From: Caecitellus pseudoparvulus
Taxonomy: Eukaryota; Protista; Bigyra: Bicosoecida
Assembly (NCBI GenBank): GCA_965644315.1
Contig: CBFFRQ010000050.1
Coordinates: 62,001 to 126,000, forward strand
Direction of reading: 5' to 3'
DNA: 64,000 nt
The position numbers were made by a program, and so were the translations under genes. Shown in pieces: positions 1 to 64,000 of this stretch. Each line of letters begins with the position of its first letter. Position 1 is the first letter of the stretch. The notes under the pieces are model-generated. The model did not search any database, was not told the origin of the DNA, and saw nothing but the letters and a program-made list of their open reading frames with translations.

Positions 1-1369
1 TCCGGCGTGGAGATAGGCCCTGCCTTGGTGGTGATGCCGACGTGCTTGGCTCCCAGGGAACGACGCAGGGCCAGGCGCTTTCGCGTGTAGCGGTCACGCA
101 GGTTCGCCACGCAGTCCATGACGTCGGGCAGGCGCTGCGACCAGGCGGGTCCAGCGTTGTGTGCCAGCCAGTGCTTGAGCTCCACCTCTGCATGGTCGTC
201 AATGCGCCCTCGTCCAGTGAGCCAAGAGGACAGCTGCGGGTGCGCCACCCCCACTACAGCAGCCAGGTCCAGCAACTGCACCTTCTTCTCAGCCACAGTC
301 TGCGCGACGGCCAGCTTGAAGAGGTTGTCGTCAGAGATGGCCCCGCTACCTTGCGCACCGGGAAGGTCTTGGGGCAAGGGGAGCAAGCTGTCGCTGGCGC
401 CAATGCCGCCGCTGCCGTCTGTGCCCATGTCAGCCTCCAACGCCTCCTCCAGATCCACGTCATCCTCTTCCTCCTCTTCCTCCTCGTCAGCGTCCGACTC
501 GCCAGCCAAGCCCCTTACGGCACCCTGAGCGTGTGGCACTGGTGCACCTGCAGCGCGCTGCATCTGCAACTGCAGCATTTGCTGCTGCTGCTTCGCTGCG
601 AGGTCGCTCTCGTATTGCTTGATGGCGGCTGCGTTCTCGGCATCTTGGCTGAGAGCATCCACTGTTTCCCAGCTCAGCCCCGTTGCATCCTTGGGCAAGT
701 TGCGCCAGTGAATGAAATACTGCACAGAGTTGCCAGTACTCGTCACGGTGGTGCGCTTGGACAGCACTTCGGCAACCTTCGTGTAGGCAATGTCAAAGTA
801 GGCCTGGTTCCCGCTTCCTGGAGGCGGCTCACCATGGGGGAAGCGAGATGGGAGGCTCGCATGGAAGGCCGCCACCGCTTGTGCGTTCCTGCACGTGAAT
901 GAGTGGGGGAGGGAGGGGTGAGTCCACGGGTGTGTGCCCAATGATGGACGGCTCAGAGCCAGCACAGGTGCCGCCGTCAGCACTGGCCAAGAGCAGTGCA
1001 AAGCCATGCACCTCCAGTGAAACACGAAAACGAGCCACTGGATCTGGCACTCTATGTCAGGTGCCATTCATGCGCAGGGGCGAGCGCACCAACGCGCCTC
1101 AGACTTGCCGGCGCCAGGCGGAGGCCGTGCAGGGTGCGGAATTGGCACAAGGCCAAGCATTCAAACAGTACGCACGAGGGGTCCTTCTCCACCAGCGCCT
1201 GGTACGACAACCACAGGACGCGCAAGTAGCTCGTGTTAACAAACTTCACCAAGTACTCGAACATCATTTCGCTGCCCGGAGGCCCAGCTAAGTGCTGGGG
1301 CAAAGAGCGCCGGCCCAGCACCACCTCAACCCGAGACAAGTTGGGCTCCATGCCAGGGAACTGAGACAT
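1..1369 (-). CDS. Tandem chromodomain protein (CHD-type double chromo), 5' part; runs off the window start
   Basis: ATG at 1369. Exon 1 has VEVVLGRR...EYLVKFVNTSYLRVLW. GT-AG intron 889-1175 joins in frame (KDPS|NAQ). Exon 2 has YFDIAYTKVAEVLSKR...QYFIHWRNLPKDATGLSWE, then an acidic tract and an HTH-like segment, open to base 1. Confidence 0.75.
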
Positions 1370-1922
1370 GTCTTGCAATCGAGGCGAATGCGTCCTTTAA
1401 CACCTTAAGTGGGCCTCGTCAACGAGGTGCAGCAACTCGCGCTGCGCAATGGAATCACGTATGTTGCTGCCTGCGGAACCTCGCTGTGGCGCTGCTGCAG
1501 ACTGCACTGCCGAGGACACAAGCGTCCTGGACAGCAGCCGACAAGACGACTGGCGTGGTGACCAGCCTGAATTATGAGAGGGTTATATATTTTTTAGTTT
1601 TTGGCCTGCGTGTGTGCAGGAAGGGCATGATTGCCGCAAGCGAGCTCAGCCCACATGAGCAGCATGCATCACGTGCACCAGCCAGTGCTCGGCTGCCCGC
1701 GGATAGCAGGGACAAAACATCAGCAGCAGAGGGGATGGGAGGCAATCTACAGCACTATTGGCAAGATCTCTGTCTTTAGCGTGCAGCTGACTGGCCTCTG
1801 CGGGTCCCCGGACTCAAGTCAGGTCAAGCTCCAAAACCTGAAGGCTCACGAGCACGCATGGCAGCCGCTAAGTAAAGAACACGAAAGGATCAGCGTAGGG
1901 CAGAAAACTACCCTTCAATGAC

Positions 1923-3726
1923 ATGGGGCACTGCAACTTTTGGCCCATGCTGGTCTTGAGCCTGCATGCGTTGCTCCACCTTGCCAATGGGCAGTTCAAA
2001 ACTACATCTGCGCAGTTCGCGGAGCTGAAGGCACAGAGGGATGCCGAGCTAGACGAAGCGCTCAAAACCCACCCAGACTTAGTGCACATGTACTATCCAA
2101 TGCGCAATTCCATACCGCGGGAGTACTACATGTGCGCCGTGCGTTTCTGGGACGATTTCCGCAGCAGACACACAAGCCGCTCTCCTATGTTGCAGATTGG
2201 ACGAGAAGAAAGGCAGCCGAGTAAATCCCGCAGACTATTACGTGAATGTCATTTTCGATCCGTGCCGTGAGCACCCGTTCAACTGCTGCAACAACACGTA
2301 TGGCTCGGCTGAGTTCCGACGCTTGGACGTGCGCCCTGACAGCCCAACACTGGGCACGTGGGAGTATTTTACTCAAGACGGAACCCCTGCTGGGCGAGAG
2401 ACTCTGTGAGCAAGCGCAATTTTAGCTGAGATCAGCTTCGCAGCACTGGCTGCCCGTTCTAATGCTGCAGGCGGTGGCCGGACGATGAAGCTGTCTTCGA
2501 CCCTTCATGCATTGGAAACATGGAGCCCAAGGAAACATGCACTGGACCACTCATTGCCCGCAAGGACAGTCGACTTCGTCCTGTGTGTTGGAACTTCAAC
2601 TCAAGCATTGTGGCGAATCAAAACTGCCGTGCTCCGGCAGACGGCACCCTGCTGCCCTCCTGCATGGAGATCGGCATCACTTCCACAGCCTTCATTCCAG
2701 AGTGCTCCAAAAAAGAAGCTTCCAATTGCGGGACGTTCCTTGAAGTGCATCAGCCAGGGAGCAGGGAAATATTGACAGAGGTTCGCCTTTCGGGGCAGTT
2801 CATGTCGGGCTACAAAATGGCAGTCATTTCCATGAACTACAGGCGGGATCAGACCCGCGTCTTGTGCGAAGGAGACCATGAGGTGCGTAGCTGTCCCACC
2901 TCGCGTGCCAATGATGGTGGTCCTATGCTGGCCTGCTTGCACCCGAGCACAGATGTGGTGGGTGCACCGAACAAAGTGGGCCTGGATCGTGGAACGAAGG
3001 CTCCCCTTCCATATCTCTTCGCCACAGTGCGACTGGAACTACAACCACAACCGGTGAGCAACGTCAGCACAGCGTACTTCATCATGCTCCATGCCATGGT
3101 CCTGGCGCACTTGCAGGTACGAGCCGTTCGCAACATTGGATGCATCCTTGACCACCATCTCTAGAAAGCTCCGACTGGATGACTCCAACCTGCTCTTCAC
3201 GCGCACACGCACGACCGGCCGACCAGGCTATGCTGGGAAAGGCATGGGCGCAACGATGGTGACAGAGGACCGGGATCCATATCACGTTGCCGCTGAGTTC
3301 AAGCACGGAAATCCGTATACCTACACCTTTGCGCCATCACAACCTCAGCTCGACCTCTCGGACGGAGAGCTGTACCCGACGCATGGTGCATATGCCGCCA
3401 GGTATGGAGAGCACCCTCGAAGAATCCAAGCCAAGCATCTTATTGACTCGGAGATGCAAGCGGCGCTTGACTTGGTACTCTCAAACCCATCCCGATCCTG
3501 GAATCCGCCCCTAGGTCCCGTAAAGCCACGGCAAGTTCAAGAGCCGTCGGCGGTAGTGGGAAGCGTACAGGATGAGAGAACCCCACCGAACCATCTAGAA
3601 GTTGCGTATTCTGCCGCAGGCCATGGAATGGAGCAACGCACACGGCGGCTACAGAGGCAGTCCGAGCGCCGACCACAAGAGGGTGCGCAAGGAGACCCTG
3701 CAGGTCCTGAGGAACTTGCTGTCTAA
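1923..3726 (+). CDS. Secreted Cys-rich protein of unknown function, spliced
   Basis: Signal peptide MGHCNFWPMLVLSLHALLHLANG. Four in-frame GT-AG introns (2132-2195, 2406-2470, 2883-2952, 3054-3116) link the ORF fragments at 1923, 2197, 2520 and 3091. The 3' end is uncertain. Confidence 0.65.
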
Positions 3727-4714
3727 GTTTGTGGTGGATTCCTGCCCGGCTGATCAGAAAAGTGCTGACTTGGTTGCCCATTCACCCAAGTTGAGAACAG
3801 CTGGAATGGGATCACTTCTACGATAGGCCTGGACAGCAGAAGAGGGGCATGTCCTCCCACCCCCATCAATGCCACCACACAGCCTGCGGCACCCCGCCTC
3901 ATCGCACGCCTTCGACGTACTGCAAGCTGGAGCAGTGATTCGCGTCGCTTTCGGACTCGGCGCTGTGGAGGGGGCCCAACATCAGTCGGCTGAGCGTTCG
4001 GAAAAAGGTCAGTTCCTACCTGTTCCTCCACATCGCGCGAGGCAGGAGCAGGCGGGGGGGCTGCAGGGCGTGGCGGCCTTTCTGGCCTGAGACGGCGAAG
4101 CGGGCCTTGTGGAGTCAAACTCTCGTTCTGGACAGCGTGTAAATGCGGTAGTCTCTTGCGTGGCGCCTCTCGCTCCTGTCGTCCGTTCGATGCTACATCC
4201 GCTGAGAGAACAAGGGAGGATTGATGCAAGAAACACGAGTCCAGGTCCGAATCTCTGCTGTGGGTGCACGCCTGGGTGTCTGCAGTGCCGGTGCCCGCAG
4301 TGCAGGGTGACATCGGCGTTTCATCTCCAACACCAGTCAACACGCCCTCTCTTCGCTGGCCGCTAGCAGACACGCGCTGCGTGTGATCTACCCTGCATAG
4401 GCGCAATCAAACATGGTGAGGGGGTGCAAGGAGTCACGTATATGCCGAGGCCAACGCGCGGGCGATGAACATGTACTTGCCCAATTTGCTCCAAACTAGC
4501 ACGGCGAAGCGTGAGGTTGGTCCCTGCGCTTGCTCGCAATTCACCGCGAGATGCCATGCTGCCATCTGCGCTCCCAGAGAGACAACCCCAACGCGTATAC
4601 ATCTTAGGCCGGGAGAATGTGCAAGAGCTCAGGGGCTGGTGTCCACAAATCGATCTGAATTGAGCCTGCACTTGGAGCAACCAGGCACCCAAGCCACAAG
4701 GCGATCAGGGTCTG

Positions 4715-7700
4715 TCAGTCACTATCACTATCGAATCGAGTACGGCGCCTTCCCTTGGCCCCTATGTTTCGGAAGGCCCGGCGCACCGTCACTTGCGTCC
4801 CCAGGTCGCCACACAGCAGGCGGAACAGCGCCGCCGACAGCGCACCCACAAACAGTATGTTCAGCGCGAAGATGAGCACAGTCACAAAGGCTTTGGCGGC
4901 AGGGGTGGAGTCAGGGTCGATGAGCGTGGAGCCGCCATTCAGCGTCACCATGGTGACGACGATGGACGCGTTCTCAAAATGGTTCAGCACATGGCTGCGG
5001 TAGGGCAGTGCAGCGTTGTGCAGGAGGGACGCAATGACCATGAGGGTCGTGCCCGCAGTGGTCTGCACGCCGATGCCGGAGGGCCGCAGCAGCACCCCCA
5101 CGAAGGCCAGCCCCACCTTGCGCATCTGCACGACGATTTCCCAGTAGTACCGCTCCTCTCGGAAGGAGGAGAAGAGGAACCCCAACACCGCGCGGGTCTC
5201 CGGCTCACGCAGGCGGTGCCGACTGCAGAACAGGGCGGTGCCTGTCGCGCCAGACACGCCGAAGCCGTACACGACCAGGGCGGCGATGCCCACGCCGTAC
5301 ATCCAGCCATGGTTGCTGCTGTCGTCACAGTCGAACTGCAAGTCACCCACCAGCATGCTGCGGCCAGACACTGTGGTGCACGTGAACATGGACAGGGCGG
5401 TGCGGGTCAGGCTCAGCTGGAAGACGAAGAAGACGACGATGATGGAGACTTTGAAGCACTTCCAGGGGGTCATGATGACTGGCTTGGCCGTGAGCACGCT
5501 GCCCGGCGCGTGGCTCGGCTTCACGCTGCGCTTGGACCGCGCCAGCGACCCCATGCGGTTGGCACGGGCCCGGCTGGTGATGGGGCGTGCCTGCTCCGCC
5601 ACGGTGGGCGTTGCCGCCTTGCCTTCCGCCGCCTGCTCTGCGGGGTCCAGGCACACGCCATGCAGGCGCTTGGGCTGCGACGACGGCGTGGGGGCGTCCG
5701 TGACCACCTTGGGTGTCGCGGCGGCCTGCCTGGCTGCCTCCAGCAGTGCCTTGTCCTCACTGGTGTGGAACATGGGGTTGGCTGCCACGCCAGCCAAGCG
5801 TGCGTCGTCAAACGCGCCCTCTGCCGCCTCTCCCACAGGCCGCCCAGCAGTCGGCGACACAATGATGCGCTGCTCCGCCGATTTCAAGTGCGCAGCAGCC
5901 TTCGGAGCATAGCCATTCACAGCGACCAGTGGGTCGTCCGGGCGTGCAGAGCCGCCGTACCACAGGGCAATGCGTGCCCCCTCCGCCAACGTCCACACAA
6001 TCACCACCATGAACACGGCAGCGATGGGCAGCAGCAGCTGCACGATGCCATTCCCCAAGAATGTGCTGGTGAGGTCGTACCCCAGGCAGTCGATGCTGAG
6101 CAGCGCCTCGCCAACGTTGGACGACGCGTCAAACAGCGCGAACATCGCCTCCAGCGATGCCGGCCACTGCATGGGGAAAGCAGATGCCAGCGCCACCTGC
6201 TGCAAGTGCACCAGCATGAGCTTGGCCAGGGCCACGTGGGGCTTGGTCGTCGCACCTCGTGACCTCAGGGCTGTGCGGATGAGGAAGCTGATCATGAGCA
6301 CGCCCGTGAAGAAGCCCCCCACGAAGGCCAGGCGCACCAGGTGGATGGGGCCGCATGGCACACACAGGCCGTCCACCTGTGGCGAGAAGCCAAACTCACA
6401 GTTCCCACACAGCGGCCCCTCATACCCCGTCGCGCACTCTTGGTGGATGGCAGCTGTGGAGGCGCTGCTGAAGGCCCCCCGTGGCACGGTGCTGTTCCCG
6501 CCTCGCGTGTCCATGAACACGGCTGCACCGCTGGGGCACGCCTCGTCCAGCCTGCACCGCTCGAAGTGCAAGCCGTCAGGGCTCCACGGCACGCGGAAGT
6601 ACCCCCTCACATTGCTCAGCGCCTCCCACGTGTCTCCACCGCACACCGCTCCCTCGGGGCACTTCTTGCACACAGCCTGCGCCCATTCCCCACGTGCAGC
6701 GTGCTGGGTCGCCAGGTACTCGTCACGGTCGCACTTGGCGTACACTGGGCCGATGACATGGGAGACGGGGCCAGACGTCGCATTGCGTCGCTGGGCGTCT
6801 GTGACGCCATACACCCGCATCCAGAACGGCTGTGAGGGCGTGTTCAGCACGCGCACAATGAGGCGCTGGCCACCGCTGCTGCTCTGCAATGCACGCGCCT
6901 GACTCGTGCTGTTGCCACCGCTGCCTGCCCTGCCACATGCAACTGACGTCGTGGCGGCGTACACGACATCATCGCTCTCCACGTTGCGCAGGATGCGGGT
7001 CTGGACATCCGACGCCCCCACAACGCCGTCAAACCAAGGCTGCGTCGTGAACTGCACCACCCACTCCTGCACTGGGAACGACAGGGTGATTTCGTCGTCA
7101 GCCCAGGAGAACTCCACACGAGCGATGCCATCAGTGGCGTCACGGAACCCGCACAGCTCCACAGGCGCTGTCACAGGGGGCAGAGGGTCCTTGTCGTATG
7201 CAAAGGTGTTCTCAGGGGCACTCTCACTGCGCCACCCTCCCGCCGTCTCCACGCGCACCGGCAGCCCGGCGATGTCCTGCACAGCCTCGCTCAACGGGGC
7301 GGGCACCCGCACCGACAGGGAGATGGGGCCTGCCCACGACACGTCAGCTGCAGGCACCTGCACAGGACCCACCCACACGCCCGTCACCTCCTCAGCTGCC
7401 CAGCCAAAGTTCCGACCTGCGAGGGACAGCGTGTCCCCTGCCCGAGCCTTGCCCGGGGAGATGCTGCTCACGGCCGGCGGCCCCATGATGCGCAGCTCCC
7501 CCAGCTGAGAAGGCACAGACAAGCCCTCGTTCGTGATGGCCACGACGCGTGACGCCTCTGAGGCCGCCCCCACCTCTCGAGGCAGCAGGGCAGCCTGCAC
7601 GCCAGTGCAGATCATCTGGCGGGCATCAGGCGCAAGGGTCAGCGTGCCCTGCAAGGCAACGCAGTTGCTGCCTGCCAGCAGCATGCGGCCAGGGGAAGGG

Positions 7701-10700
7701 AGGGCTGGATCCCCCAGCGCCAAGCCGACGACCGTGATGTTGTACGTGTTCCCGAAGCCAGGCGGGGAATGCAGCAAGTTGCTGGGGCGTACCAGGAACA
7801 CTGCAGGCTCCACGTACGACACAACCCCCGGCGGCGACACACCCACCAGCCCCACTGCCGTCGTCACTCGCACGACGACTCGGTCAGCATCGGACAGGCT
7901 GTCTTGCAGCGATGGCGCCTGGCACCGCAAGCGGGTTGCCGACACCAGCACAACATTCGTGCAGGCGGCTGCTCCCAGCGCCACGCCAATGACATCCCCC
8001 TGCGCCTCACCAAAGCCCGAACCGAAAATCTGCACAGTGGTCCCACCTGCCGCACTGATGAGGGATGGCAGCGCTGATGACACGCCTGGGTGTCCGTACA
8101 CACGCAGTTGCAGGCCAGTCACTGCCTGCACGCCCGACACCACCAGCTGCACCTCCGCACGACTGTCCAGACTCACATTCCCCAACGCCACACCCCGACA
8201 CCACACCAACGTGTCGTTCACATACTCGACATGCCCACATGGCACCCCGCCCACGCTGCCCTGCATGGCCCCCACAGGGCCCGCCGCAAACGACACACCA
8301 AACCCCTCACCCAACAACGCCACATCCAGCACAGCACTCGCAGATGCAGGCGCCAACACGTACCGCGGCGAGATGGACTGCACACGAGCCGCCGCATACT
8401 GCAACGCAGCGTCCACATACTGCACACTCCACCCCCCCGCACGCTGCAGGGTCACAGGACTCAGCAGCCCCGTCCCACTGGGCACGTCGCACTCCAGCCG
8501 CGTGTCGGACAGCACCTGGATGTCGGTGCAGGGCAGGGAGTCAGGCCCCAGGGCGATGCCCAGGATGTCCCCCGAGCGTGGGGCGCCGTACTGCCCATCA
8601 GCACGCCCGAAGCCATCCCCCACCAGCTGCACACGGGCACCGTACACTGGGACAGTGCTGGGCTGCACACCGAACACCACAGGCTGCCCGAACACGTGCA
8701 CCGTCGCAGTGCGGGTGCTGTATGGCGCGCCTGCCACACTCACCAGCACCTCAGCACGCGCATCTGCCTGGAGCTGGCTGCTGTTCAAGCCGACACAGTC
8801 CACTTGCTCAGGCGAGACGTACGCCCACGATGCACAGGGCAAGCCAGCAATGGAGCCTGTGATGGCCCCATCTGCCGTAGGCGCAGCGATGGACCCGAAG
8901 TCTGCCCCGAACAGAGACACGCGGGGCACCAAGGCCGCCCCCCCCACAGCGCGAAGCAGATACACCGGCGACACACCCGTCACATTTCCAGCAGCATACT
9001 CCAGCGCCGCACTGGCCAAGCTGGCGTTCCAACCGCCGTCACGGTGCACGACGACAGGCGACAGACTGCCCACACCAGCAGGCACAGTGCAAGAAGCGCG
9101 GGTGGAGGAGATGGCCCGCACACTGGTGCACGCCACCCCACCCACCGTCACAGCGGTGATGTCCCCTGCTGCTCCAGCCCCCCACTGCCCCTCTGCACGG
9201 CCAAAGTTCAGGCCATCCATGGACACAGTGCCGCCTCCCACTGGCACAGGCACCCCTGCCACAGTGAACACCTGCATGCTGCCGAACAGGCGCACGGACG
9301 CAGGCAACTCTGCTACTGCGCCTGCCACCTCCACCGACACCCCCACCTGCACAGTGCTGGGCGGCAGGGAGGCGGTGTCCAGGCCCTCACACCGCACCTC
9401 CGCACCAGACACCCAGACGACCTGCGGGCAAGCCACACCTCCGACCCACACCGCCACGTCCCCAGCGCTTCGACCCAGAGCCGAGCCGTGCAGTGTCACA
9501 CTGGCATTCACCATGCCGGCTGCAGGAGACAGCACGATGAAGCTTGGATCCACAGACGTCAGCGCGGGCGTCGCGTACCGCAGCTGCACAGCATTGCTGA
9601 CCTGGTCTGCCACCCGCACACGCAGAGTGCGGGAGCCGTACCCTGGCGGCAAACTGCAGGAAGCAGAGGACGTGCTCACGTGTGACAACCCAGCGCACAG
9701 CCCCTCCACACCATCCACCAGCACAGCGATGCCCACCTCAGCAACAAGGCCAGTGCCCGTGGCATTGTCGCGTGGCAGGCCAAAGTCAGCGCCTTGGAGA
9801 GCCACGGTGCCGCCGAAGATGCTCATGCCGCTTTCAGGGACCAGGGCCAGCAAAGTTGGTGCCCGGTATCGGAAGGTAGTGGAGGAGGTCCAGGGGTTGG
9901 GCAGGGTGGGGATGGTGTGGTGAATGCGCAGCGGGAAGGCGCTGTGGGTGGAGTTTGACAGCGGGGGAATCGAGCAGGATAGCTGGGTTGCTGCTTTTTC
10001 GATAAGTGGGAATGCGCATACGCCCCCATCGATAGTCACCAAATTGCTTCCATTGTTAAACAACTCGAGCGCCCAGAAGGTGCCAGTGAAGCTCATGAAG
10101 CTGCTGCCTTGTGGGCTCAAGGAGGCTCCGCCTGGGCCTGTGACTGACGTGACTCTCAACAACACGTCGTCTGCTGCTGCTGGACTTCCTTCCTCTGGCC
10201 ACACGCAGGTGTCACTCCATGGCCCTGCCTCAAGCGTATCCAAACTGGCTGCCTCACAAGCTGATCCAAAGGAAAAAGGAATGTACGGAACCGTTGAAAC
10301 GAACGAGTGGTGCACACGCTTCGCCAACCAGCGAGGGATCGAGATCGTGGAGAGGAAGCTGCAGTCGTAGCAGTTCAAGTGCGTTATGGGAGACATCACT
10401 GGCGCGACACCGTGGAATGTAAACTCTGGCGAAAAAGCTCGAACCGTCGACGAGCGAGCCATCTGCAGAATGTTCCGATGTAGGGCTACGCTGTGATTCC
10501 CGATGGCTAGATCTACGCCAAGTCTATCTGTGAAGCCTGTCCCCAAGCCCCAGGAGGCGCGGCCCCAGCAGACAACTTCCCCCGTTTCCAGCAGCGCGCA
10601 AAGATGGGAGTCTCTGCACTTTACTTGAAGGGCGGGCGCAGGAAGCTGCACAGGGCCTGCGTCCACGGGGTCGTGGGTGTGTCCAATCTTCACTCCAGTC

Positions 10701-13700
10701 TCGAAGTACCCGAACTCAAGGTCGTGCCTTCCCCACGCCATCACCCCCCCACTCTCGGTCACAATGCATACACTGTACTCTCCGGCATCTAATCCCAGTA
10801 CTTTTTCTCCGATAGGCACTTTGCTTGCACTCGGCAAGGGAACATCGTTCGCAGCTTTCGCTGCAAGCGAGCCACACTCCCCACCGCCACAGGAGCCCCA
10901 GCAGTACAAATCTCCGTCTGCTTGGAGGAAGCAGCCTGTCCGGCGGCTGATGGTCACAGCAACAACAGGTGATGGCCTCGAAATCGGCGCGAGACTCGAG
11001 ATGGGGTCCGCCGTGGAAAGGCTGCTTCCGATTGTGCCCGAGGCGTGGACCTTGTCTGCGCGACCAAGCAGGAAATCGTCATTCCGCCCCCAACACAACA
11101 GCTCCCCGGCCACTGAAATCGCGCAAGAGTTGATCCGGCCAGCAAACACAGCAACGGCGGGCATGCCAAGGTCTAAGGGCCCAACAGATGCGGGTGTCTC
11201 ATCGTCGCCCACGTTGAAGTTGAAACCCGTCCTTGCATGCCAGTTGCGACCCCAGCACCTGACTCTCGCATGCACGTCCACACCACAAATATGCAACAAG
11301 CCTGCAGAAAGCGAGACGAGATCAGCACCAACATCGACGTCTCCAACCTCAGTCAAAGGTTTGTCATAACGCGAAATCTCATCGGTGTGCCCGTACCCGC
11401 ATTCTCCTGAGTTCTGCTTGCCTGAGCACCGCACCTTGCCAGACGACGTTAAGAAGGCTGAAAAAGTACTTCCTAGAGCGATCCCACTGACTCTGTCGCC
11501 GATGATGGACGAGTCAGCATAGAAGGCCGGTTCGGACCTGCCCAAAGCAGCAAAGCGAACTATTCCAGCCGAACCGTCTGAGCCCCGGCCCCAGCACAGA
11601 ACAGCACCGTCGATGCGCACGGCGCAAGAAAGATCTTGACCAACATCAACTTCGACAACACCTTGTGCCAACCAAGGGGCTCTCGTCAGGCTTGCAGGTA
11701 CACTGCGTCGCGCGACAGCTGAAGGCGGCGCGCAGGATGTCACCACCTGGTCCACAACGGAACAGTCAGCAACACACTCATCAACAGTTGCTTCCAGAGA
11801 TATTGCCCCCACGCGTTCCCAAGGGACTGAGGCTGTCCGATCTGCGATGGCTTCGCCTCGTGACGAGCGTCCGCCAACGCCCCAGCACTCAATGCGGCCA
11901 GAAGCAGACAGAGCACAGCCACTCTTGTGCGCCGCCGCAAAGTCTGTGAAAAAGCTGTCTGATGAAATGGGCACCACTGCAGGCATGTCAACCCGCATAG
12001 TGTCGTGCCGTATCCCAAGCCGACGGGACCGCGGAGTCCCCATACACCGAACCTGCCCTGACACTCCAAGAACACACCAATTCTCCCGTGAAACGTCAAC
12101 TTTGACCATCGGCTCTGGCATGATGAACTGGAAGGGGTCGATTTCTGCCCCCGGTGGCGAGTCTTGCCCAATGTCTGTGCCACGGAAAGGCTCTGGGTAG
12201 AAATTGCTGCCTCGATGTCCGAAGCACCCCACCGCTCCAGACAGAAAGAGAAGGCAAACGTTGCGCCTGTGAACCATAGTAGATACAGCAGCGACTTGAT
12301 TTGAGTTCCCCCCTAGATCAACTGGAGATAAAGCGCTGACAGGCTCGTGCCTTCCAAGCTCAGCATCCGTGTCAATGCCTGCGCCGATTCCTCCATCGCG
12401 GTTCCAGCCCCAGCAGAGGAGAGTGTGCTGGATCGTGACAGCACATCTTCCCTCTGAGAGTGAAGCGAAGTCAATTATGGTTGCGTTGGTTGGAATAAGG
12501 GACAAGGTGTCGGTATTCAGGACGTCCCGCGGCGAATCAGAGCCGAAGCCGAACCACCCCGAGGATCTCGTGTTCTGCCCGAAGCAGAATAGGTTCTCAC
12601 CAGGGCGGCCGGTCACCACGCAGGTTGAATGCCGACCACAAGCGACCTTGAGAACCTTTGGGTTCCCAAACTCCAGCTGAACTTCGGGAATGAGGTGAAG
12701 GTCGGATCTTATGTCAGTGCGGTCAGCACCTTGGCCCAAAGCAAGTTGCTCGCCCTCCCCCCAACATACGACGCGACCTGAATCAAACAAGGAACATACA
12801 TGTGTGAGTCCTGCCGAAACTTGAACGACCTTTCCTGCCAAAGGCACAAACCCTGCCTGAGCAGGGGTCACAGTTAGGCCAACACCGCCAACACCTGTGC
12901 CAAGCGTGTTATCCCGGTCCTGTCCCCAGCACTGGAGCTCACCCGTGTTGTAGATCGCACACACCATAATGAAGCCACTGCTGTACAGGCGAACTGGCCG
13001 CCTTGCGCACTGCGCGGAGCGGCGCCCCGCCTCAGGCCACAGACCCCACCCTCCCACGCCACCCACCACCTCGCCCACACCCACCACCTCCGCAAACGGC
13101 ACCAGACCCGCCCCACACACACCCGCCCCACACAAACCATCACGATCCACCCACGGTGATGTCTGGTTACCACCCACCACCACCCGCTGCCCCCGCACCC
13201 GGCTGATCACGCGGCTGTGCCGCAGCGCACCCTGATGCACGTACACACTCACGGTGGCGTTGGTCACGGGCGCTGCCCAGCCATCCTGCCACTGCGTTGC
13301 CTGGCCAGTACCCCCCAGCACGTCATACCAGTGCGACGGGTGCCCGCTCGCGAAGCCCGCGTGGAAGAACTCGCTGCTGTTGCGCCACCCGGCGCCATCC
13401 CACACCCACGGCTCAGCACGAACATGCGGCCCGGGCGAGGGCAGCCACGGAAACACCACCTCCACCCGCAGGGCCACATTGGCTGGACTGCTCAAGGTGG
13501 GACCAGGCCCCGCGTACATGCCTGGGGGCGGCGTGGTGGAGTTGTGGGGCAGGGCGGGCAAGCCATCTGGACCACCAGCTGCCAGGATGGCGTGCTTCCA
13601 GAGGGAGACGGTGTCGAGGGCGTCCCAGGGAATGTCGGCAAGCCACCACCATGAGGCAGTGTATGATGTGACTGAGGAGTTGGTGCCACGCTGGGCTGGA

Positions 13701-14017
13701 GGCCACAAGCGAGTGGAGTAGTTCTTGTGTGCCTGGACTGAGAGGTTGCTTGCGACCTCAAGCTCTGGCTCCACGCCTTGAAACGATAGCTGACTGTCCC
13801 AGCGGAGAAAGCGCTCTTCCGCGGAAAACTGGACTTCCTCCAAGTACACACTGTATGTGCTGGAGCTGGTGGCGACAAGCATGCTCGGTGAAAGCGTGCA
13901 AGGCCCTGGCAATGCTGCTGACGTTGCCGGGAAGGACGGAGAGTGAAACTTCGCAGCAGCTTGCTGCGTAGGCATGCCAATGGCAAGAAGCAAAGCAAGA
14001 ACCAAGAACATCGCCAT
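4715..14017 (-). CDS. Giant RCC1-propeller / IPT-TIG / FN3-like / Cys-rich multi-TM receptor, paralog A
   Basis: 3143-aa ORF. Likely start 14017 (MAMFLVLALLLAIGMPTQQAAA signal peptide). Repeated RCC1 motifs (C.L...G.V.CWG), IPT motifs (G..FG...V.VGGV.C), CATGYEGPLCGNC, and a TM region with KLMLVHLQQ and GFLFSSFREERYYWEIV..RK typical of protist adhesion-GPCR-like/TRP_C-like proteins. Confidence 0.9.
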   Translation of the reverse strand: MAMFLVLALLLAIGMPTQQAAAKFHSPSFPATSAALPGPCTLSPSMLVATSSSTYSVYLEEVQFSAEERFLRWDSQLSFQGVEPELEVASNLSVQAHKNYSTRLWPPAQRGTNSSVTSYTASWWWLADIPWDALDTVSLWKHAILAAGGPDGLPALPHNSTTPPPGMYAGPGPTLSSPANVALRVEVVFPWLPSPGPHVRAEPWVWDGAGWRNSSEFFHAGFASGHPSHWYDVLGGTGQATQWQDGWAAPVTNATVSVYVHQGALRHSRVISRVRGQRVVVGGNQTSPWVDRDGLCGAGVCGAGLVPFAEVVGVGEVVGGVGGWGLWPEAGRRSAQCARRPVRLYSSGFIMVCAIYNTGELQCWGQDRDNTLGTGVGGVGLTVTPAQAGFVPLAGKVVQVSAGLTHVCSLFDSGRVVCWGEGEQLALGQGADRTDIRSDLHLIPEVQLEFGNPKVLKVACGRHSTCVVTGRPGENLFCFGQNTRSSGWFGFGSDSPRDVLNTDTLSLIPTNATIIDFASLSEGRCAVTIQHTLLCWGWNRDGGIGAGIDTDAELGRHEPVSALSPVDLGGNSNQVAAVSTMVHRRNVCLLFLSGAVGCFGHRGSNFYPEPFRGTDIGQDSPPGAEIDPFQFIMPEPMVKVDVSRENWCVLGVSGQVRCMGTPRSRRLGIRHDTMRVDMPAVVPISSDSFFTDFAAAHKSGCALSASGRIECWGVGGRSSRGEAIADRTASVPWERVGAISLEATVDECVADCSVVDQVVTSCAPPSAVARRSVPASLTRAPWLAQGVVEVDVGQDLSCAVRIDGAVLCWGRGSDGSAGIVRFAALGRSEPAFYADSSIIGDRVSGIALGSTFSAFLTSSGKVRCSGKQNSGECGYGHTDEISRYDKPLTEVGDVDVGADLVSLSAGLLHICGVDVHARVRCWGRNWHARTGFNFNVGDDETPASVGPLDLGMPAVAVFAGRINSCAISVAGELLCWGRNDDFLLGRADKVHASGTIGSSLSTADPISSLAPISRPSPVVAVTISRRTGCFLQADGDLYCWGSCGGGECGSLAAKAANDVPLPSASKVPIGEKVLGLDAGEYSVCIVTESGGVMAWGRHDLEFGYFETGVKIGHTHDPVDAGPVQLPAPALQVKCRDSHLCALLETGEVVCWGRASWGLGTGFTDRLGVDLAIGNHSVALHRNILQMARSSTVRAFSPEFTFHGVAPVMSPITHLNCYDCSFLSTISIPRWLAKRVHHSFVSTVPYIPFSFGSACEAASLDTLEAGPWSDTCVWPEEGSPAAADDVLLRVTSVTGPGGASLSPQGSSFMSFTGTFWALELFNNGSNLVTIDGGVCAFPLIEKAATQLSCSIPPLSNSTHSAFPLRIHHTIPTLPNPWTSSTTFRYRAPTLLALVPESGMSIFGGTVALQGADFGLPRDNATGTGLVAEVGIAVLVDGVEGLCAGLSHVSTSSASCSLPPGYGSRTLRVRVADQVSNAVQLRYATPALTSVDPSFIVLSPAAGMVNASVTLHGSALGRSAGDVAVWVGGVACPQVVWVSGAEVRCEGLDTASLPPSTVQVGVSVEVAGAVAELPASVRLFGSMQVFTVAGVPVPVGGGTVSMDGLNFGRAEGQWGAGAAGDITAVTVGGVACTSVRAISSTRASCTVPAGVGSLSPVVVHRDGGWNASLASAALEYAAGNVTGVSPVYLLRAVGGAALVPRVSLFGADFGSIAAPTADGAITGSIAGLPCASWAYVSPEQVDCVGLNSSQLQADARAEVLVSVAGAPYSTRTATVHVFGQPVVFGVQPSTVPVYGARVQLVGDGFGRADGQYGAPRSGDILGIALGPDSLPCTDIQVLSDTRLECDVPSGTGLLSPVTLQRAGGWSVQYVDAALQYAAARVQSISPRYVLAPASASAVLDVALLGEGFGVSFAAGPVGAMQGSVGGVPCGHVEYVNDTLVWCRGVALGNVSLDSRAEVQLVVSGVQAVTGLQLRVYGHPGVSSALPSLISAAGGTTVQIFGSGFGEAQGDVIGVALGAAACTNVVLVSATRLRCQAPSLQDSLSDADRVVVRVTTAVGLVGVSPPGVVSYVEPAVFLVRPSNLLHSPPGFGNTYNITVVGLALGDPALPSPGRMLLAGSNCVALQGTLTLAPDARQMICTGVQAALLPREVGAASEASRVVAITNEGLSVPSQLGELRIMGPPAVSSISPGKARAGDTLSLAGRNFGWAAEEVTGVWVGPVQVPAADVSWAGPISLSVRVPAPLSEAVQDIAGLPVRVETAGGWRSESAPENTFAYDKDPLPPVTAPVELCGFRDATDGIARVEFSWADDEITLSFPVQEWVVQFTTQPWFDGVVGASDVQTRILRNVESDDVVYAATTSVACGRAGSGGNSTSQARALQSSSGGQRLIVRVLNTPSQPFWMRVYGVTDAQRRNATSGPVSHVIGPVYAKCDRDEYLATQHAARGEWAQAVCKKCPEGAVCGGDTWEALSNVRGYFRVPWSPDGLHFERCRLDEACPSGAAVFMDTRGGNSTVPRGAFSSASTAAIHQECATGYEGPLCGNCEFGFSPQVDGLCVPCGPIHLVRLAFVGGFFTGVLMISFLIRTALRSRGATTKPHVALAKLMLVHLQQVALASAFPMQWPASLEAMFALFDASSNVGEALLSIDCLGYDLTSTFLGNGIVQLLLPIAAVFMVVIVWTLAEGARIALWYGGSARPDDPLVAVNGYAPKAAAHLKSAEQRIIVSPTAGRPVGEAAEGAFDDARLAGVAANPMFHTSEDKALLEAARQAAATPKVVTDAPTPSSQPKRLHGVCLDPAEQAAEGKAATPTVAEQARPITSRARANRMGSLARSKRSVKPSHAPGSVLTAKPVIMTPWKCFKVSIIVVFFVFQLSLTRTALSMFTCTTVSGRSMLVGDLQFDCDDSSNHGWMYGVGIAALVVYGFGVSGATGTALFCSRHRLREPETRAVLGFLFSSFREERYYWEIVVQMRKVGLAFVGVLLRPSGIGVQTTAGTTLMVIASLLHNAALPYRSHVLNHFENASIVVTMVTLNGGSTLIDPDSTPAAKAFVTVLIFALNILFVGALSAALFRLLCGDLGTQVTVRRAFRNIGAKGRRRTRFDSDSD
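4754..9913. repeat. Outer inverted-repeat arm (5,160 bp), partner 18769-23928
   Basis: Both end pairs give the coordinate sum 28682, so there is no net indel. The encoded 1720 aa (IPTLPNPW...RNIGAK) differ at only about 15 residues between A and B. Confidence 0.95.
13007..13672. repeat. Inner inverted-repeat arm (666 bp), partner 14962-15627
   Basis: Encodes VTSYTASWWW...EAGRRSAQC in both A and B, with one residue difference seen (Q/H). Coordinate sum is 28634 at both ends. Confidence 0.95.
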
Positions 14018-14625
14018 GTCTCTTCGGCCCCTGGACTGCTGCCCCACCAGCAAGGGCACACGGCGAAGCCTTGAGCCACCCACGGGAGCAGCGGAAGGGA
14101 AGCTCACCGGAGCTGATGCAACACACGGCCAAGGCCCGGCATTCAATGCGCGCCAAACTCGAATTGCACGCCCAGAGGCAGCTGAACGAGCAAATAATTC
14201 ACGCTACGTTTGGTCTTTCCGTGGCGTCCCCGAGTCTGCAGGGGGTGGCGCCGCTTTTTGCAGAGTGCTCAGCAACCTGTGGCGCTCCCTCACGCACCCC
14301 CCCTCGAGCTGAGCCTGAGCCCCCCTCCAAGTGTGTGCCAGCCTTCCGCTCTTTCCGGGCACTGGAAAAAGTGAAACAAGCCCAGTCGCGCATCCCTCCG
14401 AGCGAGGTACCTTGGGGACGCAACGATATATTGTACACATACTTGCTACCACCTCTGCAAGAGTCCCCACGAAACCCAACCTCGCTTGAGCTGCTCATTG
14501 AGAACCCGAAATCGAGAGCCGTGCTGCGCGGCAGCTCGCTGGGCGAACGTTCCATTGACGGACCCTGGCCAGGCTCCGCTCTGGGGATCAGTTGGAGAGC
14601 AAGGGGGCCATTGCTTGATTTTCAT
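14018..14625. promoter_or_regulatory. Putative bidirectional promoter between divergent receptor genes A and B
   Basis: ~608-bp unique spacer between the two inferred signal-peptide start codons. Positional inference only. Confidence 0.5.
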
Positions 14626-17600
14626 ATGCGACCAGCCTTCGTTTTCGGGCTGGCGCTCTTGCTGGCGTGCTCGCCATGTCGAGGGAGCTACCAGGCACTG
14701 CACTTGCGACGCTCGCACCCGCCTTCAACTGCAGTGAGGCTCCCTTGCGGCGTTCGCGTTGCTGAGAGGACAGACGGGCTTCAAGTGGACTTGGAAGAGG
14801 CAACCTTTAGGTCAGAGCCGCGCCTCCTGCGCTGGGACTTCCAACTCAGCGCCCGAGGAGTTCCTGAGCACCTCGTCGCAGTGGCCAGCCGTGCCAGCAC
14901 CAACTTTGCGAACAACGCATCGCTCCGCACGCCACCAGTGGAGCTTGGGGATGCGACAAACGTCACATCATACACTGCCTCATGGTGGTGGCTTGCCGAC
15001 ATTCCCTGGGACGCCCTCGACACCGTCTCCCTCTGGAAGCACGCCATCCTGGCAGCTGGTGGTCCAGATGGCTTGCCCGCCCTGCCCCACAACTCCACCA
15101 CGCCGCCCCCAGGCATGTACGCGGGGCCTGGTCCCACCTTGAGCAGTCCCGCCAATGTGGCCCTGCGGGTGGAGGTGGTGTTTCCGTGGCTGCCCTCGCC
15201 CGGGCCGCATGTTCGTGCTGAGCCGTGGGTGTGGGACGGCGCCGGGTGGCGCAACAGCAGCGAGTTCTTCCACGCGGGCTTCGCGAGCGGGCACCCGTCG
15301 CACTGGTACGACGTGCTGGGGGGCACTGGCCAGGCAACGCAGTGGCAGGATGGCTGGGCAGCGCCCGTGACCAACGCCACTGTGAGTGTGTACGTGCACC
15401 ATGGCGCGCTGCGGCACAGCCGCGTGATCAGCCGGGTGCGGGGGCAGCGGGTGGTGGTGGGTGGTAACCAGACATCACCGTGGGTGGATCGTGATGGTTT
15501 GTGTGGGGCGGGTGTGTGTGGGGCGGGTCTGGTGCCGTTTGCAGAGGTGGTGGGTGTGGGCGAGGTGGTGGGTGGCGTGGGAGGGTGGGGTCTGTGGCCT
15601 GAGGCGGGGCGCCGATCCGCACAGTGCAGTGAGCGAGTGGTGATGATTCGCGCAACGTCTTTGCATACATGTGCTCTCAGTAACCAGCATCGGCTCTGGT
15701 GCTGGGGCTACGGCTCGCACGGTATGCTCGGGTACGGAAGTGATGCTGGCGTCGGGGTGTCGGACGATGTGGCGGCTGCTGGTCCAGTCCCGGTTGGGGG
15801 AGCAGTTGCTAGCGTGTTTTTGGGTCCATACACATCTTGTGTTGTTCTCTCGTCAGGGCGTGCCAAGTGCTGGGGGTATGGCGCGCACATGCAGCTTGGA
15901 CAAGGCACATACGCCCAGTCAATTGGCGTGACTGACCTTCCATCTGACTGGCCGCCAATCGAGCTCCCGCACGGCAATCCCCAGGTTTTTGCGGGCGCAG
16001 CAGCGTACATTTCAACGTGTCTCCTTACAGTGCGGCCTGGCAACAACCTCTTCTGCTTTGGCCATAGCACGTCATCTTGGGGCTTCATCGGCACTTTTCC
16101 AGACACGTCCGCGTACATCCCCAACACGTCAAATAGCAGTCTTGTTGACACAGGTGGAGTTTCGGTCGTCGACTTTGGCATTGGCCCGCGGCATCGATGT
16201 GCAGTGTTGGCTTCCGGGCACTTGCGGTGCTGGGGGGATAACTTGCATGGAGCTGCTGGACTTGGTCTTGGGGAAAGCGCTGTCATTGGCGACGATGAGA
16301 GCATCCTCAGCGTTCCAGTGGTTGATTTGGGAAGCTACTCTGACAGAGTCGTTGCCGTGTCCATTGAGCCGCAAGAGTACCTGACGTGTGTTACGTACGA
16401 CGACGGGAACTTTGCTTGCTGGGGGGCTTCCATCACTCTTGGCGGCCATGCACGCATGCCACAGGGGTTTGCAGGAATTGGTGATGACGAAACACCTGGA
16501 AATGCGTCAGATCCGTTTGTCTTTCCGTCCCAGTTGCCCATGGCGCGTGCGATTGCCGGGCGCTATCGCTGGTGCGGACTGTTCAGCAATGGGCAGCTGA
16601 AGTGCTCTGGAATCCAGCACGGGTTCTACGACGGGCACCGAGACGGGATTGGATCAGCATCTGCAAGCCCGGACAGTTTGGTACCAGTGGCGACGGATGA
16701 CTTTGTTGTGGATGCAGCATTGAATGCCTGGGGCGGATGCATCCTCACAGCAACGGGGAGTGTGGACTGCTATGGGTCCATTGCCGAGGCGGCAGGTGTG
16801 AACGTAAAATCATTTGTTCCGCAGGCGGCTTGGTACTACTCTGGCTCGGTCGTTTTGGATGTAAACATGTCCCAGTGCACCGCACGCTGTCTGACAGAGG
16901 AGGGCATCGTTCGCGACTGCCTCGTCGATTCAAACACTGCGAGGCTGTCGCAAGCAGTGGCTGTCTCCGAGGCCTCCCTTGCGCTGCAAGCAGCAACGCA
17001 ACAGGCAGTGGTGGACGTTTCGCTTTCCGTGATTGCAGCCTGTGCGGTGCTCATTTCTGGCGATGTCAAGTGCTGGGGGACCTATGCGGCCGGGCAAGGC
17101 GCGATTCCTGCCGCCGTCAACTTGCAGCAAACTGAGCCAGTGTACACGGGTAGCTTCGGACAAACTGGGGGCCGCACAGTCGCAGCTGCCGGAGGCTTCT
17201 ACTCCATGTGCTTCCTGCTTTCAACAGGTGGCCTTCGGTGTGGGGGGCTGGATCTGCTTGGCTCATCTGGCTATGGTGGTGGAATCGTGTACTACAGCCA
17301 CCTTGGGCCATCTCTTGCCGAAGCGGGGGACATTGATGTCGGTGAGCCCCTGCTGTCAGTGTCGTCAGCATTTTATACACGGTGTGGCATCACGGTCAGC
17401 CGACAAGTGCGGTGTTGGGGCTACGGCTTTTATGGCAGTTTGGGACTTCCTGGTGTGACTATCTCTGGCTACCTCACTCCGCCCTCATCCACTCCAAGTG
17501 TGAGCACTGGCATCCCTGATCCAGTGCACATATCTTGCCAGCACGCGACTTGTGCGGTCATTTCCAGCAGAGGTACGTTCCGTGTTTGGGGGTACAATGG

Positions 17601-20600
17601 AGGTTTCCTGTTGGGAACCTCTCAAGGCACTGTGACCGGCCCCGGTATTTCAGGACCCATGCTGGGAAACAACGAACACCCCCACTTGGCTCCTGAAGTC
17701 AGCTTGAGCCACCCGGTCCTCGACATACAAGTAGGCGTGAATGTCATGTGTGCCCTAGTCTCAAACGGGTCAGTTGTTTGTTGGGGGGTCTGTGGCGCGG
17801 GAAATTGCGGAGTGCCCGGCCGCACCGGCGCACAGGCGCTGCCAAGCATGCCGTTTGTGGATATTGGGGAGGCAGCGATTAGTGTGGCCGTCGGCGATGC
17901 CAAAGCTTGTGCTGTAGGGGTGTCGGGAGCTGTGTTTTGCTGGGGATCACCGTCAGCAGTGCTGGGTTATGGCGACCAGGAGAAGGTCGGCGGCTCGGTG
18001 CATCCGTCCACGAAAGGTGGGTTGGACTTGGGGGGTGCGAGCGCAGTCAGTGTGCACATGTACTCCAGAACTCGAACCACTTGTGCTAGGCTGAAAGACG
18101 GCGGTGTCGCATGCTGGGGTCCATCTTCCCCTGCTCTTGGCTCTGGGAAGAGTGGGCCAGTCGGAGCAAGTGCCCCAGTCGGTCTGACCCGCGTGCTTCC
18201 CCTGCGAAACGAGCTGCAGATTGCGAGGTACACCGATGTCCGAGCCTTCTCACCTAAGTTCTCCCTGAGCGGGGTCCCAGAACTGATGCCAGCGATCGCC
18301 CGATTGCGGTGCCAAGACTGCGATGGGCTACGCTTTCACGCGATACCCGCCTGGCTGCAAGATCTCATGCATCCTTCCATGGCAGTTGACTTGTTGTACG
18401 CTCCATACTTTCAGGGTGCGGCGTGCATCCGGCTGGGCTTGACAACAAAGCGAGTCGGCCCATGGTCTTCAGCGTGCACATGGCCTGAGGCAGAAAGCAG
18501 TGCAGCTGCTGACGGAACATTGCTTAACCTGACAGATGTCTCTGCTGGACTGCTGCCTGGCTTGCCAGCCGCGGGAGCTGGCTTTGTGACGGTGCACGGT
18601 ACATTCTGGGCCTTGGGTCTCTTTGACAAAGAGCAGACGGCTTTGTTTATTGGACAACACGAATGTTCAAGCTTGGTAATTTTTCCAGGGGCTCGAACCT
18701 TGGGGTGCACGCTTCCACCCCTAAGCAATGCCACCAGCTCTTTTGCTCAAGCGACCGTGTACCACAGTATCCCTACCCTGCCCAACCCCTGGACCTCCTC
18801 CACTACCTTCCGATACCGAGCACCAACTTTGCTGGCCCTGGTCCCTGAAAGCGGCATGAGCATCTTCGGCGGCACCGTGGCTCTCCAAGGCGCTGACTTT
18901 GGCCTGCCACACGACAATGCCACAGGCACTGGCCTTGTTGCTGAGGTGGGCATCGCTGTGCTGGTGGATGGTGTGGAGGGGCTGTGCGCTGGGTTGTCAC
19001 ACGTGAGCACTTCCTCTGCTTCCTGCAGTCTGCCGCCCGGGTACGGCTCCCGCACTCTGCGTGTGCGGGTGGCGGACCAGGTCAGCAATGCTGTGCAGCT
19101 GCGGTACGCGACGCCCGCGCTGACGTCGGTGGACCCAAGCTTCATCGTGCTGTCCCCTGCTGCGGGCATGGTGAATGCCAGCGTGACGCTGCACGGCTCG
19201 GCTCTGGGTCGAAGCGCCGGGGATGTGGCGGTGTGGGTCGGAGGTGTGGCTTGTCCGCAGGTCATGTGGGTGTCTGGTGCGGAGGTGCGGTGTGAGGGCC
19301 TGGACACCGCCTCCTTACCGCCCAGCACCGTGCAGGTGGGGGTGTCAGTGGAGGTGGCAGGCGCAGTAGCAGAGTTGCCTGCGTCCGTGCGCCTGTTCGG
19401 CAGCATGCAGGTGTTCACTGTGGCAGGGGTGCCTGTGCCAGTGGGAGGCGGCACTGTGTCCATGGATGGCCTGAACTTTGGCCGTGCAGAGGGGCAGTGG
19501 GGGGCTGGAGCTGCTGGGGACATCGCCGCTGTGACGGTGGGTGGGGTGGCGTGCACTGGTGTGCGGGCCATCTCCTCCACCCGCGCTTCTTGCACTGTGC
19601 CTGCTGGTGTGGGCAGTCTGTCGCCTGTCGTCGTGCATCGTGACGGTGGTTGGAACGCCAGCTTGGCCAGTGCGGCGCTGGAGTATGCTGCTGGGAATGT
19701 GACGGGTGTGTCGCCGGTGTATCTGCTTCGCGCTGTGGGGGGGGCGGCCTTGGTGCCCCGCGTGTCTCTGTTCGGGGCAGACTTCGGGTCCATCGCTGCG
19801 CCGACGGCAAATGCGGCCATCACAGGCTCCATTGCTGGCTTGCCCTGTGCATCATGGGCGTACGTCTCGCCTGAGCAAGTGGACTGTGTCGGCTTGAACA
19901 GCAGCCAGCTCCAGGCAGATGCGCGTGCTGAGGTGCTGGTGAGTGTGGCAGGCGCGCCATACAGCACCCGCACTGCGACGGTGCACGTGTTCGGGCAGCC
20001 TGTGGTGTTCAGCGTGCAGCCCAGCACCGTCCCAGTGCACGGTGCCCGTGTGCAGCTGGTGGGGGATGGCTTCGGGCGTGCTGATGGGCAGTACGGCGCC
20101 CCACGCTCAGGGGACATCCTGGGCATCGCCCTGGGGCCTGACTCCCTGCCCTGCACCGACATCCAGGTGCTGTCCGACACGCGGCTGGAGTGCGACGTGC
20201 CCAGTGGGACGGGGCTGCTGAGTCCTGTGACCCTGCAGCGTGCGGGGGGGTGGAGTGTGCAGTATGTGGACGCTGCGTTGCAGTATGCGGCGGCTCGTGT
20301 GCAGTCCATCTCGCCGCGGTACGTGTTGGCGCCTGCATCTGCGAGTGCTGTGCTGGATGTGGCGTTGTTGGGTGAGGGGTTTGGTGTGTCGTTTGCGGCG
20401 GGTCCTGTGGGGGCCATGCAGGGCAGCGTGGGTGGGGTGCCGTGTGGGCATGTCGAGTACGTGAACGACACGGTGGTGTGGTGTCGGGGTGTGGCGTTGG
20501 GGAATGTGAGTCTGGACAGTCGTGCGGAGGTGCAGCTGGTGGTGTCGGGCGTGCAGGCTGTGACTGGCCTGCAACTGCGTGTGTACGGACACCCGGGCGT

Positions 20601-23600
20601 GTCATCAGCGCTGCCGTCCCTCATCAGTGCGGCAGGTGGGACCACTGTGCAGATTTTCGGTTCGGGCTTTGGTGAGGCGCAGGGGGATGTCATTGGCGTG
20701 GCGCTGGGAGCAGCCGCCTGCACGAATGTTGTGCTGGTGTCGGCAACCCGACTACGGTGCCAGGCGCCATCGCTGCAAGACAGCCTGTCCGATGCTGACC
20801 GAGTCGTCGTGCGAGTGACGACGGCAGTGGGGCTGGTGGGTGTGTCGCCGCCGGGGGTTGTGTCGTACGTGGAGCCTGCAGTGTTCCTGGTGCGCCCCAG
20901 CAACTTGCTGCATTCCCCGCCTGGCTTCGGGAACACGTACAACATCACGGTCGTCGGCTTGGCGCTGGGGGATCCAGCCCTCCCTTCCCCTGGCCGCATG
21001 CTGCTGGCTGGCAGCAACTGCGTTGCCTTGCAGGGCACGCTGACCCTTGCGCCTGATGCCCGCCAGATGACCTGCACTGGCGTGCAGGCTGCCCTGCTGC
21101 CTCGAGAGGTGGGGGCGGCCTCAGAGGCGTCACGCGTCGTGGCCATCACGAACGAGGGCTTGTCTGTGCCTTCCCAGCTGGGGGAGCTGCGCATCATGGG
21201 GCCGCCGGCCGTGAGCAGCATCTCCCCGGGCAAGGCTCGGGCAGGGGACACGCTGTCCCTCGCAGGTCGGAACTTTGGCTGGGCAGCTGAGGAGGTGACG
21301 GGCGTGTGGGTGGGTCCTGTGCAGGTGCCTGCAGCTGACGTGTCGTGGGCAGGCCCCATCTCCCTGTCAGTGCGGGTGCCCGCCCCGTTGAGTGAGGCTG
21401 TGCAAGACATCGCCGGACTGCCGGTGCGCGTGGAGACGGCGGGAGGGTGGCGCAGTGAGAGTGCCCCTGAGAACACCTTTGCGTACGACAAGGACCCTCT
21501 GCCCCCTGTGACAGCGCCTGTGGAGCTGTGCGGGTTCCGTGACGCCACTGATGGCATCGCTCGTGTGGAGTTCTCCTGGGCTGACGACGAAATCACCCTG
21601 TCGTTCCCAGTGCAGGAGTGGGTGGTGCAGTTCACGACGCAGCCTTGGTTTGACGGCGTTGTGGGGGCGTCGGATGTCCAGACCCGCATCCTGCGCAACG
21701 TGGAGAGCGATGATGTCGTGTACGCCGCCACGGCGTCAGCTGCATGTGGCAGGGCAGGCAGCAGTGGCAACAGCACGAGTCAGGCGCGTGCATTGCAGAG
21801 CAGCAGCGGTGGCCAGCGCCTCATTGTGCGTGTGCTGAACACGCCCTCACAGCCGTTCTGGATGCGGGTGTATGGCGTCACAGACGCCCAGCGGCGCAAT
21901 GCGACGTCTGGCCCCGTCTCCCATGTCATCGGCCCAGTGTACGCCAAGTGCGACCGTGACGAGTACCTGGCGACCCAGCACGCTGCACGTGGGGAATGGG
22001 CGCAGGCTGTGTGCAAGAAGTGCCCCGAGGGAGCGGTGTGTGGTGGAGACACGTGGGAGGCGCTGAGCAATGTGAGGGGGTACTTCCGCGTGCCGTGGAG
22101 CCCTGACGGCTTGCACTTCGAGCGGTGCAGGCTGGACGAGGCGTGCCCCAGCGGGGCGGCCGTGTTCATGGACACGCGAGGCGGGAACGGCACCGTGCCA
22201 CGGGGGGCCTTCAGCAGCGCCTCCACAGCTGCCATCCACCAGGAGTGCGCGACGGGGTATGAGGGGCCGCTGTGTGGGAACTGTGAGTTTGGCTTCTCGC
22301 CACAGGTGGACGGCCTGTGTGTGCCGTGCGGCCCCATCCACCTCGTGCGCTTGGCCTTTGTGGGGGGTTTCTTCACGGGCGTGCTCATGATCAGCTTCCT
22401 CATCCGCACAGCCCTGAGGTCACGAGGTGCGACGACCAAGCCCCACGTGGCCCTGGCCAAGCTCATGCTGGTGCACTTGCAGCAGGTGGCGCTGGCATCT
22501 GCTTTCCCCATGCAGTGGCCGGCATCGCTGGAGGCGATGTTCGCGCTGTTTGACGCGTCGTCCAACGTTGGCGAGGCGCTGCTCAGCATCGACTGCCTGG
22601 GGTACGACCTCACCAGCACATTCTTGGGGAACGGCATCGTGCAGCTGCTGCTGCCCATCGCTGCCGTGTTCATGGTGGTGATTGTGTGGACGCTGGCGGA
22701 GGGGGCACGCATTGCCCTGTGGTACGGCGGCTCTGCGCGCCCGGACGACCCACTGGTCGCTGTGAACGGCTATGCCCCGAAGGCTGCTGCGCACTTGAAA
22801 TCGGCGGAGCAGCGCATCATTGTGTCGCCGACTGCTGGGCGGCCTGTGGCAGAGGCGGCAGAGGGCGCGTTTGACGACGCACGCTTGGCTGGCGTGGCAG
22901 CCAACCCCATGTTCCACACCAGTGAGGACAAGGCGCTGCTGGAGGCAGCCAGGCAGGCCGCCGCGACACCCAAGGTGGTCACGGACGCCCCCACGCCGTC
23001 GTCGCAGCCCAAGCGCCTGCATGGCGTGTGCCTGGACCCCGCAGAGCAGGCGGCGGAAGGCAAGGCGGCAACGCCCACCGTGGCGGAGCAGGCACGCCCC
23101 ATCACCAGCCGGGCCCGCGCCAACCGCATGGGGTCGCTGGCGCGGTCCAAGCGCAGCGTGAAGCCGAGCCACGCGCCGGGCAGCGTGCTCACGGCCAAGC
23201 CAGTCATCATGACCCCCTGGAAGTGCTTCAAAGTCTCCATCATTGTCGTCTTCTTCGTCTTCCAGCTGAGCCTGACCCGCACCGCCCTGTCCATGTTCAC
23301 GTGCACCACAGTGTCTGGCCGCAGCATGCTGGTGGGTGACTTGCAGTTCGACTGCGACGACAGCAGCAACCATGGCTGGATGTACGGCGTGGGCATCGCC
23401 GCCCTGGTCGTGTACGGCTTCGGCGTGTCTGGCGCGACAGGCACCGCCCTGTTCTGCAGTCGGCACCGCCTGCGTGAGCCGGAGACCCGCGCGGTGTTGG
23501 GGTTCCTCTTCTCCTCCTTCCGAGAGGAGCGGTACTACTGGGAAATCGTCGTGCAGATGCGCAAGGTGGGGCTGGCCTTCGTGGGGGTGCTGCTGCGGCC

Positions 23601-23952
23601 CTCCGGCATCGGCGTGCAGACCACTGCGGGCACGACCCTCATGGTCATTGCGTCCCTCCTGCACAACGCTGCACTGCCCTACCGCAGCCATGTGCTGAAC
23701 CATTTTGAGAACGCGTCCATCGTCGTCACCATGGTGACGCTGAATGGCGGCTCCACGCTCATCGACCCTGACTCCACCCCTGCCGCCAAAGCCTTTGTGA
23801 CTGTGCTCATCTTCGCGCTGAACATACTGTTTGTGGGCGCGCTGTCGGCGGCGCTGTTCCGGCTGCTGTGTGGCGACCTGGGGACGCAAGTGACGGTGCG
23901 CCGGGCCTTCCGAAACATCGGGGCCAAGCGCAGAGGAGAGCAAATCAATTGA
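14626..23952 (+). CDS. Giant RCC1-propeller / IPT-TIG / multi-TM receptor, paralog B
   Basis: 3293-aa ORF 14071-23952. Likely start is the in-frame ATG at 14626 (MRPAFVFGLALLLACSPCRG signal peptide). Same domain order as A. Confidence 0.9.
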   Translation: MRPAFVFGLALLLACSPCRGSYQALHLRRSHPPSTAVRLPCGVRVAERTDGLQVDLEEATFRSEPRLLRWDFQLSARGVPEHLVAVASRASTNFANNASLRTPPVELGDATNVTSYTASWWWLADIPWDALDTVSLWKHAILAAGGPDGLPALPHNSTTPPPGMYAGPGPTLSSPANVALRVEVVFPWLPSPGPHVRAEPWVWDGAGWRNSSEFFHAGFASGHPSHWYDVLGGTGQATQWQDGWAAPVTNATVSVYVHHGALRHSRVISRVRGQRVVVGGNQTSPWVDRDGLCGAGVCGAGLVPFAEVVGVGEVVGGVGGWGLWPEAGRRSAQCSERVVMIRATSLHTCALSNQHRLWCWGYGSHGMLGYGSDAGVGVSDDVAAAGPVPVGGAVASVFLGPYTSCVVLSSGRAKCWGYGAHMQLGQGTYAQSIGVTDLPSDWPPIELPHGNPQVFAGAAAYISTCLLTVRPGNNLFCFGHSTSSWGFIGTFPDTSAYIPNTSNSSLVDTGGVSVVDFGIGPRHRCAVLASGHLRCWGDNLHGAAGLGLGESAVIGDDESILSVPVVDLGSYSDRVVAVSIEPQEYLTCVTYDDGNFACWGASITLGGHARMPQGFAGIGDDETPGNASDPFVFPSQLPMARAIAGRYRWCGLFSNGQLKCSGIQHGFYDGHRDGIGSASASPDSLVPVATDDFVVDAALNAWGGCILTATGSVDCYGSIAEAAGVNVKSFVPQAAWYYSGSVVLDVNMSQCTARCLTEEGIVRDCLVDSNTARLSQAVAVSEASLALQAATQQAVVDVSLSVIAACAVLISGDVKCWGTYAAGQGAIPAAVNLQQTEPVYTGSFGQTGGRTVAAAGGFYSMCFLLSTGGLRCGGLDLLGSSGYGGGIVYYSHLGPSLAEAGDIDVGEPLLSVSSAFYTRCGITVSRQVRCWGYGFYGSLGLPGVTISGYLTPPSSTPSVSTGIPDPVHISCQHATCAVISSRGTFRVWGYNGGFLLGTSQGTVTGPGISGPMLGNNEHPHLAPEVSLSHPVLDIQVGVNVMCALVSNGSVVCWGVCGAGNCGVPGRTGAQALPSMPFVDIGEAAISVAVGDAKACAVGVSGAVFCWGSPSAVLGYGDQEKVGGSVHPSTKGGLDLGGASAVSVHMYSRTRTTCARLKDGGVACWGPSSPALGSGKSGPVGASAPVGLTRVLPLRNELQIARYTDVRAFSPKFSLSGVPELMPAIARLRCQDCDGLRFHAIPAWLQDLMHPSMAVDLLYAPYFQGAACIRLGLTTKRVGPWSSACTWPEAESSAAADGTLLNLTDVSAGLLPGLPAAGAGFVTVHGTFWALGLFDKEQTALFIGQHECSSLVIFPGARTLGCTLPPLSNATSSFAQATVYHSIPTLPNPWTSSTTFRYRAPTLLALVPESGMSIFGGTVALQGADFGLPHDNATGTGLVAEVGIAVLVDGVEGLCAGLSHVSTSSASCSLPPGYGSRTLRVRVADQVSNAVQLRYATPALTSVDPSFIVLSPAAGMVNASVTLHGSALGRSAGDVAVWVGGVACPQVMWVSGAEVRCEGLDTASLPPSTVQVGVSVEVAGAVAELPASVRLFGSMQVFTVAGVPVPVGGGTVSMDGLNFGRAEGQWGAGAAGDIAAVTVGGVACTGVRAISSTRASCTVPAGVGSLSPVVVHRDGGWNASLASAALEYAAGNVTGVSPVYLLRAVGGAALVPRVSLFGADFGSIAAPTANAAITGSIAGLPCASWAYVSPEQVDCVGLNSSQLQADARAEVLVSVAGAPYSTRTATVHVFGQPVVFSVQPSTVPVHGARVQLVGDGFGRADGQYGAPRSGDILGIALGPDSLPCTDIQVLSDTRLECDVPSGTGLLSPVTLQRAGGWSVQYVDAALQYAAARVQSISPRYVLAPASASAVLDVALLGEGFGVSFAAGPVGAMQGSVGGVPCGHVEYVNDTVVWCRGVALGNVSLDSRAEVQLVVSGVQAVTGLQLRVYGHPGVSSALPSLISAAGGTTVQIFGSGFGEAQGDVIGVALGAAACTNVVLVSATRLRCQAPSLQDSLSDADRVVVRVTTAVGLVGVSPPGVVSYVEPAVFLVRPSNLLHSPPGFGNTYNITVVGLALGDPALPSPGRMLLAGSNCVALQGTLTLAPDARQMTCTGVQAALLPREVGAASEASRVVAITNEGLSVPSQLGELRIMGPPAVSSISPGKARAGDTLSLAGRNFGWAAEEVTGVWVGPVQVPAADVSWAGPISLSVRVPAPLSEAVQDIAGLPVRVETAGGWRSESAPENTFAYDKDPLPPVTAPVELCGFRDATDGIARVEFSWADDEITLSFPVQEWVVQFTTQPWFDGVVGASDVQTRILRNVESDDVVYAATASAACGRAGSSGNSTSQARALQSSSGGQRLIVRVLNTPSQPFWMRVYGVTDAQRRNATSGPVSHVIGPVYAKCDRDEYLATQHAARGEWAQAVCKKCPEGAVCGGDTWEALSNVRGYFRVPWSPDGLHFERCRLDEACPSGAAVFMDTRGGNGTVPRGAFSSASTAAIHQECATGYEGPLCGNCEFGFSPQVDGLCVPCGPIHLVRLAFVGGFFTGVLMISFLIRTALRSRGATTKPHVALAKLMLVHLQQVALASAFPMQWPASLEAMFALFDASSNVGEALLSIDCLGYDLTSTFLGNGIVQLLLPIAAVFMVVIVWTLAEGARIALWYGGSARPDDPLVAVNGYAPKAAAHLKSAEQRIIVSPTAGRPVAEAAEGAFDDARLAGVAANPMFHTSEDKALLEAARQAAATPKVVTDAPTPSSQPKRLHGVCLDPAEQAAEGKAATPTVAEQARPITSRARANRMGSLARSKRSVKPSHAPGSVLTAKPVIMTPWKCFKVSIIVVFFVFQLSLTRTALSMFTCTTVSGRSMLVGDLQFDCDDSSNHGWMYGVGIAALVVYGFGVSGATGTALFCSRHRLREPETRAVLGFLFSSFREERYYWEIVVQMRKVGLAFVGVLLRPSGIGVQTTAGTTLMVIASLLHNAALPYRSHVLNHFENASIVVTMVTLNGGSTLIDPDSTPAAKAFVTVLIFALNILFVGALSAALFRLLCGDLGTQVTVRRAFRNIGAKRRGEQIN
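14962..15627. repeat. Inner inverted-repeat arm, partner 13007-13672
   Basis: Near-identical reverse complement of 13007-13672. Confidence 0.95.
18769..23928. repeat. Outer inverted-repeat arm, partner 4754-9913
   Basis: Near-identical reverse complement of 4754-9913 with scattered substitutions. Confidence 0.95.
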
Positions 23953-24099
23953 TTCGAGATATGGTGACCTTTTTCACAACATTTGGTATCACAGCTTGCA
24001 TCTTTCGCAGAAGTCGTAACTGCAGGAAGTCAGGCGGTTAGGGCCTGCTCATTCCGCAGAGAATCCGCACCAGTGATCCCCTTCTACACCTCTTGCATC

Positions 24100-25054
24100 A
24101 TGGCAGGACAGGGAAGCGCCGCAAAGCTTGCGCTGGTGACGGGATGCAGTGCTGGTATCGGTCGTGCGCTGGCGCAGCACATGTCTGAGGCCGGCATTCG
24201 CGTTCTCGCCGTTGCAAGGCGGGCTGCAGTGCTTGCGGAAATCGCAACGGAAAGCGGCGCTGGTATCGTTCCTGTTGCTGCTGACGTGTCGACAACGGAA
24301 GGCAGGTCCAAGATTCTGCATGCTGTGGAAGAATCTGGATCCAAGCTTTCCTTCGTTGTGCACAACGCTGCAGGTGAGGAGAGCCAGGCGGTGCCGAGGT
24401 CGTGCCACAGATCTGCGAAGTTAGCCTCCGCTCACACTCTCTTCGCCTTGCACAGTTGTGGGGCCTGTGGGAGTGGACTTGAAGGATGTCGATGAGTCTG
24501 CGTTTCGAAGCATGATGGAAATCAATGCCTTTGCCCCGCTCTTCTTGACGCAAGCGCTGCTCCCTCACATGGCCACGCCTGGGGCGCGAGTGCTGCACAT
24601 TTCATCTGGTGCCGCCCACCGCCCGCTGGGCGGTGCGAACCCTTACTGTACGAGTAAAGCAACTCTGTTCTTCCTGTATCGTGCCCTCAAGTCAGAGTTT
24701 GAGCTCGAGAAGGATGCAGATGGGAAGCAGCTGGTGCTCATCGGCTCCGCTCGGCCGGGCGTCGTTGACACTGGCATGCAAGTCAGCTTGCGCGGGCAAG
24801 ATCAAGACAAGTACCCCTTCGCTGCTGCCTTGGCTCAGAAGTACGATGCCATGGACCGCACAGTCGCCGCTGACGCAACGGCCAAGCCGCCACCCAGTGA
24901 CGCGCTGGATACGGCAACCAATGCGGGGCACTTCCTCACTTGGCTGCTGACTGGAACGACGGATGAAGAGTTCGGGGGAGAAGAGTGGGATATCCGCGAG
25001 ACGTCCCACCACGGCCGCTGGTGCAAGGAGGGGACCAGCGCCTCCGGGTCGTGA
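24100..25054 (+). CDS. Short-chain dehydrogenase/reductase (sepiapterin/benzil reductase-like)
   Basis: Motifs LVTGCSAGIG, VHNAA, ISSGAA, catalytic YCTSK and RPGVVDTGMQ. Intron 24374-24455 joins the two ORFs in frame. Confidence 0.9.
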
Positions 25055-25069
25055 AACAATACACTGCAT

Positions 25070-28000
25070 TCACTTCAAAGCAATGGCGGGCTTTCCCCGC
25101 GTTCCCTGTCCCGATTCGCTGCTAGCAGACTGCCGAGCAGGCGTGGCTTGAGAGGCGGCTGTTGCTTTTTCTTCCTTTCCCCTGCTGGTTCGCGCTGGCC
25201 CTGGCGAGAAGCTTGACGATGAGCGTCGCCTGGCCATACTAGGCCGCCTCATAAACATCTTGGACAACTCCGCAGCGTGCTTCGGATCGCGTGCTTGGCT
25301 TGCCGTTGCCTGGACAGAGGCGGATTCCTGCTGCTGCGGCTTGGCTTGCGCCGGACCTGAACCCGAGTGGGGAGGCTTCTTGCGCAAGCTCAGCGTGGAG
25401 AAGAGTGAGCTGAAGGCTGAAGGGGCAGCCTTTCGCTTCGCCCTTGGCCCATCTCCGGTTTCTTCCTCGTCAACTGCGTCCTTTTGGCCAGGGGCCTTTC
25501 CTTTCATGCGTTCTGACACACGGCCAAGCGCCTCTGCCAATGCAGCCTGGGTTGAGGCATCGGAGCAAAATAGACGCAGCAGGATGTAAAAGATTGCGCC
25601 GAAGTAGGCCATATTGAACACTACAATGAGCACAGAAATCATGCTCTTCCACGTTGGCGAGGCCCGGGGATCGATGAGGGTGGAACCACCATTAAGGGTG
25701 ACGAGAGTCACGACAATGGAGGCATTCTCAAAGTGGTTTAGAATGCTGCTCCTGAAAGGCAGCGCGGCATTATGGGCCATGGAGGATGCAACCATGAGCG
25801 TCGTGGCAAAGGTTGCCTGGGTTCCGATCCCTGACGGTCGCAGAAGAACACCAATGAATGCCATGGCAATCTTCCGGAACTGGATAACAATCTCCCAGTA
25901 GTAGTACTCATCACGGTAGGTGCTGAAAAGGAAGCCAAAGAGAGCCCGCGTCTCTGGCTCCTTCAGCTTCTTTCGGTTCAAAAACAGCGCCAGTCCAGTC
26001 ACAAGTGACACGCCAAATGCGTACGCGAACAAGCATACGATGCCTGCCCCGTACATCCATCCGTGATTCGCCGGGTCATCGCAGTCGAACTGAAGGTCTC
26101 CAGCCAGCATCCGCCGACCGGCAACCGTGGTGCAGGTCATGAGCGACAAGGCTGACTTTGTCAAATTCAGCTGCAGCACAAAGAAGAGAACAATGATGGA
26201 CACCACGAAGCACTTCCATGGAGGCATTTCGACCACACTTGACTCTGGAGGGGGGGAAGCTGGCGCAGGCAGCTCCTTCACGGGCGGCCTGCTTGTCGGC
26301 AAGGAAGGGTGCCGGTGGGACGCATGTTCTGGGGCTGGACCACCTCGCATGCGTTCCCACATGCCACTGAACAAAGACCCGCCAAGATGCATGGACAACC
26401 AGAAGAGACCCAGCACAAGCACTGCAAACACGGGAAGTAGAAGTTGTGTTGTACGATTGCCGAGGAAGGAGGAAGCCAGGTCCCACCTGAGGCAGTCGAC
26501 CGACAACAGAGCATCGCCCATGCTGGAGCCAGCGTCGAACACCGCAAACATTGCCCTCAGAGCAGGTGGCCACTCCATTGGGAAGGCAGCAGCCAGTGCA
26601 ATTTGTTGCAAGTGCACAAACAACAACTTTGCCAGCGCCACGTGAGGCTTCGCGGGGTTCCCGCGTGACTTGATTGCAGTGCGGATGAGGAACGCCAGAG
26701 CCGCTGAACCTGCAAGCAAGCCACCGATGAACCCAAGTGTTGCAACGCCAGTCTCAGCACACTGTTCGCAGTTCAAGTTGATTTGGGGTGCATATCCCTC
26801 CTGGCAGTTAGCACACATGGGACCCTCATACCCTTCCGCACAATCATTGACAATAGACGACGTCGATCCAGCCGAGAACGCACCGAGAGGTGGCGATGTG
26901 AAGTTCCCTTCCACAAACCCTGCAGCATTGGCAGGGCACGCCTCCTTGACTGCACACTTCGCAAACAGCATGGCGTCCTCGCTCCATGGCACACGGTAGA
27001 ACCCAGGCTCGTTGCTGACACTCTCCCACGTTCCTCCACCACACAGCGCACCATCAGGGCAGGGTCGGCACACCGCGCCTTCCCAGTCGCCCCGCGCGGC
27101 AAACTGTGTGGCAAGGTACTCCTGCCTGTCGCACATTGAGTAAACTGGGCCTATTGCCTCGGATGCTGGTCCTCGAGTTTCAAGTGGCCGACCGGGATCT
27201 GTCACGGCGTAGACGCGCATCCAAAAAGGCTGCTCTGGGGTGTTCAGCACGCGGACATTGACGCGCTGAGGCGAGCCTTGCAGGCGCCTGCTCCCTACAG
27301 AAATTTGAGAGGCTGCCACTGATCGGGCACACTGCTGCGATGGCGACGACAGGTACGTAACTTCGTCGCCAAGCACATTGCCCACGAACCGCGTCTCGAC
27401 TGCTGCCGGTGCTGTCTCACTAACGGGTGCAAACCATGGCTGGGTTGAAAACTCAACCATCCACGTCGTAACAGGGAACTGATCTGTGATGGAGTCCTCC
27501 TCCAGCACGAACTCAACGCGTGCCAAGCCGCCATCAGACGCCTCACGGAAGCCGCACAAACTCCGAGGAGCATTCAGGGGAGGCAGTGCATCCCGCTCAT
27601 ACTCGAACAGCACAGGCGCTTCACCTGCCTGCACTTGACTCGCTGAACTCCAGCCTGCTACAGTCTCGATGTCTACCCGAAGGAACCTGTTGTCTGCAGC
27701 TGCGTTCGAGCGTGCTGGGGGGACCACCACCTGCACACCTCCAACCCCCGTGCGTACGATGTCACCTGGCGCGACAGGAATACCCCCAATGCTAACGGCT
27801 ACAATATCACTCTGCTGCCAGCCAAAGTTTCTGCCAATGATCGTGAGGGTGCCCCCAGCCCGCACCTTTGCCGGTTGCAGCGAAGTCACGATGGGCGGTG
27901 GCATGACCCTCATCGAGCCGGGCTCGGACGTGACGAGCAGTCCCTCGTTGGTTCTTATGCGGACGTGCGAGTTTGGGTCGTCCACAGCAACTTCAAATGG

Positions 28001-31000
28001 AAACTTATTGGCGCGGAATCCCTCGCATGTCAGGCTCCGACCAAGGTCGCCCAGCAACACTTGACCACCGGCGCCCACACAATCGACGCCTGCAATGGAC
28101 ATCGTACCATTCCACGGCAAATCGCTTCGCCCCAAAGCGTTTCCAGTCGCCACGAACGTGTAGGTCAGCGAGCTCGAGTTGTGTGCGTGCAGAACCTCTG
28201 TTGGCGTGGCAACGTACACGTCTGGAAGGTCGTAACGCACAGCGTCTGCCTGTACAGCCGAAGCAAGCCCCGAGGCCGACACAAGGAACCCTTCCACCAC
28301 TGGGCCTGGATCAGACATGCCGTGTGTGGCATTAGCCCAGCCTGGAGCAGTGCAGCGCAGAGAAGACTCGCTGATCAGGACGACGTCCCTGCACTCAGCA
28401 GACCCAAATCGAACAGCCGCAACGTCAGATCCAACCTCTCCGAAATTGCGTCCTAAGATGCTGAGCTCAGCGCCACCGCCAGCTGGAATCAAAGCTGGAA
28501 GAGCAGGCTCAAGAGTTGGGGCACCGTACACCCGAAGCGAGATTGACTGCGTCACAGCCTGCACGCCCGACACCACCAGCCGCACCTCCGCACGACTGTC
28601 CAGACTCACATTCCCCAACGCCACACCCCGACACCACACCAACGTGTCGTTCACGTACTCGACATGCCCACATGGCACCCCACCCACGCTGCCCTGCATG
28701 GCCCCCACAGGGCCCGCCGCAAACGACACACCAAACCCCTCACCCAACAACGCCACATCCAGCACAGCACTCGCAGATGCAGGCGCCAACACGTACCGCG
28801 GCGAGATGGACTGCACACGAGCCGCCGCATACTGCAACGCAGCGTCCACATACTGCACACTCCACCCCCCCGCACGCTGCAGGGTCACAGGACTCAGCAG
28901 CCCCGTCCCACTGGGCACGTCGCACTCCAGCCGCGTGTCGGACAGCACCTGGATGTCGGTGCAGGGCAGGGAGTCAGGCCCCAGGGTGATGCCCAGGATG
29001 TCCCCTGAGCGTGGGGCGCCGTACTGCCCATCAGCACGCCCGAAGCCATCCCCCACCAGCTGCACACGGGCACCGTGCACTGGGATGGTGCTTGGGCGGA
29101 CACCAGTGACCCGAGGCTCGTCGAAGACGTGCACGGTGACACCAACAGTGTCTGCAGTCAAGTCCTTAACCTGGAGGGCGACGCTGCTGCGCTTCCCTCG
29201 AACCAGCGCAGAGCCATTCAGCCCGCTGCACAAGACACTGGTGCCGTTGAGGAACGTCGCTTGCGCACATGGCAGCCCCGCGACCGTGCCTGACAACAAA
29301 GTAGATGGCGTAGGACTTGCAAGGGACCCAAAACCTGACCCCATGAATAGCACAGATGCATCGCTTGGGGAACTGGGCACGGTTTTGAGCAGGAAGACTG
29401 GGGACACGATTGTGATCACTGGGCGCTCGTACGTCAAGGAGGCTCCTTCCAAAGTCGCATTGGCGCCCCCCAACCTCCTCACTGCTATTGGTGAAAGGGT
29501 CCCGACGCCTGGTGGAACCTGACAAGATAACCTCGAAGAGGACAACACAATGATGCCAGTGCAGGGCACGGGTGGAGTTCCCAACGCAATGGCGGTGATG
29601 TCACCCGCGGGGGGGGCTCCGTACTGTCCCAATGTTCGGCCTAGATTCCTTCCGTCGATGTTGATCACGCCTCCCGAGTTTGGCACTGGCATTGGCTGTG
29701 CAACGAACAGTGTCATCGGGCCAAAAACGGTGACTGACGCAGCAAGCACAGCCGCAGGCTGGCCTCCGATCACCACACTGGCAGGCGCAAGCAAGGAGCT
29801 CGTGGAGATGTGATGCATGTCAACGTCAAGACACGAAAAACTGCTGGAATTGTGCCACACTTGGGATCCACATGGTGCCCCTGCCACCGTCGCTGACAGG
29901 TCGGCAACCTCTCTGCCAAGGTTTGCTCCTGATAAAACGAATGAGGAGAAGTGGCTGGACTGAGATGGGCTCCAGAGTGCGAACTTTGGGGAGATATCGT
30001 TCAGTGCTGGCTTCGCATATTCCAAGTCAATGGTGGTGCTTAGCTGGCCGAGCACGGACACTTGCAACGTAGCTGTGCCATACCCAGATGGCAGGTCGCA
30101 AGACAAGCTCGTGTCGGAGAAGTGAGTCACGTTCGAGCAAATAACTCCGTGGGACGGCACGCTCACAGAGTAAGCGGCAATTGGAATGCCTAAGGAAGTC
30201 GATGTGTCGTATGGAACTCCAAAGAACTGCCCTTGAAGTGTAATCCGCTGTCCGAAGATGGAAACGTCGCGCTGTGGCAAGACCCCAATGATCACCGGCG
30301 CAAGATACGAAACGTTGAAAGGCGCTGACAACTCGGTTGGCACCCCTGGAATAGAGGCGCGAATTCTGGGCGCGAAAGACACACTTGAGGCAGAAGACAA
30401 AGCTGGCGCCAAGCAGGAGAGCAAAGAACCCGAGGCCAAGATGCGAGGAAAGCGACACTCCTGCCCTCCCAAGAAAACTTGGTTCATGCCGTCGTCAAAG
30501 AGAGCCATTGCCCAAAACACGCCATGCAGTTCCAAAGCATCACCGCCTGCAGGGGCCAGTTGCGGTGTTGAGCGGGAGGGAACACCAAAAGACGTCACAG
30601 ACAGGACCGAGTCTCCAGGTGAATAGTGCTCAGGCCAAACACACACGCCGGGCCAGTTGGCCACGTCAAGAGTGCTGAGACTCATAAGTGCGCACGCCAC
30701 ACCGCCTTGTGCGGGTGAAAATGGGAAGTCTATTTCCCCTGTGGAAGCGACAGCTTGACCAAGCCATCTGGGCATTGCATGAAGGTTGGAGACATCGCAC
30801 TCAACACATCGCCAATGAGTCCAGCGCTGGGCTTCCCCAAGCCCCCCGAGGACGCCTGTAAGCTTGAAGTCGAAGGAGACTCCACGAAAAGTAGAGCCCC
30901 TTGGTAGGTGGACAGCACTGGGCTTGTACCGCACCGAAAGGTCAGCGATGCTGCCGCCTCCGCCGACGGCGTCACTGGAGCCGTAGCCAAGGGCCCCATT

Positions 31001-34000
31001 CCACCCAGATCCCCAGGTGATCAGTCGCCCATCTTCAAGGACTACAGCAGACCGCTCCCTGCCAACTGCGAGCTGAACCACCCGCAATCCCCCAAAGTCC
31101 AGTGGGCCAGCCTGGCCAGGAGGAACGCTGTGCCCCACCGCGTCAGAGTTGCCATAACCGAGTCGGCCATCATTTGGAAGGCCCCAGCAGAACACCCGGC
31201 CCGCGTTGTCCAGCGCACACACATGCCACTCATCCCCGTGAATGGCCACCAGGCTGGCGTTCAAGGCCACGTCGATCGCTGAGCTGTAGGTCCGGTGCAC
31301 AGTGACGCCAGGCGTTCCGCAGACTCCATTATAGCAGTATCCCCAGCAACGAGCAACAGTTCCAGAGCTTCGCTGCACAAGTGCACACGATGAGGCGTAT
31401 GTTGATGTGACATCGACGATTGGGTCTGTGTCATCAACGAGGGGCACATTCGCTGGAGGGTTTCCACCAGAACCTCCGTGGTCTTGGTTCGATACGTCTA
31501 CGCCAAGCTGGAAGCCATCCCCGTCACCCCAGCATCGAACATCCGCCGTGGATGTGAGCGCACAGACGACCCTTCGGGACATCGATAGCTTCACCGCTAC
31601 TGCCCCAAGGTTCACTGACACACTCGAAGGCAGCTCATTGTCGCCAAGGTGGGCTGTCGAGCCATACCCCAGGATGCCTTGGTTGTCACGATCTCTGCCG
31701 ACGCATCTGACACTGCCACCTAGAAGAATGAAGCATGCCGAAGCTTCTCCTGATGATTCCACTGCAACAACTTTGCCACCGAGGCTCATATCCCCATAAA
31801 CAACAGACGGTGGCAGCGCAGAATTGGTCCGCATCCCTACAGCGTCCTCGCTCGAAGCCCTGCCAGCGCAGCCGGCATTGTTTTGGCCAGCGAAACGCAC
31901 ACCACCTTGATCGGTCAAAGCCCAGGTTGTGTACTCTCCGAGGGCAATGTCTACGACTCTGCCCCCAAGCTCGGCACGGTTGACGTAAAGCGCAGGCTCA
32001 TTGTCTCCCACATTCACTGATCCGGGGAGACCGAACTCCTCGTTGCCATTTGCACCCCAGCAGACCAGCTCTGCCTGCAGCGTGATGCCGCACGTGTGTC
32101 TGAACCCAATGTCAACTTTCGCCAGCCCCCCTGCTCTCACACTACTCGCCCGCCACCCCCGAATGCTCGAGAGGCTGGCCATCGGCGGTGGCAAAGCGGT
32201 GTTAGCAGTTCGAGTGTCATGATGGAAGCAGCTCTGCAAGATCCCGTCCTCGTCCACCCAGCAGGGAGAGCCACACTTGTCACCAACAGAGTCGATTATC
32301 ACGTCGGCCGCAGAGAACCAAGGTGATGGTTCAGAAACTGCCGGACTACTGCCCTCGCCCCGCATCCCGTTTGAGTACGATCCCCAGCACTGAACTGTGC
32401 CTCCGTGCATGAGAGCACAGCCTGTGCGCTCGGCTGCAACAACCCTTGCAGCTGGCCTGTGCAAGAGCACGGGGGGCATGTACAGCAGCGACGTCGTCGG
32501 TCGAGTGTGGCTCTGAGAGGTGAGGTAGCCTGTGGCGTAGGAATCTGTGCTTCCCCAGCACACAACCTCGCCGTTCTGGCGCAAAGCACAGGCGAGACGC
32601 TCCTTGACGCTAACACTGACAAAGTCGTCGGTGCTGGGAATGCGCGCAGCGGGCAAGGAGCCGATGGGGTCCGTGTTGCTTCCCAGGCGGGCTGAGGAGC
32701 TCGTCATGCCCAGGCCGAGAACTCCGTCCAAGTTCATTCCCCAGCAGAACACGCCACCGTCGTCATACAGGACGCATGCTGTGTAGCGCCCAGCTGAGAT
32801 GGAGACCACGTGACCTGACAATGCCCCGAGCTGCACGAGGCCATTTGTGTACAGCTGATTTGGGTTCACATTGTTGGAAGCAGTGTCGCGGCCAGACAGC
32901 GACGCAACTGCACCCCAACACATGACCTCTCCGTTAGCCAGCAATGCACAGGGGGTCCTGTCTAGACCAGCAACTTGGACCGCTCTTTGGCCTTCCAGGT
33001 GCACTGCAGCCTCCGCCATGCCTGAAGCGCTCCTCGCGTCCAGGGTGCTCCCGCCCCCGGACAGCGCCAAGTCGAGCCCCCCCCCCAAACCCCAGCAGTA
33101 AACATTGTTTGCGGCTTCCGATGAGGCTGCGCAGGTGAAATCAGTCGAGGCAGCGATGCTGATGGCGCTGGAGCCTGCCGGCATGAAGACTTCGGGCAAG
33201 ACAGAGGGGTGCTCGTCGTCACCCACATCTCCGAGCTCAGGTGGGCTGTGCCACAAGACGCCTGCACTTGCCTTCCCCCAGCACTTGATGCTGCCTTGTT
33301 GCAGAATTGCACACATGTGAGCTGCTCCGATGCTCACGTCGACAACTGGGCCTCCAACGTCCACGTAGGCCTCATCGGAAAGGGGCTGAGAGTCGCCAAC
33401 GTTGCTATCAAAGGCATACCCCAGCATGCCGTTGACATTCCTGCCCCAGCATTTGAGCTTGGCTTGTGCAGTAATGACGCAAAACTGGCTCTGCCCGCTT
33501 TCGATCCGAACCACCCGTGCTTGGCAAGCAGCTGAGATTTCTGGGTGAAGATTGAATGCCGTGAGGCTCAGCGGGGTGCCAGGCCAAGTCATCTCAGCAA
33601 ATGGCACAGGGCCAGGAGAAACCGGTGCCCAGCTCGACGTCAGGTTGGCCCCGCTGAACACCTGCACATTGTCCCAGGTGAGCGATGAAGCAGCCGCAAA
33701 TGGAATTGCAGCCCGGAGCACTTGGACTGTGAAGTTCAGAGGGGTCTCAGGGGACGCCCAGCCCTCTTCCCATGCGGTTCCTCTCCGCCCTGCTGTTGTG
33801 TCAGTCCAGTGCAAAGGGTGCTGGGCAGCCGCCACGACACATGCCGTGCTCTCGTTTTTCCAAGCGGCTCCCGTCCAGCGGTACAGACTGCACAGCACGG
33901 CGGGGCTTGGACTGGGGACCCACGGGAAAAGAACCTCCACTCGCATTGCCACATTTCCTGGCAAGGACAAGTTCACGTGGGAGTGTTCGTACAGGCCGGG

Positions 34001-34459
34001 CGGTGGCAAGTTCGTGTGCTGGGCAGGCCAGCTGGTGTTGGACCCAGTGAGCACCCGGTAGTCCTGCCACAGAGTGACGTTGTCCACCTCTGACCACGCC
34101 AACCGCCCAATCCACCACCAAGTTGATGCGTACTGTGACGTAGCTGCGGTGGACCCCACTGGAACTGGCGGGAGGAACGTGCTCGCGTTGCCGAGAGCTG
34201 GGTCGCCTGCAACCTCCAGAGTGGATGGAACGCCCACCGCAGCTGCGAGGAAATCCCAGCGGAGGAGCTTGTCCCCCGATGAGATGGCGACATGGTTCAG
34301 TTCTATGGAGTAGTTTGCGTTCTCGGCCAGCCGCAGGGGCGGCGCCACGTCAACCCAGCCTGCGCCGGGAGGAACCGTCAAGCTCTCTACGAGCTGCCCT
34401 TCAGCAGCACCCGTGAACGCAACAGCCACGGAGCATATGGCTAAGACATAGCCTTGCAT
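25070..34459 (-). CDS. Giant RCC1-propeller / IPT-TIG / multi-TM receptor, paralog C (divergent)
   Basis: 3129-aa intronless ORF with signal peptide MQGYVLAICSVAVAFTGAAEG. Same domain order as A and B, with a longer low-complexity C-tail. Confidence 0.9.
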   Translation of the reverse strand: MQGYVLAICSVAVAFTGAAEGQLVESLTVPPGAGWVDVAPPLRLAENANYSIELNHVAISSGDKLLRWDFLAAAVGVPSTLEVAGDPALGNASTFLPPVPVGSTAATSQYASTWWWIGRLAWSEVDNVTLWQDYRVLTGSNTSWPAQHTNLPPPGLYEHSHVNLSLPGNVAMRVEVLFPWVPSPSPAVLCSLYRWTGAAWKNESTACVVAAAQHPLHWTDTTAGRRGTAWEEGWASPETPLNFTVQVLRAAIPFAAASSLTWDNVQVFSGANLTSSWAPVSPGPVPFAEMTWPGTPLSLTAFNLHPEISAACQARVVRIESGQSQFCVITAQAKLKCWGRNVNGMLGYAFDSNVGDSQPLSDEAYVDVGGPVVDVSIGAAHMCAILQQGSIKCWGKASAGVLWHSPPELGDVGDDEHPSVLPEVFMPAGSSAISIAASTDFTCAASSEAANNVYCWGLGGGLDLALSGGGSTLDARSASGMAEAAVHLEGQRAVQVAGLDRTPCALLANGEVMCWGAVASLSGRDTASNNVNPNQLYTNGLVQLGALSGHVVSISAGRYTACVLYDDGGVFCWGMNLDGVLGLGMTSSSARLGSNTDPIGSLPAARIPSTDDFVSVSVKERLACALRQNGEVVCWGSTDSYATGYLTSQSHTRPTTSLLYMPPVLLHRPAARVVAAERTGCALMHGGTVQCWGSYSNGMRGEGSSPAVSEPSPWFSAADVIIDSVGDKCGSPCWVDEDGILQSCFHHDTRTANTALPPPMASLSSIRGWRASSVRAGGLAKVDIGFRHTCGITLQAELVCWGANGNEEFGLPGSVNVGDNEPALYVNRAELGGRVVDIALGEYTTWALTDQGGVRFAGQNNAGCAGRASSEDAVGMRTNSALPPSVVYGDMSLGGKVVAVESSGEASACFILLGGSVRCVGRDRDNQGILGYGSTAHLGDNELPSSVSVNLGAVAVKLSMSRRVVCALTSTADVRCWGDGDGFQLGVDVSNQDHGGSGGNPPANVPLVDDTDPIVDVTSTYASSCALVQRSSGTVARCWGYCYNGVCGTPGVTVHRTYSSAIDVALNASLVAIHGDEWHVCALDNAGRVFCWGLPNDGRLGYGNSDAVGHSVPPGQAGPLDFGGLRVVQLAVGRERSAVVLEDGRLITWGSGWNGALGYGSSDAVGGGGSIADLSVRYKPSAVHLPRGSTFRGVSFDFKLTGVLGGLGEAQRWTHWRCVECDVSNLHAMPRWLGQAVASTGEIDFPFSPAQGGVACALMSLSTLDVANWPGVCVWPEHYSPGDSVLSVTSFGVPSRSTPQLAPAGGDALELHGVFWAMALFDDGMNQVFLGGQECRFPRILASGSLLSCLAPALSSASSVSFAPRIRASIPGVPTELSAPFNVSYLAPVIIGVLPQRDVSIFGQRITLQGQFFGVPYDTSTSLGIPIAAYSVSVPSHGVICSNVTHFSDTSLSCDLPSGYGTATLQVSVLGQLSTTIDLEYAKPALNDISPKFALWSPSQSSHFSSFVLSGANLGREVADLSATVAGAPCGSQVWHNSSSFSCLDVDMHHISTSSLLAPASVVIGGQPAAVLAASVTVFGPMTLFVAQPMPVPNSGGVINIDGRNLGRTLGQYGAPPAGDITAIALGTPPVPCTGIIVLSSSRLSCQVPPGVGTLSPIAVRRLGGANATLEGASLTYERPVITIVSPVFLLKTVPSSPSDASVLFMGSGFGSLASPTPSTLLSGTVAGLPCAQATFLNGTSVLCSGLNGSALVRGKRSSVALQVKDLTADTVGVTVHVFDEPRVTGVRPSTIPVHGARVQLVGDGFGRADGQYGAPRSGDILGITLGPDSLPCTDIQVLSDTRLECDVPSGTGLLSPVTLQRAGGWSVQYVDAALQYAAARVQSISPRYVLAPASASAVLDVALLGEGFGVSFAAGPVGAMQGSVGGVPCGHVEYVNDTLVWCRGVALGNVSLDSRAEVRLVVSGVQAVTQSISLRVYGAPTLEPALPALIPAGGGAELSILGRNFGEVGSDVAAVRFGSAECRDVVLISESSLRCTAPGWANATHGMSDPGPVVEGFLVSASGLASAVQADAVRYDLPDVYVATPTEVLHAHNSSSLTYTFVATGNALGRSDLPWNGTMSIAGVDCVGAGGQVLLGDLGRSLTCEGFRANKFPFEVAVDDPNSHVRIRTNEGLLVTSEPGSMRVMPPPIVTSLQPAKVRAGGTLTIIGRNFGWQQSDIVAVSIGGIPVAPGDIVRTGVGGVQVVVPPARSNAAADNRFLRVDIETVAGWSSASQVQAGEAPVLFEYERDALPPLNAPRSLCGFREASDGGLARVEFVLEEDSITDQFPVTTWMVEFSTQPWFAPVSETAPAAVETRFVGNVLGDEVTYLSSPSQQCARSVAASQISVGSRRLQGSPQRVNVRVLNTPEQPFWMRVYAVTDPGRPLETRGPASEAIGPVYSMCDRQEYLATQFAARGDWEGAVCRPCPDGALCGGGTWESVSNEPGFYRVPWSEDAMLFAKCAVKEACPANAAGFVEGNFTSPPLGAFSAGSTSSIVNDCAEGYEGPMCANCQEGYAPQINLNCEQCAETGVATLGFIGGLLAGSAALAFLIRTAIKSRGNPAKPHVALAKLLFVHLQQIALAAAFPMEWPPALRAMFAVFDAGSSMGDALLSVDCLRWDLASSFLGNRTTQLLLPVFAVLVLGLFWLSMHLGGSLFSGMWERMRGGPAPEHASHRHPSLPTSRPPVKELPAPASPPPESSVVEMPPWKCFVVSIIVLFFVLQLNLTKSALSLMTCTTVAGRRMLAGDLQFDCDDPANHGWMYGAGIVCLFAYAFGVSLVTGLALFLNRKKLKEPETRALFGFLFSTYRDEYYYWEIVIQFRKIAMAFIGVLLRPSGIGTQATFATTLMVASSMAHNAALPFRSSILNHFENASIVVTLVTLNGGSTLIDPRASPTWKSMISVLIVVFNMAYFGAIFYILLRLFCSDASTQAALAEALGRVSERMKGKAPGQKDAVDEEETGDGPRAKRKAAPSAFSSLFSTLSLRKKPPHSGSGPAQAKPQQQESASVQATASQARDPKHAAELSKMFMRRPSMARRRSSSSFSPGPARTSRGKEEKATAASQATPARQSASSESGQGTRGKPAIALK
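28551..29092. repeat. ~540-bp patch in gene C near-identical to A (~8118-8659, direct) and B (~20023-20564, inverted)
   Basis: Encodes PVHGARVQLVGDGFGRADG...VVSGVQAVT almost identically in all three genes, while the flanking sequence of C is divergent. Confidence 0.9.
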
Positions 34460-34811
34460 GGTGCACGCTCAATTGCTGTGCCTGTTTGATGCGGTCCGAG
34501 CCCTTCAGAGCGATCTCCACCGAGTATGGAGCAAGTCCGCACCACCCGATGGGGAAGAGCTGGCGTTTGCCGTCCGAGCAGTGCAGGGCTCAGCACTCAG
34601 AAAAAGAAGTGCTGAGCACGTGACATGCACGGCTGCAGAAGAGTAGAATTGGACCGAAGAGTGGGAAGCACATAGCTCGTTCAGAGGCATGTCTCCCGCG
34701 CGTGAGCAGCTGTAGTTTGTTCAGTACTACGACTTGTTTGGCCAGCAGCTCCTTCCTGTAGCCAAAGATCAACCCGGGTGGGCACGCCGATGCATTGCGG
34801 GCAAGGTGCAC

Positions 34812-36612
34812 TCAATCTGCCTTCGGTACAGCGCCTTGAAGAGCCTTCAGGAGAGTGTTAGCCTCTACCTCAGTCTTTACCTTGATGGAGCAGCGGCGGG
34901 TGACAGCCTTCATCTCCGTGGAGTCGTCCTTGATCACCTTCTCATTTACCATGACCATGACCAAGATGTTCTTGGCATCCAGGCGGGAAGGCTCCATGCC
35001 AGGCAGCATCGCACCATTCACTAGGAACTTCTCGGTGCTCCCAACTGCCGTGGAGAAGAGCACGCGCCCGGGCCCATCAGCCCCCTTGGTCACCAACCGC
35101 AGCTTGCCGACGCCAAGGTTGCCCCAGCCCTCCCCCACTTTCTGCCCATCTTCGCCCAGCTCATCGCGCCACTTGTACATCTTGGCGCGCAGCTCCAGCG
35201 CCAATGCATCGCCTTCACCCAGGAAGTCTTGCTCTGTTGCCTCGGCTACAGCCTCTGCAGCAGCAGGGGCTGGCGCTGGTGCCGGGGCCTCTGCAGCCAC
35301 CCCAATGCCAAGCTTGCTGTTAATGCTGGCAGACGTGCCTGTGGACAGCGCCTGGGAGAAGAGGCTCCCAGACGTGCTTCCACCAGCCCCAGTCAGCAGA
35401 GGTTGTGGCGCGGACGCTGCCATCAGCGACCCGGTCAGCGCAGCAGAAGACACCGGGGAGTTACCACCTCCAGTTCCCTGGGAGTCTGCGCCCTTCCTTG
35501 CTTTCAAATCCGATGCGTACTTCACATAGTCAGTCGTGCCTTCGCTCAAGTCACACAGCGGGTCCTCCTCAAGCTGCTGCGACACCCACGAGGAGAAGGA
35601 TCGGTTGAGCTTGGCCATTTGGGAAAAGAACTGCTCAGTTGTCAGCGGCCCCGTGGCGGGGGTGTGAGGAGTGGACGCTGTAGAGGTCTTGGCAGGCGTA
35701 AGTACCAAGGTAGAAGTACTTTCTTCACTTGCCCCTCCTGACGCAGCTGCAGCCGGAGCCGGCGCCGGAGCCGCAGATGACCCAGACAGCAGAGACCCGC
35801 CGAACAAGCTCCCACCACCGTTGGGGGCGCTGCCGCTGCCCTCAGCTGCAGCCGGAGCCGGAGCCGGAGCCGCAGATGACCCAGACAGCAGAGACCCGCC
35901 GAACAAGCTCCCACCACCGTTGGGGGCGCTGCCGCTGCCCTCAGCTGCAGCCGGAGCCGGAGCCGGAGCCGCAGATGACCCAGACAGCAGAGACCCACCG
36001 AACAGGCTCCCGCCACCGTTGGGGGCGCTGCCGCTGCCCTCAGCTGCAGCCGGAGCCGGCGCCGGAGCCGCAGATGACCCAGACAGCAGAGACCCGCCGA
36101 ACAAGCTCCCACCACCGTTGGGGGCGCTGTCGCTGCCCTCACCTGCAGCCGGAGCCGGCGCCGGAGCCGCAGATGACCCAGACAGCAGAGACCCACCGAA
36201 CAGACTCCCGCCACCGCTTGGCAGAGCAGCGGAGCTTGACCCAGAAGAGAAAAGACCAGACCCCCCGCCTAGAAGAGACTGCCCAGAGCTGGTCTGTCCT
36301 TGCTGCCCACTCACCAAGCTCACTCCCGCAAGAGCACTAGCCGAACTCGTAGCTTTCTCCCCGTCTCCCGTTCCGCTTGCCTTGACTCGAGACCTGCGCT
36401 TGACGATCTTTCGCTTTGAAATCTCCTCAGCAGATGCTCTTGTGAAGCCGCTTGACAGGTCCATTTGCTCCGAAGACTGCGAAATGTAGAGATGATGGTG
36501 TGCATGCGGAACTTGACGTCCAACCTGTACGCAGGCTTACCTCAACCGCTTCTCCGGACGCTTCATCCCGCACCAGTTCGCCACCACGGCGTTTCTTCCC
36601 TCGATGATCCAT
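34812..36612 (-). CDS. NUP50: NUP50/Nup2-like FG nucleoporin with C-terminal Ran-binding domain
   Basis: ATG at 36612 (MDHRGKKRRGGELVRDE), intron 36477-36540, then FTRASAEEISKRKIVKR (NUP50 N-motif). Also SLFG repeats, LNRSFSSWV...DYVKYA, and RanBD-like RAKMYKW...W..LGVGKLRL. Confidence 0.8.
35745..36217. repeat. Coding tandem repeat, 99-bp unit x ~4.8 (GGSLFGGSLLSGSSAAPAPAPAAAEGSGSAPNG)
   Basis: Directly visible in both DNA and protein. Confidence 0.9.
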
Positions 36613-37199
36613 TGCCTGCTCTTGTGACTCGCTTGCAGGTGAGAAGTGCTGCTTTCTCCGACTCCCGGTGAGGACCACTTGCCGTCTGGCTCTCAAAGCG
36701 AGTTTGCCCAAACTGCTACCTACCAACCAGCTCACTGCACTGGCCGGGCAAACACTACGGATGGTAACGATGACGGAGCAACATGCTGGGATTTTGAATT
36801 GGAAGGCTAGAAAACCATTCCTCTCAACATGCTTACTGCAATGCATTGGGTTGCCTGCTAGGAAGTGGCGTCGGAGCTTGTGCCAGCTATGAACAAGACA
36901 GCTTGTGGCGGAATCGTCCCAAAGGCAGTGGTCGAGTGCGTTGATGGCAGAAAAGGCACGAGCTTCGCGCCCACGGCCCTCGGGACACGCTGTAGATGCG
37001 ATCAGATGCCTCCAAGTTGGTGTTGACCTGTGGTGCAGCCCAAGGTCTTCGCCAGCCATCCCAGCTCTCAGTGGTGCCCTGACTTGGAGGGGCTCCTGAA
37101 GAATGTTAAGACTGCCCTTGCCAAACCAACAGGTCACAGTCCTAGCAAGCCTTCTGGCACCAATGCGCGTCTGCAACTGTGCCATGGGCAGCCCATGGC

Positions 37200-38590
37200 T
37201 CACAGTCCACGTGCGAGGGCATCGCGGACACCGCAGTTTTCCCCATAGTAGCCTTGAAAACAGACGCACGTGCCAGAGCTGTGGTTGCATGTTCCCCTGT
37301 TTGAACAGTCAACATGGCACAAGTTTCCCTTCTTGCCTACATCACTCTCTGCGCTGTTAATTAGTGCAGTCTGCAAGGACGCAGAGGGTGGTGCATGGCA
37401 GCGCACAGTCAAAGGAAAGGATGCCGCACGCACATGCTCCCAAACAATGCCATCTGAGTCAGTGTCTGCCCCGTCACCGGACCAGTCGTACAGTGCTTTT
37501 GCTCCTGCCAAGCTCGCGCTTTCCTGAGTCAGGGGCGTGGCGACGAGGCGTCGTCTTCAGGCCAATGGTGCGATTGGCGATACGCGCACCTGTGCTTGAA
37601 GGACCGGCACACCGCCTTGCGTGGGCCCTTTCCAAACGGCACGGTTGCTGTCGAAGAGAAAGCACTTCTCCTCGTTGTGAGCTGTGTTGGGGTCATCTCC
37701 AGATGGACACCGTCCTGCGACGGGGTGGCCGGCAAGTTGTGCGCGAGGAAGGCCAAGCGTCAGCCAGACTACGCACTGAGCGAGCAGTCTGGACCAAACC
37801 ACTGAGATGCTTGCACTTGGTCACTGTCATAGCCCACTTCCCATGAGCTGTCACAGACACAGGCGTGAGTCTTCTCTTCGTCCCATGTGGTGGCCGCCAC
37901 GTCCCCGCCGTACATGAAGTCAGGCGGGCCGAAGGGCTGTGCAGTTGCTTCAAGGTGCAGGTCTCGAAGTGCCACACATCGACCATGACCACTGCAGTCA
38001 TTGTGGCATCCAGCTGGGCATGCCAAGTTTGGGGATTGTGGTGTGAAGAGTGTCGTGTGGTGCACTGAGCGCGTGCGGACGTACTCCTTTGACAAGCCTC
38101 TCCCGTGAAGGGTTCCAGGCAAGCACAGCGCCCACTTTGCCTGTCGCACACTCCAGCGTTGCTGCACTCAGCGACACTGTGTGCCGTATTCGGTGCTGTA
38201 GGGACGTCAGCCCAAGCTCTTCCTGAGAAGGGCAAGCCTCAAGGTGGCGTTGCATGGGCGTTTCAACGCAGCACCCCGTGCCACTTACCTGACGGGCACA
38301 CGCCTGTGAAGGTAGGAGGTACAGAGTCATGGCATACTTTTGACGCTTGGTTGCCTGGGGGGCGCACGTTTGGAACAGTCTGGGCTCTTGATAGCAGAGA
38401 CGTCTGACTCTGCACCCCATCCTGGGAAGCAATCGCAGGTTCGGGTCAGAGTGTTGCACTCCCCGTGACCATTGCAGTCTCCCAAATGCGAACAATCTCC
38501 GTATGTATCAATTCGAGCCGTTGCGAAGTGCAGTCGGGCGCTCAGTCCGAAGAGCAGGAGGGCGGCACCCTGGACTGCCCTTCCCCGCAT
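37200..38590 (-). CDS. Secreted EGF-like repeat protein, tubular mastigoneme (Sig/Ocm)-like; multi-exon
   Basis: Signal peptide, then CNGHGEC...PDCS, AWADVP..NTAH..AECSNAGVCDRQSGRCAC, CSGHGRC, WD.....CVCD...WFGPDCSL, CPSGDDP and CSNRGTCN..SG.C.CF.GYYGENC across spliced ORF fragments. Confidence 0.75.
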
Positions 38591-39125
38591 GCTTCTGGCG
38601 CGCTGCATGCTGCCCAGCCTGACTGACTGCCTTATCACAGCTCTCCTTTCCCAGTCGGGGAAGGCACACCTTGCTTTGTCAGGGAAGGTCGACTCACTGA
38701 GGAGTGGATGTTTATGTTGTGTTCACCCGCACTTGTTCAGAGAGCGCCAAGCGTCCTCAAGCGCAGCAAGTGCGCGGACAAAGCAAAGGAACGGGGACCA
38801 TGCTCTCCACGGCGAATACCTTCAAGTGCAGCTTGAGCAGGACCAGGTGCCTCTTGATGCCTGCAATGTGTTTTTTGTCTGTCCAACCCGGAGCCAGACA
38901 CTCATTTTACACAGCACCTGGCCGATCAATAATACAAATATCAACAGTCACAACTGATGAATGCGCCATCTTCCCTGTGCACAACAAATATGTGCGTCTT
39001 GCTCTTTGCGTGGGGGAGCTGCTTGTGCCCAAAGTGCCTGCCCTTCGGTTGCACGCGGCCATCCCGCAGCAGCTCTATGCCAGCCTCTCACTTGTACTGT
39101 CCTGGCTCCTTGCTCAGTATCAATC

Positions 39126-40034
39126 ATGGCCGCTTCAGACACCATCAAGCGCGAGGACTTGAACGTCCGGGAGGTGCGTTACAGGCTTCCAGCGTCTGTT
39201 TCCTCATGTGCAAGGTGTCCTGGCGTGGCTGTCAGTGCAACGCCGCCACGCCAGGCCGTCGACGGTGCCGGAGGCGAACATTGACTGGAGACGTCGCCAC
39301 CCCCTTCCTTTTCACACTTTCTTGTTCACAGGAGATCTCCTCTGCGTCTGACTTCGGGCGCACGCACGACATTGCAGCAGCTGAGGTGCGTGGCCTGCCC
39401 AGGCAGCTCAGCGTCGACCTGTGCCAAGCACTGCTCTTGACTTCTTGCAGGGAAATGCTGCCTCCAAGTTTGCCAACGCAGCAGCTAAGTGGGGCGAGTG
39501 GGCCTTCGTGGTAGATTTCTCCACAACCAAGCTTGACAACCCCGCGACAGGTGGCTTTGCCATCCCAGCCGGCGTACGTGCACTTGGCCAATCTCGCGTC
39601 GATGGCTTGCCCTTCCCACTTGGAGCCCTCTCTGTTCCACAGCTTGCAGCCGAAGGCCAGGGCATTTATGAGATCGGCATCAACAAGCCCAAGGTACGTT
39701 GCCTCCCACTGGGCAGGGTGGGGCCCCGTATCACCCACCTCACTGCTTTCTGCAGACCAACCCCATGGTGGGCCCTAGCTCTGTCGTCTACGTAGGCTTC
39801 GCGCAAAATATCGGCAAGGCTGTGAAGAAGGATTTTGCCTTCAACTCCAATGTTGGAGTGTGGCTTGTCAAGTGCCTGCAGGACGGGCTGACGGTGTTCG
39901 TGCGCACGCTCAAGGTGGAGGGCAAGAAGGAAGCCGGCAAGGCGTGGCACAAGGAGGTCATTCTGGACCGCCTGGACTACGCGTGGAACACCGACGATAC
40001 GGGGGCTGATCCCCGTTGGGTCGACCCCAAGTAG
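39126..40034 (+). CDS. GIY-YIG superfamily protein resembling the plant Effector of Transcription (ET) domain
   Basis: Four exons; introns 39174-39331, 39386-39450 and 39694-39755 all join in frame. Motifs GIYEIG...VVYVG.A.N...G..VFVR...DYAWN. Confidence 0.6.
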
Positions 40035-40376
40035 GCTTGCTGGAACCCACTGACTCCGGGACGGGGTCCGGTGCCTTGACAGGGATCGGTGCAACCAAAC
40101 CATCTGGGAAGCTTTGCCCGGCCCAACAAATCCAAATCACGAGCCAGCCTTCGCGACGTTGCGGCTTCAGCGTGGTCTCTCCCCCGCCAGTCAGGGCACG
40201 CTGAAGCTTAGTTGTGTTTGACGCGCAGAATTGGTTTGCACCTTGACCGAGGCGCCGCACCTGCCGTCTGTGCTGCGCGGAAGCAGCGTTTTCCTTGCTC
40301 CGTGGAGCTGTGGTTCAAGTATTGCTTGGGGCTGATAGAGCGCTAGCGAATCTGATTCTGCCGTGGCTTACGAGCC

Positions 40377-43300
40377 ATGCCACCAAAGCCACCAAGTACG
40401 CTTGCCTTCGCGCGTCGCCGCGACGCCTCCCGAACCCTCGTTTCCTAGGCGGCCACTCCACCGGCACTCTTGGCTCCCTTTTCCCAACCTACAGAACCTG
40501 CTGGAGGAGCATCTAAGCCAGGTTCGCCCAAACCAGCAAGTAAGCCAAGCTCCCCCAAACCGACCAAGCCTGGTGTGCCAAAGGCGAAAGGTGGTGAGTG
40601 CATCTTGCCCTGTGTGTTGAGCTCTGCTTTCGTGGCCAGAAAAGGGCAATGGTCGTGGCAGAACCCAAGGAGGCTCGAAACACCTAGACTTAACACCCCT
40701 TCCCCAAGGACGGCTTGCAGTCCTCTTGCTTCAGTTGCTGCAGGGTGATTGCACGCAGGAGTTGCGTTTCACTTGCGTTGCAGTGCATATTGGTTGTTGC
40801 GCTCTTTGGTGCTGACAAAGCCGGTTGACACCACGCACCGCTGATACCAGTTGCTTGATACAGTATCTCCACTTCCTTCACAGGTGTGAAGCCGCCTGCC
40901 AAGCCCGGGTCAGCGACGCCGCCGTCTAAGCCGGGGGGTGTGAAGCCGCCTGCCAAGCCCGGGTCAGCGACGCCGCCGTCTAAGCCGGGGGGTGTGAAGC
41001 CGCCTGCCAAGCCCGGGTCAGCGACGCCGCCGTCTAAGCCGGGGGGTGTGAAGCCGCCTGCCAAGCCCGGGTCAGCGACGCCGCCGTCTAAGCCGGGGGG
41101 TGTGAAGCCGCCTGCCAAGCCCGGGTCAGCGACGCCGCCGTCGAAGCCGGGGGGTGTGAAGCCGCCTGCCAAGCCCGGGTCAGCGACGCCGCCGTCGAAG
41201 CCGGGGGGTGTGAAGCCGCCTGCCAAGCCCGGGTCAGCGACGCCGCCGTCGAAGCCGGGGGGTGTGAAGCCGCCTGCCAAGCCCGGGTCAGCGACGCCGC
41301 CGTCGAAGCCGGGGGTGTGAAGCCGCCTGCCAAGCCCGGGTCAGCGACGCCGCCGTCGAAGCCGGGGGTGTGAAGCCGCCTGCCAAGCCCGGGTCAGCGA
41401 CGCCGCCGTCGAAGCCGGGGGTGTGAAGCCGCCTGCCAAGCCCGGGTCAGCGACGCCGCCGTCGAAGCCGGGGGGTGTGAAGCCGGCTGCCAAGCCCGGG
41501 TCAGCGACGCCGCCGTCGAAGCCGGGGGGTGTGAAGCCGCCTGCCAAGCCCGGGTCAGCGACGCCGCCGTCGAAGCCGGGGGGTGTGAAGCCACCTGCCA
41601 AGCCCGGGTCAGCGACGCCGCCGTCGAAGCCGGGGGGTGTGAAGCCGCCTGCCAAGCCCGGGTCAGCGACGCCGCCGTCGAAGCCGGGGGGTGTGAAGCC
41701 GCCTGCCAAGCCCGGGTCAGCGACGCCGCCGTCGAAGCCGGGGGGTGTGAAGCCGCCTGCCAAAGCTGTCACCCCACCTGCTGCAGCCAAGCGGTCTGCA
41801 CCGAAGCCGGGGTCATCGACTCCACCGGGCTCTGCGAAGCCTGCAGGTGCGAAGCCGGGTACGAAGCCTGCAGGTGCGAAGCCGGGTGCGAAGCCGGGGT
41901 CATCGACTCCACCGGGCTCTGCGAAGCCTGCAGGTGCGAAGCCGGGTGCGAAGCCGGGTGCGAAGCCGGGTGCGAAGCCAGGGTCATCGACTCCACCGGG
42001 CTCTGCGAATCCTGCAGGTGCGAAGCCGGGTGCGAAGCCGGGGTCATCGACTCCACCGGGCTCTGCGAAGCCTGCAGGTGCGAAGCCGGGTACGAAGCCT
42101 GCAGGTGCGAAGCCGGGTGCGAAGCCGGGGTCATCGACTCCACCGGGCTCTGCGAAGCCTGCAGGTGCGAAGCCTGCAGGTGCGAAGCCGGGTGCGAAGC
42201 CTGCAGGTGCGAAGCTCGAGCGTGCCACCGGGCTCTGCGAAGCCTGCAGGTGCGAAGCCGGGTGCGAAGCCGGGGTCATCGACTCCACCGGGCTCTGCGA
42301 AGCCTGCAGGTGCGAAGCCGGGTGCGAAGCCGGGGTCATCGACTCCACCGGGCTCTGCGAAGCCTGCAGGTGCGAAGCCGGGTGCGAAGCCGGGTGCGAA
42401 GCCGGGTGCGAAGCCGGGGTCATCGACTCCACCGGGCTCTGCGAAGCCTGCAGGTGCGAAGCCGGGTGCGAAGCCGGGTGCGAAGCCGGGGTCATCGACT
42501 CCACCGGGCTCTGCGAAGCCTGCAGGTGCGAAGCCGGGTGCGAAGCCGGGGTCATCGACTCCACCGGGCTCTGCGAAGCCTGCAGGTGCGAAGCCGGGTG
42601 CGAAGCCGGGGTCATCGACTCCACCGGGCTCTGCGAAGCCTGCAGGTGCGAAGCCGGGTGCGAAGCCGGGGTCATCGACTCCACCGGGCTCTGCGAAGCC
42701 GGCAGGTGCGAAGCCGGGTGCGAAGCCGGGGTCATCGACTCCACCGGGCTCTGCGAAGCCTGCAGGTGCGAAGCCGGGTGCGAAGCCGGGTGCGAAGCCG
42801 GGGTCATCGACTCCACCGGGCTCTGCGAAGCCTGCAGGTGCGAAGCCGGGTGCGAAGCCGGGTGCGAAGCCGGGGTCATCGACTCCACCGGGCTCTGCGA
42901 AGCCTGCAGGTGCGAAGCCGGGTGCGAAGCCGGGGTCATCGACTCCACCGGGCTCTGCGAAGCCTGCATCGTCTCCAAAAACACCACCTCCTGGGACTGC
43001 GAAGAAAGCATCACCAGGGACGGTAAAGCCTGGGCCGAGGGCCCCGAAACCGAGTGCCAGCAAAGGTCCCCATAAGTCGCCATCAGCAGATGCGCTCAAC
43101 AGTGCAGCGAAGCCTCCTAGGTCGCCTGCCGTGCGCACTCCCCCCAAAGGATCTCGCCCGTCGGTTGTTGGGACAACGTCCAAGTGTGAGTTTATCCCCT
43201 CCTTTTGCTGCTTTCTGTGTCACACCTTTGTTTTGCTTGTGCCCTTCTTTCACCCAATTCTCGCTTCCTTTCGCAGCTGCACCGCCTGGCGTCCCGAAGA

Positions 43301-46300
43301 CTTCGGGCAAGGCATCTCCAGGGAGCAGCTCAACTGGCAGAGTATCACCAAGCGGACCACCCAAGCCAGCTTCACCCAAAGGGTCTTCGCCCAAACCGAC
43401 AGGAAAACCCCCAAAGCCAGTGCCTGGACGCCCCGCAGGCAAACCTCGAAGGCAATCCAGTGCAGCGTTGGGAAAGTTCCCTCCTGTTGCTCCGAAGTAT
43501 CGAAAAGGTGAAACTGATGAACTTGACAAGAAGCTTGGCCTTCCACCCCCCGAGCACAAGCGTGCGATGAAAGATGCTTTGGCAAAGAAAACACCAGGAA
43601 AGTCTCCCCCTCCCTCGACCAAGACTGGCAGCGAAGGACAACCTTCGTCGGTGCCTGAAAACAGCCAAGCCAAATCAAGCCCCAGTACCGCAAGCGGGAA
43701 CAAGCCAGCACCGGGTCCACGTCCAGGGGGTGCTGGGTCGTCGAAGCCAGCACCGGGTCCACGTCCAGGGGGTGCTGGGCCGTCCAAGGCGGCACCGGGT
43801 CCACGTCCAGGGGGTGCTGGGTCGTCCAAGCCAGCACCGAGTCCACGTCCAGGGGGTGCTGGGTCGTCCAAGCCAGCACCGGGTCCACGTCCAGGGGGTG
43901 CTGGGTCGTCGAAGGCGGCACCGGGTCCACGTCCAGGGGGTGCTGGGCCGTCGAAGGCGGCACCGGGTCCACGTCCAGGGGGTGCTGGGCCGTCCAAGCC
44001 AGCACCGGGTCCACGTCCAGGGGGTGCTGGGTCGTCGAAGGCGGCACCGGGTCCACGTCCAGGGGGTGCTGGGCCGTCCAAGCCAGCACCGGGTCCACGT
44101 CCAGGGGGTGCTGGGTCGTCAAAGCCAGCACCGGGTCCACGTCCAGGGGGTGCTGGGTCGTCCAAGCCAGCACCGGGTCCACGTCCAGGGGGTGCTGGGT
44201 CGTCCAAGCCAGCACCGGGTCCACGTCCAGGGGGTGCTGGGTCGTCCAAGCCAGCACCGGGTCCACGTCCAGGGGGTGCTGGGTCGTCCAAGCCAGCACC
44301 GGGTCCACGTCCAGGGGGTGCTGGGTCGTCCAAGCCAGCACCGGGTCCACGTCCAGGGGGTGCTGGGCCGTCCAAGCCAGCACCGGGTCCACGTCCAGGG
44401 GGTGCTGGGCCGTCCAAGGCGGCACCGGGTCCACGTCCAGGGGGTGCTGGGTCGTCCAAGCCAGCACCGGGTCCACGTCCAGGGGGTGCTGGGTCGTCCA
44501 AGCCAGCACCGGGTCCACGTCCAGGGGGTGCTGGGTCGTCCAAGCCAGCACCGGGTCCACGTCCAGGGGGTGCTGGGTCGTCCAAGCCAGCACCGGGTCC
44601 ACGTCCAGGGGGTGCTGGGTCGTCCAAGCCAGCACCGGGTCCACGTCCAGGGGGTGCTGGGTCGTCCAAGCCAGCACCGGGTCCACGTCCAGGGGGTGCT
44701 GGGTCGTCCAAGCCAGCACCGGGTCCACGTCCAGGGGGTGCTGGGTCGTCCAAGCCAGCACCGGGTCCACGTCCAGGGGGTGCTGGGTCGTCCAAGCCAG
44801 CACCGGGTCCACGTCCAGGGGGTGCCGGGTCGTCCAAGCCAGCACCGGGTCCACGTCCAGGGGGTGCCGGGTCGTCCAAGCCAGCACCGGGTCCACGTCC
44901 AGGGGGTGCCGGGTCACCTGTGGCACAGCAGATGGGGGACTCAGCGAATGCCGGTTCCGCACTTCCTGTCCACAGCCAGGCTGACATGCAGGCTTCCTCA
45001 GGCCCAGCGCAGCCCATGTCAGGACAAGGCCTACTTGCAGATGCCAAGCGTCTCCCGACAGCTGGCAAGCAAGTTCGGGCTCTGCGTCCAGTGCTTCAAG
45101 ATTCGGCACTTCAAACTCTACGCACGCGAGTTCAACTTGTTAGCGATTTTGTGCGGCAGCACCCCTCCAGTAGTTTGGTGCAAAGTCGAATCGGCCGTGG
45201 ACCACATGTCCCGCGGGATGAGCTCGAAGCGATGAGCGCGTCGGGCAGGGCAGCAGCATTCATGGACTTAGTCAAGACTTCACAAGCCTTGGCCGCACAC
45301 AGTAGCGACCTTGCAGATGCAATGCTGTGGTCGGGGGCGGAGGCAGGCGCCGTGGCAGGCGTCCACGATCGGCTGGAATGGTTGGTGCAGGCCCTTCGTC
45401 GCAAGAACGTAAAGGTTGCGGCAGGGTGCAGAGGAGATCCACGGCGTTTGCTCGCGACAGTCGGTGGCGCCTTGCACGGCGGGCTGTCTTCGGGTGACTT
45501 GCATTGGATCAGACAGAGTGAGCGTTTGAGGAACTGCTTCACGGACTCTGAACGCCGGTCCTTGTCCTACCTGACTTCCAAGCACGGTCACTGTGCTGTG
45601 GTGAACGTTTTGCTGGGCTTGGACCCCCGGGCGAGTGACGGGGACGAAGCAGCGCAGTTGGCGAGCGAAGCCACGTCCACCGGTAGCTCAACTCTTGGGC
45701 TGTCGGAGCTGCTGCGGGATTCACTGAAGTCATGGTTGCATCTTGAAGCTGCGTATGCTTCTGCATTGCGGACAGACGCCGTGAATGTCGCCGCTGCTGC
45801 TGACCACGCGCGGGTTGAAGAAGTCCACCAAACGGAAGAGTGCCGGTTGGATTCCCATGCTCTTCAACTCGCTGGCACAGAGGTGACAAGCTCCGTGCCC
45901 ATGTTGTGGGCAGACCTGCAGGAGAGTGGCGAGGAAGCCACGGAAGCTGTTGCTGCGGCTGGGCGCGAAGTCGTGCGCTCCGTTCAAGCGCAGCTGTCAG
46001 CAGGGCGCGCAAAGCTGCAGAGCGACGTGGAGCGTGCCCACCGCGCGGTTGCGTCTTTGCAGGCGCAGGTTGCGTCCAAGCGTGAGGAGGCGCGCTCGGT
46101 CGCTGCTTCAAGGGATGCGCTCGTGTCCGACTTTCAATCCTTGCAGAGTGCTGTTGCAGCCCAGGCCGAGTCTGAAGAAGTGTCAACCGCTGCTGTTCAA
46201 GAGGAGGTGCAGCGTCTCGAGATGATTGCATCCGGCGACGCCAGTCAGCGTCAGCATGTGCTGACCCTGGAGCGCCATGCGGCCCGAGTCGCAGCTGAGG

Positions 46301-48222
46301 CGGAGGCCTCCCGACATGGGTCGGCCGCCTTGAATGCTTTACGGCGAGAGACAGACCGTCGGGTACTGCAGCTGCAGTCAGAGGCGGAAGGGGAGCGAGC
46401 TGATGAGACAGAGCGCATCGGAGCTGACATTTGCCGTGAGTTCGAAGGGGTCATGGCCGACATGGACAGGCGCAAGGCGGCGGCCGCTGCCAAGGCAGCG
46501 CGGCTGCGTGATGCAGTGACGCTGGTTTCGCACCAGTTGGCCGCCTTACAAGCGATTCTTCCCACAAAGCGTGGCTCGAAAAGTCCATCTCGCCGAGGTC
46601 AGGCAGGTGTCGCGTTCTCTGTGTCGGGTGCGGGCAAGGCTGACCGCTCCAAGTCGCTGTCAGCGAGCGAGGCTTTCAACCAGTCCACACCTGAAGAACG
46701 TGGTCACTTGGACAAGATGAAAGCGTGGGTGAGGCAGGAGTGGGGTCGACGGGATGCGACGAGCCAGTTTGCGCGGTCAGGGGCTGCCTCTGCGAAAGTT
46801 CCTGCCGCTACCCGTGCAGCTTTCCTGAAGGACGCCGTCTGGGCGGCACCGTATTCTCCTGAGCTGCACGCTGCATTTAAGAAACACGCAGCAGAGCTGG
46901 CGGCACACCGCAGGTTGGTGAACCCCTTACCGCATGAGCAGTACAGCGGTCGCGCTGCCGCATCACCGCTACGCGGCCCCCGTAGCATGCGACGAGGGGG
47001 TTCTGCGAGCCAGTCGCCGCAGGCGTTTTTCTCTCCCAGGGCAAGCGAGGTCAGCCAGACCTTGAAAGCCCACGGGTTCGCTGCAGCCGCCTCCGGGATG
47101 GACGAGCAGGCGTTGGCGGCGGCAGAGCGGGACCGTGCCCGCATCGCCCAACAAGTACACAGACGTGTGCAAGAAGGGGAGGCTGCCATCGCCGCAGAGG
47201 AAAGTGTGAGCGTGCGTGCGGCATGGGAGGAGGAGCAGGCAGCGGCAAAGCATCGTGACGGGCTCGCACGCCCGGGCCTGAAGCCGACACCTCAACAGCA
47301 GGGCCCGGAAACTAGCAGCAGTGCCGTGAACGAGCAGCTTATTCGCATGCAAGAGCAACTGCAGGCTCTCACAGAAAGCAACAAACGCTTGCTTGCCGAG
47401 AGGGCGGCTAGCACGCCTGCGACGGGCTTCCAGGCCCGCGGCCTTGACAGCGTCTCCACCACTGGCTCTGAGGCAGGAAGGAGTGTGACACCTGAGCGGG
47501 CCCAGCCTTCTCAGGTGCAGTCCAGCTTGACTGGCGCGCCATCACTGTACGACAGGTACAGCGCCGCTTCCAACCTCGGCGCGTCCCAAGCAAGCGGGTG
47601 GTCAGCAGGGGGGTCAAGCGCCCTCGTCATGAGCGCTGGGCGCGGGAGCCCCACGGAGAGCCACAGTGCCACACGGGAGCGTGTGCCGGCATACCGCGGC
47701 GGCAATGTGCAGGGCTTCCAGTGGGGCACAGGCGCGCACACGGGCGCCGCGACGCACGCTGGGTCCCGTGCCGTCTACGCAGGCCAGCGCAGCGGCGGGG
47801 TAGCTGCCCCCAGCACCCCCCAGTCAAGCCCTCGCAGACACCTCAGCCGCATGGTCTTGCCTTTCAGCGGTGGGGCGACCGACGACCTTCCGGTGCCGGT
47901 GGTGACTCGGCGCAGCCCAAAGTATGGTGCTTCACACACCCCAGAGGACTTCTCGCCTCGGCGGCGGCGGCCCAGTCGCCACGGCAGGGGGCCATCTGAG
48001 AGCAAAACCTCCGAAACCTCCGGCGCAGCGGGCAGCACAGCCTTGTGGATGGGGCTGACTGGCATGGGCCGCGGTTCTCCTCGCACACCGCAAAGCAGCA
48101 AGGCGGAGTCTAGGCGGGGTGCCGCAGATTCCCCCGCCCTAGGGGCCCTGGATATGTACCGCGCCCGCAGCATTCGGCCAGGCGGCCGCAGGGGCATTGG
48201 TGGGCGAAGCCGGGGAGTGTAG
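40377..48222 (+). CDS. Very large Pro/Lys/Gly/Ser tandem-repeat protein with C-terminal coiled-coil region; apparent frameshifts in the repeats
   Basis: MPPKPP start, with introns near 40400-40494, 40594-40883 and 43186-43276. ORFs 40886, 41423, 41847 and 43054 carry continuous KP-rich sequence. A coiled-coil-like stretch spans ~45950-46560. Confidence 0.7.
40884..41765. repeat. Coding minisatellite, 54-bp unit x ~16 (GVKPPAKPGSATPPSKPG)
   Basis: Directly visible; three units near 41310-41425 are 53 bp. Confidence 0.95.
41803..42968. repeat. Coding minisatellite, ~60-bp unit with variable 12-bp PGAK subunits
   Basis: KPGSSTPPGSAKPAGA(KPGA)n repeated; directly visible. Confidence 0.95.
43702..44915. 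repeat. Coding minisatellite, 39-bp unit x ~31 (KPAPGPRPGGAGSS-type)
   Basis: Directly visible. Confidence 0.95.
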
Positions 48223-48258
48223 ACGTGAATGCAGTGCAAGATGCCGGCGAAAGGCACT

Positions 48259-49664
48259 TCATTTCCGAGCAGAGGGCGGCAGCTCACTGCGAATGCGCTC
48301 GACGTCTTTCCTCAGCTTGTCGTGGTTGGCAAGCAGGCGATCCAGCTCTGACTTGTGTGCGGCATACGCCTTGGCCTCACTTCGCGCTGCCTGCACAGTG
48401 GACGGCTTGCGGGGGCCTCCTGTGGGGCGGCCTTCAGCCAAGGCAACGATGTGGCTGTCCACAGACACGTCAGGTCGCTCTCTCCCCCCGGACCCTCCAG
48501 CAGACGCGAGCTTCTTGCGGTTGCGTTTCTTCACTTTCGCAGCATACTCCTTGGCCTTGTTCAGACCCTCAGCAGCCTTGGCGAGCTCTTCTGCCCTTGC
48601 TGCTGCCGCCGCCTCATCAGGGTCTGCGAGGGAAGCTGGGGCTTGTCCAGCCTTTGCCTTTCGTTGAGCAAGCAGGGCTGCGTTTTCCGCCGTCAGCGCT
48701 GCGCCGTACGCCTGCATACGCTTGCGGGCTTGGCGCTTGGCAACGACTTCGTCGCTCTCTGTATCACCTCCAAGGCGGCCAAGCTCCATATACTTTGAGT
48801 CGCCATATGCAGCTTTGTAGTCTGAGAGAGTCTTGGGCTTGTACTCTGTCGCCCGTGCCCTGCGTGAGAAGTACAGAGACGGCTCAGCGTCGGTGTCTGA
48901 GCCAGGGCGCTCCTCCTGTGCCTGCTGTGCAGCGGGGGGAGCTTTTCTGACCGGCCTGCTCCGTCTTTCCCCGCCAGAGTCCTGCTTGCGATGTGTGGCC
49001 CGCTGACCATATTTGGACCTGCGAACGGAAAGGCCCAATGTGGCTGCGCTGATCGGGTCACGTGCCGTTTCTCCACGAAACGCCAAGCCAGCGCTGGTTC
49101 GAGGCTGGGCACGCACGGAGACTGGGATGAGCCTGTTAAATGGCCAGGGCGACGCGAGCGTTCCGAGTGGTGCGGGTGCCCCTGTCCATCATCCGCCTCC
49201 TTCGCTTCGTGACCCGTGCCACGCCCTTGGCCGTGCTTGGCTTGGGTTGGGGGAGAAGTTGCTGCAGAGGCTTCAGCTCTCGCCACCTCGACAGCATAGT
49301 CTTGGCTCGGAGAAAAGCCCTGAGGAGGCGGGGAAGTGTCTGCTGGCTTCCACCCGGCCTTGGCTCTCACTGGCGATTGGATGGGCGAGACTGCCCGGGG
49401 CCGGCTGCTGTGCGAGGTTTGGTGGGGCTGTGACGGCGACACCGAAGTTGCTGGGACTGCGACAAAGCCTTGCGCGGCCGCAGGGACGAAGCCCTGGGAT
49501 GCAGAGCCAGGCTTGCCTTCAGACACGGTGGAGCGTTGGTGGGCGAGCTGGCGCAAGGCACCGACTCCCACGCGGGACGGAGGCGCTGAGCCACGGGAAG
49601 CAGTGCCGCTGCGACCGCTGGCTGGCGCGGACGCTTGCCGCAAAGATGCCAAATTCACAGGCAT
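48259..49664 (-). CDS. JHY-like (juvenile hydrocephalus family) putative ciliary protein
   Basis: ATG at 49664; intron 49019-49116 joins in frame. Motifs YKPKTLSDY...LGRLG.D, KAKEYAAKVK..N and terminal L..L...H......V..IR resemble the JHY C-terminal region. Confidence 0.55.
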
Positions 49665-50089
49665 GGCAAAGGAAGATCGGTGTCCAACACGAGGCAAGGG
49701 GTTTCATCTGGAAGTCACCGCAAACCTTGTGTCTTCTCTTTTTGCTTGTCTGGCGGGTTTGTCGAGTGCTGAGAAAAACCGCTCCCATTGCGCGCTGGGA
49801 GGGTGAAGGTATGCAGTACGTCTTGGAGCAGCTTGGGGCATTCATGGCCTCCATGTTCACCTTCACGGTACAGGCTGAGCTGGACTTCATGGTGCGCGCA
49901 AGCCGGCTCAGGGCAGCAGCAGCGCTCCGCCAGCGGAAATTGCCTGCCTCCGCCACTCTTTGCAGGGCAGTCTTGTGCAGCGGACGGACACACCAGAGGC
50001 GGCTGAGCCCGGGGCGACTGGAAGCAGCTACATTTCCGTGATGGAGCCCCCTTCCTTTTCTGCAAAGCTCTGAGGTGAAACGTCTCCCC

Positions 50090-52945
50090 CTAGAACCACG
50101 ACTGTGGAGCGCCGACTGCCGCAATTAGGGACTGGACCTGCTCTTCTGCCGCCTGCAAGCGGGCGGAGAGGGCGGAGGTCGCAGCTTCTGCCTCGACACA
50201 GTTGGCTTCCTGCAGTGTGAGCATGCCGCTCACGGCCTGCTGTACCACCTCAAGCTCGGCGTCGGTCAGCGAGAGCAAGCTATCCCTGCTTGCGAGGAGC
50301 AAGGCAGGCACTCCGTCCGCTGCAAAACCAGTGTTTGCGAGGCGGGTTGCTGCTGGCACTTTCCCGCGTTTGGCAGCCCTCGCTGTGAATGCTTCTGCAG
50401 CCCTTTCAAGGGCTTCACGGCACGCTGCAGCGTACCGCTCGCATGCGACGCCGATGCCTTCGCCAAGGGTTGCTTGCAGACCAAGTTCGCCGCCTCCCCG
50501 GCCTAAATCAAGATCCTGCGCTGCACCACTTTTTGCTGTGCTACCAGTCAGTAAGGAAGGGTCCAGCACGTCAGTGTGCAGGGCTGGGGGTGATTGGCAA
50601 ATGTGCTGGATGGTGAGGGTGCTTCGTGGGGCGGCTTGCACGCTGGCTGGCCAAGCGACACTGAGCATGGCATGGCAGCCAGGGCTGTCTTCAGCATCTG
50701 CTGCAGGATCAGCCATTTCACTGGTCTGTGCCTGTGACCATGGGGTACGCGCTAGCGCCTGGTATGTGGCATCCAGCGGGTGTCTGTTTGTCGTGGACAT
50801 GGAGCCATTGTGAACGAGGGCGACAGAGCCCCAGTACTCGCCAGGAGCTGAGTGGGAGCTGCCACCGGCGAGAAGTGAGGTAGCCTGGGTACTGCACCAT
50901 GATTGGAATGCCTCTTCCTCATCCACCAGGGCGCAAGACTTTGGCACCGGGGCCCGGCTGCACAGTTTCAGCACCCACACACTGCCCAGCTCTAAGCACA
51001 TTGACAGCGGAGTTTGAAGGTATGCGCCGCAAGCCCTAAGAGCATCAAGGCCAGGTGGTGTGAGGGCCACAATGAGCGTGGCCATGCGGCCCTCCACCGG
51101 CGATGTGTACTGCAGAGGAGGCGAGTCAGGGCAAGGAGTGGTGTGGATGCTTTGCTTGCCCGCAACGTGAGACAGGGCGAAACCGTGACGGTAGCAGGTG
51201 TGGACGGCCAAGGTTCCAGTCCATGGACGTGGATCTGACAGGTTGGGCTCACGCGAGGTGCGGGAGTGCAGTTGTGGGGTGTCGGTGGGTACTTTGCATG
51301 GGCTGTGGTGTGGACTTGACTCGGGCAGTGGAGTGCTGACGGCCTCCCTTGGGCCCCCCTCAACCGCAGTTGGTGATCCAAGGAGGAAACCGACACCATC
51401 CATGACGACTTTCGCAGCGGAAGTCATCACATGCAGGACAGAAGGTGGTTCGGCCTCCAGCGGCGGCGGGACATGCGCCTGAGGGGCCGCCGCGGCAGCT
51501 GTGTCCCTCACGTCACTTCCCTCTCTGGCTGCAAGAGCAGCTCGTTCTTTTCGGAAGAGTGACCGGTAGAATTCATCCAGTGGGTGGTGCCACTGCGTCT
51601 CATGGCGAGCACTCTCATGCCAGTAGTATGCGGCTTGTGGACGCTCTGCCAACTCGCGAGGCGACAGCGCACGTTCCCGCTCGGTCAAGTTCACCGCCAC
51701 AGTTGCGCGGTGCCAGCCATCAGGGAGGGGGGCCAGCAGGGCCTCCTCTGCGATCCACATGAGCTGACTGTCCAATGGGGATGATGGGTCCATGCCGAGG
51801 TACAGGGCCATGTTCGCCACCTCGTCTGCGTCAGGATGGCTCTTCATGTATGCGCGAGCGAGTTCTTTCTGGGCGGCCCAAAAAGCCGCTACAGCGCGCT
51901 TCTCCGCTTGGGCAACTGAACTTGATGGAGTGCTTAATAGACTGGCTTGCATCCTCGCAGTTTCTCTCGCTTTCTTAGCCCTGGCATCCACAAGGCGATG
52001 TGCTGAAGTGCGTGTGCCTCGACGTGGCCTGTCTGCTCGTTGCGCTCGGCGCGCCGTCAAAGCGCGAGGAAGGCTCTGTGCACTATCTAGCAGAGGTTGG
52101 CTTGCGAGTATCTTGTGCAGCGGCAGAGGGGGCACCGTCGGAGGTTGGCCGAGCTCGCCATCTGGAACGGAAGCCAGGCCAGGGTCAGGGCGCCGTGCGC
52201 CCTGACCTGTCCTTGCTGCATGCGAGCCGCTACGACCTGGTGGCACCGCTGACAAGGTGCGACTGAACGCCTCCCTTGCTAAGTTCTGTGGACTCAATTC
52301 ATGGTGCTCAGGACTTGGTCCGGCAAAGGCGGCGGCGGCAAGCGCGACGCTGGGCAGCGGCCTGCCCAAGCCTTCTTGCTCTTCCTCCGATGAAGATGAC
52401 GCGGAATCGCTCGTCAGAGTTCCAAGGGCCGAAGAGCTTTCTGACGAAGAAAGCTCGAAGCGCGTGCGCGCTTCGAACTTTGTCAACTCTCCGTCCGATT
52501 CTGGACGCTGCTGCGCAGCCTGTCCAGCGCTTGAGTGGCGCCTTGGTCCTCTTGCAGCGAGCGGAACCAGCTCTGGTGTGACCGGGGCATCAACGGGAGA
52601 TCCACGATAAGGGGTGGCTGATGCACTGGTATCTGCGCTGCCAGGGTTGCTGGGGGGGAGTGGAGCCACCTGGCCTTGCGTTTCGCTTGGCGTAGCTTGC
52701 GCGTGGCGTTGAAAGGAGGGTGGTCCTCTACGCAGCGGTGGTCGGGCTGAGCCAGTTGTGTGGTGCTTGCCCGAGAACCCGTTGAAGGCAGCCAGTGCTC
52801 CACGCCGAGCGTGGCGCTTGCTGTCCCCGGCGCTATGAGCAGGCAGAACTCGCGTGGTGCCTGCCGAAACGCCCAAGTCACAAGGCTGTGCGGAAGGCTC
52901 TTCAAGAGCAGCACCTGGAAGTGGTACCCCTTGGATATTAGCCAT
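50090..52945 (-). CDS. Protein with a CEP164-like WW module
   Basis: ALYLGMDP...DSQLMWIAEEALLAPLPDGW...YYWH....TQWHHPLDEFYRSL. The rest is low-complexity or unknown, and an internal intron is possible. Confidence 0.65.
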   Translation of the reverse strand: MANIQGVPLPGAALEEPSAQPCDLGVSAGTTRVLPAHSAGDSKRHARRGALAAFNGFSGKHHTTGSARPPLRRGPPSFQRHAQATPSETQGQVAPLPPSNPGSADTSASATPYRGSPVDAPVTPELVPLAARGPRRHSSAGQAAQQRPESDGELTKFEARTRFELSSSESSSALGTLTSDSASSSSEEEQEGLGRPLPSVALAAAAFAGPSPEHHELSPQNLAREAFSRTLSAVPPGRSGSHAARTGQGARRPDPGLASVPDGELGQPPTVPPLPLHKILASQPLLDSAQSLPRALTARRAQRADRPRRGTRTSAHRLVDARAKKARETARMQASLLSTPSSSVAQAEKRAVAAFWAAQKELARAYMKSHPDADEVANMALYLGMDPSSPLDSQLMWIAEEALLAPLPDGWHRATVAVNLTERERALSPRELAERPQAAYYWHESARHETQWHHPLDEFYRSLFRKERAALAAREGSDVRDTAAAAAPQAHVPPPLEAEPPSVLHVMTSAAKVVMDGVGFLLGSPTAVEGGPREAVSTPLPESSPHHSPCKVPTDTPQLHSRTSREPNLSDPRPWTGTLAVHTCYRHGFALSHVAGKQSIHTTPCPDSPPLQYTSPVEGRMATLIVALTPPGLDALRACGAYLQTPLSMCLELGSVWVLKLCSRAPVPKSCALVDEEEAFQSWCSTQATSLLAGGSSHSAPGEYWGSVALVHNGSMSTTNRHPLDATYQALARTPWSQAQTSEMADPAADAEDSPGCHAMLSVAWPASVQAAPRSTLTIQHICQSPPALHTDVLDPSLLTGSTAKSGAAQDLDLGRGGGELGLQATLGEGIGVACERYAAACREALERAAEAFTARAAKRGKVPAATRLANTGFAADGVPALLLASRDSLLSLTDAELEVVQQAVSGMLTLQEANCVEAEAATSALSARLQAAEEQVQSLIAAVGAPQSWF

Positions 52946-53212
52946 GGTCTCTGCCCTTCCTGGTTGTAGTTTCCTTGCTCTCCCGCTCTCGTGACCCGAC
53001 AGCAGCTTCGGTGCTGGAGGTGTTCCCCGCACGCCAGAGGGAGAGGTCGAGCAAACTCCACAACTCCATGGTGAAGGCGGTGGAAGGGATGTGGAATGCG
53101 CCCAACACTGCGCCCAGGCACCCCAAGTTGTGAGCGAAGCGTACGCTCAGGGGGGTGTTTGAGAGATCTGTAACGTGGACTGTTGCAGCCTGTCTCCTTT
53201 CGAGCACATGCC

Positions 53213-55330
53213 ATGGCGAGGCAGCGCAGGCGCGCCAGCCCTGGCTTTCATGTGTGCGGAGTGCACCCGCTGTGGCCCCTCCTTGCCGCTGCGGTGGTCT
53301 TGTCCTGCATTTTCTTTACGCGAGTGTCCACCGGCCACGAGCTGCGAGTGACCGCCGGGCGCTACCAGCTGTCCATTCGAGGTCCAGCCGGGGCGAGTGA
53401 AGGGTCCCCTGGTCGTGCAGGGGAAGTGGAACGACCGAAGGAAGACGAGGAATCTGCAGTGGACCGCACCGCTCCGCCACGCGTTGCTCCTGGAGATGGG
53501 AGGCAAGTGCCAAGTGTACCGCCTGCGGAAATTGATGTGCCGGGACAGCCAGCGGCCAAAGGCGGCAACGAGCCGGAGAAGAAGATGGGGGTAGAGACGG
53601 GAGTATTGCCATCGTACATGACCACTGGAACAAGCGAAGCCTTGCAGCTGGATTGGAAGGCAGCTCTGCAGAGTGCCTTCAGTGGGCCATCGGTGCCGCT
53701 GACCCTTCCAGCGCCTGCAGCACTTGACTTGCATAGTGGCATCCTGTCGCTGCTGCGCGTGCAGAAGACGGCCAGCAAGACAGTGCAGGCAATCTTAATG
53801 TGGATGGCGGCAGACGCGATTGGAGGATCCAAGCGCAAGACGCGCAATGCCTGTGCTTGCAGCTACTTTTCAACGTCAGACGTGCCGGTGGCGGCAGAGG
53901 TGGAGGCTGCGTATCAGGCGGCTGACGCCGAGGGCAAGCTGGCCCTGGCGGCCAGCCCCTTCAAGGACTCACTCGGCGAGCCGGTGGTAGGCAAGCGCCC
54001 TTGGCCCGCTGAGCTGGGCTCGCGTTGGTACAAGGGCGCCCAACTGCCAGGTCGCCCCGAGCGCGCCTGTGCCAACTTTGATCCCCCCGCTCTTGCGACG
54101 AAGCACACGCACTGCCCGTTCATCCACGCCCAGCACCTGCACATGGGCGACCTGGAGGGCGCCGTCGCCAGTCTGCGCGGGAAGGGCGGCGAGGCACACC
54201 AGATCGTGGCTGTCGTCCGGCACCCTCTGCGCCGTGTGCTGTCCGAGTTCAAGCACGTGGCGAACAACGGGCCGGGGCTGTGGGACTACTGCCACAACGT
54301 GACCGTCACGCAGCGCCTGCGCACTGGGTGGCAGACGAAGGACCGCGCGCGGGGCGTGCTGGCGGACTTCTTGGCGGTGGACGCCCACGCCTTCGGCATG
54401 CGCAACCGGCAGGCCAAGATGCTGTCTGGCCTCGTCACAGAGCCGCCGAGGCCCCTGCCTCAGGCGACCTGGGAGGGGTACACCGCGGGGGGCGCAGACT
54501 CGGACGGTTTGGCACCTCCAGGGGCGGTGCAGTCACCCGGGCAGCCAGGCCAGGCGTACGTGGCTTGGGCGGCAGACGCCTTGGCGCTGGCTCGATGGCG
54601 CCTATCCACTGCTGGCGCGGTGCTGGTGTCGGAGCGCCTGGCAGAGTCCCTGGCTGTCATGATGGTGCGGTACAAGTGGCTGCCGTTGGTGTCGGACGTG
54701 ACACCGGGAACCCCCCGAGGGCCCATCGTGGAGGACCCCGAGGCGGATGCGCTCCGAGCCCTGGAGCGCATGCGGGATGAGACGCCAGACCAGTTCAAGC
54801 GTGATGAAAGGCACCGATACACGCTGGGGCTGGAGCGCGCTGGGCACCACTTTGACTACTCAGTTCACGTGGACTTCTCTTCCTGTCCAGACAGACTGAA
54901 GGCGGCGGCGGCTGCTGCAGGCACGTGGCCCGCCGCGTGGGGCGAGGAGGGGTATGAGGCACCAGAGGAGGCGCCTGCGCCCCCGGGTCAGGGCGAGGTG
55001 CCGAGTGACCTGGCAGGGTTGCCGGAGGTCAAGGCCAAGCTGACCAGCTGGGGCGTGCTGATGTGCCTGGGGTCGGCCATGGCGGAGGACATGCGTGGCA
55101 TGGACGTGTCAGACAAGCGCAAGCTGCCCTTTGAAGCGGAGGGCAAGCTGAAGGACAGGCTACTCAGCTTGAACGAGCTGGATGTGGCTGTGCACGCCCA
55201 CGCCCTGCGGCTGCTGGAGACCAGGGTGCAAGCCGCGAAGCGATTCCTAGCTGATGACCCCGGCTGGCTACCGGGTGCGTTGGAGTTTGGCAATGATCCT
55301 GCGCCGCCAATTCGCCCGCAGGATGAATGA
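53213..55330 (+). CDS. Type II membrane sulfotransferase, heparan-sulfate 6-O-sulfotransferase-like
   Basis: N-terminal TM. 5'-PSB-like LRVQKTASKT, 3'-PB-like VRHPLRRVLSEF.H, plus NRQAKML and LNELD. Confidence 0.75.
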   Translation: MARQRRRASPGFHVCGVHPLWPLLAAAVVLSCIFFTRVSTGHELRVTAGRYQLSIRGPAGASEGSPGRAGEVERPKEDEESAVDRTAPPRVAPGDGRQVPSVPPAEIDVPGQPAAKGGNEPEKKMGVETGVLPSYMTTGTSEALQLDWKAALQSAFSGPSVPLTLPAPAALDLHSGILSLLRVQKTASKTVQAILMWMAADAIGGSKRKTRNACACSYFSTSDVPVAAEVEAAYQAADAEGKLALAASPFKDSLGEPVVGKRPWPAELGSRWYKGAQLPGRPERACANFDPPALATKHTHCPFIHAQHLHMGDLEGAVASLRGKGGEAHQIVAVVRHPLRRVLSEFKHVANNGPGLWDYCHNVTVTQRLRTGWQTKDRARGVLADFLAVDAHAFGMRNRQAKMLSGLVTEPPRPLPQATWEGYTAGGADSDGLAPPGAVQSPGQPGQAYVAWAADALALARWRLSTAGAVLVSERLAESLAVMMVRYKWLPLVSDVTPGTPRGPIVEDPEADALRALERMRDETPDQFKRDERHRYTLGLERAGHHFDYSVHVDFSSCPDRLKAAAAAAGTWPAAWGEEGYEAPEEAPAPPGQGEVPSDLAGLPEVKAKLTSWGVLMCLGSAMAEDMRGMDVSDKRKLPFEAEGKLKDRLLSLNELDVAVHAHALRLLETRVQAAKRFLADDPGWLPGALEFGNDPAPPIRPQDE

Positions 55331-55443
55331 GGGCGCGATGGATTTGAATGTAGTCTGTGTCAGCCTTGAACAAGCTGTGGTGCGGCACTGCCAGTGCTCT
55401 GTGCGGACTTGCATTGGTGGTGCTGTGCGGAAATTGCTTCACC

Positions 55444-56538
55444 ATGCTCAGCGCCTGCTCCAGGCAGCTGCCAGCGTGCTTGCAACAGGGGATCCCAGGA
55501 CGAGCAACAGTGGCCAGAAGTAGCGGGGCGGCAGTGCTGCATCTGCGTCATGCCTTCCGAACCAAGGCCCTGCAGCACTCACGGGCGTGTTTGGGCAGGC
55601 TGTACTCCCAACAACACGCCGTCACCTTCCTGCCCGTGCAACGGCGGACATCAGCGCGTACGGTGCTGCTCGAGGAGCTCCTCTTCTGTATACTAGCCTC
55701 CCCCTTCGTTTTCTGGCTGTTCGCGCCGCGGGTGGAGGTCCCCGTCACTGGCCGCAGGCAAATCATGGCGCTGCCGCTGGGCTGGGATCACGCCATGGGC
55801 GAGGCGCTGGCAGAGTCCGCCCGTCGCGAGGCACACTTTGCTGCAGACCACGCACACCACAAGCTTGTCGTAAAGGTGGCCCGTCAACTAGCTGCGGAGG
55901 CAGACGCGATGGGCATGGGCATCACATGGCGGCTGGTCGTCGTCCCCAACGCCGAGAAGAACGCCTCCTGCGCCCCTGGCGGCCACATCACCGTGCACGA
56001 GGGCCTGCTGGACTGGATCGAGAAGGAGGTGCAAGAGGGCACCTTTGCGGACATGGAGGCGCCCCTGGCTGCAGTGCTGGCGCACGAGATGGGCCACGCC
56101 CTGGCACGGCATGGGGCGGAGCGCCTCTCCTTCCTGCCCTTCTTCGCTCCTCTGGCCATGCTCAGCGCCTCCTCGCCCCTGCTGCCACAGCTGGTGTCTC
56201 TCTTCCTCAGCCTGCCGCACTCCCGCCTGTCCGAGGCGGAGGCTGACGAAATCGGTTTCTACCTCTTTGCACGCGGCACGCGCTTCGACCTCGAAGCGTA
56301 CCCGCTCGTCTTCTCGGCGCTCTGTGGCGATGCGCCGTCGGCGGCGTGGCTGGACACGCACCCCTCTGGCCCACAGCGCCGTGCGGCGACGGCGCTGCTG
56401 TTGCCTGCCATGCGGGAGGAGCGGGAGCTGGCGTTGCAGGGGGTCACGACACACTCCCCAGTGCCGCGCGAGTCGGCTTGGGTGGCGCAGCTGTTTGGGG
56501 GCTTCCCCGATGATCCCCAGGGCGAGCAGCCCAGTTGA
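55444..56538 (+). CDS. M48 family zinc metalloprotease, OMA1-like
   Basis: VP.TGRRQ, NASCAPGG.I.V..GLL, LAAVLAHEMGH, SRLSEAEADEIG and WLDTHP. Confidence 0.88.
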   Translation: MLSACSRQLPACLQQGIPGRATVARSSGAAVLHLRHAFRTKALQHSRACLGRLYSQQHAVTFLPVQRRTSARTVLLEELLFCILASPFVFWLFAPRVEVPVTGRRQIMALPLGWDHAMGEALAESARREAHFAADHAHHKLVVKVARQLAAEADAMGMGITWRLVVVPNAEKNASCAPGGHITVHEGLLDWIEKEVQEGTFADMEAPLAAVLAHEMGHALARHGAERLSFLPFFAPLAMLSASSPLLPQLVSLFLSLPHSRLSEAEADEIGFYLFARGTRFDLEAYPLVFSALCGDAPSAAWLDTHPSGPQRRAATALLLPAMREERELALQGVTTHSPVPRESAWVAQLFGGFPDDPQGEQPS

Positions 56539-56752
56539 CTGTGTTTCTTACGTTCCACGGCACTGCCCAGCGGAGGGGGGGCGTGGGCTGCTTCGCCACG
56601 CAGAGCAGTGTCCGGGTCAGCGCACAATTCAAATGCACACACATCCACGGTCTGCTGCGAGGCGTAGTACAAGCTACGCAACATCGGCAACCCATCCGTC
56701 GCATCGTCCTGAAAGCCGCGGGCGTGGAGCAGCATCTCTGCCAGAGCTTGAC

Positions 56753-59543
56753 ATGGCCGCTTGTGCTGCTCGCCACGCCAGCAGGGCATGGGCACCGCTG
56801 GGACGGCGGGTGGCAGCCAGTGTTCGGGGCATGGCGAGCACATCCCAGGTGCGGGCAGGCCACGAGGTGGACGTGCCTGCGCTGGTCGCCTACCTCGCCC
56901 AGCACGTGCCTCGCATCGCCTGGGAGGGCGTGACGCTGAAGCAGTTCACGTTCGGGCAGAGCAACCCAACGTACTTGCTGCAGACGGTGGACGGCAAGCG
57001 CATCGTGCTGCGCAAGCAGCCTCCTGGCAAGTTGCTGCGGGGGGCGCACGCTGTGGACCGCGAGTTTGCAGTCATGTCGGCACTGCATGGCATCGTGCCA
57101 GTGCCCAGTCCGCTGCACCTGTGCGAGGACACGAGCCTGCTTGGCACGAAGTTCTTCCTGTACACCTTCGTGGAGGGGCAGCACCACGGGGACACCATTG
57201 CAGGGTCGCTGACAGGCCGGCAACGCGCGACAGCCCTGCACTCCATGGCCGAGACACTCGCAGCGTGAGTGCAGCGAAGAGCCAGTGCAGCCCTGCGCGC
57301 GCACGCAGCATGGGCGTGTCCATCACAGGATTCACTGTGTGGACCCCACAGCAGTGAACATGCAATCGTTCGGTTCCAAGCCCGAGCTGTTCGTGGGGAG
57401 GCAGGTGAAGGTGAGGCTGCGCTGCGGATTTTGACCTCACCCCGCCGAGTCTCCACACCCCTCTTGCGCCCTGTTGCAGGTGTGGACGGCACAGTACAAC
57501 GCTTCAGCGACAGGTGACACTGCCATGATGGACGGTCTGGGGCAGTACTTGGCGTCTGTTGTCCCTGGTGGGTTCCTGGACGACGGCCAAGGGCCGCCCA
57601 CATCTGCCAGCATCGTGCATGGCGACTACACGTTGGGGAACTGCGTCCTGCACCCTGAGGCACACACTGTGGCGGGAGTGCTGGACTGGGAGCTGTCCAC
57701 ACTGGGCCACCCCCTCCTTGACCTCGCACACAATGCCCTGCCCTTCTACATTCCGCACACACCTGGCCAAGCCATCACGGGGTACCCGAAGGACGCCAAC
57801 GGCCGCCCGACGCTGGAGGGCATTCCCAGCACCTCGGAGTACCTGCAGTGGTACTTGAACGCGGTGTCTGTGCAGTGCGCCGGCACCATGGGCTGTGGCA
57901 TGCAGCGCAGCATCGCCGTGGACGCGGGGGACGCCGCGCCGCGGCACTGGGACTTCTTCGTCGCCCTCGCAAGCTTCCGCGCGGCTGCCATCCTGCAGGG
58001 CGTGTACAAGCGGGCCCAGCAGGGGAACGCCTCGGCAGCCAACGCCGCCTCCGTCGGCCAGCTGGCAGCCACGTTTGCAGAGGTGGGGGCAGAGCGGGCG
58101 GCGGCCCACAAGGCGGCAGGCATGCCTCGACGTGTGCCTGTGAAGGGGGCGGCTGTGCCGGATGCTGCAGATGGCTCAGGCGGCCCTGGGGCCAGTCATG
58201 CGGTGCACCAGCAGCGCAGTGCGGAAGAGACGCTGTGTGCTGTGCAGAGCTTCATGGCAGAGCACGTCTTGCCAGCTGAGCAGACGATCCTGCACCATGG
58301 CTATTCCAAGCTGGTCGCATGTGACGGCCAGCACGCCCACCCGCAGCTGGAGGATCTCAAGGCCAAAGCGCGAGAGGCGGGGCTGTGGAACTTGTTTCTC
58401 CCCCCCGCCGCCCTGCAGCGCGTGCAGGTGACGTTCAACGACCTGCCTCACAGCACGCAGTCGGAGCTGGGGCTGGGCGTGGGGGGGTCAGGGCCCGTGC
58501 AGGTCGCGCCCGGCTTCACCAACGCCCAGTACGCCAGCATGGCGGAGGCCATGGGGCAGAGCCTCGTGGGGCCCGAGGTCTTCAACTGCAGTGCCCCGGA
58601 CACGGGGAACATGGAGGTGCTGGCCATGTACGGCAGCCGTGCACAACAAGAGCAGTGGCTGCTGCCGCTGCTGGCAGGCACCATCCGCAGCTGCTTCGGC
58701 ATGACGGAGCCTGCTGTGGCGTCCTGCGACGCGACGAACATGCAGGCGACGGTGCGGCAGCAGGGCGACGGGTCCCTGCTCCTGAACGGCCGCAAGTGGT
58801 GGACCAGCGGGGGCTCTGACCCCCGCGCTGCCTTCATGATTTTCATGGGGTTGGCGGAAGAGGCGGTGGCCGCCGGCGCCCCGCCCCACGCTCGGCACAG
58901 CATGGTCATCGTGCCCATGGACGCGCCAGGCGTGCGTGTGGAGCGTGCGCTGCCGGTGTTCGGCTACGACGACGCCCCCCATGGGCATGTGGAGGTGGTG
59001 CTGGACAATGTCGTGGTGCCTGCTGACAACCTTCTCCTGGGCTCTGGGCGAGGCTTTGAGATCGCACAGGGTCGACTGGGGCCTGGGCGCATCCACCACT
59101 GCATGCGCCTCATCGGCGCTGCAGAGCGCGCTGTTCGACTGGCGGCCCAGCGTGCCACGACTCGTGTGGCATTTGGCAGCCCCATCGCCGACAAGGGCGC
59201 CTTCCGGCAGGCACTTGCGTCGGCGAGGTGCAAGGTGGACCAGGCACGCCTGCTGACGCTGGCTGCGGCAGAGGGCGTGGACGCGGGCGGCGCAAAGAGC
59301 GCAGCCCGCCTCATCTCCCAGATCAAGGCAGTGGCGCCCACCATGGCGTGCGAGGTGCTGGACTGGGCCATGCAGGTGCACGGTGGGGCGGGCGTGTCCA
59401 ATGACACGCCGCTGGCGCACCTGTACGCTGCCGCGCGAGCGCTGCGCCTGGCGGACGGCCCTGACGAGGTGCACTTGGAGAGCATCGCCAAGCTGGAGCT
59501 GCGGGAGGCTGCAGCTCGCCAGGCGGCAGCTGAGCGCCGGTGA
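56753..59543 (+). CDS. Acyl-CoA dehydrogenase ACAD10/11 type (APH-kinase-like + ACAD fusion)
   Basis: [60 protein letters not shown] and [11 protein letters not shown]. Introns 57265-57328 and 57411-57479. Confidence 0.93.
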
Positions 59544-59587
59544 GGCAGGCACAAATGCATTGGAGAGTCAGCCCGGGGAGGGCCGCG

Positions 59588-59935
59588 TCACACGTAGATG
59601 CCAGCCCACAGCGCCAGGAACAGAGAACCAAAGCCCAGCAGGCCTGAGGCCGCAGCAGCTGCCAGCACCTCCCGGATGAAGCTGGGCTCCTTCACCGTCA
59701 CCGTCTCGCCCGTGGCAGTGGACGTGTCTGTGGCCTTCTTCGTGGTCGTGACTGTCGTTCCGAAGAAGTAGAAGGCTGTGAAGGCGAATCCACCCGCAAG
59801 CAAGATGACGGCCAGGGGCAGCCACAGCGCTGGCGGGACAGGGCTTGAGTACGGCGTTTGCTGCGGGGGCACGTGGCGGTGGTTGGCGTGCCAAAATCCG
59901 CAGGCGACGCCAGCGGCCGCCTAACTCACGTCCAT
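59588..59935 (-). CDS. TMEM258: Oligosaccharyltransferase small subunit TMEM258/OST5
   Basis: Two-codon first exon (ATG GAC), intron 59861-59929. YSSPV...two TMs...ASGLLGFGSLFLALWAGIYV. Confidence 0.85.
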
Positions 59936-60222
59936 GACGAGGCGTTGGGAGGAAAACTGAGCGCAGCAAACGATGTCACGCTAGTGGTGTGAGCGGAAGA
60001 GCTTGAGCTGGCGGGAGACCTGTCGGAGGGCCAGGTGCAGTCCCAACTGGTGCTTGCAGGCTGGCTGCGGTGCCGAAATCGCAGACCAATGCTGCCGCGG
60101 CCCACTGAGAAGCATTCGCGCGCGGGCAGGGCACTGAACAAGAGAAATACATTGTGTGTGTGGCATCCCCCCGTGGCTGTCATGCCCTTCACGTGCGGGG
60201 CTGTGAGGGGGGGCACACCGCG

Positions 60223-61695
60223 CTACTTGGTGATGCGGATCAGGCCAGCCTCCTGCAGCTTCAGCAAGTTCTCCCTCACTGTGGGGTTGCGCATGTACAT
60301 GCCCAGTCGCTGGGGCTGCTGCCTGCACTCCTCCAGGACTCGCTGCATGGCCGGATCCATGAGCAGCTGCAGCACCGCCGGGTCGCTGAGCACTTGTGCC
60401 ACCTCTGCGTCGTCTTTGGCGATGTCCCCCCTCCGTGCCGCCTGCGCCATAGCCTCTGCCTGCTTCTTGCGCTTCTCCGCGTCCATGCTGGTGAACTCAG
60501 CAGGCGCCGTGCCTGGCTGTGGCGCTTGTGTTCGCTTGGTGGCGCGCGCAGTCATGCCGATGCCCGGGTCAGGGGCAGTGGAAGGGGCTGGGGCGGCGGC
60601 TGCCCCCCCGCTGGAGGCCTTCTCTGCCTCGCCCAGCTTCGTGAAGTGGTCCCCCATGATGCCAAAGAACTCAGTGAGGAAGTCCCGGATCAGTCTGCGC
60701 GGCTCTCGCGAGGGGGCGACTCTGCAGCAGGGGAGGACTCGCTGGGCGGCAGGCGCGGAACGCACGGGTCAGCGGCGTACTTCGCCATGGCAGCCTCTGG
60801 CTTCGCCTGGAACTCCTGCAGAGCGGCCATGCACCTGCGCAACGCGGAAAAGGGGCAGAGTGCGCAGACTGCGCCAGGGCATGCGGTGGGGGCGGGGTAG
60901 CGCTGCACGCACTTGGGGTTGGACATGCCGGCCATGAGGCGGGGGTTGGAGAAGATGCGCTGCTGCAAGTCGGGGGTCATCCAGCTCCCACTGGCCAGCT
61001 GCTCTCCAAAGGCGCCCAGTTTCTCCTTCATGGCTGCTTGCACCTCCGGCATGGCCAGCCCAGCCTTGCTTGCCTCGGGGCTGGCACGCAGAGTGGGCAC
61101 AGCTGGCGCGGGGGCGGGGGGCGGCGCGTCGGGGACGTCGAACGTCCCGTCGGCGCCCACCTCCACCACCCCAGGCTCAGCAACTGAGGGTGGCGTTGTG
61201 GGCTGCTTGGCGGCGCTGCTTGGCGTCGACGCTGGCGCTGGCGCTGGCTTGGCCGCTGCAGGCTTGGCCTGGGTTTTGGTCGGCTTGGAGAGCAGGAATC
61301 CCTTCTTGAATCCAGTCGCGAAGGATGTCTCTGCATCCTTGGCACGCTCAGCCCTTGCAGCCGCATCGTCTTCATCCTTGCTAGCGAATGCAGCGTCCAT
61401 CATCTGCTGCAGGACGCTGTTGACCCCCGCATCCTCAGCTGCGTGAACGCGTGAGGGAGCGAGGTGATTTCCGCAGCTGCCCCGCCTCCTTCCGCAAAGC
61501 CTAGGGGCTCACCAGCTGGACCATGCGCACGCTTTTCCCAGTATTCTTCAGCAACTGCATGCATACGCTTGCCTGCAGGATTCAGCTTGGACAGATCCTC
61601 GCCGGCTGTGAAGGAGGGCGAAAGCAAAGCGTCATGTCCGTTGCGTCTGGCTTGCAACGCCAGGCACACGTACCTGACTTCGACGAGGCTGCCAT
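60223..61695 (-). CDS. STI1/DP-repeat domain co-chaperone-like protein, multi-exon
   Basis: WMTPDL..RI.SNPRL..GMSNP...ALQEFQ.KP and VLSDP...LLMDP.MQRVLEEC...P......NP....L.KL.EAGLI. ATG at 61695 is followed by GT-AG introns. Confidence 0.75.
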
Positions 61696-61821
61696 GTTGG
61701 CGGAGCTTGCCAGGCAACAGCGCCAGAACAGCAAGGCACAGTCTAAAGAACTCGATACATTTCATACCATTCCCACCTCACGACGTCTGCGTTTTGTGTT
61801 CAGCCAGGAGTGTGCTTGGCT

Positions 61822-64000
61822 TCACTCATCAAGGGAGGTCAAGCCGCCGAAGCGAGTCCCACTCGCGCCCTGTGCTGCAGGAGCACGGGGCTTGGGAGAC
61901 GCAGGGGGTGGCTGGGCACTTGAAGTACCGCTTGAAGGCCTGCCCGCCTCACTGCGGCTGCCTGGCGTGGCGATGGACCTGCTTGCCGAGCGCGACGGCA
62001 AGCCGGGCTGCGGCGCCTCGGGCGCGTCCAGGGCGCCTTCCTCAGCAGGAACCGACTCAGAGCGAGCCTCAGCAGGGGCCTCATCTGCCTTGGTCCGCTT
62101 GGCGTTCCGCAGCAGTGTGCCGGCCATGAGTTTGAGCGCTGAGCGGTCCAGCACCGGGCCGTCCTCTGTGTCCTCTTCGGCCTCCGTTGCGTGGGCGGCA
62201 GAGATGCCCCGCCGCACCACCGGTCGAGGGGGTCCCAGTGCCCCTGGCTCAGAGTCAGCACTCTGCCCGTGCTGGATGGGGCGTGGCACTCGGGAGTGTG
62301 TGGATGTGAAGGGGGTCTGGGCGGGAGGCAGCTTGGCAGCGCCGGTGCCGGGCACACCCTCAGCATCAGCCGGCCCACGGGGCACGCGGAGGTTGTACGG
62401 GGACAAGTACAGGCTCTCGGCCAAGTGCATGTCCAGGCGCATGGAAGGCGGCACGGTGGACCCGGCGCCTGACTCCACGTCATCCCCCCCCTCCGGCCCA
62501 TCATCCACTGACGTCCGGAGCGGGACGGCCAGGGCGTTGGGATTCTCCCCTTGCAGCGCAAAGTTGCGGCGGGTCTCCTGAATCAGCGCCGTCAAGCGCT
62601 GCACCACTGCCTCTGCCACAGTTTCGATGTCGTCGGGCGTTGACACTGCGGGTGTGGACGGCAAGCCCAGCACTCGCTCAGCAGTGCGCCCCAGTCCATC
62701 TTGCACCTGCTGCAGGTACGTGTTGACGAATTGCAGCTGCGAGCGCAGTTGTTCAGTCTCTCGCTGAGCCCGGGCCATGGCGGACTGCCTGTCCATGAGC
62801 ACTTTGTTGGTGGCTCGCAGACCAGGCCCCAGCCCCAGGCTCGCCACCTCCCGCTCAAACTCCGTGAGCTTGTCTCCCAGTTTAGCGATGCGCAGTTCCT
62901 CTGCCCGCCGTCGACGCAGCAAACCACGGCGCACCTCTTCCTGTGCCGCACAGCTCGCCAATACGCCGCCTGCATCCAGCACTGGTGGGTTGAGCAGCAG
63001 GGCCAATGTGTCCAGGTCCAGCGCGCCAAGCGCGGCGGCCTCCTCCCGGCTAGGGAGCTGCAGTGCAGCTTGGTGGCGCAGCACTGCCTCATCCGCCACG
63101 ATGCACTGCTCCTGCTGCCCCAAGCCGTCATACGTCTGCACTGTGATGGTGCGAGGGGGCGGCGGCGCACGCTTCGTGGCTGCCAAGCTGCGAGGGGCCA
63201 GTGCGGGCGCCTGCGCAGCCGTTACCCGCAACAAGCCCATGTCTCGCAACGCTTGCACAAGGGCGATTTCAGTGGTGGGGCGCCGGGTCACTGGCACTGG
63301 CAGAGCGTTGGTTTCCTGCGCTTTGCCAGGCACAGCCTCGCTTCGCGCCGTGCTCGCCCTGTCTCCACCTGCCAGGTTGGACCGTGGGCCTTGGGCGCTT
63401 CGGGGGGTGGTTCCCCGTCGGCTAGAAAGTGGCTGCAGGCGAGCCGGGCGCACTGCAGCGTGCGGGGCAGGTGCCGTGGCGGGTGAGCTGGCTGAGGGAG
63501 GCGTGTGACTGGGCCCGATGGCCTCCTGCACTCGCTTCTGCACGTCCACCGTGCTGGCTTGCTGGCGCTGGATGACGGTGCCGAGGAAATCCGAGAAGCC
63601 TTGTTTCTGGGACAGGAACGCCTTTTGCTGCTTGATCTCAGCCAGCCACACGTCCTTCACCTCGGCAGCCTCCCGCCGCACCTTAGCCAGGCGCTGCTTG
63701 GAGCCACGCAGGGCAGCCTCGGCCGCAGACCGCGTCTTGGACAGCACCGCATGCTTGGAGCGCTCCTCCGCCAGAGCATCTTCCAGGGAGTGCAGGTGCC
63801 GCCGCAGCTGCACCGTCTCCTCCACCAAGCGGTCCAGCATGTGGGACACGGTGGCCCCTCGCACCTGCACCTCAGCGATGGCGCCCTGCTGCTTCTCCAG
63901 CTTCCGACTCAAAGCCCCCACAAAGGCCCTCTTGTCTGTCACAGATGCACTGGGTTTGAGGCCGTCGTGGCTCAGCGCTGTCTGGGCGTGAGCGGCGCTC
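61822..64000 (-). CDS. Coiled-coil protein of unknown function; 5' end probably outside the window
   Basis: 706-aa ORF with heptad-like helical segments and low-complexity linkers. Confidence 0.6.
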   Translation of the reverse strand, partial: SAAHAQTALSHDGLKPSASVTDKRAFVGALSRKLEKQQGAIAEVQVRGATVSHMLDRLVEETVQLRRHLHSLEDALAEERSKHAVLSKTRSAAEAALRGSKQRLAKVRREAAEVKDVWLAEIKQQKAFLSQKQGFSDFLGTVIQRQQASTVDVQKRVQEAIGPSHTPPSASSPATAPAPHAAVRPARLQPLSSRRGTTPRSAQGPRSNLAGGDRASTARSEAVPGKAQETNALPVPVTRRPTTEIALVQALRDMGLLRVTAAQAPALAPRSLAATKRAPPPPRTITVQTYDGLGQQEQCIVADEAVLRHQAALQLPSREEAAALGALDLDTLALLLNPPVLDAGGVLASCAAQEEVRRGLLRRRRAEELRIAKLGDKLTEFEREVASLGLGPGLRATNKVLMDRQSAMARAQRETEQLRSQLQFVNTYLQQVQDGLGRTAERVLGLPSTPAVSTPDDIETVAEAVVQRLTALIQETRRNFALQGENPNALAVPLRTSVDDGPEGGDDVESGAGSTVPPSMRLDMHLAESLYLSPYNLRVPRGPADAEGVPGTGAAKLPPAQTPFTSTHSRVPRPIQHGQSADSEPGALGPPRPVVRRGISAAHATEAEEDTEDGPVLDRSALKLMAGTLLRNAKRTKADEAPAEARSESVPAEEGALDAPEAPQPGLPSRSASRSIATPGSRSEAGRPSSGTSSAQPPPASPKPRAPAAQGASGTRFGGLTSLDE

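Follow-up and report, generated by a model that had tools for sequence, protein, structure and literature searches.

Homogenised chassis and divergent RCC1 heads in a head-to-head pair of predicted receptor genes of Caecitellus pseudoparvulus

Little is known about how free-living protists recognise their prey or partners. In the vlsE, pilE, VSG and lamprey VLR systems a variable segment lies between constant flanks, and a G4-type motif is found at pilE. A 64,000-nucleotide stretch of the genome of the bicosoecid Caecitellus pseudoparvulus (contig CBFFRQ010000050.1, positions 62,001 to 126,000; hereafter the window) contains two very long genes, A and B, which are near-identical in their N-terminal and stalk-to-membrane parts and highly divergent between them. 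The original prediction for this locus was of a family of swappable heads on a homogenised chassis, diversified as in the systems above. The question is whether A and B belong to a repertoire from which heads are drawn, or are two old genes whose common parts are kept alike.

A nested inverted repeat of two long genes

Gene A (4715..14017, minus strand) encodes 3100 aa from the likely start Met, the start codon and the leader being judged by eye, and is composed of a signal-peptide-like leader, an N-domain, two RCC1 propellers, an IPT stalk, a Cys-rich region and a multi-TM base. Gene B (14626..23952, plus strand; 3108 aa) has the same architecture and lies head-to-head with A. A third gene, C (25070..34459, minus strand; 3129 aa), is an older paralog of A/B and sits after B, tail-to-tail. 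Pfam detects RCC1 and IPT/TIG domains in all three genes; in B the whole-protein WD40_RLD score is below cut-off and RCC1_2 passes. The N-domain (13007-13879 in A) is Trp-rich and about 290 aa long; it is found in five genes of the genome and in two proteins of one relative, has no Pfam match, and its predicted structure reaches a pLDDT of 40. The membrane base shows four to five strong hydropathy peaks. The profile matches of the membrane and Cys-rich region (PF06011, DUF7630 and DUF7631) are all weak and below cut-off, and no PDB sequence match was found.

Self-comparison of the window resolves the pair into two nested, inverted and gap-free arms. The outer arm, a converted tract from the IPT stalk to the membrane domain, covers 4754..9921 (minus strand) in A and 18761..23928 (plus strand) in B, with 98.2% identity; the inner arm, 222 aa that make up most of the N-domain, covers 13007..13672 (minus strand) in A and 14962..15627 (plus strand) in B, with 98.3% identity. 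Between the arms lie the segments that we call heads, at 9914..13006 (minus strand) in A and at 15628..18768 (plus strand) in B, whose proteins are 32-41% identical. The full open frames (4715-14146 on the minus strand for A, 14071-23952 on the plus strand for B) are each unbroken across all borders, so that the near-identical flanks, the divergent middle parts and the sharp in-frame borders of the original prediction are all confirmed.

The RCC1 nature of both heads holds as well. The predicted structure of head A (pLDDT 66) contains 14 blades in two sets of seven and matches RCC1-fold structures with an E value of 5e-21 and target TM-scores of 0.7-0.77. The two seven-bladed propellers occupy about 10466-13006 in A, and the variable segment is more than propellers, because about 185 aa of linker and first IPT domain follow them. 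The outer border falls about 185 aa past the last blade, where the first IPT domain has nearly ended, and the inner border, in the head-A model, lies 4 residues ahead of the first propeller strand. Both borders are abrupt, with no shoulder within the head. Outside head and leader A and B are 99% identical. Divergence extends to their first ~115 aa and to their final 12-19 aa as well; the unconverted segments are therefore three (leader, head and tail) and not one. The centre of the locus (13673..14961, not assigned to a strand) holds the two divergent leaders, of about 115 aa each, and a 608-bp common upstream region (14018-14625).

Other features were seen elsewhere in the window. Tandem arrays with units of 27/54, 12/60/72 and 42 bp occupy 40772-45050, the 42-bp array lying in a 1722-aa frame without Pfam matches, and about five 99-bp tandem units (35645-36238) are found in a frame with an N-terminal NUP50 match. 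At 57474-59543 an APH and acyl-CoA dehydrogenase fusion is encoded, which recurs at 99% identity in two ENA metagenome assemblies (L044, L048); the next named matches of its dehydrogenase part are bacterial (62-65%).

Age of the pair and its heads in other samples

The mismatches between the arms have the pattern of coding sequence. In the outer arm 71 of 93 fall at third codon positions, with 70 silent and 17 replacement codons, and in the inner arm all 11 are at third positions. An assembly or polishing collapse, the technical alternative named with the original prediction, would ignore codons, and the arms are thus no artefact; short-read data do merge the arms into one contig, as a collapse would suggest, and this contig is deeper in coverage than its flanks, with the same borders in two samples (X1 and X5). 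The probability left to a collapse is practically negligible. At fourfold sites the arms are 95-96% identical, that is, silent sites are homogenised as well as protein. The outer arm has a dS of 0.053 and a dN of 0.004 between A and B (arm dN overall 0.002-0.004), to be compared with a dS of 0.032-0.038 for alleles of neighbouring genes from other samples. Divergence is not constant within the arms: mismatch density is uneven (p=0.0007), and along the outer arm dS drops from 0.089 to 0.024. In the heads, instead, identity at fourfold sites is 19-22% vs 25-26% expected at random, and silent sites are saturated.

A related species carries a head-to-head pair, P0138 and P0139, which is not homogenised. 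P0138 is the single ortholog of A/B and is syntenic, A's downstream neighbours being common to both, and P0139 is the ortholog of C. The head tree, ((A,B),P0138,(C,P0139)), has a support of 94.8/90 and the same topology as the chassis tree; the second propeller alone leaves the tree unresolved. Head distances are 2.10 for A-B, 2.51 for A-P0138 and 2.11 for C-P0139, whereas arm distances are 0.00-0.02 for A-B vs 0.64-2.10 to P0138. Since the A-B head distance is near the ortholog distance and that of the arms near zero, the duplication is only slightly younger than the species split, and homogenisation of the arms came later. An old duplication, homogenised arms and sister heads are thus observed at this locus.

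The same mosaic and head tree are predicted if A was duplicated recently and a head and a leader then entered one copy from an old sister gene that has since been lost. Such an import must place three foreign segments (leader, head and tail) in register, and it leaves unexplained the GC step in A itself, described below; we regard it as highly improbable. In the relative the head-to-head partners are the A/B ortholog and the C ortholog (L046 33-19210), and the arrangement must therefore have been reorganised when B arose. Searches revealed no other species that carries both A and B, the sole relative found having one A/B ortholog, and a metagenome scan gave one distant locus.

A programmed system, in which heads drawn from a donor pool are swapped rapidly between the constant arms, would account for the constant-variable-constant layout and for the decoupling of head and chassis at the level of the family (see below). 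Such a system predicts further cassettes, and the search of the 30.6-Mb genome, whose counts are lower bounds, found each arm twice and no third copy of either. The same lower-bound search returned no DNA match to either head elsewhere; the two heads match each other best, head B being the top genomic match of head A (383 bits; next 145 bits), and the nearest other heads are 29-31% identical in protein. No repeat is common to both head borders, the longest shared word being 6-9 nt, and the congruence of head and chassis trees also speaks against swapping.

Population samples point in the same direction. Short-read contigs of four runs from four studies were compared over 11350-17300, a span with the inner borders inside it and the outer borders outside; the labels of the runs point to a marine eukaryote. 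Three samples (X1, which may be the window's own strain, X5 and X8) span both inner borders with the same two heads, at about 0.7-3.7% from the window, and X12 provides fragments of the same heads. The inner-arm contig (14962-15614) is identical in extent in X1, X5 and X8; such a lone contig can come from bubble popping and says nothing on arm identity within the other strains. Among the 14 loose ends listed, of 16, no third head appears at the inner borders, rare variants and inversions being invisible in short-read contigs. No same-species allele of A, of B or of either head came up in homolog searches. Among the head-A SNPs listed (n=27), 24 are silent and 3 are replacements, against about 75% of sites that are replacement sites (p=6e-12 vs neutral). 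Head alleles are under purifying selection.

With only these copies, congruent trees and heads that are the same across samples, the locus largely presents the picture that the original prediction had set against its own cassette model, and programmed swapping at A/B is very improbable.

Conversion, GC content and the wider family

A further signature of the arms is their base composition. Fourfold-site GC in A is 0.54 in the leader, 0.755 in the inner arm, 0.536 in the head and 0.764 in the outer arm (head vs outer arm, p=1.5e-21). In C it is 0.55-0.61, except in a 587-bp tract (28551..29137, minus strand), in register with and 96% identical to A/B (8118-8704 and 19978-20564), where it reaches 0.77. 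This rise above the rest of C identifies A/B as the donor of the tract. Its changes (about 5 A-only, 3 B-only and 2 C-only) fit C as outgroup, with no mixing of A and B types needed.

The membrane domain of A/B has at least 60 matches in the genome, about 19 of which have RCC1 matches in the same long frame; no description of this receptor family was found in the literature searched. The family includes a second head-to-head pair (G000:C40:294760-307188), with a 1687-bp tract of 97.6% identity (L021 1374-3060, L022 565-2251). Its proteins are 100% identical over about 500 aa of Cys-rich and membrane region and 29-36% identical upstream, the tail is divergent, and no RCC1 matches were seen. Here too fourfold-site GC steps, from 0.49/0.57 to 0.81/0.82. 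We take the rise in GC at the borders as a sign of prolonged, GC-biased conversion, bearing in mind that membrane domains of genes without a known partner range from 0.40 to 0.88 in fourfold-site GC, high values included. Conversion at A/B was very probably both recurrent and GC-biased.

The explanation that we consider probable for A and B is that the chassis evolves in concert and the heads stay distinct. An old inverted duplication would have produced A and B soon after the split from the P0138 lineage. Recurrent ectopic gene conversion between the inverted copies, each being repaired from the other, would then have homogenised the chassis from stalk to membrane and the greater part of the N-domain, and the two RCC1 propellers, together with the first IPT domain, would have stayed unconverted and diverged in place. 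Conversion tracts entering a head would be removed because two specificities are useful, and the diverged head itself may also block pairing. It is likely that selection maintains two different heads, and the expected outcome is two fixed specificities on one chassis and no switchable repertoire.

Part of these data could also be produced by a neutral patchwork, in which A and B had fully diverged and a few recent long conversions overwrote two tracts, the heads being missed by chance or blocked by divergence, without selection. The abrupt borders count against concerted evolution, since a few recent overwrites give them equally, and so does the C tract, which entered a paralog of about 40% identity and indicates that conversion without long continuity is possible; moreover the outer border lies inside an IPT domain, away from the propeller end. 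GC steps that match the borders in both arms would not, however, arise from a single overwrite if the two genes had similar GC. The dS gradient along the outer arm indicates conversion events of several ages, the inner border is at a domain junction, and the chassis bias is repeated in the C40 pair. The patchwork is therefore rather unlikely.

G-quadruplex-type (G4) motifs are found near the borders. Three lie at 15434..15590 (plus strand; mirror 13044-13200), near the inner border, where they are largely expected from the Gly/Val-rich protein, and one, with weak enrichment, at 18771..18789 (minus strand; mirror 9893-9911), 2 bp from the outer border. All 11 canonical motifs of A, B and C fall in converted tracts, the closest to the inner border being at 37 bp. 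Synonymous resampling of their proximity gave p=0.57 for the inner border (as expected), p=0.077 for the outer and p=0.04 for both, with a post hoc range of 0.02-0.04. The C40 pair has no G4 at its borders. The placement signal is weak and may follow from the rise in GC.

These motifs and the nested, in-frame inverted repeats are what an invertible switch would display. The centre is invertible in principle: crossing-over in the inner arms would flip its 1289 bp, swapping promoters and leaders, and crossing-over in the outer arms would swap the tails. All four isomers leave both frames intact, so that expression could be phase-varied. On the other side, each gene has its own leader and upstream space, no recombinase or short recombination site was identified, and the C40 borders are without G4. 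No inversion joint appears in the short-read contigs, which break at the arms and cannot show one. A switch of this type is improbable.

At the level of the family, head and membrane domain appear to follow different histories. For example, the head of the gene at C18:23459 scores against P0002 like that of C53 (507 and 506 bits, with a constant offset of 9478 in several matches), but its membrane domain belongs to another clade than C53's (18-45% identity by window). The gene at C18:953258 has a P0001-type head and lies outside P0001's membrane clade, and C76 combines an A/B/C-type N-domain and head with the C8/C64 clade. This decoupling of head types from membrane clades across a family of 60 or more members, seen in match tables and not in a family-wide head tree, suggests deep shuffling. 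Of the swappable heads originally proposed, the homogenised IPT/multi-TM chassis, the distinct RCC1 heads and the large family thus stand, with indirect evidence for deep shuffling, and switching at A/B does not. Quite unlikely, too, is a combination of the two levels, in which the nested repeats would be an active switch and hybrid generator, G4-initiated flipping exchanging promoters and leaders, and a fast head-exchanging family would form a heritable recognition repertoire.

Several other loci of the family have related patterns. Near-equal head match fingerprints occur at G000:C18:28538-30949, C53:19057-21471 and also C56:947-3358, with unrelated membrane clades, and are a candidate head transfer. 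Chassis 98% identical across contigs are found at G000:C20:~113800-120555 and C88:~5002-11652 (L030, L037), where the head matches differ in extent and score. At G000:C89:~780000-796400 the two genes of a tail-to-tail pair have stalk matches of equal length (792 nt; 53.8 and 54.2 bits) and differing membrane-domain scores, possibly a shared tract. A tandem triple at G000:C8:~63800-94900 (L026-L028), with a spacing of about 12 kb, has chassis of 92-98% with patchy identity; variable heads were rejected for this triple, whose heads are colinear and similar (scores 363-379). Small contigs with short frames (G000:C149, C199, C67; C28, C107, C114, C163, C187, C138) fall into groups whose match fingerprints are almost the same; they are duplicates, haplotigs or broken copies.

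Comparison with known systems

The pair shares with vlsE, pilE, VSG and VLR a variable segment between constant flanks, and G4-type motifs lie nearby as at pilE, though with the weak placement signal given above. It differs from them in that no donor archive was found in the genome search, no clonal or strain variation was seen in the samples compared, and its heads are under purifying selection. The heads share the RCC1-like propeller fold of UVR8, the HERC2 RLD and RPGR; those propellers are intracellular, whereas the propellers of A and B are in tandem and predicted to be extracellular.

In alveolates, CRMPs combine a large ectodomain, a Cys-rich module and a C-terminal multi-TM domain, and have been proposed to be contact sensors (PMC9670195). 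A and B resemble them, as a functional analogy, in this layout, and differ in the heads, which in CRMPs are MAR, Kringle or EGFR-like. Any homology with CRMPs would rest on the below-cut-off profile matches given above. From architecture, an extracellular head on a long stalk would bind and the multi-TM base would signal. By analogy with CRMPs and adhesion GPCRs, we lean slightly towards heads that bind extracellular ligands (surfaces of prey, substrate or partner) and signal via the shared membrane domain. The pair singles out the RCC1 double propeller as the predicted determinant of specificity in this large family, whose members are giant surface receptors. As natural chimeras with 99% identity beyond head and leader, A and B offer a ready-made controlled test of head binding.

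A converted pair with distinct heads has precedents in avian TLR2A/TLR2B and mammalian TLR1/TLR6 (PMC3125219). As in the TLR2A/TLR2B type, paralogs are closer than orthologs in the converted regions and an old divergence is kept in the unconverted region. Unlike these TLR pairs, with which they are not homologous, A and B have RCC1 propellers carried by an IPT stalk over a multi-TM base, lie in inverted orientation and are saturated at silent sites in the heads. In the peak-of-divergence model (red/green opsins, RHD/RHCE), a stretch that diverges strongly within converted surroundings is read as selection to maintain two functions (PMC3924837); A and B differ from these cases in that their peak is 3.1 kb long with abrupt edges. 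The process is already known, and A and B are a clean protist case of it, in which a GC signature, an ortholog from an outgroup and population samples come together.
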